Origin: a virus | Reading direction: 5' to 3' (one strand) | UHGV virus genome: UHGV-0213559 | Length of the DNA stretch: 43,138 nt | Shown: in pieces, positions 1-43,138 of the stretch | Layout: each line of letters starts with the position of its first letter | Position numbering within the stretch: position 1 is the first letter of the stretch | The notes under the pieces: generated by a model | The model's database searches: none | The model's input: the letters and a program-made list of their open reading frames with translations, nothing else | Told to the model about the DNA's origin: nothing | Made by a program: the position numbers and the translations under genes

Positions 1-441
1 ATGTCTACCTATTCTTTTATGGATGTCACTGCGACGCTGACCGGCCCGACCGGTTCGATTGACCTCGGGTACGGTTCTGCAAGTTCTGAAGAGGGGATTG
101 TGGTTGCGATGGGCGGTCCTAAAAACACCATGACCATCGGTGCTGATGGTGAAGTGATGCACAGCCTCCATGCAGATAAAAGCGGGACGATTACCGTTAA
201 CCTTCTGAAGACATCACCGACAAATAAAAAATTGTCGCTGGCGTATAACGCACAGAGCCAGTCTTCTGCCACATGGGGGAATAACGTTATCGTGATCCGC
301 AACAAGGTCAGCGGCGACATCATCACGGCACGCAGTGTTGCGTTCCAGAAACAACCGGATAACGCCAACGCTAAAACCGGTAATACGATGCCGTGGGTGT
401 TTGACTGCGGCAAGATTGACCAGGTTCTCGGGGAGTTTTAA
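1..441 (+). CDS. phage tail tube protein (DUF3277-like, from memory)
   Basis: 146-aa ORF with ATG at base 1; if the window ends are joined, a GGGGAAG Shine-Dalgarno lies about 5 nt upstream; follows the sheath gene in circular order and precedes chaperone and tape measure. Confidence 0.55.
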   Translation: MSTYSFMDVTATLTGPTGSIDLGYGSASSEEGIVVAMGGPKNTMTIGADGEVMHSLHADKSGTITVNLLKTSPTNKKLSLAYNAQSQSSATWGNNVIVIRNKVSGDIITARSVAFQKQPDNANAKTGNTMPWVFDCGKIDQVLGEF

Positions 442-444
442 TGC

Positions 445-897
445 ATGGAATTCGAAATTAAAGGCGTGAAATATCGCACGGCAAAACTCAGCGTTTTTGA
501 CCAGCTGAAAGTGACCCGCAAACTTCTGCCGGTGCTGGCAGGAATGATGTCAGATTTCGGGAGTATTCGCTCCCGTTTGCCTGCTGACGGCAAAATCGAC
601 ACTGTGAAATTCGAACAGTTAAAACCGGTGTTTGAAACCATGCTCCCGCGTATCGCTGAGGAACTGTCTTCCCTGACCGAAGATGACACCGATGCGATTA
701 TTCATCCCTGTCTTGCGGTGGTATCGCGGCGTCATATGGACGGATGGGTGCCGGTATTTACCCAGGGCGAACTGATGTTTGATGATATTGACTTGCTGGT
801 CATGCTTCATCTGGTGGCGCGGGTGGTCGCCGATTCGCTGGGAAATTTTTTGCCTACACCCCTTACCAGCACGACGCAGAGCCTGCAACAGGGCTGA
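445..897 (+). CDS. tail assembly chaperone (zero-frame product)
   Basis: 150-aa ORF between tube and tape-measure genes; slippery run near its 3' end with an open -1 frame continuing to 1085. Confidence 0.5.
   Translation: MEFEIKGVKYRTAKLSVFDQLKVTRKLLPVLAGMMSDFGSIRSRLPADGKIDTVKFEQLKPVFETMLPRIAEELSSLTEDDTDAIIHPCLAVVSRRHMDGWVPVFTQGELMFDDIDLLVMLHLVARVVADSLGNFLPTPLTSTTQSLQQG
841..852 (+). promoter_or_regulatory. candidate -1 programmed ribosomal frameshift site (GGAAATTTTTTG, heptamers A_AAT_TTT / T_TTT_TTG)
   Basis: run of six T after AAA in the chaperone zero frame; the -1 frame is stop-free for about 77 codons from 852 to the TGA at 1083-1085. Confidence 0.45.
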
Positions 898-1074
898 CGT
901 TTAACAGCCTGCCGGACGGGCTGTCCTACCTTCTCAATCCGGTTGACGCCGGGTTAATTCCTTATACAGCACTTAAAGATGGCTCTGTCGATTTGTACGA
1001 CATTGCTCTCTTGAATGACCATCTGGCGGTAAAAGCGGATAACCAGCGGCGCATTGAGAAATGGAGAGAGGATA

Positions 1075-3063
1075 ATGAACGCTGAAACTATTAAAGATTT
1101 CCTCGTCTCGCTTGGCTTCAGTGTGGATGATGCAGGAGCGAAAAAGTTCGGTTCTGTCCTCGCCGGTACAACTGCAAATGTCATCAAAATGGGACTGGCC
1201 GTTGAAGGAGCTGCGCTGTCAGTGGTGGCCTTCACGGCTAAGATCGCCTCCGGCCTGGATAATCTTTACTGGGCGTCACAGCGCACCGGCGCGACAATCC
1301 AGGGAATTCAGTCTATTGGCTATGCGGTTTCGCAGGTTGGCGGCAGCGTGGACGCTGCGCGATCTTCTCTGGAAAGCCTCTCCCGGTTTATTCGTAACAA
1401 TCTCGGTGCAGAAGGCTTTCTGAATCGCCTGGGCGTACAGACCCGTGATGCCAGCGGTAACATGCGTGACATGGCCGCTATCTTTACGGGCGTTGGACAG
1501 AAACTCAGCAGCATGCCGTATTACCGGGCTAACCAGTATGCGCAGATGCTGGGCATTGACGAAAATACCCTTATGGCGATGCGCCGGGGTGTGGGTGGCT
1601 TCTCCGGGCAGTACAGCGCAATGGCGAAAGCTATCGGCTTCAATGCTGACGAGGCGGCCAGAAGCTCCAACAAATTTATGACCTCCCTGCGTGAGTTTGG
1701 CGCGATGGCAGGCATGGCCCGTGACAAAATCGGCTCTAATCTTGCGGGGGGGCTTGCGGGTTCGCTGGACACCCTGCGCCGCCATATCCTGGACAACTTC
1801 CCTCGTATCGAGCAGACCCTGACGAAAGCCATAAAAGGCATTCTGGCGCTCGGGGATATTATCGGGCGGCTGTTCTTCAGACTGATTGAGGGGACATCAG
1901 GCCTTATCACCTGGTGGCAATCGCTGGATAAGCAAACGCGGGAGTTGATCTCGCTGTTTGGCGCACTGACGATTGCGCTGCGCATTCTGAACAGTACGTT
2001 CTGGATGTCGCCGGTTGGCCTCATTACCGCGCTGGCGGCGGGGATTGCCCTCCTGTGGGAGGACTATCAGACCTGGAAGGAAGGCGGCGACAGCCTGATT
2101 GACTGGGGCAAGTGGAAACCGGAGGTCGATGCCGCGCTGAAGATGGTTCGTGACCTTAAAACGACCGTTAACGATCTGGCGAAAGCGCTGGCGAAACTGC
2201 TCAATATTGACCCCAAATCATGGTCCCTGAAGTGGGATTTCAGCAACTTCATCGACCAGATGGGCGAATTCAGCAAAATGCTGAACATGATCGCCGACCT
2301 GCTCAACGCTATCAAAGATGGACGCTGGGCTGATGCCGTCAGCATCGGCAAACAGATACTTAATCAGGGCAGCGAAAATCCGTCAGCGATGCCGATGGTT
2401 ACAGACAGCGCTAACAGTACTGCCGACTGGATTAAAGAGCACTGGGGATTCGATCCCCGCAGTGTGGGCCGGACGGTACGCGGCTGGTTTGGTGATGATG
2501 AGCCGGAACAACATGCACAGGCTACGAAACGAGGAGAGCGGAATAACAATCCGGGAAACCTTAATTTTGCTGGTCAGGCAGGGGCTTCTCTTGAACACCC
2601 GGGCGGGCGATTTGCCAGATTTGAAACTGCCTTTGATGGATTACGGGCTCTTGCTCGTCAGTTAATGTTGTACGCCGGGCGAGGAATAAACAGTGTGGAA
2701 AAAATTATCTCTACCTGGGCACCTGCCTCTGATAATAACAACACAACTGCGTATATCAGGGCTGTATCGCAACGACTGGGAGTGGATCCCCGGGCAGCCC
2801 TGAATATGAGCGATCCGAAAACCATGTCAGCATTGATGAGCAGCATTATCCAGCATGAAAATGGAAGAAATATCTATTCCCGAGAGCTGATTAATAAGGC
2901 TGCCGTGGCGGGAATTAGTGGCAAAATGACAGAGGTTAACCAGCAAAATACCTACCACATTTACGGTGGCGGAGATCCGCACGCTGTCGGTAATGAGGTT
3001 GCACGTCAGCAACAGTCTGCAAATGCTCAGGTCATGCGAAGTAATCAGGTGAGGGTGGGTTAG
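1075..3063 (+). CDS. tail tape measure protein
   Basis: 662 aa from ATG 1075 with GGAGAGAGG SD (ORF track starts at TTG 1054); long, Ala/Gly-rich, helical-looking with a central hydrophobic segment; canonical position after the chaperone. Confidence 0.7.
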   Translation: MNAETIKDFLVSLGFSVDDAGAKKFGSVLAGTTANVIKMGLAVEGAALSVVAFTAKIASGLDNLYWASQRTGATIQGIQSIGYAVSQVGGSVDAARSSLESLSRFIRNNLGAEGFLNRLGVQTRDASGNMRDMAAIFTGVGQKLSSMPYYRANQYAQMLGIDENTLMAMRRGVGGFSGQYSAMAKAIGFNADEAARSSNKFMTSLREFGAMAGMARDKIGSNLAGGLAGSLDTLRRHILDNFPRIEQTLTKAIKGILALGDIIGRLFFRLIEGTSGLITWWQSLDKQTRELISLFGALTIALRILNSTFWMSPVGLITALAAGIALLWEDYQTWKEGGDSLIDWGKWKPEVDAALKMVRDLKTTVNDLAKALAKLLNIDPKSWSLKWDFSNFIDQMGEFSKMLNMIADLLNAIKDGRWADAVSIGKQILNQGSENPSAMPMVTDSANSTADWIKEHWGFDPRSVGRTVRGWFGDDEPEQHAQATKRGERNNNPGNLNFAGQAGASLEHPGGRFARFETAFDGLRALARQLMLYAGRGINSVEKIISTWAPASDNNNTTAYIRAVSQRLGVDPRAALNMSDPKTMSALMSSIIQHENGRNIYSRELINKAAVAGISGKMTEVNQQNTYHIYGGGDPHAVGNEVARQQQSANAQVMRSNQVRVG

Positions 3064-3650
3064 TGGATATTCTCTCTACACTTTTTCATCAGCAGAGCAG
3101 AAAAATAGGAATGATTGTTCCCAGTGTTGTTATTTCAGAGAAGCATACAGATATGCTTGAAATAACCGAGCATCCGGTAGAGGTCGGGGCTGCTGTCGCT
3201 GATCATGCCTATAAAAAACCGTCAGAAGTGGTGATGGAGGTTGGTTTCGCCGGTGGCGGCACATTGCTGGATTTTGCCAGTAACCTGACGGCTACCAGCC
3301 TGCTCGGCCTGAGTCCTCAGCAGACGTATCAGGAGCTACTGGATCTGCAGGAAAGCCGTATCCCCTTCGATGTGGTAACCGGTAAACGGCTGTACAGCAA
3401 CATGTTGATCCGGGCGCTGGAAGTGACGACGGACAAGACAACCGAAAATGTCCTGTCCGCCGTCCTTACCCTGAGGGAGGTCCTTATCTCCCGGACACAG
3501 CAGATTACCGTCGCGGATAAAACCAACATGAAGGAAGGGGCCAGCACGTCGGCGGTACAGAATAGCGGCAACAAAACCACAAAGCCTCCAGATACTTCAC
3601 TGCTGAAAAGCATTACGGGTAACGTGGCGTCATTACTGGGAGGCGGCTAA
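3063..3650 (+). CDS. tail/baseplate-associated protein, function unknown
   Basis: 195-aa ORF with GTG start overlapping the tape-measure stop; sits between tape measure and baseplate hub. Confidence 0.35.
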   Translation: MDILSTLFHQQSRKIGMIVPSVVISEKHTDMLEITEHPVEVGAAVADHAYKKPSEVVMEVGFAGGGTLLDFASNLTATSLLGLSPQQTYQELLDLQESRIPFDVVTGKRLYSNMLIRALEVTTDKTTENVLSAVLTLREVLISRTQQITVADKTNMKEGASTSAVQNSGNKTTKPPDTSLLKSITGNVASLLGGG

Positions 3651-3952
3651 TGACAATTCAGGAAATTCCGCTGACAGCGGACAACCAGCAGTTCAGCATC
3701 GTCCTGGGCGGTGTTACCTGGCGGATTAGCATCATATGGCGCGATCTGTACTGGATTATGGACCTGCAGAATGACAGAGGGGAGCCGGTAATCTCCGGTA
3801 TTCCTCTCGTCACTGGCGCTGATCTGCTGGCGCAGTACGCCTGTATGGGGCTTGGTTTTAAGCTGTTGGTGGTCTGCGATGACAACACACAGGATTATCC
3901 CACGAAAACTGACCTGGGCGGTCGCAGTCATTTACTGGTATCAACGGAGTAA
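3650..3952 (+). CDS. hypothetical tail protein
   Basis: 100-aa ORF whose ATG overlaps the preceding stop (translational coupling) in the tail module. Confidence 0.35.
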   Translation: MTIQEIPLTADNQQFSIVLGGVTWRISIIWRDLYWIMDLQNDRGEPVISGIPLVTGADLLAQYACMGLGFKLLVVCDDNTQDYPTKTDLGGRSHLLVSTE

Positions 3953-3954
3953 GC

Positions 3955-5022
3955 ATGTCACAGAACTGGATGAGACATTTCGAGCTGCAGCTTGTGGACG
4001 GGAACGGTCAGGGAATTGAGCTAAGTGATTTCAAAGTCACCTTTACGATCGACTGGTTCAACATCAGCAGCGCGTCCCGGGTAGGGACTATCAAAATTTA
4101 TAACCTCTCGGCAGATACTGTGAACCGAATTACCGGGCAGGAGTTTTCGAAAGTGCGTCTGATTGCGGGTTACGACGGTATCGCGCCGGAGGTGTCGGCA
4201 AGCGACGTCGGGACAGTGCGGGAAGTTGACGCGGCGGACGTGGGCCAGAGTGATGGTCGCAACTACGGACTGATTTTCAGCGGTGAAATTCGCTACTCGG
4301 TCACAGGAAAAGACAGTCCGGTTGATTCCTACGTCCTGATTCAGGCAGCAGATACTGATCTGGCTTTTGCCACCAGTATAACCTCACAGACGCTGGCTGC
4401 CGGTTACACGGTCGCTGATGTGAACCGTGCGCTGATGAAAGACTTCGAAGCCAAAGGTGCGACCGAAGGCCTGACGCCTGAAATGCCTGCTACTGTATTC
4501 CCCCGGGGGCGGGTGCTCTTTGGCATGACGCGGCATCTAATGGATAACGTAGCCGGGCAATGTGGCGCAACATGGCAATTCGTGGACGGTCAGCGCCAGA
4601 TGGTGGCGACTAATGAATATGTTCACGAAGCGATTGTGCTCAACAGTGCTACCGGGCTTATTGGCATGCCGCAGCAGACCATCGGCAACGGCGTAAACGT
4701 CCGCGCGCTTATTAATCCGAACATCCGGGTTAACGGGCTCATTCAGCTGGATCAGGCTTCCGTCTATCGTACCGCGTTGTCGAACAACGATATTGCGATG
4801 GCTGGTGGTCAGATCACCGACCAGAACACGGACGGAAATATCACGCTCAGCGGCACCACATCGCAGCCTGCCAGCATCGCAACGGATGGCGTTTATATTG
4901 TGCGCGGGATTATGTACACTGGTGACACAAGGGGCCAGGCGTGGTACATGGACATGATGTGCGAAGCGCGTGGCGCGGCGGATTTACTTTCGTCCTCAGC
5001 GCAGCAAAGGTTTTATTCATGA
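3955..5022 (+). CDS. baseplate hub-like tail protein (Mu gp44 / P2 gpD-like position)
   Basis: 355-aa ORF in the hub position of the tail gene order; assignment by synteny and size only. Confidence 0.45.
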   Translation: MSQNWMRHFELQLVDGNGQGIELSDFKVTFTIDWFNISSASRVGTIKIYNLSADTVNRITGQEFSKVRLIAGYDGIAPEVSASDVGTVREVDAADVGQSDGRNYGLIFSGEIRYSVTGKDSPVDSYVLIQAADTDLAFATSITSQTLAAGYTVADVNRALMKDFEAKGATEGLTPEMPATVFPRGRVLFGMTRHLMDNVAGQCGATWQFVDGQRQMVATNEYVHEAIVLNSATGLIGMPQQTIGNGVNVRALINPNIRVNGLIQLDQASVYRTALSNNDIAMAGGQITDQNTDGNITLSGTTSQPASIATDGVYIVRGIMYTGDTRGQAWYMDMMCEARGAADLLSSSAQQRFYS

Positions 5023-5366
5023 AGCGTATGAAGTTAGTTCTGACAATTTCGTTACTGTTTTCCTGCTCATCGGCTTTCGCTGATTTGCAATGCGGGGGAT
5101 ACCGACTTCATGCATCTGATAACGGGTGGACGAAAATCAACGGCGAACAGGTAACATCTCAGAAAATTAAGTTTCTTGGTCAGAAAGATGACTGGGACAA
5201 CGTTAAAACCGACATGGGCCTGATGCCTTCCCGCGATGGCAACAATTACGGCTTTGAGTTTGTGAAGCGTAACGGAAAAGCTTTTCTGAACGTCCAGCTT
5301 CTGCAGAACAGCATGGATGCGCCTAGAATCATCGGATCATTCCCTTGTAAAAAGGCGTTACGCTAA
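5019..5366 (+). CDS. secreted or lipoprotein cargo protein (signal peptide)
   Basis: in-frame ATG at 5019 overlapping the upstream stop (ATGA); N-terminus MKRMKLVLTISLLFSCSSAFA is a typical signal peptide with a possible lipobox Cys; AT-rich by eye. Confidence 0.5.
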   Translation: MKRMKLVLTISLLFSCSSAFADLQCGGYRLHASDNGWTKINGEQVTSQKIKFLGQKDDWDNVKTDMGLMPSRDGNNYGFEFVKRNGKAFLNVQLLQNSMDAPRIIGSFPCKKALR

Positions 5367-5461
5367 AGTTTGATGTCAATCTTCCGAGATGAGCGCTTTA
5401 AGGTTGACGAGATATTGTTCAAAGTTCACAATCACAATCCCTTTAGTAAGAGAAATAATCC

Positions 5462-6235
5462 ATGGCGGCAGGCATCCCACTAGAAAAAGCGCAAAAATAT
5501 GTTGAACAATTCAATGCGCTTCTATTGGATAGGGAAAGATTAGATCCCTTCACTGAAAAGAAAATTCGAGAGGAACTTTCTGTTTCTCCAACGCCTGCTA
5601 CCAACATTGCACTATCTTATCTGGATGCAATAACCGGAAAGATTGAAAGCGCGTTACGTTATCTCAGGATAAGCCTGGAAGTAAACGATGTAACGTTGGC
5701 AATGCACTATCATCACATTTTAATTAATACATTTAGCTATAATGAACTCAAGGATGTCTATGTCCCGCTGGCAAAGAAGTATCGGACAAAACTTTTTAGT
5801 CACAACGCATACAGTTGGGCGTACCGTTGCGGTGAGCGTGAACAGTTAGAATTTTATATGGAAGAGCACATTAAGCTTCTTTCTGAATCAGAAGGCAGGA
5901 GTAATGCTATGAAGCACAAAGAAGAACTCCTTGCAGAAATGGATAATTTCTATAGCGCCACACAGTGCTCGAAGGAACAGTTTCAGACCTTAGCATCCAT
6001 AATCTGGGGCTTGCTAAGTGAATACAAGGCTACGACAGGTTTCGTTCAGCTTAGTGGAAGCGGTTGCTATGTTGTTGATATTAAAAATCTTGAGCCTAAA
6101 ACTATTGCCAAAATGAATTTCGATTTGGCTGATAGAGTCTGTGCTGAATCTAAACTGGATGATTGTTCCCTGTTAGCTAGATTTACCTCTCCGCGTCAGT
6201 TGCATACGGGGGTGAGCTACCATGTCGGTAACTAG
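5462..6235 (+). CDS. hypothetical protein, cargo gene A (257 aa)
   Basis: ORF-track ORF; AT-richer than flanking tail genes by eye; 3' end overlaps the next ORF by 14 nt. Confidence 0.5.
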   Translation: MAAGIPLEKAQKYVEQFNALLLDRERLDPFTEKKIREELSVSPTPATNIALSYLDAITGKIESALRYLRISLEVNDVTLAMHYHHILINTFSYNELKDVYVPLAKKYRTKLFSHNAYSWAYRCGEREQLEFYMEEHIKLLSESEGRSNAMKHKEELLAEMDNFYSATQCSKEQFQTLASIIWGLLSEYKATTGFVQLSGSGCYVVDIKNLEPKTIAKMNFDLADRVCAESKLDDCSLLARFTSPRQLHTGVSYHVGN

Positions 6236-6617
6236 CAATCAGATTCTCGATACCGCTCGATTATGTCTGTCTGAAAATATTGAGAGTGGATTTCGAAGCG
6301 CTATCTCAAGGGCGTATTACAGTATGTTACATGAGTCTATTAGCTCACTTACTGCCATACCGCATTTTACCCATGAGCATCACAAAAATACTGTGGGTTA
6401 TATGTCAACGCCATCAGAGTGCAAATCAGAGCCATACCCGACAAATACACTGAAATCCCTGGCTTTCGTACTTCGCCAGTGGCGGGATGCTAGAAACGAA
6501 GCTGACTATGATCTGACGAATGTGACTGTTTCGAAAGAGATGGGACAGGATGCAATCGAGGCTGCTGAACTCTATTTTGAGCGCTGGGAACAGCTAAAGT
6601 CTGCTAGGGCTTCATGA
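6222..6617 (+). CDS. hypothetical protein, cargo gene B (131 aa), possible HEPN-like motifs
   Basis: overlaps gene A (coupling); contains RAYYSMLH (R-x6-H) and RNEADY stretches reminiscent of HEPN R-x4-6-H motifs; followed by a strong intrinsic terminator. Confidence 0.45.
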   Translation: MSVTSNQILDTARLCLSENIESGFRSAISRAYYSMLHESISSLTAIPHFTHEHHKNTVGYMSTPSECKSEPYPTNTLKSLAFVLRQWRDARNEADYDLTNVTVSKEMGQDAIEAAELYFERWEQLKSARAS

Positions 6618-6634
6618 ATAAAATTAACGTTATC

Positions 6635-6659
6635 AAACCCGCTTCGGCGGGTTTTTTGC
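6635..6659 (+). terminator. rho-independent terminator
   Basis: AAACCCGC-TTCG-GCGGGTTTTTT hairpin plus T-tract immediately after the cargo pair. Confidence 0.7.
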
Positions 6660-6676
6660 TTTCTGGAGCCTACTAA

Positions 6677-7429
6677 ATGGCAGTATCTGACGAGACCCGC
6701 AGCGGCGATCTTGCCGAAACATTCAAATCTGAACGGGAAACAACAAAGAACCAGATCCGTGTCGCCCTGCCTGGCATTATTCAGTCATTCGATCCTGATG
6801 CGGTGACGGCAGTTGTGCTGCCTGCTATCCGTTCGGTTGAAAAGGATAATGACGGCAAGCGCATTACCAAAAATTACCCATTGCTGGTGGATGTGCCAGT
6901 GGTATTCCCGCGTGGCGGAGGCTGTACGTTGACTTTTCCGGTAAAAGCTGGGGATGAGTGTCTTGTCGTTTTTGCCGATCGTTGTATTGATTTCTGGTGG
7001 CAGAGCGGCGGGATACAGGAGCCGGTTGATGACAGAATGCATGATTTATCGGATGCGTTTTGTATTGTCGGTCCCCAGTCGCAGGCGAGGAAGATTAGCG
7101 GTATTAATACCAGTGCCACACAGTTGCGTAGTGACGACGGCAGCACCTATTTTGAGCTTAATCCTGATACCAGGAAAATTAAAATTGTCGCTCCGGGGGG
7201 GCTTGATGTGGTTGCCCCCCTGGCTGATTTTTCTGAGAAAGTAACCATTCATGGCCTGTTAACCTGGATGGGTGGCATGGTGGGGTCTGTTGTTTCTGGT
7301 GTGGCTTCAAAAATCACTGGTGCTGTTGAGTTCTTGGGGAGCGTGAAGGCTAACGGCAAGCCAATCGATGATACGCACACTCATGGTGGTGTTCAGCGCG
7401 GTGGAAGCAATACCGACGGAGTAAACTGA
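6677..7429 (+). CDS. baseplate spike / assembly protein (gpV / Mu gp45-like)
   Basis: 250-aa ORF after the hub in a V-W-J-I gene order; assignment by order and size. Confidence 0.5.
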   Translation: MAVSDETRSGDLAETFKSERETTKNQIRVALPGIIQSFDPDAVTAVVLPAIRSVEKDNDGKRITKNYPLLVDVPVVFPRGGGCTLTFPVKAGDECLVVFADRCIDFWWQSGGIQEPVDDRMHDLSDAFCIVGPQSQARKISGINTSATQLRSDDGSTYFELNPDTRKIKIVAPGGLDVVAPLADFSEKVTIHGLLTWMGGMVGSVVSGVASKITGAVEFLGSVKANGKPIDDTHTHGGVQRGGSNTDGVN

Positions 7430-7782
7430 TGCGATACAGACGTGAAGACGCCGATGGCGATTACACCTTTGGCAGCGGTGATGACACCTGGCTAATTAAC
7501 TCACCGGAGGCCGTGGCACAGGCGGTAAAAACGCGATTCGAATTGTGGTATGGGCAATGGTTTCTCGACACCACCGAGGGGACTCCGTGGATCCAGTCCG
7601 TACTCGGTAAGCAGAAGCCGGAAACCTACAACCTGGCGATCCGTAAGCGCATCCTCGAAACGCGGGGCGTTAAATCAATCCTCTCTTTCAATACGACGGT
7701 GGATACCACGACCCGACGTGTCAGGTTTTCCGCTGAAATCGACACTCTTTATGGAATAACGACTGTTACATCGGAGGCGTAA
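7429..7782 (+). CDS. baseplate wedge protein (gpW / gp25-like)
   Basis: 117-aa ORF coupled to the preceding gene; position and size match W-like proteins. Confidence 0.5.
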   Translation: MRYRREDADGDYTFGSGDDTWLINSPEAVAQAVKTRFELWYGQWFLDTTEGTPWIQSVLGKQKPETYNLAIRKRILETRGVKSILSFNTTVDTTTRRVRFSAEIDTLYGITTVTSEA

Positions 7783-8981
7783 TGGCTCTGAACCTTGATT
7801 CTCTCGGTTTATCTGCAAAGGTAACCGCGGAGGGGATCAGTGCGCCTGATTATCAGACGATACTCAGCACCCTGATTAGCTATTTTCAGCAGATTTATGG
7901 TAGTGATGCCTACCTCGAACCGGACAGTAAAGACGGTCAGATGGTGGCTCTGATGGCGCTGGCGATTCATGATGCCAATAATACGGCGATAACTGTCTAC
8001 AACTGTTTTTCACCGGCAACCGGCTATGGGGCTGCACTGACCAGTAACGTGAAAATAAATGGTATTTCACGTAAAGGCGCGACGAACTCTACGGTTGATT
8101 TGCTTCTTACAGGAACTGCCGGAACAACCATCATTAATGGCAGCGTGAAAGACAGTAATAATGTGATATGGCGTTTGCCTGCTTCAGTGGTGGTCGGCGT
8201 GGATGGTACAGTGATGGTGACCGCAAAATGTTCCGTCAGTGGTGCAGTGGCGGCGCTGGCTGGAACTATCACTGAAATTAATACGCCAACCCGTGGCTGG
8301 GTTTCGGTAACCAATCCTGCTGCAGCTACTGTAGGCACTCCAGCAGAAACTGATGCGGAGTTACGTATCCGCCAGTCGCAAAGTGTTGCGTTGCCATCAA
8401 TAACCCCATTTGAAGCACTGGATGGTGCTGTTTCTAATGTTACCGGTGTAACCCGCCACAAACTCTATGAAAACGATACTGGTTCGGAGGATGGTAACGG
8501 GTTACCGCCACACTCTGTTGCTGTAATTGTGGATGGCGGTGATGTGACGGATATTGCTCAGGCTATCAGAGGGAATAAAGGCCAGGGGACAGCCACTCAC
8601 GGTACAACATCCGTTACGGTTCCGGATAAATACGGCAATCCCCATGTAATCAAATTCTCGCGTTCCAGTGATGTGCCTGTTTATGCCCGGATTAAATTAA
8701 AAGTTTTTACGGGTTATACCTCACAGATAGGGCAGCAGATCCAGCAGGCTATTTCCGACTATATCAATAGTCTGATGATTGGTGATTCGGTCCTTTTAAG
8801 TCGCATTTACTCACCGGCGAATCTTGGCGTGGTGAGTGGCGGAAATGCACGCTATTACGATATTCAGGAACTGACGATTGGTAAATCCCCGGGGGCTTTG
8901 TCGTCATCAAACATTGATATCAGATATAACGAATATGCGTCCTGTGCCCCGGAAAATATCGTTATAACGGTGGAGTCATGA
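7782..8981 (+). CDS. baseplate J-like protein
   Basis: 399-aa ORF in the J position; ATG overlaps the preceding stop. Confidence 0.55.
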   Translation: MALNLDSLGLSAKVTAEGISAPDYQTILSTLISYFQQIYGSDAYLEPDSKDGQMVALMALAIHDANNTAITVYNCFSPATGYGAALTSNVKINGISRKGATNSTVDLLLTGTAGTTIINGSVKDSNNVIWRLPASVVVGVDGTVMVTAKCSVSGAVAALAGTITEINTPTRGWVSVTNPAAATVGTPAETDAELRIRQSQSVALPSITPFEALDGAVSNVTGVTRHKLYENDTGSEDGNGLPPHSVAVIVDGGDVTDIAQAIRGNKGQGTATHGTTSVTVPDKYGNPHVIKFSRSSDVPVYARIKLKVFTGYTSQIGQQIQQAISDYINSLMIGDSVLLSRIYSPANLGVVSGGNARYYDIQELTIGKSPGALSSSNIDIRYNEYASCAPENIVITVES

Positions 8982-9658
8982 GCAAATACACCGAACTAAT
9001 CACGAACTATCACGCCACCAAACCTAAATTTCTTGCACATGCTGATCTGATGACCAGGCCGCTTATTGATGTTGCGGCTGCCACCAGAGGGCTGATTACT
9101 GCATTTGATATTGACTCCGCGGTTGGTGTGCAACTTGACATTCTTGGATTGTGGATCGGACGTAGCCGTGTTGTCAGCCAGCCTATCTCAAGTGTCTATT
9201 TCAGCTGGGATACCGACGGGCTTGGGTATGATCAGGGTGTATGGCAGGGGCCATACGATCCTGATTCAGGATACATGTATCTCAGCGATGAAACTTATCG
9301 TGTCATTCTTAAAGCGAAGATTGCGATTAATAACTGGGACGGACGGAATGATTCGCTTCCGGCAATCCTTGACGCTGCAACAGCAGGATCCGGACTGCGA
9401 ATGCAGATTGTCGATAACCAGGACATGACGATATCGGTCTGGGTCTTTCCTGATACAGATATTTCAGATGTATCGCGTGAGTTAATTGCGGCAATTAAAC
9501 AGGGGTATCTCACAGTAAAAGCCGCCGGGGTATGGGCGGGTGGCATTGAAACACCTTCGGTTGAAACCCCATCGGAAGGTTCAAAATTTTTTGGTTTTGA
9601 TATGGATAACGAATTTATCAGTGGTTTTGATGTAGGGGCATGGGGAGTATTACTCTGA
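8978..9658 (+). CDS. tail protein I-like (baseplate)
   Basis: 226-aa ORF overlapping the J-like stop, upstream of the tail fibre. Confidence 0.45.
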
Positions 9659-10734
9659 TGACAAAAAATGACTTTAAAGCATTCGCAACGGGTAAAAATG
9701 CCAATGTTATGTCGCAGGAGGAATGGGAAGCGTTGCCTGCGCTTTTATCCGGATTTACAGCAGGGAAAGCATCCAGTGCGCAAGTCAATAAGGTTATTCG
9801 GCAGGCCAGCTTTATTGCATCTGCAATAGCACAATATACAGCAAATGAAAGTGGACTGGATGTACAGGATGATGGCGATCAGGCCGGCTTTATCGCAAAA
9901 ATGTCGTCTGCATTAGATAAGAACTATCAGAGAATTAATGCCATACTTACCGCACTTGCTAATCTTTCAGCATCCGAAAACAAATTACCGTATTTTACCA
10001 ATCAAGATACCGCTAATTTGGCTGACCTGACACAGGTTGGGCGAGATATTTTGGCAAAAAGCTCTGTTGCTGATGTCCTTAAATATCTTGGTCTGGAAGA
10101 TAATTCGACCTTTCCTGTAGGTGCCCCGATCCCGTGGCCATCAGATACAGTTCCATCTGGTTATACTCTGATGCAGGGACAGACTTTTGACAAGTCTGCA
10201 TACCCGAAACTTGCAGCCGCTTATCCGTCAGGCGTGATCCCTGATATGCGTGGCTGGACGATTAAGGGCAAGCCCGCCAGTGGTCGTACCGTATTGTCTC
10301 AGGAACAGGACGGCATTAAATCGCACACCCACAGCGCCAGCGTATCCAGTACGGATTTGGGTACGAAAACCACATCGTCGTTTGATTACGGGACGAAAAC
10401 CACCTCACTATTTGACTATGGGACCAAAACTACCAGTAACGCCGGGAGTCACACGCATTCAATACCAACATCAGATGGTGCAAACCAGGGGGGGAAAATT
10501 CCACTGACATCTGGGCGTCTGGCAACTCAATATACATCAGCAACAACAGGTTCCTCTGGCTCACATTCTCATACTGTAGGTATTGGTTCTCATCAGCACA
10601 CTGTCGGTATTGGTGCACACACGCACTCCATTGCGATTGGCTCACATGGACACACCATCACCGTTAACGCTGCTGGTAACGCGGAAAACACCGTCAAAAA
10701 CATCGCATTTAACTATATTGTGAGGCTTGCATAA
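9658..10734 (+). CDS. tail fibre protein
   Basis: ATG at 9658 overlaps the preceding TGA (ORF track starts 9640 in frame); C-terminal half has tandem GTKTTS and SH-x-H-T[VI]-[GA]-IG repeats typical of fibre tips. Confidence 0.65.
10350..10665 (+). repeat. tandem coding repeats in the tail-fibre tip (3 x DYGTKTTS-like, 4 x H-x-H units)
   Basis: near-identical nucleotide units of about 30 nt (gggacgaaaaccac...) and about 27 nt (ggtattggt..ca.ca.cac) visible directly. Confidence 0.6.
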
Positions 10735-11312
10735 TGGCATTCAGAATGAGTGAACAATCACGAACCATCAAAATTTATAATCTGCTGGCCGGAACTAATG
10801 AATTTATTGGTGACAGTGACGCATATATTCCACCTCATACAGGTCTACCTGCAAACAGTACCGATATTGCACCGCCAGATATTCCGGCTGGCTTCGTGGC
10901 TGTTTTCAACACTGATGAGGCATCGTGGCATCTCGTTGAAGACCATCGGGGTAAAACCGTCTATGATGTGGCTTCCGGCGACGCGTTATTTATTTCTGAA
11001 CTTGGCCCATTACCGGAAAATGTCACCTGGTTATCCCCGGAAGGGGAGTTTCAGAAGTGGAACGGTACATCCTGGGTGAAAGATGCAGAAGCAGAAAAAC
11101 TGTTTCGGAACCAGGAGGCGGAAGAAACAAAAAACAGCCTGATGCAGGTAGCTAGCGAGCATATTGCGCCACTTCAGGATGCTGTAGATTTGGATATTGC
11201 GACGGAAGAAGAGGCATCGTTACTGGCTGCATGGAAGACATATCGGGTATTGTTGAATCGTGTTGATACAACAGTAGCAGCGGATATTGAGTGGCCAGTC
11301 GCCCCACAATAA
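10734..11312 (+). CDS. tail fibre assembly protein (Tfa / gpG-like)
   Basis: 192-aa ORF with ATG overlapping the fibre stop (TAATG); composition typical of lambdoid/P2 Tfa chaperones. Confidence 0.65.
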
Positions 11313-11320
11313 AAAGAAAA

Positions 11321-11346
11321 AGCCATCGATAGAAATATCGATGGCT
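11321..11346. terminator. bidirectional intrinsic terminator hairpin
   Basis: perfect 10-bp stem AGCCATCGAT/ATCGATGGCT with 6-nt loop, A-run on one side and T-rich on the other; sits between convergent tfa (+) and acyltransferase (-) genes. Confidence 0.55.
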
Positions 11347-11355
11347 TTATGTGCT

Positions 11356-11961
11356 CTATTTATACAATACAACACCGCTCTTTTTAGTTATATATGTGCA
11401 GTTCGATGGTATATCTTTATTTATAAAAGACATTGCGCCTATTTTTACATTATCCCCGATTTTACGTGATAATCCAATGATGCAACAATTAGCTCCGATA
11501 TCAACGTTACTACCAATTTTTACTCTTGAACCAGGTATGTCACCATCTATCTGTCCAATCGTAGTATTCTGTCGTAACACCAGATTTTCACCAGCATCAA
11601 CAGCAAAATGAACAACAATTCCAGCGTGATGGGGAATTGTTAGCCCTTTTCCAATTTTTGCGCCCAGTCCAATCTCGCAACCAAATTTGTTAATTATTTT
11701 ATTGTTTAACTTTTTAGCAGCTTTCTTATGTAATTTATTACCATTAATATACATTTCGTTAGCCAGCCGCCACCAGAAAAGGAAATTCCTGTTACGCTGT
11801 TTTTTCTCTCTGAAAAGCCTCCAGATATTCATATGCTCCCGCCGTATTACTTCAGATTTCCAAAAGCTTTTTAAATCAGAAGAATTTCCAAGTAAAACAA
11901 AATGAATTGCTATTAAGTAAGATAACACGATAATCTCCTTAATTATTACTTTCGACCACAT
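11356..11961 (-). CDS. hexapeptide-repeat (left-handed beta-helix) acyltransferase, CysE/LacA-type
   Basis: 201 aa; C-terminal half shows repeated [LIV]-G-x-x-x-x hexads (IGLGAKIGKGLTIPHHAGIVVH..IGSNVDIGANCCIIG..IGDNVKIGAMSFI); N-terminal hydrophobic helix; strongly AT-rich. Confidence 0.55.
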   Translation of the reverse strand: MWSKVIIKEIIVLSYLIAIHFVLLGNSSDLKSFWKSEVIRREHMNIWRLFREKKQRNRNFLFWWRLANEMYINGNKLHKKAAKKLNNKIINKFGCEIGLGAKIGKGLTIPHHAGIVVHFAVDAGENLVLRQNTTIGQIDGDIPGSRVKIGSNVDIGANCCIIGLSRKIGDNVKIGAMSFINKDIPSNCTYITKKSGVVLYK

Positions 11962-12080
11962 TAGTCCTAAATTTAATGAAGTGTAAAATCTGGTTGTTTG
12001 TTATTTAAAAACTAAGTTCGTGATACTTTACGGATGCTGAGGAGAGCATTATACGATACTTTTCTGCACACTCATAGTAA

Positions 12081-12254
12081 AAAACACCAGAACAATGGGC
12101 GCAGGCTGGGCGATTAATTGCATCAGGAGTTCATCGCCAGAATGTGGCGATTATCTATGATGTTAGCGTAACGACTGTGTATAAGAAGTTTCCTGCAGGT
12201 GAAAATGAAAACATAGCACGTCGTATCCAAGTACGTGCCTCGGCTGTCTGGTAA
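12081..12254 (+). pseudogene. remnant of Hin/Gin/Pin-type serine DNA invertase (C-terminal HTH only)
   Basis: stop-bounded frame with no start codon encodes ...GVHRQNVAIIYDVSVTTVYKKFPAG..., resembling the Hin C-terminus (PRQQLAIIFGIGVSTLYRYFPAS); the catalytic N-terminal domain is absent. Confidence 0.5.
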
Positions 12255-12289
12255 GCTTGTAAAAATCTTGAACAGGGAGTGGAGCATTT

Positions 12290-12937
12290 CTATGAAGCTA
12301 ATTTGTTTAATTTTATTTGTAGTGACTTTACTTCTTGGTCGATAATGTTGAATCCCTTATTGACTGCATCTCTTAGCTCTGCATCAATATTTTTTATCCC
12401 TTGAGCATAATCTACCATTACATTTATTTTTGCATCATGTAATCTCTTATACATGGTTTTATCTTTGTTATTGTCTGCCATGCCAATAAGGATTTTTTCA
12501 TAATCCTCAATGAGTTTGTTGTTTCCTTTAAATGATTGTATTAATGAACGTGAATATGTGTATATATTAATTATTGAGTCTCTAGCAGAATCATTTAGTT
12601 TTGCAATGACATTCGCATTTTGCTCATAGAATGTGAAATTATCATCCCCTACAGGGAAAGTGAGAATCAACATTTGTCCCGGTTTGATATTATCAATGTG
12701 TGTTTTCATCCTTTTATTATATAAATTGATTAGGGTGAAAACTTCTCCCTTAACTCCTTTTAATACTGAAAGTTGTAATTCAAGGGATTCTCTTTCTGTC
12801 CCTACTTTAGACAGCTTAGCTTGTTGGGTAACTCCTTTTAGGGTAAACCATCCGCCAATAAGAGTACCAACTAGAGCTGTGAGGGAGGAGGATAACCATC
12901 CAGGAATACTATTTAAAAGATTACTAAATTCACTCAT
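12290..12937 (-). CDS. hypothetical membrane-anchored protein (215 aa)
   Basis: ORF-track ORF; one N-terminal hydrophobic helix (WLSSSLTALVGTLIGGWFTL); very AT-rich; cargo position between tail fibre genes and attP/int. Confidence 0.5.
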   Translation of the reverse strand: MSEFSNLLNSIPGWLSSSLTALVGTLIGGWFTLKGVTQQAKLSKVGTERESLELQLSVLKGVKGEVFTLINLYNKRMKTHIDNIKPGQMLILTFPVGDDNFTFYEQNANVIAKLNDSARDSIINIYTYSRSLIQSFKGNNKLIEDYEKILIGMADNNKDKTMYKRLHDAKINVMVDYAQGIKNIDAELRDAVNKGFNIIDQEVKSLQIKLNKLAS

Positions 12938-12995
12938 TATAAGTACTCGCTAATATTGAACGATATATATATCAAATTATTATAAAACTCGTCAG

Positions 12996-13274
12996 CTACT
13001 GGAGAAGGCTACCTGAACTTCGATCTATTCCTGCATCCATATAGTTGATGGTCTTCTGGAGCTCTTCGATTAGGGCAACAGCTTTTGCTCGAGAAATGCA
13101 TATTAGTTGATCCGGAAATTCTTGTAAGGGCCAGTTTGGTATACAGGCCATGTTATCAGTGAAGGATGCAGACAAGTAAACTTCATTGGTAACCAGAGAA
13201 TAGCTTACCTCAAAATTGGTGAGTTCCGGCAAACTGCTAACGTTTGACTCTTTTCTGCGCATAATATTATCCAT
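12996..13274 (-). CDS. hypothetical protein (start uncertain; ORF track extends to 13430 from a GTG)
   Basis: AT-rich ORF upstream of and co-oriented with 12290-12937; no convincing SD for any candidate start. Confidence 0.3.
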   Translation of the reverse strand: MDNIMRRKESNVSSLPELTNFEVSYSLVTNEVYLSASFTDNMACIPNWPLQEFPDQLICISRAKAVALIEELQKTINYMDAGIDRSSGSLLQ

Positions 13275-13430
13275 GACTGTGATTATGTACAGGTGATGGT
13301 CTTCAATTTCGAAGAGGGAGTCAAGGGGGAGTCTCAAATGAACCGTTATAGAAAGGGGGAGGATCTTTGTGTTGCTGAACTTATGCAAAATTTTTTTGCA
13401 CCATAAATCCAACAACACATTCAATAACAC

Positions 13431-13727
13431 ATTGCTGTATCACTATGAAAATAAGTGTGTTTTTATTTGATTTCACACATATCACAATTAATACAGCGTT
13501 TAGTAATTAGTAAAGACATTTCAATGGATTACCGTTAAATCAATTTAAAATCAGTAAGTTGTATCGAGTTTGTATGCTTTACTGTCATTAACTTACTGTA
13601 TGTTGATCCAGTGTATTTAACCTTGATAAACTCAGTCCAGCAACACAAAACCGCAACACATTGCATTTTGTCCCGTAAAAAAGACTTGTATGTGTGAGCT
13701 TGTTTTCTGCGCCTACGCAGATAAGGA
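13431..13727. other. candidate attP region upstream of int
   Basis: AT-rich non-coding stretch immediately 5' of the integrase; inverted 9-mers CAGTAAGTT (13552-13560) and AACTTACTG (13590-13598), each followed by GTAT. Confidence 0.3.
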
Positions 13728-13733
13728 TTGAGA

Positions 13734-15131
13734 ATGCCGCGCACTGTAACACATAATCCGGATAGCCCCAATAATGACGATGTTTTAGCCGCATCCGAAA
13801 AATGGGACGCCTGTAAACCCCCCTATACCAGCGCACACATGAAAATCTGTGTTGCTGCCGCCAAAATCATCCTCGCTGCTTCCGGCGTGGCTCGCCGTTC
13901 CAAATACGAAAAAGAGAACTATCTCCGTATCGATTTCAGCAAAGCCGGTAAGGTTACATTTTACGCCGAGTTTCCAAAAAAGATGGGCCTCAAAGGTAAA
14001 AAGCTCGGCGAGTGGCCGGAGCTCGCTATCCAGCTGGCGCGCGAAAAAGCGCTAGGTATGGCTGACGGTGGCCTGCGGGCAGAGTCCGTACATGCAGCGC
14101 TGGAAATGTACCGGGATGACCTCAAAGCCAAAGTCGCCCGGCAGAAGCTGAGCCCGGACAGTTTCACAACCTACGGGGTGCGTATCGACCGGATTAAAGC
14201 AACGTTCGGCGAGCGCGAGGTGTTCAGCGACGTAACATACAATCGGCTGGTGGAAGTGCTGGACGAGTGGATCGCCACTCGCTCGAACAATAACGCCCTG
14301 GAGTTGTTTGCCGAGCTCCGTCGGTTCTGGAAGTTCTGTGCACCTACTCTTTGCAACGGCCGCAATGTTGCCGCCAGTCTGCCAGATGATTATGTTTCCT
14401 CCCGCGTACAGAAACCTACCCCCACACGGCTTTTTACCGATATTGAATCAATCGCCCGACTCTGGCTCAATGTTGCTGCCTGCACCTCTGTACACCAGAA
14501 GAATGCTGTTCGCTTCATGATCATCACTGGCGTTCGTCCGATTAATGTCCATAACCTGCGCTGGGACTACGTTCACGAGGAGGCTGGTGAAATTGTTTAT
14601 CCGGAAGGGGTTATCGGCATGCGAGGGGCTATGAAAACACAAAAGGCTTTCCGCCTGCCGATAACACCTGAGATCCGGCGGATTATCGACGAGCAGAAAG
14701 CCTGGCGTGATTCAGTTCCTGAGTGCAACAGGGATTATGTATTTTTGCAGCCACGTGATCCAATGCAGCCATTTTCAAAACGATCACTGGATAAGCTGGT
14801 GAAAACATACAGCCCGGACGGGGCTGTAAAAGGAATAAAACATGATGGGACTGTTAAAGGGAAAGACGGTGCATTTAATACGATGTGCCGTAAATTCCTT
14901 AAGAGCAATGTTATTGCCTTGATGAAGGAAAGAGGCTATTCCCGATCAGACCGAAGGGAAATCAGCCTCCTTTGCCTTCACCACTCCAGCAAGTCAGATG
15001 ACCCGATGGCAGAACATTACGACTTTTCTGATGAGATTTTGCAGGAAGAGATTGCGTTAAAGCGCGAAGCTTTCGAGGCTCACGAGCGGAGCATACTTGC
15101 GCAGGTTGCATTGCTACGGCGGCGAGGTTAA
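13734..15131 (+). CDS. int: tyrosine integrase (P4-like family)
   Basis: 465 aa from ATG 13734 with AAGGA SD (ORF track starts at TTG 13728); length, composition and position next to an AlpA-like gene fit a phage integrase. Confidence 0.75.
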   Translation: MPRTVTHNPDSPNNDDVLAASEKWDACKPPYTSAHMKICVAAAKIILAASGVARRSKYEKENYLRIDFSKAGKVTFYAEFPKKMGLKGKKLGEWPELAIQLAREKALGMADGGLRAESVHAALEMYRDDLKAKVARQKLSPDSFTTYGVRIDRIKATFGEREVFSDVTYNRLVEVLDEWIATRSNNNALELFAELRRFWKFCAPTLCNGRNVAASLPDDYVSSRVQKPTPTRLFTDIESIARLWLNVAACTSVHQKNAVRFMIITGVRPINVHNLRWDYVHEEAGEIVYPEGVIGMRGAMKTQKAFRLPITPEIRRIIDEQKAWRDSVPECNRDYVFLQPRDPMQPFSKRSLDKLVKTYSPDGAVKGIKHDGTVKGKDGAFNTMCRKFLKSNVIALMKERGYSRSDRREISLLCLHHSSKSDDPMAEHYDFSDEILQEEIALKREAFEAHERSILAQVALLRRRG

Positions 15132-15328
15132 TACTGGCTGCGACACTTTTGAATAAAAGCGTCGACATTTCGGCGCTCATAACGAACTACTTTTGCACTG
15201 AAACGAATTGGTCCCAGGATAGCCCGATGACGATGCTTAATATTCCACTCACATAGCGTTTTCTGTGTAATACCTAACTTTTGGCATACTTCATCCGGGG
15301 TGAGTAAATCGTCGGGTTTCTCGCTCAT
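15128..15328 (-). CDS. xis: AlpA-family excisionase / DNA-binding regulator
   Basis: 66 aa from internal ATG (MSEKPDDLLTPDEVCQKLGITQKTLCEW...); helix-turn-helix-like; its start overlaps the stop of the upstream helicase gene. Confidence 0.55.
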   Translation of the reverse strand: MSEKPDDLLTPDEVCQKLGITQKTLCEWNIKHRHRAILGPIRFSAKVVRYERRNVDAFIQKCRSQY

Positions 15329-16722
15329 GCTATACCTCTCTTTTTCATGGCATCGAGCAGGATGTCCTGCACTGTTCGTTTTGAGTTGCGCCGCTCCATC
15401 ACCATTTCGTCCATAGTGTCGGCGGCAATAATGTGGTGAATGAACACCGGGCGGTTGTGTCCGGCCTGAATCTGCCGGGTTGGCCCGATGCGTTCGATAA
15501 TTTGTTGGTACTGCTCCAGATCCCACCAGTGCGAGAAAAACACCAGTATGTTTCCGCCGTCCTGCATGTTCAGGCCGTGGCCCGCGCTGGCTGGGTGTGC
15601 AAAGAGAACAGGAATCTTTCCGGAATTCCAGTCGCGCAGTGTCTGTGGATCCTGGTCGAGGTGACGACTGCGAGGGAATGCTTTAAGCAAGCGTTCAAGA
15701 TCGTGTTTCCAGTGATAAGCAACCAGCACAGGTGCGCCAGCTGCTTCGGTCAGTATGCTGTCCAGCGCCTGTAGTTTGGTGTCATGCAGTTCTGACCAAC
15801 TTCCGGTGTCGTCTGTGTATACTGCGCCACTGGCGATTTGAAGACACTTCAGTGTCTTTGCCGCGGCGTTCGGTGCTTCGATGCCTTCGCCATTCAGCTC
15901 GAGGAACATTTCCTTTTCCATTTCACGATACTGCTGACGGGCCTTCGGCGGCATATCCACGCGGATTACGTTATGGATGGGGTCTTTGATATCGAACCAG
16001 TCGGCCGCATCCAGCGAGAGGGTCACATCGGCTAACGCTCGCTGTATTTCAGCCTGTGAGTGAGCAAACGGCTCCAGTTTGGTCCAGCTCTGCCCCGGAA
16101 ACTGTATCGAGTTGAACCAGCGTGAGGTAAACGCGCCGTAAGTGCGCCCGAGACGTTGTCCCTGGTCCACAAACCACGATTGTCCCCACAAATCTACCAG
16201 GCCGTTCGGTGCTGGCGTACCGGTGAGATTTATCCAGCGCCGGACATACTTATGCGCCACTTTGCCCAGCGCCGCCGCGCGCTTACCACCACCTCGCAGC
16301 CGGAAGGATTTTAGCCGGGTGCTTTCATCCGGAATGACAGTACCGAACGGCCATCGTTCTCCCAATTCCTCAACCAGCCAGACAAGGTTATCGTAGTTGA
16401 TTGTGAACACGCTCGCGTTGCTGTTCGCCAGCGCTGTAGAGCGCGCTTTGGCGTTACCGATGATCGGCTGTACCTCAATATTACGCAGATGCCCCCATTT
16501 AACAGCTTCATCAGGCCAGGTGCTTGCTGCAACGCGTAGCGGCGCGAGGACCAGCGCGGGGCGTGTTTCTGTTCCAGCCATGAAAAGATCTTCCAGCGTG
16601 GTGAGTGTCGCTACGGTTTTACCCATTCCCATACCTGCCCAGATGTTGCAGCGCATAATGTCGACTTGATGATTGATGATGAGATCTTGGTAGGGGTGAG
16701 GTGAAAATATAGCATAGTCCAT
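15325..16722 (-). CDS. SNF2/DEAD-like superfamily 2 helicase
   Basis: Walker A GMGMGKT and motif II DEST visible in the translated ORF. Confidence 0.7.
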   Translation of the reverse strand: MDYAIFSPHPYQDLIINHQVDIMRCNIWAGMGMGKTVATLTTLEDLFMAGTETRPALVLAPLRVAASTWPDEAVKWGHLRNIEVQPIIGNAKARSTALANSNASVFTINYDNLVWLVEELGERWPFGTVIPDESTRLKSFRLRGGGKRAAALGKVAHKYVRRWINLTGTPAPNGLVDLWGQSWFVDQGQRLGRTYGAFTSRWFNSIQFPGQSWTKLEPFAHSQAEIQRALADVTLSLDAADWFDIKDPIHNVIRVDMPPKARQQYREMEKEMFLELNGEGIEAPNAAAKTLKCLQIASGAVYTDDTGSWSELHDTKLQALDSILTEAAGAPVLVAYHWKHDLERLLKAFPRSRHLDQDPQTLRDWNSGKIPVLFAHPASAGHGLNMQDGGNILVFFSHWWDLEQYQQIIERIGPTRQIQAGHNRPVFIHHIIAADTMDEMVMERRNSKRTVQDILLDAMKKRGIA

Positions 16723-16789
16723 GGTATTGTATCTCCATGAATGAACTTATGTAGTAATAGCTTAATTATTTATTTCGAAAGGAACAGTT

Positions 16790-17668
16790 ATGACCTCAGC
16801 TTATACAGATGTACAGCAAGAAGAAAATATTACTGATAAATTAGTTGTTAAATATGATGGTCCCGCACTAGCAGATCATAAAATAGATTTGGATGTTTTA
16901 ACTGAGTCATTGAATGGACTAAACAACTTGCTTAAAGAAGTTAATTTGGTTGTCAATGGCACTAGTGAGTGTATTAATGTTGAGGTTGAGCCTTTTAAGG
17001 AAGGCTCATTTGAGTATTTGATTGATGTTATTCAAAATCCACTTGACCATTTGAATATATTAAGCATTATTGGGCTTGGAGGTACAACTGCACTCGCAGC
17101 AGGAAATACTCTCATTGACTTAATTCGTCAGATCAATGGTAGGCAAATAAAACGGTTGACTTTAACAGCGGAAGGAGACTGTAAAATAGTTATGGATGAT
17201 GGTGAGGAAATTATAGCCCCGTCATATTTCCGACCTTTACTTGCCTCACCAAGCATACGCAAATCCTTATCGAAGTTAATTCATAAACCTTTGCAAAAGG
17301 AAGGATACGAATCGCTTAAAATTTCAACTCAACAGGGGGTTGAGCTGATTAAGGTGCACGAAGATAATATTGAACCGTTCAGATATAGGCGCGTTCCTGT
17401 AGTGCAGTCCTTGTCTGAAAGGGTGATTGAAGAGGCTCTAATCACATTTTTGACTATTCATAAGGATAAAAACACAGGCTGGCGAGTCAACTATGGCGAT
17501 GACACAATCAGCGTGTCTATAGAAGATACTGAGTTCTTACAACGTGTTAGTACGGGAAGAGAACCTGGTGTTTTTAGTGATGCTTACTTCGTTGATTTGC
17601 TCGTCCGTGAGAACTTGAATTCGCTGGACAAAACGTACATAGTTGTTAAAGTACACGGCATCTTATAG
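16790..17668 (+). CDS. hypothetical protein (292 aa), first gene of an AT-rich plus-strand cassette
   Basis: AAGGA SD 7 nt upstream of the ATG; no recognisable catalytic motif; opposite in orientation to the flanking replication operon. Confidence 0.5.
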   Translation: MTSAYTDVQQEENITDKLVVKYDGPALADHKIDLDVLTESLNGLNNLLKEVNLVVNGTSECINVEVEPFKEGSFEYLIDVIQNPLDHLNILSIIGLGGTTALAAGNTLIDLIRQINGRQIKRLTLTAEGDCKIVMDDGEEIIAPSYFRPLLASPSIRKSLSKLIHKPLQKEGYESLKISTQQGVELIKVHEDNIEPFRYRRVPVVQSLSERVIEEALITFLTIHKDKNTGWRVNYGDDTISVSIEDTEFLQRVSTGREPGVFSDAYFVDLLVRENLNSLDKTYIVVKVHGIL

Positions 17669-17691
17669 TAGATTCACATGGGGAGGGGGCT

Positions 17692-17940
17692 ATGATTGCT
17701 TTTGCTTTTTGGCTGGCTTTTTTTAGCCTGCTTCCCGTACTATATTGGGTTCTTAAGATGGGGTTTGACCGGTTACGCTTTGCGCTTATGCCTAAACATC
17801 ATCTTGTTCTTGAATGTGTTGACTCAGAAGGAGTTGTCCGTCGCGATGTCGTTGATGTCTCCTCTGATGATGAATTTTACAAAATTGCAATGAATGCCAT
17901 TCGTGCTGGAAGATCAGTCAAAGGAGGGACGTTTGAGTAG
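17692..17940 (+). CDS. small membrane protein (82 aa)
   Basis: N-terminal hydrophobic helix (IAFAFWLAFFSLLPVLYWVL); 23 nt downstream of the 292-aa gene. Confidence 0.4.
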   Translation: MIAFAFWLAFFSLLPVLYWVLKMGFDRLRFALMPKHHLVLECVDSEGVVRRDVVDVSSDDEFYKIAMNAIRAGRSVKGGTFE

Positions 17941-18463
17941 CGCTTCTAAACCTGATAGCTACGAAAAAGTCCCTCTGATTTCTAATGTTGCTGCTGGTGG
18001 CATCATTGGTTTTTTAACATTACTGGTGTCCTCGTGGGACGGTCGTTTTCCGTATATTGGTTCTGATTTAAATACAATAAAGCCATTTCTTTTATTAATG
18101 CTTCCCAGTTGCGCTATGTTTCTGGCGCATTGGATAAAGTCGATTGGGTTTAAATGGTCCTTAGGTAGCGTTAATCGACAGTTATTAAGCATTAATAAGA
18201 AGAAAGAAAAAGAACTTCGCCGTGATATTGAAAAGTACAAAAATGTTATTTCTAATGAAAAGATAGAGGACTTTAAAAGTCAACTTGAACAAGTATTACA
18301 AGATCGTCATGATATTATTTCTAATAATTACGCACAGAAACTAAGAGAAAGAAATTATACGCAAGAAAAATATCATGAGCATAAACAAACCGCTGCAAAT
18401 GATAATATTGAGCTGCAAAGCATACTGGAGAATCAGAAGTTCAATCAAAAAGGCATTGACTAA
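17933..18463 (+). CDS. membrane protein with charged coiled-coil-like C-terminus (about 176 aa)
   Basis: strong AAGGAGGG SD 5 nt before an in-frame TTG at 17933 (ORF track starts at ATG 17894); two hydrophobic segments then a Lys/Glu-rich tail. Confidence 0.4.
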   Translation: MSSASKPDSYEKVPLISNVAAGGIIGFLTLLVSSWDGRFPYIGSDLNTIKPFLLLMLPSCAMFLAHWIKSIGFKWSLGSVNRQLLSINKKKEKELRRDIEKYKNVISNEKIEDFKSQLEQVLQDRHDIISNNYAQKLRERNYTQEKYHEHKQTAANDNIELQSILENQKFNQKGID

Positions 18464-18467
18464 ATTT

Positions 18468-18737
18468 TTATAATATCCTCTCTAGGTTCTTGCTATCCAG
18501 CACCACTACGGTAAAGCCCAGTTTTCGCAGACGTTCATGTTCGCGCAATTGGTCAGGCCGTGGTGGCTTGCCGGGAGATTTACATTCAACGAAAACGATA
18601 CGACCACCTGGTAGCAGGACAATGCGATCCGGTACCGAGCGGTGACCGGGAGATACAAACTTAAAGGCCACTCCGCCAGCTTTTTTCACTTCAGCGACGA
18701 GATGCTTTTCGATAAGGCTTTCACGTTCATAGGCCAT
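18468..18737 (-). CDS. VRR-NUC domain nuclease
   Basis: PD-(D/E)xK-like signature ...PDRIVLL...VFVECKSPGK...; start taken at internal ATG (MAYERESL), ORF track extends to 18764. Confidence 0.55.
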   Translation of the reverse strand: MAYERESLIEKHLVAEVKKAGGVAFKFVSPGHRSVPDRIVLLPGGRIVFVECKSPGKPPRPDQLREHERLRKLGFTVVVLDSKNLERIL

Positions 18738-19026
18738 CTGAATCCCACTCTTCAAAAAGCACATTCAATTCCAGTTTCTCTGCCAACGCGTTTTCTGCAC
18801 GTGCGCCAGCAGAGTACTCCCACTCTTTGAGCATATAAATCGTATCGGCACAGCGAAGCATTGCGAGGCAGATGTCCATATACTGAGCCTGTGTCAAACC
18901 ATTGGGTAAAGTTGCGGGGTTAAGCACAACATATCCCTTGTCCGTTAGCCTCTTTGCTGCGGAATGAAAAGCCGGGCGGTTAAATTGCTCGTAACCGCTC
19001 ATCGGCCCGGCAACGTAAACGATCAT
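18727..19026 (-). CDS. DUF4406 / nucleoside 2-deoxyribosyltransferase-like protein
   Basis: N-terminal MIVYVAGPMSG resembles the Rossmann-like start of that family (from memory). Confidence 0.4.
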   Translation of the reverse strand: MIVYVAGPMSGYEQFNRPAFHSAAKRLTDKGYVVLNPATLPNGLTQAQYMDICLAMLRCADTIYMLKEWEYSAGARAENALAEKLELNVLFEEWDSDGL

Positions 19027-19238
19027 TCTTCGACCGCCTTACGCTTTTCACGCATATTCTGCATCAGGCAAAAATCAGATCTGCGTTCACTCCATTCCTG
19101 ATTCAGTTCGTGATGTGATTCGCGGTTGGCTTTTGCCCAGACCTTCGCTGCCCGGTCATATTCGCCGGATTGTTCAAGTCGCAAAGCCTCCCTTGCAGCC
19201 CTGTAATAAAGTGGATTGTCCCGGTATTTAAATGACAT
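19023..19238 (-). CDS. hypothetical small protein (71 aa)
   Basis: ORF-track ORF coupled to its neighbours in the leftward operon. Confidence 0.4.
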   Translation of the reverse strand: MSFKYRDNPLYYRAAREALRLEQSGEYDRAAKVWAKANRESHHELNQEWSERRSDFCLMQNMREKRKAVEE

Positions 19239-19243
19239 AGGAG

Positions 19244-21307
19244 TTAATCCTTACGGTAGTGGTACGCCTCAAAACCGCCAGCGTTCAGTGGGATATCGGG
19301 CGCCCATTCGGGGTTAGTGGAGAGAAGCGCGGAAAGCGCTTTATCGTTGAAATCTTCTGTGTCAGGTGCTTCGGTGATCACCTCGTCGTGTACCGTCAGC
19401 ACAATGCTGTAACCGGCATCTTCGATAAGCGGCATGTTTCCGGCCAGAACGTCGCGGGCGGCCGCCTGGGTGACGTTCTCTACCAGCTTTCCGCCGTAGG
19501 TTTTGAGTCGTTGCCATTTACGCGAATAAGAGTTAACACCCATATAGGTGATATCCCCTTTTTCGATAATCGGAGACGGGTAGCATACAGCGCGTCCGGA
19601 TGGTAGCTGTATGCGCAGCCACGCACCATCGCGGCGGATTTTAAGATAACCGCAATACAATGTTTTTTGCGGTGTGGCGATTGCAGTGCGGACGGTGCGC
19701 TCCAGTTCGTACCAGAAATCACAGGTCGCGGGATGCGCCCGGCGCCAGAGACGTTTAAGTGAGTCGCAGGCGATAAATACCCGTTCAGAAAGCCCGTAGG
19801 TTGACTTGCGTTTAACCGATTCGTCGTACCAGCTTTTCGCCTCGCGGATAACATCGCGGGGAATGTTTGGTAGTGCGGCGTTCGCCAGCTCGTCGAGATC
19901 GAGACCGTAAACCAGTGCAAAAGTGATGAAGGCCGACACACCACCACCATAACCCAGACCGAGTTCCATGACTTTACCGATCTGACGCATGTGTTTATCA
20001 ACATCATCTGGTGCAATATCGAAAGCTTTTGCATACGCCAGTTTATATAAGTCCGGACCCGTTCCGGCGTCGTACTCTCTGAATGCATTCAGTTTCCATT
20101 CTTCTCCCGCCAGCCATGCCAGCATACGGCCTTCAATGTTCGACAAGTCACTTACCACCAGCTTTTTGCCTGTTGGCGCGATAATGCAGCCACGTAACGC
20201 TGAACTGGTTAGTTCCATGATATTGTCAAACAGCAGGTCTGCACATCCGGCTTTCAGTGCTTCGATGCCTTCGTCTATTTGTTCCTGTTTTAGTGAAGGG
20301 CGGGGAAGGTTCTGGGGCTGGAATAGCCGTCCGGCCCAACGACCGGTACGTGACGCCCCGCAGAACTGTAGCGTACCGCGTAAGCGCCCGTCGTGGCTTA
20401 CGCCTTTCATCAGTGCCTTGTATTTACTGGTGCTGGTAGTACTGGCCTGCAGGCGGATAGCCAGCAGTTCTTTCACGGCAGATGGTAAATCGGGGTCGGC
20501 AATACGACGTTCCAGAGTACTGCGTTGCATGTCTGGTAGCTCCACACCGTAGGATTCAACAATGTGCTTAATCAACGCGTCTCGTTGTGTGGCTGCCTGC
20601 ACTTCGCCATCAGTCATTTCCTGTGTACGCTTTGCCAGGCGCTTTTGTTCCTGGTCTACCGCGTCGATCGCAGCGCGTGCGAGTTCCACGTCCATGCAGA
20701 CGCCCCGGTCATTGATCTGCTGATCACGATGCCAGAGCGCCAGTTCTGTCCCCTGATAATTCCACTTCGGCAGACGTTTATAGACTTCGCGCATTGCCTC
20801 GATATCCAGTCCGGCGTAAGCAACAAAGCGCCGCCATTCTTCCGGGTGGGTTTTGCTGGTGGCCCGGCGCAGTTTGCTGTTTTTCGGGCGTGGTTTACAG
20901 AACAGCTGGATCAGCGCTTTACCTTCTTTGTCCTTCGCTTTGTCTTGCGGGACGCCTAGTACTTCGCAGAGTTCCCCCAGAGACCCCGGGAGACCGTGCG
21001 CCAGCGCCTGCACCATTGTGTCGCGCCAACGTTCGACTGGCGGTGCCAGGCGCGGCATTGCATAACGCAGGACGGTGCGGTCGAAGTGAGAGTTATGAAA
21101 ATAAAGCAGGGTTTCAGGGGCTGCGATTGCTTCGTATAAGCCGTGTGGAATACCACTACCGGCAGTGATATCCCACACGTTTACGGGCCCGTCGTTGATA
21201 GCCCATGCGAACAGCATCACTTCAACGCCTTCGGCATACGCATGGGTACCGTTCGTAATAGGGATTTCGCAATAGGTTTCTAGGTCACCCCATAGTATAT
21301 TGGACAT
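19244..21307 (-). CDS. family A DNA polymerase (phage type)
   Basis: motif A-like DLSNIEGR, motif B-like [16 protein letters not shown], motif C-like VHDE; 687 aa. Confidence 0.75.
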
Positions 21308-21363
21308 AAAATAACCTTGTGTGATATATGGTTATGTAGGTGTAAATAAACAAGGAGACGGCG

Positions 21364-21633
21364 GTGTTTAGCTTTGGTATCGGAATACTTTCATTGATAG
21401 GTATTATTGCTTTCCCCATTCTTTATATTTTAGGGAGAATAGTTCGGGCTGGTGGCGCATGGCTCGAACGTGAAGAAGGTCCTAAGGATCGTGTTCTTCC
21501 CAAAATTATAATTTTTGCGCTTATTGGGTTCTTTCTTGGGTGTTTGGCTCAGCCTGTATGGGACAGCATTTCGGCATGTAGAGACTATGGCAATCCAATA
21601 GGGAAATGTCTTTTTAAATTCAATGAATTTTAA
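21364..21633 (+). CDS. small two-helix membrane protein (89 aa), cargo gene
   Basis: GTG start with AAGGAG SD 7 nt upstream; two hydrophobic helices; opposite strand to the surrounding operon; hairpin plus T-run downstream. Confidence 0.45.
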   Translation: MFSFGIGILSLIGIIAFPILYILGRIVRAGGAWLEREEGPKDRVLPKIIIFALIGFFLGCLAQPVWDSISACRDYGNPIGKCLFKFNEF

Positions 21634-21700
21634 TTTTTAGTATTGCGGTAGGCTGGTTTGGATAACTATTTTCTTAAGCCAGCCTTTGTTATAAGAAATA

Positions 21701-22339
21701 TTAAGCATCTACCCCTTCGTCAGAAGGGAGGCCGATCATTTCGTTGAGAGTTTCGCGTCGTATAGCTGGCGGAAGCGGAGCAGATGGTGCATCGGCTGGC
21801 AGAAGTTCTTTAGCTTCAGGCCACTCTTCCAGCAGGCGCTTAACTGTGCGCACTTTACTGAGTGCAGCGCTGACATTCTGTCGAATGTCTGACTCATCGC
21901 TCTGTATCTGCTCATAAAGTGCATCAAACCCGTAAAACTCTGTAACTAGAGGGTCATTTGCCAGAAGGGTAAATGTCCCCGGCGCGATTTTGTGAATATG
22001 GTCTGGTGACCCTGATTCATATCCTCGATAGTTACCGTTGAAATAGACGGTAACCCGAGAACCTGCCAGATTCAGACACATGTAACACTCTTTCCTGATA
22101 ATATTATTGGCGGTTTTTAATGCTTCGGGGAATTTTGATACCAGTGTTTCTATTTTTTTTATAATTTTTAATATTTCAGCTTCTTTCTCTACGCCCCCGA
22201 TAGCTGCAAGCCGAACACGTTCGGCCCATTCAACACGAGCAGCTCGTAGTGCTGATTTACGTTTGGGGATACACGCTTTCTCAAGTGCGTTATTGATGAT
22301 TTGAGTTTTAAGGTGATTAGTTAATACGGGCTGTGACAT
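21701..22339 (-). CDS. hypothetical phage protein (212 aa)
   Basis: start taken at ATG 22339 with GAGGGA SD (ORF track extends to 22369). Confidence 0.45.
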   Translation of the reverse strand: MSQPVLTNHLKTQIINNALEKACIPKRKSALRAARVEWAERVRLAAIGGVEKEAEILKIIKKIETLVSKFPEALKTANNIIRKECYMCLNLAGSRVTVYFNGNYRGYESGSPDHIHKIAPGTFTLLANDPLVTEFYGFDALYEQIQSDESDIRQNVSAALSKVRTVKRLLEEWPEAKELLPADAPSAPLPPAIRRETLNEMIGLPSDEGVDA

Positions 22340-22390
22340 TATTCTTTCCCTCATGAGATACCCCAGCACGTAGCTGGGGGATGAATATTT

Positions 22391-22939
22391 TTAAATTAGT
22401 GCTTCAGCATCAGCACCTTCGCTGATATCGTCGAAATCGTCAGCGCTTGCCACTCCGCCGCCAGCAAATGCATCGCCGTCTCGCAGGAACTGGACTCCGC
22501 CGAGTGAGGCATTAATGCGTTTACCGAAATTATTGTCCTGTGCCCAGATATCGATAACGGCGTTTACATAGCACCCTGCATAGGGACGTCCATCAGCCTG
22601 AATTAGTGGCGAACGATCGCGATCAAGAACAGCTGGGCGCGCTTTGTTAGCAGCATTCAGGAAGAAATTGCCGGGGAAGCCTTCATACTCTGCTTTTTCA
22701 TCACCATCATGCAGGCACAGATTGAGTTTTTTCTCCAGCTGGTTATAAATGGGCTCCCACTTCTCTCCCCATTTTTCCTTCGCTACCTGCTTCATAGCTT
22801 TACGGATTTCTTCCAGTTGTGGGTGTTTGGGAGACATTAAAAATACTGCGGAGAAACGCGGATCGCCTTCGCCGTTTACAGTTTTAGCTTCAAACAGAGA
22901 CGGGAAGGCCAGACGAACATTGTTCAGCTTCAGTTTCAT
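22391..22939 (-). CDS. DUF2815-like phage protein (possible ssDNA-binding)
   Basis: N-terminus MKLKLNNVRLAFPSLF typical of that family (from memory); sits next to a DUF2800-like gene. Confidence 0.55.
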   Translation of the reverse strand: MKLKLNNVRLAFPSLFEAKTVNGEGDPRFSAVFLMSPKHPQLEEIRKAMKQVAKEKWGEKWEPIYNQLEKKLNLCLHDGDEKAEYEGFPGNFFLNAANKARPAVLDRDRSPLIQADGRPYAGCYVNAVIDIWAQDNNFGKRINASLGGVQFLRDGDAFAGGGVASADDFDDISEGADAEALI

Positions 22940-22954
22940 GGGTATTTCCTTAAA

Positions 22955-24256
22955 TCAGATGAGGTCTGCGGTTAGCGTATCGTCGGATACGTCGTCGAAA
23001 TCATTTACAGGGTTGATATTGAGTGCGGGGCGTGGGTCTGACTCGGGAACGACGGTTGGTTTACCATCAGCTCGTGTTATCAGTGCCTCGACTTTTGACC
23101 AACGGCGTGGACTGGCCTTTTTGATAAGTTTTTCGGCTTTTGTGGGACTAATAAGTTTAAAGTCGAATACTTCTTCAGTTTTGTACCTGAACTGGTCCTT
23201 CAGAAGTGCGCGAGCTGCCTCTTCATCACTCCAGGCCCGGTTACCTTGTTTTCCTGTTACCAGTTTAAACCCCGGTACCGGATGTCCGGCATTGAGTTCA
23301 TTGTGAACCCGGTCCCGTACTGCCTTTAGCCAGGACTCAATAAAGTCGGCCTGGCTATAGATCTTCGCAAGCTGCTCAATGGTTAACAGAGGTACACGTG
23401 CGCTGGCATTGGTGATTATTTCGCTGACAGGCTTTGTCAGATCTTCAAAGTCGCTGGCCGCTGTTTGTAAATGCTGCATTTTCTGGGCAGTGCAAATAGC
23501 TTTTGCTTTACAGAAGCGGCACTGTTTTTCTCCAGGTATGAAGTTTTCCAGCGGTAGTGTCTCAATGCCTTCGCATTCAGCAATATTGAGAACAAGGATC
23601 GCACTGGTTGCGGCCTCCTGTGCTCGTTTACCGAAAGACTGAAGTTCCTGCACGGTTAACGACCATTCTGAAACGTGGTTGAGCCTTGGCTGGTGAATAA
23701 ATAATCTTACAGTCTCAAAGTCATACAGCATGCTGAATTGTTCGAGCGCACCCAGAGCATACAGTTGTAGTTGCTCATTTTGTTCTGCATCAATGCGGAC
23801 GCCTTTGCCATATTTCAGGTCGTGGATTTGTAATTCGCTACCAGCAATGATTATGCCGTCGGCAGTTCCGAAAGATTCTTCCACACCCGTTATATGTGAG
23901 AAATCAACACGTTGTTCAACCAATAGTTCATTATTCTGTGCAAGAGTCCAGACCGTATCAACATACCGGCCAACGGCTTCGACCATTTCATCATCCACCT
24001 GTGGGCCAGATGTATCATCAGGATTTTCGCGAAGGGGGTATGAGCCGAGAAACATAGAAACATTGCATCCGGCGTAGTGTTCCGGGTGGCTTTGCCTGTT
24101 TCGTAGAACTTTTTCAGCAAGCGCGTGCGCTGCAGTGCCCTCGATTGCAAAAGTTGTTTCTTTATCCGGTTGTGTGGCCTCCAGCGCCAGACTTCCTGGG
24201 CAGCGCATCCATCGATGCGCTGATGATGGAGAAAGTTGTGCATGAACGTCTGGCAT
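22955..24256 (-). CDS. DUF2800 / Cas4-like PD-(D/E)xK nuclease
   Basis: N-terminal [14 protein letters not shown] and C-terminal Cys cluster [10 protein letters not shown] (Fe-S-like). Confidence 0.6.
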
Positions 24257-24258
24257 GA

Positions 24259-25161
24259 TTAACCCTCCAGTGCTTTTTCAGCCAGGGTGATTACTTCAGC
24301 GAGATTTTCATCCGTTACTTCACCAAGTTTCCTGGCTCCCTGTTTTTCCAGAATTGCAATAGCTTCTGCCCGGTAACCCCCTTTTGCTAACTGGAGGATC
24401 AACCCTTCAGCTTGTTTGCGTAGTGCCGCGAAATCAATTGTATGGTCATCTTTGGCGTCATTATTCTGGCTGGAATTTGCTGCGTCTCTGCGTGCAAATT
24501 CTTCCTGCAGCTGAAGGTACTCAACACGGTTGATCTCGATATGGCCTTTTTTCAGCATCTCGTTCAACTTGCGTAAGGTGTGGAGTTCACTGGCTGCTGT
24601 GCCGGATACATTTTTGACGTAAAACGGCCCCGTGCGTTCTCCATCTTTGTTACTGGCCTTTTTCGGCTTAACTTCATCACGCCCATCCGCAGGTGCATCA
24701 AGTAGCTGCTCGGCAAAAGCACGTCGCTCGCCGATGGTTGGCAGGTCGTCCCAGAACTTAAGAATGTTACGGGACAGGTCCAGAAGAGCGGGTTTAAGCA
24801 GCGCCCTGGCTCGTTTGACGCCCTGCAATGCGCTGTCGAGAGCATCAATCTGAACTACTCGTTTATCGCCTTCAGCATCACGGTAGGCAACAGCACGTTG
24901 CAGCATGTCTTCTGTGATAGGGGTGGCTACCGGGTAGAAACCAGCCAGTGCGATAACGTCGCTGAACTCCAGATCATCCAGTGTCATTGCCGCTGACATA
25001 TTTTCAGTTTCAGTTGCTGTATCCCGACATTCCTGCACTCGTGAAATCGTGTCAGGATGCATAACAATACCTGATGCCATTGTGCGGATAAGACGTTCAA
25101 GCAGCGCATTATGTTGTGCCAGAAGTTGATTATTAAGTTCGAGACTGGTTTCTAAACTCAT
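24259..25161 (-). CDS. hypothetical phage protein (300 aa)
   Basis: ORF-track ORF in the leftward early operon, coupled to the small upstream ORF. Confidence 0.45.
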
Positions 25162-25307
25162 ACTGTGGTCCTCGCTACAAGGAGAATGAAAGTGATGATC
25201 AGACCGAGCGCAGTGGCAACGGCCAGACCGGTCATCAAATCGAAGTTTTTACGGCGATAACGGAGAACATCGCGCCCCGTCAGTCGATAGAGGTGTTCAG
25301 GTTTCAT
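25158..25307 (-). CDS. small tail-anchored membrane protein (49 aa)
   Basis: not in the ORF track (under 60 aa); translated by hand as [49 protein letters not shown]; its TGA overlaps the ATG of the downstream gene. Confidence 0.3.
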   Translation of the reverse strand: MKPEHLYRLTGRDVLRYRRKNFDLMTGLAVATALGLIITFILLVARTTV

Positions 25308-25423
25308 CGGTTGTATTCCTTTTTTCATATCGGGGAGCGCGCTGTTGCGAGTGCGCTTTCAGACATAAAAAAGCCCGTCACTTGCGGCGGGCAAAGACTA
25401 CACACAGCAATTACATGGATGAT

Positions 25424-25618
25424 TCAGTTGGTATTGTGCGTACGTGGTACCACAAGGTTGAAGCGGACACGCCAGTGCGTTGCAATGGTATGCAGGAAAG
25501 CACCACATCCAGGGCAGTGCTCATAACATTCGTTGATTTGGTATCGTTTTGGCTTTGGTGTCTGAAGCTGTGTTTGGCAAGCAGGGCATTCACCTTTGAG
25601 CGGTTTATACGTTTTCAC
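25424..25618 (-). CDS. zinc-ribbon small protein (64 aa)
   Basis: two CxxC pairs (CPAC, CPGC); GTG start preceded by GAGGAA. Confidence 0.35.
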   Translation of the reverse strand: MKTYKPLKGECPACQTQLQTPKPKRYQINECYEHCPGCGAFLHTIATHWRVRFNLVVPRTHNTN

Positions 25619-25805
25619 GCCGTTTCCTCATTCAGTTCACTTTGGTGGTTCGGCGGCTTCGACTTGTATCAGTAGACAGTGCTTCGCCGCACCCCAAAGG
25701 GAACTTACTGACCCGTATTGCCGACATCCTGTCCCGCCACGGTCCCGACGCATGGTTTAGAGTCGCGCCGTTCGACTTGTGGTTTAAATATCTGTGTATA
25801 GATAT

Positions 25806-25865
25806 CTTAACTTCACGCACATAGTTAAGACCTCTAAACTCGCAAAGTCAAGTGTTGCAGTTAAG
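25806..25865. promoter_or_regulatory. candidate left operator/promoter (OL) region
   Basis: inverted repeat CTTAACT-N10-AGTTAAG (25806-25829) plus a further GTTAAG at 25860-25865; same half-site as next to cro. Confidence 0.35.
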
Positions 25866-25888
25866 AAAAGTGAACTTTTTCGGATAGG

Positions 25889-25916
25889 TAAAGAAAAGCC
25901 CGCTTAGGAAGCGGGC
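25889..25916 (-). terminator. intrinsic terminator downstream of cI (minus strand)
   Basis: hairpin GCCCGCTT-AGG-AAGCGGGC with an A-run on the plus strand (T-run on the minus strand) just after the cI stop. Confidence 0.45.
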
Positions 25917-25940
25917 ATGTGGTATAGAGTGAATTTACGC

Positions 25941-26633
25941 TCAGAGCAGAACGGAGTACCAAAATACTTGGCCTATAATCCTGATTTTATTAGCCTCTTG
26001 ATTAAAATACTCTTCGTCTGCGTATTCATCCCTATTGAAAGAGCGTATCCGGAGTCCGCTTGGGAGACGGTACAATAGTTTGACACGAAGTAATCCGTCT
26101 TGGTCTATAGCGTACATTTGACCATCTTTTACACCTGTTTTTGATGTATCTATGCCGACGACAGCGCCATCCGGTAATACCGGTTCCATGCTGTTGCCGT
26201 GGATGCTGACACAAGCCGCACAATTTACGTCAACACCTGCTTTGCGCAACGTTGAACGGGCGAATCTTAACTTACATCCCATTCGATCTATATCAACATA
26301 AGTACCATTACCGGCAGATAGCTCAATTTCCTGATAGAACGGTATTTCCACTTCATCATCCTCTAATGGCGTTGATGAGTCCCATACAGAAAACCCCCCC
26401 TCAACTTGTGCATTAGAATGTATTTCTTTGGTATCGCTTGTTTTGCCTGAAAGTAGCCACTCTGGAGAAACGTTCAATGCTTCGGCCAGATTTATAAGAT
26501 TTTTCCCGTTAGGTGTGGTGTTTCCGGATTCCCATTGTGAAATCGTGGCTTTAGTTAGACCAATACGTTTAGCAAGCGCATCCTGCGTTAGGTGGACATT
26601 GCGACGAGCCTCGCGAATACGATCATTAATCAT
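25941..26633 (-). CDS. cI: CI-like repressor (HTH plus S24 LexA-like peptidase)
   Basis: N-terminal HTH (LTQDALAKRIGLTKATISQWESG) and C-terminal S24 signature (HGNSMEP Ser, downstream Lys); divergent from a cro-like gene. Confidence 0.8.
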   Translation of the reverse strand: MINDRIREARRNVHLTQDALAKRIGLTKATISQWESGNTTPNGKNLINLAEALNVSPEWLLSGKTSDTKEIHSNAQVEGGFSVWDSSTPLEDDEVEIPFYQEIELSAGNGTYVDIDRMGCKLRFARSTLRKAGVDVNCAACVSIHGNSMEPVLPDGAVVGIDTSKTGVKDGQMYAIDQDGLLRVKLLYRLPSGLRIRSFNRDEYADEEYFNQEANKIRIIGQVFWYSVLL

Positions 26634-26640
26634 GGTTTTA

Positions 26641-26722
26641 CCCTCATATAGTTTAGTTAGCTTAACTTAATCAGGGTATCGCTTTCTTGACTTATGGGTT
26701 TAGTTTTCTTAACCTCATATAA
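26641..26722. promoter_or_regulatory. candidate right operator/promoter (OR) region between cI and cro
   Basis: two 14-bp repeats TTAGTTnnCTTAAC (26653-26666, 26700-26713), each flanked by CCTCATATA; AGTTA-GCT-TAACT is palindromic. Confidence 0.4.
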
Positions 26723-26746
26723 CCATATATTTCCTGGGTAACGGTT

Positions 26747-26929
26747 ATGAAAAAAGCAGAAGCAATTGAGCTTGCAGGAAGTAAAGCGAAACTAGCGAGA
26801 CTATTGAAGGTTTCCAAAGGAGCCGTATCTCAATGGGGGGAGGAAATCCCAGAGCTAAGAGCTCTTCAACTTGAAAAAATTTTGGAGCAAAAAAATGTAG
26901 TCAAACAAAAAGGCGTAACCCATGTCTGA
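26747..26929 (+). CDS. cro: Cro-like HTH regulator
   Basis: 60-aa HTH protein divergent from cI; its 3' end overlaps the primase start. Confidence 0.6.
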   Translation: MKKAEAIELAGSKAKLARLLKVSKGAVSQWGEEIPELRALQLEKILEQKNVVKQKGVTHV

Positions 26930-29183
26930 TAACAAACCATGGGGAGCTACGCCCGATGAGTGGTTCCACTTCGATCTGGTGTTGGGGATGACAGACAGGC
27001 TTTTACCTGTGGTGTCCAATCCCTGTGCAGAACTGTCGCCTAATAGCAAGCTGTCTCATAATTTCGGCAAAACTCCCAGTCGCTACAATGGCCAACGTAA
27101 GGTTGTTGGTATCCCCGACTGGGCTAACTATGTTGTTACGGAAAACGATTTTGCCCGGTGGTCGAACGAACCCGATTACGGTATTTGCGTTCGTACTGGC
27201 GACGGGGTGGTGGCTCTGGACTGCGATATCAATGACGCCGGGATGCAGGAGATCGTTCGCAATATTATCCTGTCATGCCTGGGGGAACTTCCGCCACGTC
27301 GCTGGCGGGCTGACAGTCATAAATGCCTGTACCTGATTGCTGTTGATGGCGACTACCGTAAACGTGGTCACCGCCTGGAAGGCGAAAACAAACAAATAGA
27401 GCTGCTCGCTAAGGGCCAGCAGTTTGTGGCTTGTGGTACCCATCCGGCAGGCGAACGTATTCAGTGGGACTGCGGTTTGCCCGGCGAACCTCTGAAAATT
27501 ACATCTGAACAGCTCGAAAGCCTGTGGCAGCGTCTGGCGGATAACTTACCCGTGAAAGACAGCTATACCGCAGGTGCGGGACGTCAGCGTGACCTTTCCT
27601 GTGTTGATCCTTCCGCGACAGATGATGTCGCCGACTGGCTTGACGCGAACGGGTGGACTCTGTCAGTCAGCTCTGATGGTTCCCGCAATCTGAAACCGTT
27701 TCGGGATGAGTCAGAATACAGCAACGGTTGCAGCGAAACATCCATTAAGTATTTCCCAAAAGGGACGGGGGGATTTGAACAGGGACATTTTAAAAGCATG
27801 CACAACACCGATGCGGGGCTTACTGATGCCGACTGGCTGGAAGGCTACGGCTATACGCAATCCCTGTTCGAAGATCTCACGGTGGCTGAAGATGGCGATA
27901 AGCCTGAATTTACCGATATTAATACAGATATGACAGCTCATTTTCTGGAACGCTTTATCTACGTCATCGAGGGTGACCAGGTATGTGATCTTAGCCGACC
28001 GCCATATCAGTGCATGATGGATATGAAGTCGTTCAAAAACCTGATGGCGCCTTACCAGTTCCCGCCAGAAGGGAAAGGGCAACCAACTCCCGCAACCAAA
28101 CGGTGGATAGAGCATCGGCATAAGAAGATTGCTGAGACGACAGGCTATAAGCCCGGTGCGGGACGTATTATCGAGCGTTTCGACGGGCGGTTTGAGATAA
28201 ACGAATTTTATATGCCTGAGCATCCACGTACAGCGGATACAAGTAAGGTGTCCACGTTCCTTAATCATATGGCGTATCTGGTACCTGATGCCTGGCAGCG
28301 CGAGTTTTTCATCGCCCGTCTGGGGTGGATGGTTCAGCGTCCGGAGCGTCGATGCCCGATTTCTATTCTGCATGTGGCTACCGCACATGGTACGGGCAGA
28401 GGATGGGTCAGCCAGTTAATGGAGCGCGTGCTTGGTCCGTGGAACTGTGCTCGTACTCGCATGAAGATCCTGTGCGATAACCAGTTCCATGACTATCTGT
28501 ACAATACGCTTCTATGCACCATTGACGAGGTGCGCGAAAACGATAAGCGGTATGAGGTGAACGATAAAATCCGCGATGTGCTGACAGAACCACGGTTTGA
28601 AGTGAACCGCAAATATGGCAGTAAAAAAACGATGGATATATACACTGGCTTTCTGTTCTACACCAATCACTTTGATGCGCTGGCGCTGCCAGAGGAAGAC
28701 CGACGTATCGCTGTGCTGGGGGGCCCTGACTTCGCCGCAACTGAAGAGCATTACGCCAGCCTGTATGGCGCGCTAAGCGACAGCGACTTTATAGCCCAGG
28801 TGTACTGGTATCTGATGGGCGTTGACCTGTCTCGCTTTAACTGGCAGCGCGCACCCGAGACGAAAGAACGTCTTCTGATGATTGAAAGCAATAAGAGCGA
28901 TGTGGAGGCTGCTCTTATTGAAATCCTGGATAATCCGCCTGTGCCAGCAATGACTTATCAACAAATTGTTAACGCAATACTGGCAGAAGCAGGAATGGAT
29001 GTAGAAATTAACCAGAAGCATATTACTCGCGTTTTGAAAGAAAGAACAAAACGTGAAGCAGTGAAACTAAAAGTGGACGGCATGACTGTTCGCATGTGGT
29101 TACTTGTAAAAAATACCGATTTCAGCAACGAAGAATTGCGTGAAATATATAAAAATTGCGAAATTTTGCAATCTGGATTGTAA
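26922..29183 (+). CDS. primase-helicase (primase-polymerase-like N-terminus, D5/P4-type NTPase C-terminus)
   Basis: 753-aa ORF directly followed by an iteron-rich origin-like region; family assignment from size, position and overall composition. Confidence 0.65.
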   Translation: MSDNKPWGATPDEWFHFDLVLGMTDRLLPVVSNPCAELSPNSKLSHNFGKTPSRYNGQRKVVGIPDWANYVVTENDFARWSNEPDYGICVRTGDGVVALDCDINDAGMQEIVRNIILSCLGELPPRRWRADSHKCLYLIAVDGDYRKRGHRLEGENKQIELLAKGQQFVACGTHPAGERIQWDCGLPGEPLKITSEQLESLWQRLADNLPVKDSYTAGAGRQRDLSCVDPSATDDVADWLDANGWTLSVSSDGSRNLKPFRDESEYSNGCSETSIKYFPKGTGGFEQGHFKSMHNTDAGLTDADWLEGYGYTQSLFEDLTVAEDGDKPEFTDINTDMTAHFLERFIYVIEGDQVCDLSRPPYQCMMDMKSFKNLMAPYQFPPEGKGQPTPATKRWIEHRHKKIAETTGYKPGAGRIIERFDGRFEINEFYMPEHPRTADTSKVSTFLNHMAYLVPDAWQREFFIARLGWMVQRPERRCPISILHVATAHGTGRGWVSQLMERVLGPWNCARTRMKILCDNQFHDYLYNTLLCTIDEVRENDKRYEVNDKIRDVLTEPRFEVNRKYGSKKTMDIYTGFLFYTNHFDALALPEEDRRIAVLGGPDFAATEEHYASLYGALSDSDFIAQVYWYLMGVDLSRFNWQRAPETKERLLMIESNKSDVEAALIEILDNPPVPAMTYQQIVNAILAEAGMDVEINQKHITRVLKERTKREAVKLKVDGMTVRMWLLVKNTDFSNEELREIYKNCEILQSGL

Positions 29184-29480
29184 AAAGGTGGCAGTAAGGT
29201 GGCAGATAAACGACTAACTGCCACTAGGTAAAGATCAATTAAATCAATTGGAAGCGGTGAAAAGGTGGCAGGTGGCAATAGAATTTAAAACTATATACGC
29301 GAGAACTTATATTTTATGTATTATGCGATCTCTTATGTATATAGAACTAAAACTATCTGCCACCCGCCACCCAAATAGCCCGACACCTTACGTGGCGTGC
29401 GTTTCAGGAGGTGGCAGATAGCTATTTAAGTGCCACTTAACTGCCACCCGGAAATTAACTTGCAAATATTTGCAAATAAC
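29184..29480. repeat. iteron cluster / candidate replication origin
   Basis: at least eight copies of GGTGGCAG or its complement CTGCCACC in both orientations (e.g. 29187-29194, 29198-29205, 29264-29271, 29357-29364, 29410-29417, 29441-29449) around an AT-rich core. Confidence 0.55.
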
Positions 29481-29497
29481 TAGCTGGAGTAAACAAC

Positions 29498-29728
29498 ATG
29501 AAAGTTTCAGGATTAAAAAATCATATCGACGGAAATAACGAAATTACCTGCCCACGCTGCGCTAGTAACAGCGTGTTTATTCGCGATGTCGCCATGCGAG
29601 CGCATAAACACGACAAAACGGTAGTTATTGACCTCGGCTGCTCTGTTTGCGACGACAATTTCCAGCTTGTGTTATCTGACGGGCCAAACGTCAGTGTTAG
29701 CGGCCACCTGACATTCAACGAGTATTGA
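29498..29728 (+). CDS. zinc-finger small protein (76 aa)
   Basis: CPRC ... CSVC cysteine pairs; lies between the origin and the Q-like gene. Confidence 0.4.
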   Translation: MKVSGLKNHIDGNNEITCPRCASNSVFIRDVAMRAHKHDKTVVIDLGCSVCDDNFQLVLSDGPNVSVSGHLTFNEY

Positions 29729-29773
29729 GTAGTAGAAAATTTCCAAACGTAGCAAAACGTAGAGGTCAGAGCT

Positions 29774-30196
29774 ATGCGTAATATTCAACAGGTTTTAGAG
29801 CGCTGGGGTGGCTGGGCAGCGAGTGAAGGTGGTAGCGTCTACTTTCCTCCTGTTGCAGCCGGGTTTAAGAATCTGCTACCCGCGACGCAGTCTGGCAGGC
29901 TGAAATGCAGTGACAATGACGGTCTTATCATCAACTCCGCTATGAGCTGCCTGAAGAAAAAAGATCCGTATCTGTGCACGCTCCTTGAGTGGCATTACGT
30001 CCAGGCCATGCCCGTGCGGGCGATGGGTGAGAAGCTCGGCGTATCTCACACCCACATTCTGAAGAGGCTTCAGGCGGCAGAGGGATTTATTGACGGTTGC
30101 TTAGCCATGCTGGATGTGGTGCTCGAAATGGATCAGTCGGTTCAGTCAAAGCCTCAGGCTATCAGGACTTTGCGTAGGAGCTGCTCGGCGGCATAA
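29774..30196 (+). CDS. Q: Q-like late antiterminator
   Basis: N-terminus MRNIQQVLERWGGWAA... resembles lambdoid Q proteins of the phage 21 / 933W type (from memory); positioned upstream of the lysis cassette. Confidence 0.65.
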   Translation: MRNIQQVLERWGGWAASEGGSVYFPPVAAGFKNLLPATQSGRLKCSDNDGLIINSAMSCLKKKDPYLCTLLEWHYVQAMPVRAMGEKLGVSHTHILKRLQAAEGFIDGCLAMLDVVLEMDQSVQSKPQAIRTLRRSCSAA

Positions 30197-30227
30197 TATC
30201 CAGCAATCAATCACGTAAGGGAACCAG

Positions 30228-30569
30228 ATGGCTCTGATCAGCGTTCGCAACAGATTTGAAAGCTTCATGGAACAGAGGTACCCAGACCTGTCGTTGCAGG
30301 TCAAAGGTAATATTGGCGCATCAATGAAGGCTCAACTTGGCATCAGGATTGAACGAGAATTGTACAGTGAAGATGTTACTTACTGTGATTCAGCAGTTCA
30401 GTTGATGTGGACACTCTTTCAGGCAGGTGTTCTGGCCGAACGAAGAGCTACCAGCGTTACGCTTCCTGCGCTGAAGGCAAAGCCGGATAGCTTCTACGAT
30501 GCGGGTTATAACGAAGGTATTCAGGACTGTCGTAAACATCTGACGGCATCAGGCATCAAGGTAAGATAA
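30228..30569 (+). CDS. hypothetical protein (113 aa) between Q and the late terminators
   Basis: ORF-track ORF; no recognisable motif. Confidence 0.4.
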   Translation: MALISVRNRFESFMEQRYPDLSLQVKGNIGASMKAQLGIRIERELYSEDVTYCDSAVQLMWTLFQAGVLAERRATSVTLPALKAKPDSFYDAGYNEGIQDCRKHLTASGIKVR

Positions 30570-30636
30570 AAAATAGTTGTGGAATTCCAAAAAGCCGATT
30601 AGCCTGATATCTGTTGAAAACAGTTCATCACGAAGA

Positions 30637-30660
30637 GGCTCCCGCAAGGGGGCCTTTTTT
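30637..30660 (+). terminator. intrinsic terminator with GNRA tetraloop
   Basis: GGCTCCC-GCAA-GGGGGCC hairpin followed by TTTTTT. Confidence 0.65.
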
Positions 30661-30890
30661 AATGCTCTATTCTCAGTAAAAGTTAATAAAACAGGGTTTT
30701 CGTCGCGAAAAAACGCTATGCAGTTTTTGCCCTTTTTTATGCACCTTTTATTCACTCGAATTTCGTCATTCTGGACCACTTAAGTTGATTAAATAGGCCT
30801 TTCATCGCAAATCTATTGCGAGCGGTGATCGTGTGGTTCCTATAACGTACATTATGTTAAATAACCTCCTTTTTTAACAAATTTAACAAG

Positions 30891-30913
30891 GTTCGCTATG
30901 GCGAACTTTTTTT
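30891..30913 (+). terminator. intrinsic terminator (candidate tR')
   Basis: GTTCGC-TATG-GCGAAC hairpin followed by TTTTTTT, about 100 nt upstream of the holin. Confidence 0.6.
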
Positions 30914-31014
30914 GTATTCAGGGCCCACCGAAGGACGGCTCATAACCCAATCCTACGGGCGTATACGCAGGGCCCGCCTTTCAACAACACCCCGTAATGG
31001 CGGAGGTGGGAAGT

Positions 31015-31356
31015 ATGAAAATGCACAATGCTCCTCATTCCTGGCCTGACTTACTGGAACTCTTACAAAGTTGGTGGCGTGGAGATACGCCGTTGGGCGC
31101 AGTGGTTATGTCAATTGTTATGGCTGGTTTGCGCATTGCCTATTTTGGCGGTGGCGGCGGCTGGAAACGAAAAACGCTTGAGATTTTGCTCTGTGGTGCT
31201 CTGACGCTGACCTTTGCATCCGCTCTTGAGTATGTTGGATGGCCTAAATCGCTTTCTGTTGCCATTGGTGGTGGTGTTGGGCTGATCGGTGTCGATGCTA
31301 TTCGTGGGGCTGCAATGCGAGTAATCGGTAACAAGTTTGGTGGCTCTAAGGAGTAA
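31015..31356 (+). CDS. S: holin with dual-start motif (Met-Lys-Met)
   Basis: GGAGGTGGG SD 8 nt before ATG 31015; MKM start like lambda S107/S105; hydrophobic helices; ORF track starts further upstream at 30997. Confidence 0.6.
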   Translation: MKMHNAPHSWPDLLELLQSWWRGDTPLGAVVMSIVMAGLRIAYFGGGGGWKRKTLEILLCGALTLTFASALEYVGWPKSLSVAIGGGVGLIGVDAIRGAAMRVIGNKFGGSKE

Positions 31357-31359
31357 TTC

Positions 31360-31836
31360 ATGCAGACACTAAATTCCCAACGTAAAGCTTTCCTGGATAT
31401 GGTGGCATGGTCAGAAGGAACGGATAACGGGCGACAACCAACACGTAATCACGGTTATGACGTTATCGTCGGAGGTGAGTTGTTCACTGATTACTCCGAT
31501 CACCCTCGCAAACTTGTCACGCTAAACCCGAAGCTTAAATCAACAGCTGCAGGCCGGTATCAGCTTCTTTCACGCTGGTGGGATGCCTACCGCAAGCAGC
31601 TTGGCCTGAAAGATTTTTCGCCAGAAAGTCAGGACGCTGTGGCGCTGCAGCAGATTAAAGAGCGTGGCGCTTTACCGATGATTGACCGTGGCGATATTCG
31701 TCAGGCAATCGACCGTTGCAGCAATATCTGGGCGTCGTTACCTGGTGCAGGTTACGGTCAGTATGAACATAAAATCGGTGACCTGATTTCCAGGTTTAAA
31801 GATGCTGGTGGGGTGGTAAATGAAGCTGACTTATAA
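31360..31836 (+). CDS. R: endolysin, lambda R-type lytic transglycosylase
   Basis: long stretches match lambda R as recalled (QRKAFLDM.AWSEGTDNGRQ.TRNHGYDVIVGGELFTDYSDHPRKLVTLNPKLKST.AGRYQLLSRWWDAYRKQLGLKDFSP). Confidence 0.85.
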   Translation: MQTLNSQRKAFLDMVAWSEGTDNGRQPTRNHGYDVIVGGELFTDYSDHPRKLVTLNPKLKSTAAGRYQLLSRWWDAYRKQLGLKDFSPESQDAVALQQIKERGALPMIDRGDIRQAIDRCSNIWASLPGAGYGQYEHKIGDLISRFKDAGGVVNEADL

Positions 31837-32344
31837 GATTGTCATCGCGGCATTTTTCTTCTCTGCCCTTGGGGCGCTCGTCTGGTCTGCAAACCATTAC
31901 CACAGCAAGTATCAGGCAGAAAAGTTGCGGGCTGATAAAGCGGAAGGTGAAGCTGAATATCAAGGGCAAGTGATAGCTAATCAGGCATTAAACTTCAATC
32001 GTTTTAACCAGATAGCAGAAAACGCAAGCCGATTAAATTCTCTGGTCGACATCGGTCACGAGAAGACAGTCATCAAATACCGTGAGGTTCTGCTCCGTGA
32101 AAAGAACTGTGATTTCCCTGTTCCTGCTGATATTGCTGTCGGGTTGCTCAACTACGCGAACCGTTTACGCGCCAGCACATTGCACGCCGATTCCGGGGAC
32201 ATTGACTCAGCCAGTGATCGTGCCACTACCACCAGAACGTTGACATATTGCCAGGCTGTTCTGTGGATTAACCCACTGTTGGCAGCCATCGAGAAGGCGA
32301 ATAACCAGTTGGCTGGTGTCCGACAAATAGAACAGTCCCGGTAA
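31820..32344 (+). CDS. Rz: i-spanin (Rz-like)
   Basis: N-terminal transmembrane helix (IVIAAFFFSALGALVWSANHY) then charged coiled-coil-like region; overlaps the endolysin 3' end. Confidence 0.6.
   Translation: MKLTYKIVIAAFFFSALGALVWSANHYHSKYQAEKLRADKAEGEAEYQGQVIANQALNFNRFNQIAENASRLNSLVDIGHEKTVIKYREVLLREKNCDFPVPADIAVGLLNYANRLRASTLHADSGDIDSASDRATTTRTLTYCQAVLWINPLLAAIEKANNQLAGVRQIEQSR
32097..32243 (+). CDS. Rz1: o-spanin (Rz1-like lipoprotein) embedded in the +1 frame of Rz
   Basis: hand translation MKRTVISLFLLILLSGCSTTRTVYAPAHCTPIPGTLTQPVIVPLPPER; GAGG SD 8 nt upstream of a GTG start; lipobox LSGC; Pro-rich tail. Confidence 0.5.
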   Translation: MKRTVISLFLLILLSGCSTTRTVYAPAHCTPIPGTLTQPVIVPLPPER

Positions 32345-32405
32345 TAGCATTACAGAAGCTCTTCCAGGAGGGGCTTCGATAATGACCTGATAACTGGAAA
32401 ATAAA

Positions 32406-32978
32406 ATGACTAAGAAGCTGAAAGCAAAACACGAGGTGTTTTGTCGCGAGTTTCTTGTCGATCTGAATGCTACACAAGCAGCTATTCGCGCAGGCTATGC
32501 CTCCAGGCGAGCACATGTTACGGGGGCTGAACTATATGGTAAACCTGAGATACGCGCCCGCATTAACGAGCTAAAGCAGGAGCGTATTGATCAACTGGGC
32601 ATTGATGCGAATTATGTGCTAATGCGACTGGTTGAGATCGACAGGCTCGATGTGGCTGACATCCTGGAGGACGATTTAAGTATTAAGCCTCTGTCTGCGT
32701 GGCCAGAATCGTGGCGTCGGTACCTGAGTGGATTTAACCTCGCTGAAATGTTTGAGGGGCGAGGAGATGACAGAGAAATGGTCGGGCTCCTTAAAAAGAT
32801 TAAGTGGCCTGATAAGGTTAAAAACCTTGAGTTGCTTGGGCGCCATGTTTCTGTTCAGGCGTTTAAAGACAACGTCAAAAATGAAGTGACTGGCGCTGAT
32901 GGAGGACCAGTCAGAACAGAAATTACCAACTTAACGCCGGAGCAGGCTGCAGAGGCGTATAGAAAAATGATGGGGTGA
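32406..32978 (+). CDS. terS: terminase small subunit
   Basis: 190-aa ORF immediately upstream of the large terminase; N-terminal HTH-like segment. Confidence 0.6.
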   Translation: MTKKLKAKHEVFCREFLVDLNATQAAIRAGYASRRAHVTGAELYGKPEIRARINELKQERIDQLGIDANYVLMRLVEIDRLDVADILEDDLSIKPLSAWPESWRRYLSGFNLAEMFEGRGDDREMVGLLKKIKWPDKVKNLELLGRHVSVQAFKDNVKNEVTGADGGPVRTEITNLTPEQAAEAYRKMMG

Positions 32979-33003
32979 TAGCCGCATGTTGCGGCTATGT
33001 ATT

Positions 33004-33216
33004 TTAGGCTTGCTTTGGTCGAGTAATTCGGCCAAGAGCTTTAATTGCAGCGACTTTGACGTTGTGATTTAAGTCTGAAGATAAAGCAAGTAAGCGATTT
33101 ACATGAGCTGGCGTTGCTGAAGCACTCTCACCGAGAGCATAAATTGCAGACAATTTTACTTCGTTGTTAAGGTCGTTGGTTAATTCCAACAACTTAGCAC
33201 TAACTGCTGGTGTCAT
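33004..33216 (-). CDS. small HEAT/PBS-lyase-repeat-like protein (70 aa), antisense between terS and terL
   Basis: AGGAGG SD 6 nt before ATG 33216; two repeats of the pattern V-K-x-x-A-I-x-A-L-G; AT-rich. Confidence 0.35.
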   Translation of the reverse strand: MTPAVSAKLLELTNDLNNEVKLSAIYALGESASATPAHVNRLLALSSDLNHNVKVAAIKALGRITRPKQA

Positions 33217-33287
33217 AAAACCTCCTGTAATTGGTACATAAACACTATCAACTTTGTTACGCAAAAACTCAATGCTTGGAATTGTTT

Positions 33288-34910
33288 ATGCCTATTCCGT
33301 TTAAATTCGACTTCAGGAACCCTGATTACCAGATGGTTTTTGAATGGCGGATGGAACGCTTACAGCGTATTCGCCAGAACCCTGAAATATTGCCAGCACT
33401 AAAACAGTTTTACCGAACCAACCCGGCTCAGTTCATCATCGACTGGGGCATGACAACGGACCCGCGTAATATTGATTATGGCCTGCCGGTAACCATTCCG
33501 TTTTTACTCTTCCCTAAGCAGGAGGAGTGGATCCACTGGATTATGGAACGCTGGAGCAATCGGGAGAATGGTATTACCGAAAAATCCCGTGAAATGGGGC
33601 TCAGTTGGACCGCGATCGGACTGGCCTGCTCGCTCTGCCTCTTCAACAAAGAGATGGTGATCGGTTTCGGCTCCCGTAAAGAGGAATACGTCGACAGCAC
33701 CGGTGACCCGAAGGCGCTGTTCTGGAAGGCGCGCAAGTTCGTGGAAACGCTGCCCATCGAGTTTCGAGGTTCGTGGAGCGAGAAGAAGCACGCGCCATAT
33801 ATGCGTGTTGAGTTTCCTGAAACTGGTGCCGTTATCAAAGGCGAGGCTGGCGATAATATTGGTCGTGGTGACCGTACCACGCTTTATCTGGTTGATGAGG
33901 CTGCATTCCTTCAGCGTCCTCTGCTGATTGATGCGGCGTTGTCACAAACGACGCGTTGCCGTATCGACCTGAGTTCAGTTAACGGCATGGCTAACCCGTT
34001 CGCTCAGAAGCGTCATGGCGGGAAGATACCGGTATTCACATTCCACTGGCGGGATGATCCTCGCAAGGATGAAGAGTGGTATCGCAGGGAATGCGAGAAA
34101 ATCGATAATCCGGTGGTGGTGGCACAGGAACTTGATCTGAACTACAGCGCATCAGCGGAAGGCGTCCTGATTCCATCCGAATGGGTACAGGCTGCCGTTG
34201 ATGCGCATATCAAACTGGGTATCCAGCCAACAGGCAAACGACTTGGCGCGATGGATGTCGCTGATGAAGGCAGGGACAAAAATGCCTTTTCCACCCGTCA
34301 TGGCTTCCTCCTGGAAAATGTGCGGGAATGGTCTGGTGTGGGCAGCGACATTTATCAGTCCGTCGAGAAGGTCTTCGGTTTTTGCGAACAGGACAACCTC
34401 GAAGAGTTTCGCTTTGATGAGGACGGGCTGGGCGCTGGCGTTCGCGGCGATGCACGCGCTATCAACGAACTGCGTAACGCTGCGCGCCGACCGTCAATAC
34501 TCGCCACACCGTTTCGAGGTAGTGGCGCGGTATTTGATCCGGATGATGAAGCTGTTCGCGGGGACAACGGGCAAGCCGCACGTCTGAACAAGGATTTCTT
34601 CGCTAACGCCAAAGCCCAGAGCTGGTGGCGGTTACGTAAACTTTTTCAGAATACCTGGCGCGCCGTGGTTGAAGGTATGGCTTACAACCCGGACGAGATC
34701 ATCTCAATCAGCAGTAGCATGGCACTCAAAGATAAACTCATCATCGAGCTTTCGCAGCCGACCTATTCCATTAATAGTGTGGGAAAAATCGTTATTGATA
34801 AACAGCCTGATGGGACCCGGTCGCCAAACCTTGCCGACTCGGTGATGATCAACTATGCCCCAATGAATTCAGCCCTGAACATCTGGGAGCAGCTAGGGAG
34901 ACAGGCCTGA
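33288..34910 (+). CDS. terL: terminase large subunit
   Basis: about 540 aa; ATPase-like N-terminal half and nuclease-like C-terminal half; start taken at ATG 33288 (ORF track starts at TTG 33231). Confidence 0.75.
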
Positions 34911-36376
34911 TGGCACGAAACAAACAAGCCCTGCGGCGAACTGCGCAGGCCACAGCTGATGGTTATGAGAATTTTATTGCCCGCGTAGGGATGCAGACAC
35001 CTAACCAGCACTCAGCATCCACCTACCGGGCTAATTTCACCAGTCGTAACCGCATGCTGGTGGAATGGTCCTATCGTTCATCCTGGATCATCGGCGAAGC
35101 AGTCGATGCTATCCCGGATGATATGACCCGCAAAGGCATTCGCATCACTTCGGAAATTGATGCAAAAGATCGTGGCATTCTCGAATCACAACTGGATGAG
35201 TTGCAAATCTGGGATGCGCTGAATGACGTGCTGAAATGGTCACGCCTCTACGGCGGCGCGGTGGGTTTCATCATGATTGAGGGGCAGGCACCAATGACCC
35301 CGCTGCGACCCGAAACCATCAGTAAGGGCAAGTTTAAGGGGATTCTCCCGCTCGACCGCTGGATGATTGACCCGGTACTGACCCGCCGCATTAAAGATAT
35401 GGGGCCGGACCTGGGTAAACCTGAGTTTTACGATGTGGTGACCACAGCAACGGGAATTCCTGCCTGGCGCATTCATCACAGTCGCCTGATTCGCTTTGAT
35501 GGCGTCACGCTGCCATTTCAGCAGAAGATGACCGAGAACGAATGGGGAATGTCGGTTGTAGAGCGTATCTGGGATCGTCTTACCGCGTTCGACAGCGCTA
35601 CTGTCGGCGCGGCGCAGCTGGTCTACAAGGCGCATCTGCGCACCTACAGCGTGGAGAAGCTACGCGAGCTTATCGCACTTGGTGGTCCTGCGTATGAAGC
35701 GTTGCTGAAGAATATCGACCTGATTCGACAGTTCCAGAGCAATGAAGGTATGACGCTCATGGACTCGCGGGATAAGTTTGAAACGCATCAGTACAGCTTC
35801 AGTGGTCTGGATGACATCCTATCGCAGTTTGCAGAACAGATTAGTGGCGCTGTTGGTATCCCACTGGTGCGGTTGTTCGGACAGTCCCCGAAAGGATTTT
35901 CTACCGGTGATGCAGACCTTGCCAACTATTACGACCGCATCAGTTCGCTGCAGGAGAGGCGTTTACGTCTTCCGGTGCGGCGGATACTGGACATCATGCA
36001 TCGCTCGGAACTTGGCAAGCCGCTGCCGGACGATTTCACGTTTGAGTTTAACCCGCTCTGGCAAATGTCTGATGTCGATCGCTCAACGGTGGCGTTAAAC
36101 ACCACCAACGCAATCAGTACAGCGCTGGGTGATGGTCTGATGACACTGAAAGCCGCTATGACCGATTTGCGCGAAAATTCTGACGTAACCGGCATCGGGG
36201 CATCCATTACCGACGAGGACATCGAGAATGCCGAAGACGAAGCGCCGCCCGGCATCGGCGAACCTGATGACGAACCGCAGGAACCGTCAGGCGGAAATCC
36301 GCTATCGAACCAGCCTACGCAGGATAGCGCGGGCGGTCGGGGACATCGTAAATGGTCGCTACGATGGTTCAAATGA
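34910..36376 (+). CDS. portal protein
   Basis: 488-aa ORF coupled to terL, acidic C-terminus; canonical position. Confidence 0.65.
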   Translation: MARNKQALRRTAQATADGYENFIARVGMQTPNQHSASTYRANFTSRNRMLVEWSYRSSWIIGEAVDAIPDDMTRKGIRITSEIDAKDRGILESQLDELQIWDALNDVLKWSRLYGGAVGFIMIEGQAPMTPLRPETISKGKFKGILPLDRWMIDPVLTRRIKDMGPDLGKPEFYDVVTTATGIPAWRIHHSRLIRFDGVTLPFQQKMTENEWGMSVVERIWDRLTAFDSATVGAAQLVYKAHLRTYSVEKLRELIALGGPAYEALLKNIDLIRQFQSNEGMTLMDSRDKFETHQYSFSGLDDILSQFAEQISGAVGIPLVRLFGQSPKGFSTGDADLANYYDRISSLQERRLRLPVRRILDIMHRSELGKPLPDDFTFEFNPLWQMSDVDRSTVALNTTNAISTALGDGLMTLKAAMTDLRENSDVTGIGASITDEDIENAEDEAPPGIGEPDDEPQEPSGGNPLSNQPTQDSAGGRGHRKWSLRWFK

Positions 36377-37001
36377 CAGTATCACGGAAATTATTGAGGC
36401 GCTGGAACGCTACAGTGAAATCATAACCCCCTGGGCGACAAAGGTCGCGGAAAACTTTACCGCCGACATTGTGCGCAAGAATGATGAGCAGTGGCGTAAA
36501 CACAGCAAAACCATCAGCCGTGAGCTACGCAATCTGGTAAACAGTGCCCCTCCAGGGCAGGTGATGAAATCCATCGTTGCTGAACAGGTTAAGTACATCA
36601 AATCGCTACCCCTCGAGGCGGCTGACAGGGTGTACGACATCCAGAATCGGGCGATAGAAGCTGTTGTGACCGGTGGGAGAGCGGAACATTTTGCTAAAGA
36701 AATAGCCGCATCGGGTGATATAGCAAAGTCCAGAGCTGACCTGATTGCCCGTACTGAACTTGGACGTGCAACCGGCGCGCTGGATCAGGCGCGTGCGCTG
36801 TCAATTGGTTCGAATGGTTATATCTGGCGTACAGCCGAAGATGGTGACGTCAGGCATTCTCATCGGGAAATGGAAGGTAAATTTGTCGAATGGGGCAAAC
36901 CTCCAACGCTTGACGGCATGACCGGTCACGCTGGCGAGCTCCCGAATTGTCGCTGTTATAAAGAAATCGTTTTTCCCACCTCCCAATCTTATCCCGCCTG
37001 A
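36267..37001 (+). CDS. head morphogenesis protein (Mu F / SPP1 gp7-like)
   Basis: follows the portal gene; start uncertain (overlaps the portal 3' end in another frame). Confidence 0.5.
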   Translation: MTNRRNRQAEIRYRTSLRRIARAVGDIVNGRYDGSNDSITEIIEALERYSEIITPWATKVAENFTADIVRKNDEQWRKHSKTISRELRNLVNSAPPGQVMKSIVAEQVKYIKSLPLEAADRVYDIQNRAIEAVVTGGRAEHFAKEIAASGDIAKSRADLIARTELGRATGALDQARALSIGSNGYIWRTAEDGDVRHSHREMEGKFVEWGKPPTLDGMTGHAGELPNCRCYKEIVFPTSQSYPA

Positions 37002-37015
37002 ATCGCAGGTAAACC

Positions 37016-38236
37016 ATGAAATATTTTTTCAATACCCGGCTGGGTGAAACCCGCTATCAGCTGGCTGACGGCTCTCTGTTGTGCAAAGACGTGCCGATAG
37101 GTCGAACGGGTAAACAGCTCTACGGCGCTGCCGATCTGCCAAAACTGAAACCCGATAAGTTCGGTGAAATAGTCGTCACGCGCTCTCCTGAGCAGGTATT
37201 CCATCCCGCCACGCTTGCCTCATTCGAAGGAATGAGTATCACGGTGTTGCATCCTGAAGATGAAAACGGGAATGTGCGGCTGGTGAATCCAGAGAACTGG
37301 AAAGAGCTTGCTGTCGGGCACATCCAGAATGTCCGGCGCGGGACGGGTGAGCAGTCTGATTTGATGCTGGCTGACCTTATCGTCAAAGACGAAAGCGCCA
37401 TTCAGCTTATCGAAGATGGCCTGCGCGAAGTGTCGTGCGGCTATGACGCGGAGTACGAGCAGACCGAGCCAGGTAAAGCTGAACAGGTCGATATTACCGG
37501 AAACCATGTGGCTCTTGTCAACAAAGGCAGAGCCGGAAATCGTTGTGCAATTGGAGACAGAGACACAATGGCAAATCAAAAGAAAAACTGGTGGAACCGC
37601 ATGCGTGCAGCCATCAAGACAGGAGATGCCGACACCATGAACGAACTGGTGGAGTCGGCTCCCGCATCGGTTACAGGAGATGAGGGGGATTTGCCGCAGG
37701 GCGTTAATCTCAACATCAACCTGTCCCCGCAGCAACCGCTACCGGACAAAGCACCAGAGATGGGCGGAGGTCCAACCGGCGACAGTAATGATGACCTCAA
37801 AACATTGCTGAAAGCCCTGCTGGCTAAGCTGGAAGGAAATGCGACGGGCGATAACGACAATAAGCCTGACGATAATCCGACCGGTGACGGCGAGGACGAT
37901 GAAGAGGAAACCACAATTACTGGTGACTCAGCCTGGCGTGCCGAAGTTATCGTTCCGGGTATCGATCTGAGCCGTAAGATGAAACCGACCGCGTTCAAAC
38001 GCGAGGTTCTGGCTTCTGCTGACAAAACGCTGGTTCGCCAGATAGTCGGTGATGCGGATATCCGCAAATTACCGAAACAATCGGTCGACATGGCGTTTAA
38101 TGCCGTGTCTGAGATTGCCAAAGGGCGAAACACCCGCGCCACCACCGGCGATGCACAGCGCCCAAACATGGGCATGACCAGTATCGCTTCCCTGAACAAA
38201 CAAAACGCTGAATTCTGGGCAAACCGTAAAGGGTAA
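37016..38236 (+). CDS. head scaffold / maturation protein (DUF2213-like)
   Basis: 406 aa with an acidic, Gly/Asp-rich central linker; position between the Mu F-like and capsid genes. Confidence 0.5.
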   Translation: MKYFFNTRLGETRYQLADGSLLCKDVPIGRTGKQLYGAADLPKLKPDKFGEIVVTRSPEQVFHPATLASFEGMSITVLHPEDENGNVRLVNPENWKELAVGHIQNVRRGTGEQSDLMLADLIVKDESAIQLIEDGLREVSCGYDAEYEQTEPGKAEQVDITGNHVALVNKGRAGNRCAIGDRDTMANQKKNWWNRMRAAIKTGDADTMNELVESAPASVTGDEGDLPQGVNLNINLSPQQPLPDKAPEMGGGPTGDSNDDLKTLLKALLAKLEGNATGDNDNKPDDNPTGDGEDDEEETTITGDSAWRAEVIVPGIDLSRKMKPTAFKREVLASADKTLVRQIVGDADIRKLPKQSVDMAFNAVSEIAKGRNTRATTGDAQRPNMGMTSIASLNKQNAEFWANRKG

Positions 38237-38239
38237 AAA

Positions 38240-38746
38240 ATGAATAATGTATTTCTGTACCGGATGCCTGTTGGCATTGCCGGGGCTGTCTCTCGCCCGC
38301 AGGACTTAACCGTCGAACCGGTGGTCCTTAAATCCGATAATGCCTTCGCTGCCTATGGCCTGGCTGGTAAATACGATGATGACGGTTTTTTCGTGCCGCT
38401 GGCAGATGGTGATACCGCAGACAAGGTGAAGGGGATCTACGTGCGCCCTTATCCGACCACGTCGCAGCCGGACATGGTTCGCCAGGTGGGGACTGGCAAG
38501 AACTTCCCGGGCGACGCCATGAAGCGTGGCTACGTGACCGTTAATCTCGGTTCTGATTTTGATGCCAGCACCATCAAAAAAGGCGACCCGGTATACGTTG
38601 TCGTCTCCACTGATGAATCCATCAAAGTGCCGCTGGGTGGATTCATGTCCACGTCAGTCAGTGGCAAAAACGTGGTGCTGACCAACGCTGAATTCACAGG
38701 TGCCGGTGATGCTGACGGCAATGCAGAAATTTCCTGGAAGATTTAA
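38240..38746 (+). CDS. head-associated structural protein (decoration/cement-like)
   Basis: 168-aa ORF immediately upstream of the major capsid gene. Confidence 0.4.
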   Translation: MNNVFLYRMPVGIAGAVSRPQDLTVEPVVLKSDNAFAAYGLAGKYDDDGFFVPLADGDTADKVKGIYVRPYPTTSQPDMVRQVGTGKNFPGDAMKRGYVTVNLGSDFDASTIKKGDPVYVVVSTDESIKVPLGGFMSTSVSGKNVVLTNAEFTGAGDADGNAEISWKI

Positions 38747-38757
38747 GGAACAGACGA

Positions 38758-39699
38758 ATGATTACTTTTGATCAGGCAACCGTTGACAGCTCTGGTGCCT
38801 TTCTCATCGGGGAGCTGGAGCGACTCGACCAGACGCTGAACCTGCCGCTGGTGGGGTACACCTGGACCCGCGATATTCAGTTGCGTGAAGATGTCTCTAT
38901 CGCAGATGACATTTCCAGCTGGACGAATACCAGCTTCGCCGCAGCTGGTACTGGTGCAAATCCGAATGGCAAAAACTGGGTAGGCAAAGACTCAACCGCT
39001 ATTGCTGGCGTGAACGTGGATATCGGCAAATCCGGTAACCCGCTGAACCTGTGGGGGATGGAACTTGGCTGGACGGTCATAGAATTGCAGGCTGCTCAGC
39101 AGGTCGGACGCCCGATCGATACGCAGAAGTATGACGGGATGCAACTGAAATGGCAGATGGATAACGATGAACAGGTGTATGTTGGCGATTCCGCATTAAA
39201 CCTGAAAGGTCTTGTTACCCTGGACGGTGTTCCTGTCAACAACGCTGCCAAAACGTGGGAAACCTCAACACCGGACGAAATCCGCGCAAGCATTAACCAG
39301 GTGCTGTCTGATGCGTGGGCCGCTTCTGGTTACTCTGTGGTTCCGCGTGATTTGCTGATCCCGCCTGAGCAGTTTGCTCTGTTGTCCAGCATCATCGTTT
39401 CATCTGCGGGTAACCAGTCCCTGTTGACGTACCTTCAGACCAACACTATCAGCTATCACCAGAACGGTGTTCCGCTGAATATCCGCGCGGTTAAATGGCT
39501 GAAAGGCCGTGGTGTGGGGAATAAGGATCGCATGGTTGCGTACACCAACGATAAAAAATACGTCCGCTACCCGCTGGTTCCGCTTCAGAGTGTGCCGGTG
39601 CAGTATCGCGGTCTGTATCAGATCGTCACTTACTACGGCAAGCTGGGTGCAGTCGAGCCAGTGTATAAAGAAACTCTGTCCTATGTGGACGGTATCTGA
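38758..39699 (+). CDS. major capsid protein
   Basis: 313-aa ORF in the capsid position, followed by a strong hairpin. Confidence 0.6.
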   Translation: MITFDQATVDSSGAFLIGELERLDQTLNLPLVGYTWTRDIQLREDVSIADDISSWTNTSFAAAGTGANPNGKNWVGKDSTAIAGVNVDIGKSGNPLNLWGMELGWTVIELQAAQQVGRPIDTQKYDGMQLKWQMDNDEQVYVGDSALNLKGLVTLDGVPVNNAAKTWETSTPDEIRASINQVLSDAWAASGYSVVPRDLLIPPEQFALLSSIIVSSAGNQSLLTYLQTNTISYHQNGVPLNIRAVKWLKGRGVGNKDRMVAYTNDKKYVRYPLVPLQSVPVQYRGLYQIVTYYGKLGAVEPVYKETLSYVDGI

Positions 39700-39709
39700 T
39701 AACCAGAAT

Positions 39710-39725
39710 GGCCCCGAAAGGGGCC
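39710..39725 (+). other. stable hairpin after the capsid gene (GGCCCC-GAAA-GGGGCC)
   Basis: perfect 6-bp GC stem with GAAA loop; no downstream T-tract. Confidence 0.4.
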
Positions 39726-39739
39726 TGAAGGAAACTGAA

Positions 39740-40108
39740 ATGGCGAAAGAAAAGCTGGTTACCATCCATGTTCACACCCCGTTTACGCTGACGCTCGGCG
39801 ATCAGTCAAAACAGGAGTTTGGCCGGGGACGGCATAACGTACCGGAAGAGGTCGCGTCGCACTGGTTCACCCAGGCGCACTCTGAGCTTTCCGAAAGCGT
39901 GATTAGCGACACCGATGATCTGCAACCCATTATCGACGGCCTGCAAGCGCAGATTGCCGACAAAGATAAGCTGATTGCCGATCTGAAAGATGCATTGCTC
40001 AAACTGCAGGAGCAGAACGACAGCCTGCAGGCGCAGATTACTGCCGCCCGGACTGGCGGTAATGGGGCGAAAAATGCCAAAGAATCAAAGTCTGCCAGCG
40101 GTAAGTGA
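39740..40108 (+). CDS. hypothetical head-tail region protein
   Basis: ATG at 39740 just after the hairpin (ORF track 39509 in frame); coiled-coil-like C-terminus. Confidence 0.4.
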
Positions 40109-40481
40109 TTTTCGCCGCGACTTCCCGCAGTTTGCTGACCCAGCCAAATATCCCGAAGCACAAATCCAGTTTCGTCTGAATCTGGCTGATGTGCTGTTGA
40201 GCGAAAACATCACCGGCAAAGAGTTGTTTCCGTACTTTGCCGAGTTGTTTGTGGCTCATTACATGACGCTCTGGGCCGCAGATAGCCGGGCAATGCTCGT
40301 AGGCGTCCCGGGTGGTTCAACCAATGGTGTTCAGTCCTCAAAGTCTGTTGACAAGGTAAGCGTCAGTTATGACTCCAGCGCGACGCTGAATTCTGACGCA
40401 GGCTTCTGGAATAACACCAGATATGGCGCTGAATTTTATCAGCTGATCACGATGTTCGGTGCGGGCGGTCGCCAGCTATGA
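40074..40481 (+). CDS. hypothetical head-tail connector region protein (DUF4054-like)
   Basis: start taken at ATG 40074 (MPKNQSLP...); position between capsid and neck genes. Confidence 0.4.
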
Positions 40482-41065
40482 GTTTCAAAAGCGGTGTAAC
40501 AACGAGGGTGGATAACGCTCAGGCCATTCTCGACGCGCTCAAGTCGCTAACCAAAAAGGATGTGCTGGTCGGCATCCCTTCGGAAGACAGCGAACGTGAA
40601 GATGTTCCGTTTGGTAATGCCGGGATCGGCTATGTCAACGAATACGGATCACCAGCGCAAAACATCCCCCCACGCCCGCACCTTATCCCCGGCGTTAAAT
40701 CCGTAGAGGAACAGACGGTGCCGCAACTCAAAGCAGCGGCGCAGGCTGCGCTTGATGGTAATGCGGCGGGTGCGGAAAGAGCGCTCAACCGCGCCGGAAC
40801 GCTGGCTGCCAATGGTGTCAGGCGTTACATGACCATTACCGGTTTTACACCGCTTGCTGATATCACTGTCGAAGCCCGTGCACGTCGAGGGCGCAAAGGG
40901 GCTAAGGCTGAGTTAGCACGCAGAGCGGCAGATGGAAAGCTTAATGCTATCAACCCAGATTCTGGTCAATTGATAAGCAATGAGAATGTAAGGCCGTTGA
41001 TTGATACCGGGCAATATCGCAGAGCGATTACCCATGTTGTGAGGGATAAAGATGCCGACTCTTGA
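40478..41065 (+). CDS. hypothetical head-tail joining protein
   Basis: 195-aa ORF with ATG overlapping the preceding stop. Confidence 0.4.
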
Positions 41066-41441
41066 TGTAACAGATGTGCTTTTTGACCCCGATTTTTGCG
41101 ACTTCAATTTGTGGGTAACACGCCGTGTGCAAACGGTGGATGAGGACGGGATCGGCAGCGACAGCGAAGTTAAAAAGCAGTTTGCCGGAGTCGTAACTGT
41201 TGATCGCTCTCTGGAAAACCGTCGTATGCAGGCCGGGCAGGTAATCAGTGGTGCAATTCTGATTGTGACGACTGAGCGACTGACGCAGGGACAGACTGGC
41301 CGTGATGCCGATATCGTGACGTATCAGGGCCGTGATTATCGTGTGACTTTCGTCGACCCGTATACAGCTTATGGGGCCGGATTCGTTCAGGCGCATTGTG
41401 AGTTGCTGCCGTTTGATGGGGGAATTCCGGTTGAGCAATAA
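41052..41441 (+). CDS. hypothetical neck / head-closure protein
   Basis: 129-aa ORF in the neck position. Confidence 0.4.
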   Translation: MPTLDVTDVLFDPDFCDFNLWVTRRVQTVDEDGIGSDSEVKKQFAGVVTVDRSLENRRMQAGQVISGAILIVTTERLTQGQTGRDADIVTYQGRDYRVTFVDPYTAYGAGFVQAHCELLPFDGGIPVEQ

Positions 41442-41979
41442 CACCAGCACAGAGCGCGGATGGCTGATACCAACCAGTGGCGATCCGGATTATGACGAAG
41501 CGCTCGACAGGCTGTTAAGCCAGTGGATGCGTAACGTTTCCGGTCTGTCTGCCGGGATGGTTCGCCCGCGCTGGCAGAAAGAGCTGCCGCCACTGCTACC
41601 GGCTGAAACGAACTGGTGTGCGTTTGGGGTTATCGGATGGTCAGGTGATGACAGTCCGGCATTCACCAGACAGACCGATGATGGCTCTCAGCTCTGGCGA
41701 CATGAAACGATTGAGTGTATGGCTTCGTTTTATGGACCGGCGGGGATGGTGTATGCGTCCCGGTTTCGTGACGGTATATCTGTGCCGCAGAACAATGCAG
41801 CACTGAATGCGCTGGGGCTGTCTCTTGGCGATTACACAGGTCTGACTCCCTTCCCTGAACTTATTAATCAGCAATGGGTCCGCCGCTACGATATGACGGT
41901 GCGCCTGCGCCGGAAGGTTGTGCGCGAGTACGGTATTAAATCGCTGGTGGAAGCACCAGTCATCTTTTTCGGAGATTAA
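41416..41979 (+). CDS. hypothetical tail-completion / terminator-like protein
   Basis: ORF immediately upstream of the sheath gene; start uncertain (ATG 41416 or TTG 41431). Confidence 0.4.
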   Translation: MGEFRLSNNTSTERGWLIPTSGDPDYDEALDRLLSQWMRNVSGLSAGMVRPRWQKELPPLLPAETNWCAFGVIGWSGDDSPAFTRQTDDGSQLWRHETIECMASFYGPAGMVYASRFRDGISVPQNNAALNALGLSLGDYTGLTPFPELINQQWVRRYDMTVRLRRKVVREYGIKSLVEAPVIFFGD

Positions 41980-41982
41980 GCT

Positions 41983-43128
41983 ATGGCACAGGGCTTGCCT
42001 GTATCAAACGTTGTTAATGTTGATGTGATCATGTCGCCGCGTGCAGCATCAGGGCGAAATTTTGGTGCATTACTCATTCTCGGCCCGTCCACAATCATTC
42101 CGGTAAGTGAGCGCATTCGTCGTTATTCTGCCGCGGAAGATATTGGAAAAGATTTTGGCGTGGAATCACCAGAATATAAAGCTGCGCAGGTGTTTTTCTC
42201 ACAATCACCGAAACCTCAGGAGGTTTTTGTTGGTCGTTGGGTGAAAACGAAGGGAGACAGCGAACAGGCCACGCCTGAGACGCTGGAGCAGGCTGTGAAT
42301 GCCATGCTCGATTATACTTCATGGTATGGGCTGGGGATTGCAGACGATGAAGATATTCCGGATGCAGACTGGCTGAAAGTGGCTGCGGCGATCGAATCCT
42401 CTTCTGTAAGCCGTATTCTGGCGATTACGACAAGCGATGATAAATGCCTGCAGACTGCATCCAGCGATGATTTGGCATCAAAACTGAAAACCGCCGGATA
42501 TTCACGCAGTTTTATTCAGTATTCATCGGGTAATAAATACGCTGCGTTATCTGCATTTGGCCGGGCATTCACGGTTAATTTCAATGGCAGTAATACCGCG
42601 ATTACGCTCAAGTTTAAGCAGGAGCCGGGTGTCGGGTATGAAACACTGACAGTCAGCCAGGCATCGGCACTTGATGCAAAAAACTGCAATGTATTCGTGT
42701 ACTACCAGAATGATACGGCTATCCTCCAGCAGGGAGTGATGGCTAACGGCGATTTCTTTGATGAACGCCACGGCCTGGACTGGTTACAGAATTATGTGCA
42801 GACCAACCTCTATAACCTGCTTTATACCAGCACCACGAAAGTTCCCCAGACTGAAGCCGGTATTACCCGACTGTTATCAAATGTTGAAAAATCACTGGAT
42901 CAGGCCGTTCAGAATGGACTGATTGCTCCGGGCGTATGGAACGGGGGCGACCTTGGTCAGTTGTCATCAGGTGACACACTGCCCAAAGGTTATTACGTAT
43001 ACGCCCAGCCGCTGGATGAACAGGCACAATCAGAACGTGAAGCCCGTAAGGCTCCGGTGATTCAGGCTGCAATAAAACTTGCAGGCGCGGTTCATTACGC
43101 TGACGTACAGATTAACGTTGTTCGCTAA
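41983..43128 (+). CDS. tail sheath protein (DUF3383-like, from memory)
   Basis: 381-aa ORF ending 10 nt before the window end, directly upstream (in circular order) of the tube gene at base 1. Confidence 0.6.
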
Positions 43129-43138
43129 GGGGAAGTGA

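Follow-up and report, generated by a model that had tools for sequence, protein, structure and literature searches.

In the lambdoid phages lambda, phi80, 82 and P22, the DNA-binding part of the initiator O and the iterons of the origin co-vary and are exchanged together. The lambda origin lies within the O gene, in the pR operon, where it is crossed by transcription, and O recruits the host DnaB via P. In phage P4, the region directly after the alpha gene holds a cluster of ten 8-bp repeats in both orientations, beginning 46 bp after the alpha stop codon; this cluster is the cis site crr, and the origin itself (ori) is 4.5 kb away. In the staphylococcal islands (SaPI), the C-terminal winged helix of Rep binds 6-12 iterons that follow the rep gene directly and are split by an AT-rich centre, with one hexamer on each side, and the Rep/ori pairs are element-specific (PMC9371898). 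Among Stx phages, the Eru10 region is one in which nothing but a Prim-Pol (PF09250) protein and Q separates cI from the late region or stx (PMC8951638). Fagerlund et al. (2022; PMC8951638) define Eru10 by its gene content and do not describe an origin, iterons or specificity types for it, and they give nothing as known on the replication of Eru phages.

The window studied here, a stretch of DNA of 43,138 bp, is a 100% match to the chromosome of Escherichia coli TB06051. Positions 1 to ~13.5 kb are host genes (srmB to yfhL), and a prophage begins with the integrase gene (13734-15131) that adjoins host yfhL. The prophage then carries, in order, a LexA-like CI repressor (minus strand), Cro (plus strand), a Prim-Pol/DUF5906 helicase (plus strand), the repeats that are our subject, a 76-aa open reading frame (ORF), Q, the lysis genes and the terminase. 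Its leftward operon encodes a family-A DNA polymerase, an Enc34-type ssDNA-binding protein, a DUF2800 PD-(D/E)XK nuclease, a VRR-NUC protein, a SNF2 helicase and Nmad5, so that the phage brings most of a replisome. With cI, cro, the Prim-Pol/helicase gene, the 76-aa ORF and Q, the window has the gene content of Eru10, and it is from gene content that we infer Eru10 identity and call the module 'Eru10-like'. A close relative of it, locus L007, is an Stx2b prophage with stx2b downstream of Q, whose module is 97.7% identical in DNA across the gene end and the repeats. We consider it very probable, on the strength of sequence comparison, that positions 29187-29448 are the replication origin of the prophage, with iterons in dyad symmetry and an initiator supplied in cis from the gene immediately upstream. 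The initial annotation had already read the region as an iteron origin with a DNA-unwinding element, used by the phage's own primase-helicase, and this proposal gains strong comparative support from the conservation of the layout, the concerted change of the repeat words and the way in which one segment of the protein tracks them.

The same annotation saw a resemblance to phage-plasmid replicons, which the context speaks against: the element is integrated by yfhL, all 45 of its matches in E. coli are chromosomal, and no full-length homologue is present among the 72,556 plasmids of PLSDB. A more distant relative does occur in Proteus mirabilis on pW47-1, a circular plasmid of 8.9 kb. Over the helicase and C-terminus its protein is 28% identical to that of the window, and downstream of its gene CGGTTACAA repeats are set out in the same mirror layout; a relative of the gene/repeat pair thus sits on a small autonomous replicon. 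The hosts in which the module is found as part of a prophage include E. coli, Salmonella, Serratia, Xenorhabdus, Arsenophonus and Avibacterium.

The stop codon of the primase-helicase gene (29181-29183) is followed by a non-coding gap of 314 bp (29184-29497) containing ten 8-bp sites akin to GGTGGCAG, and the first of these begins at 29187, which places the iterons between genes and directly 3' of the ORF of the predicted initiator. An outer triplet on the left, whose slots are kept in relatives, consists of 29187-29194 (plus strand, GGTGGCAG), 29198-29205 (plus, GGTGGCAG) and 29218-29225 (minus, AGTGGCAG). It is followed by an inner pair on the plus strand that overlaps by one base, 29264-29271 (GGTGGCAG) and 29271-29278 (GGTGGCAA), then by an AT-rich core (29279-29356), by a right inner pair at 29357-29364 and 29364-29371 (minus strand, GGTGGCAG and GGTGGCGG), and by a right outer triplet at 29410-29417 (plus, GGTGGCAG), 29430-29437 (minus, AGTGGCAC) and 29441-29448 (minus, GGTGGCAG). 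Six of the ten sites are exact copies, three have one mismatch and one, that at 29430-29437 (GTGCCACT), has two; the slot of this tenth site is occupied in all relatives. Arithmetic from the site positions gives a single centre, 29317.5, for all five mirror pairs, so that the whole region, in which the large inverted repeats I1 and I2 have also been reported, is one imperfect dyad. Exact GGTGGCAG or its complement occurs eight times in the 43,138-bp window, against a chance expectation of 1.37 and a count of eight reached in 0 of 100 shuffles, and six of these eight copies lie within the 262 bp from 29187 to 29448. What the initial annotation observed is therefore confirmed: the iteron-rich region does lie directly downstream of the primase-helicase gene, an AT-rich core at 29281-29350 and a palindrome, TTGCAAATATTTGCAA, at 29460-29475 are present as it described them, and the copies, which do occur in both orientations, reach the eight or more that it counted if one mismatch is tolerated (nine sites) but not if they must be exact (six).

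The core between the two half-arrays, with the dyad centre at 29317/29318, is the predicted DNA-unwinding element. Its GC content is 23-27% across 29280-29359. When 70-mers are ranked by nearest-neighbour energy, 29282-29351 comes out as the least stable one in the part of the window that is prophage and as the third in the window as a whole, 3.3 SD above the mean in instability. Two inner boxes within the core, CTATATACGCGAGA (29291-29304) and TATGTATATAGAAC (29334-29347, in inverted repeat I2), are conserved and remain constant across iteron types in a core alignment of 20 loci with six words, and the right box partly mirrors the left (CTATATAC / GTATATAG). The boxes are candidate contact points for a part of the protein that is conserved, or candidate start sites of melting or priming. 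The palindrome TTGCAAATATTTGCAA falls outside the iteron dyad and is only partly conserved, with changes that keep the symmetry in some relatives (TTGCAGAAAACTGCAA, TTGAAAATATTTTCAA) and absence in others. A near-mirror palindrome, TTGCGAAATTTTGCAA, lies at 29156-29171 in the last codons of the gene, where it encodes C-E-I-L-Q and may reflect coding constraint alone. The cI-cro operators (26634-26746) were compared with the iterons and the flanking palindromes and bear no likeness to either. There are no DnaA boxes in the repeat region, and window-wide their counts are at chance. We take a 57-aa ORF at 29248-29421, which covers the AT-rich core and several iterons and is unannotated in RefSeq, to be spurious.

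The gene upstream (26922-29183, plus strand) encodes a primase-helicase of 753 aa, the predicted initiator, identified from Pfam, a PDB match, PHROG and RefSeq. In Pfam it has an AEP Prim-Pol domain (PF09250, aa 75-185) and an SF3-type helicase core, DUF5906 (PF19263, aa 488-595), the latter with an E-value of 1e-13 in the window protein and 2.5e-9 in P4 alpha. A PDB sequence search matches aa 456-659 to the helicase domain of the NrS-1 primase (6k9c, E 6e-8), and the protein is assigned to PHROG 1156, 'DNA primase'. Pfam finds no Phage_rep_O and no O or P domains in it, and when all PDB chains were searched with the whole protein by phmmer (E <= 1), the only hits were the NrS-1 primase and spurious ones to CagT, with no SaPI Rep chain among them.

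The C-terminal 114 aa (28839-29180) are predicted to form a winged helix, in the order H1, b1, H2, H3, a b2-turn-b3 wing and a terminal helix, with NQKHITRVLKER as the recognition helix H3. When the C-terminal 113 aa were used alone as the query, the homologues retrieved were only 17 fragments of the same protein, and the alignment was made instead from full-length matches whose C-termini were cut out. An AlphaFold2 model of aa 640-753 from an alignment of 21 sequences has a mean pLDDT of 83.4 and the element order helix, strand, helix, helix, strand-turn-strand, helix, which is winged-helix topology. The predicted domain spans aa ~675-752, and its fold scores are modest (Foldseek E >= 0.01). 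The residues specific to each iteron type fall in the b2-turn-b3 wing (model residues 73-86), that is, in the hairpin of aa 712-725 (EAVKLKVDGMTVRM, encoded by 29055-29096, plus strand), which co-segregates with the iteron type and is the predicted determinant of specificity. The binder is thus predicted to be the C-terminal winged helix, and not the N-terminal primase domain that the initial annotation had proposed for EMSA. The C-terminus was also considered as a counterpart of the origin-binding domain of P4 alpha and rejected as such, with a BLASTP E of 0.36, an hhalign probability of 0.2% and nothing relevant in a PDB profile search.

Relatives were drawn from 45 E. coli genomes (all matches being chromosomal), from four sequenced phages of the vB_EcoM-6xx series, and from other genera in GTDB genomes, IMG/VR and contigs encoding database homologues. 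Across ~30 related loci, with protein identities from 99% down to 56%, ten sites are held at nearly equal distances from the stop codon, and a recognisably similar site layout is found even in a locus at 36% protein identity. Written as strand and distance in nucleotides after the stop, the slots are +4, +15, -35, +81, +88, -174, -181, +228, -248 and -259, and they are kept in most of the 18 loci in which they were checked; these 18 carry six words (seven with GGTGGCAC of L043). In L034 and L037 the layout is offset by ~25 nt and fewer copies are recognisable, and these two loci were set aside at that point. A locus of Erwinia tracheiphila, L011, was left out as a disrupted pseudogene.

The layout is held, and the word that fills it differs between loci and switches at all ten sites together. 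Nine words were found in total, all within the Enterobacterales, and three of them in E. coli alone. The window, L004, L007 and others have GGTGGCAG; L001, L006, L023 and others have GGTGACGG; and GGTAACAG is shared by L003, L005, Serratia (L009 and L010) and Arsenophonus (L098). The remaining words are GGTGACAG (Izhakiella L008 and L028), GGTGTCAG (L027 and L096), GGTTGCAG (L042 and L102), GGTAGCAG (L097), TGACACAG (Limnobaculum L099, at 47% protein identity) and one with a GGTGGC core (Avibacterium L100, at 36% identity); among the nine, those beyond the 18 loci came from L096-L105. Concerted replacement of a word at ten positions is impossible by neutral drift, and thus requires a common sequence-specific reader.

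What such a reader does at the repeats could be something other than starting replication. In every locus examined for which downstream sequence is available, the array lies between the primase-helicase gene and Q, sometimes without an intervening ORF, so that rightward transcription must cross it, and the repeats might accordingly serve mainly in transcriptional control, timing the late genes through a bound protein that forms a roadblock or through an autoregulatory operator. We find this improbable, although it fares best among the alternatives to an origin. A roadblock needs neither an AT-rich melting core nor a 5+5 mirror layout, a scan of the gap for sigma-70 promoters and intrinsic terminators gave nothing above shuffles, and the same layout is present on pW47-1, which lacks Q. 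Rfam assigns no RNA family over 28900-29900, with one chance-level match inside Q. A role in transcriptional control could, separately, coexist with origin function.

A slightly smaller chance, close to that of the transcriptional reading, goes to the possibility that the cluster is an enhancer or loading site in cis, bound by the initiator in the manner of crr, with synthesis starting elsewhere in the prophage as at the P4 ori. The precedent is direct in that the cluster that follows alpha in P4 is crr and not the origin, and the right-hand end of the prophage lies outside the window. Within the ~29 kb of prophage that the window covers before stopping short of that end, however, no second iteron cluster is visible, and the two remaining exact copies of GGTGGCAG, at 6996 and 9078, are isolated and within host genes. 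The architectures also differ, as crr of P4 is made of two 120-bp direct repeats and the cluster of the window is a perfect dyad in its site positions, centred on the duplex that is least stable in the prophage part of the window; and the SaPI origins, which have this same layout, are complete origins (PMC9371898). The origin reading of 29187-29448 is the best explanation of the region.

The question of which protein reads the word leads to the close relatives. At the level of E. coli the protein is nearly invariant over aa 1-700 and its variation is packed into aa 701-750. Eleven alignment columns segregate perfectly with the iteron type among these close E. coli relatives, all of them within aa 712-725. 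Among the 25 loci tabulated for wing and word, pairs whose protein backbones are at least 90% identical have a wing identity of 99% if they share a word and 47% if they do not. The corresponding values are 86% and 50% at backbone identities of 70-90%, and 44% and 36% at 50-70%, where the relation is weak. The mapping of wing to word is many-to-one, GGTGGCAG being paired with several different wings, and a wing can accompany its word over long distances: P(A/T)TxLVK...G(M/I)(G/A)YRFW is found with GGTAACAG in E. coli (97% identity), Serratia (68%) and Arsenophonus (64%). Words were also predicted from the wing alone and the DNA then checked, and four of four predictions were correct, namely GGTTGCAG for the wing KTE (P0046), GGTGGCAG for the wing KKE (P0053 and P0050), and GGTGGCAG for the wing DAV with an ETVKLK strand (P0040). 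Variants of the recognition helix, ITRVLKER versus ITKLLREK, do not track the word.

The wing codons, on the other hand, sit 90-390 bp from the iterons, so that wing and word would co-vary through linkage alone, even if the protein never touched the repeats. Between iteron types the DNA diverges by 0-0.06 over 2.1 kb of the gene, and the value rises to 0.10-0.38 over 29022-29492 (0.23-0.38 in seven of eight bins), where divergence within types is 0.02-0.10. This jump, running from 29022 to the end of the gap, marks the unit of exchange as a 'specificity cassette' of ~470 bp, made up of the last ~160 nt of the gene and the origin, and any mosaic exchange would pass on wing and iterons together. 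Another reader, such as CI, Cro, the small downstream ORF, Q or a host factor, might for this reason be hidden behind the association with the helicase wing, but the comparisons make it very unlikely. L004 and L005 agree in the accessions of both repressor and Cro and carry the words GGTGGCAG and GGTAACAG, respectively; L006 and L007 have an identical repressor, Cro-like protein and downstream ORF and the words GGTGACGG and GGTGGCAG; and the Q accession WP_001244506.1 is found with two words, so that all four of these proteins were rejected as readers. A host factor cannot account for nine words within the Enterobacterales, three of them in E. coli, and the wing is the only variable segment of the protein in close relatives and gave the right word in the four new loci. 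The evidence for a common reader is thus the concerted change at ten sites, while in view of the linkage it is exclusion and precedent that point to the wing, aa 712-725, as the predicted reader of the word. Within the domain, the probable division of labour is that the conserved recognition helix reads the invariant GGT..C.G and that the wing, chiefly in the three residues following its turn glycine, reads positions 4, 5 and 7, which vary.

Packaging (pac/cos), recombination (att) and partition sites also bear short motifs repeated in both orientations, but with the lysis genes and 3 kb separating the region from the small terminase gene (32406), with the integrase gene (13734) by the host junction, and with no partition genes annotated in what is an integrated element, it is extremely unlikely that the region is any of these.

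The mechanism that we propose for the origin begins with the winged-helix domains of the initiator, which would occupy the ten iterons so that one SF3-type hexamer is assembled per half-origin, the two standing head to head. The AT-rich core would then melt, aided by pR transcription; Q lies beyond the origin, so that this transcription must traverse it, and both a lambda-like transcriptional activation of the origin and a roadblock effect on Q are possible. The helicase would load itself, the AEP Prim-Pol domain would prime, and the phage family-A DNA polymerase and the Enc34-type ssDNA-binding protein would extend bidirectionally. Recombination of wing and iterons as one cassette of ~470 bp would give related prophages differing origin specificities.

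A more specific reading, which we hold only tentatively and judge somewhat short of probable, is that a compact code links wing and word, in which the residues after the glycine and the preceding beta-strand set iteron bases 4, 5 and 7. The pairs would be MTV, LTV and DTV with GGC-A, FVY with GAC-G, IAQ with GAC-A, CTN and NTQ with GTC-A, xGY and xAY with AAC-A, and KTE with TGC-A as against KKE with GGC-A. On the same tentative footing, selection would shuffle the ~470-bp cassette among prophages, including Stx2b phages, such that co-resident relatives and satellites cannot cross-fire each other's origins. If this were true, a few residues could reprogram origin specificity, and the 5+5 dyad would be a bacterial model of SF3 double-hexamer assembly. 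The SF3 initiators SV40 large T and papillomavirus E1 form head-to-head double hexamers on inverted short repeats by AT-rich or melting elements; these proteins of eukaryotic viruses have an origin-binding domain of another fold, N-terminal to the helicase, and no primase domain.

The kind of system described here is already known from P4 and the staphylococcal islands and brings no new principle, but the literature searched holds no description of the origin of this family, of the fixed 5+5 dyad that it forms or of its exchangeable specificities, nine or more in number. The analysis offers a concrete candidate origin and a candidate initiator-binding domain for the Prim-Pol-only 'Eru10-like' module, including that of an Stx2b-converting prophage; the module is clinically relevant since phage replication raises toxin gene dosage. 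Nine words on near-identical backbones would also make a natural data set on how the wing of a winged helix reads DNA, and the series could serve to build orthogonal origin/initiator pairs.

Compared with lambda, the locus is alike in that initiator and iteron types co-vary and are swapped among similar phages and in that the origin lies in the pR operon. It differs in having the proposed origin outside the gene and an initiator that is itself helicase and primase. The comparison with P4 made by the initial annotation is apt for the functional logic, as in both a single polypeptide combines a primase, an SF3-type helicase (DUF5906 in both) and a C-terminal winged-helix origin binder, which in the window is predicted, and the repeat words are alike (GGTGAACA in P4; GGTGACAG, GGTAACAG and GGTGGCAG in the family of the window). 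It does not extend to the type of primase, which in alpha is a Zn-ribbon and Toprim protein (Zn_Ribbon_Prim, Toprim_3) and in the window an AEP Prim-Pol, nor to the C-terminus, which in alpha is a Pox_D5 domain (PDB 1KA8) to which that of the window protein has no detectable similarity, nor to the cis sites, of which P4 has two that are separated (ori and crr, the latter a tandem direct repeat) and the window a single dyad. In function, the nearest analogue is the SaPI Rep/PriRep origin, although the window protein is no demonstrated member of that family. Shared with it are iterons straight after the ORF, an AT-rich centre flanked on either side by two or more iterons in opposite orientation, and a C-terminal winged helix (PMC9371898; predicted here), and in SaPI5 primase and helicase are likewise fused (PMC9371898). 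The SaPI iterons are 5-6 bp long and those of the window 8 bp in a fixed 5+5 mirror layout, and SaPI are satellites, whereas the element of the window is a complete prophage of lambdoid organisation in a Gram-negative host. The self-loading helicase origin design of SaPI and P4 would thereby be extended to full temperate phages of Gram-negative bacteria.

The primase-helicase of the window has a sister family, represented by the IMG/VR loci L038, L047, L066 and L075 and by the database homologues P0063-P0137, with which it has the Prim-Pol N-terminus (residues 1-330) in common at 60-97% identity, while the C-terminal half of the sister proteins is of the VapE type (PF05272). Inverted sets of iterons around an AT-rich core also lie directly 3' of the sister-family genes, and their words differ, being GGTTGAGTA in nine copies in L038 and GGTGGTTCC, GGTGGTCTAG or GTTGGTAC elsewhere. 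Two helicase/origin systems thus exchange a common primase domain.

Variation is also seen in the arrays themselves. Two related loci, L097 and L098, carry 12-13 iteron copies each. After the stop codon and ahead of the canonical ten-site array, they have added copies and a duplicated unit of ~50 bp; a further single copy is present ~390 nt downstream in L097. In L002 (E. coli CAU16175), L011 (Erwinia tracheiphila) and L020 a frameshifted or truncated initiator gene stands beside an intact array, which suggests that these three are decaying prophages.

Within the window, the dyad symmetry of the array is broken by a G+C-rich block (29372-29409; …CCTTACGTGGCGTGCGTTTCAGGA) that separates the inner from the outer iterons on the right-hand side; the counterpart of the block on the left (29226-29256) is AT-rich. 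This block is kept in relatives at the E. coli/Salmonella level, whatever their iteron type. Two similar palindromes flank the dyad at almost mirrored positions, TTGCGAAATTTTGCAA on the left (29156-29171; -154 from the dyad centre) and TTGCAAATATTTGCAA on the right (29460-29475; +150), and neither has a further occurrence in the window. The left palindrome codes for the conserved C-E-x-L-Q end of the initiator; in some relatives the two arms of the right one have changed together so that it is still a palindrome (TTGCAG...CTGCAA, TTGAAA...TTTCAA), and in others the palindrome is not preserved. Two additional exact copies of the iteron word GGTGGCAG, at 6996 and 9078, both fall inside host genes. 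On the 3' side of the origin is a small ORF of 76 amino acids (29498-29728) with a CxxC...CxxC pattern and no match in Pfam or PHROG. In other loci it is absent or replaced by an unrelated ORF of 96 amino acids, and the ORF downstream of the origin assorts independently of iteron type.

Related modules are found on other elements. A Stx2b-converting prophage of E. coli STEC435 (L007; NZ_CP129348.1) carries a near-identical replication module and origin, with 97.7% DNA identity to the window over the gene end and origin and with the same iteron word, and has tRNA-Arg and stxA2b/stxB2b immediately 3' of the antiterminator gene Q. The circular 8.9-kb Proteus mirabilis plasmid pW47-1 (L106; NZ_CP104987.1, region 6720-6988) encodes a DUF5906 protein with 28% identity to residues 341-753 of the window initiator, and behind this gene CGGTTACAA repeats form outer and inner sets in the mirror layout of the window array. 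Since one of its genes has a tape measure protein annotation, pW47-1 is possibly a small phage-like element.

The first ~13.5 kb of the window (1-13700) are host chromosome, containing srmB, nadB, rpoE-rseABC, lepAB, rnc, era, recO, pdxJ, acpS, shoB and yfhL, the last of which adjoins the first prophage gene, a tyrosine integrase (13734-15131). A leftward early operon on the minus strand (15325-25307) holds the prophage's own replication and repair set: an SNF2-related helicase (15325-16722), a family-A DNA polymerase (19244-21307), an Nmad5 'nucleotide modification' protein (21701-22339), an Enc34-type ssDNA-binding protein (22391-22939), a DUF2800 PD-(D/E)XK nuclease (22955-24256), and VRR-NUC and DUF4406 genes. 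Such a gene set is unusual in an E. coli prophage of lambdoid organisation.
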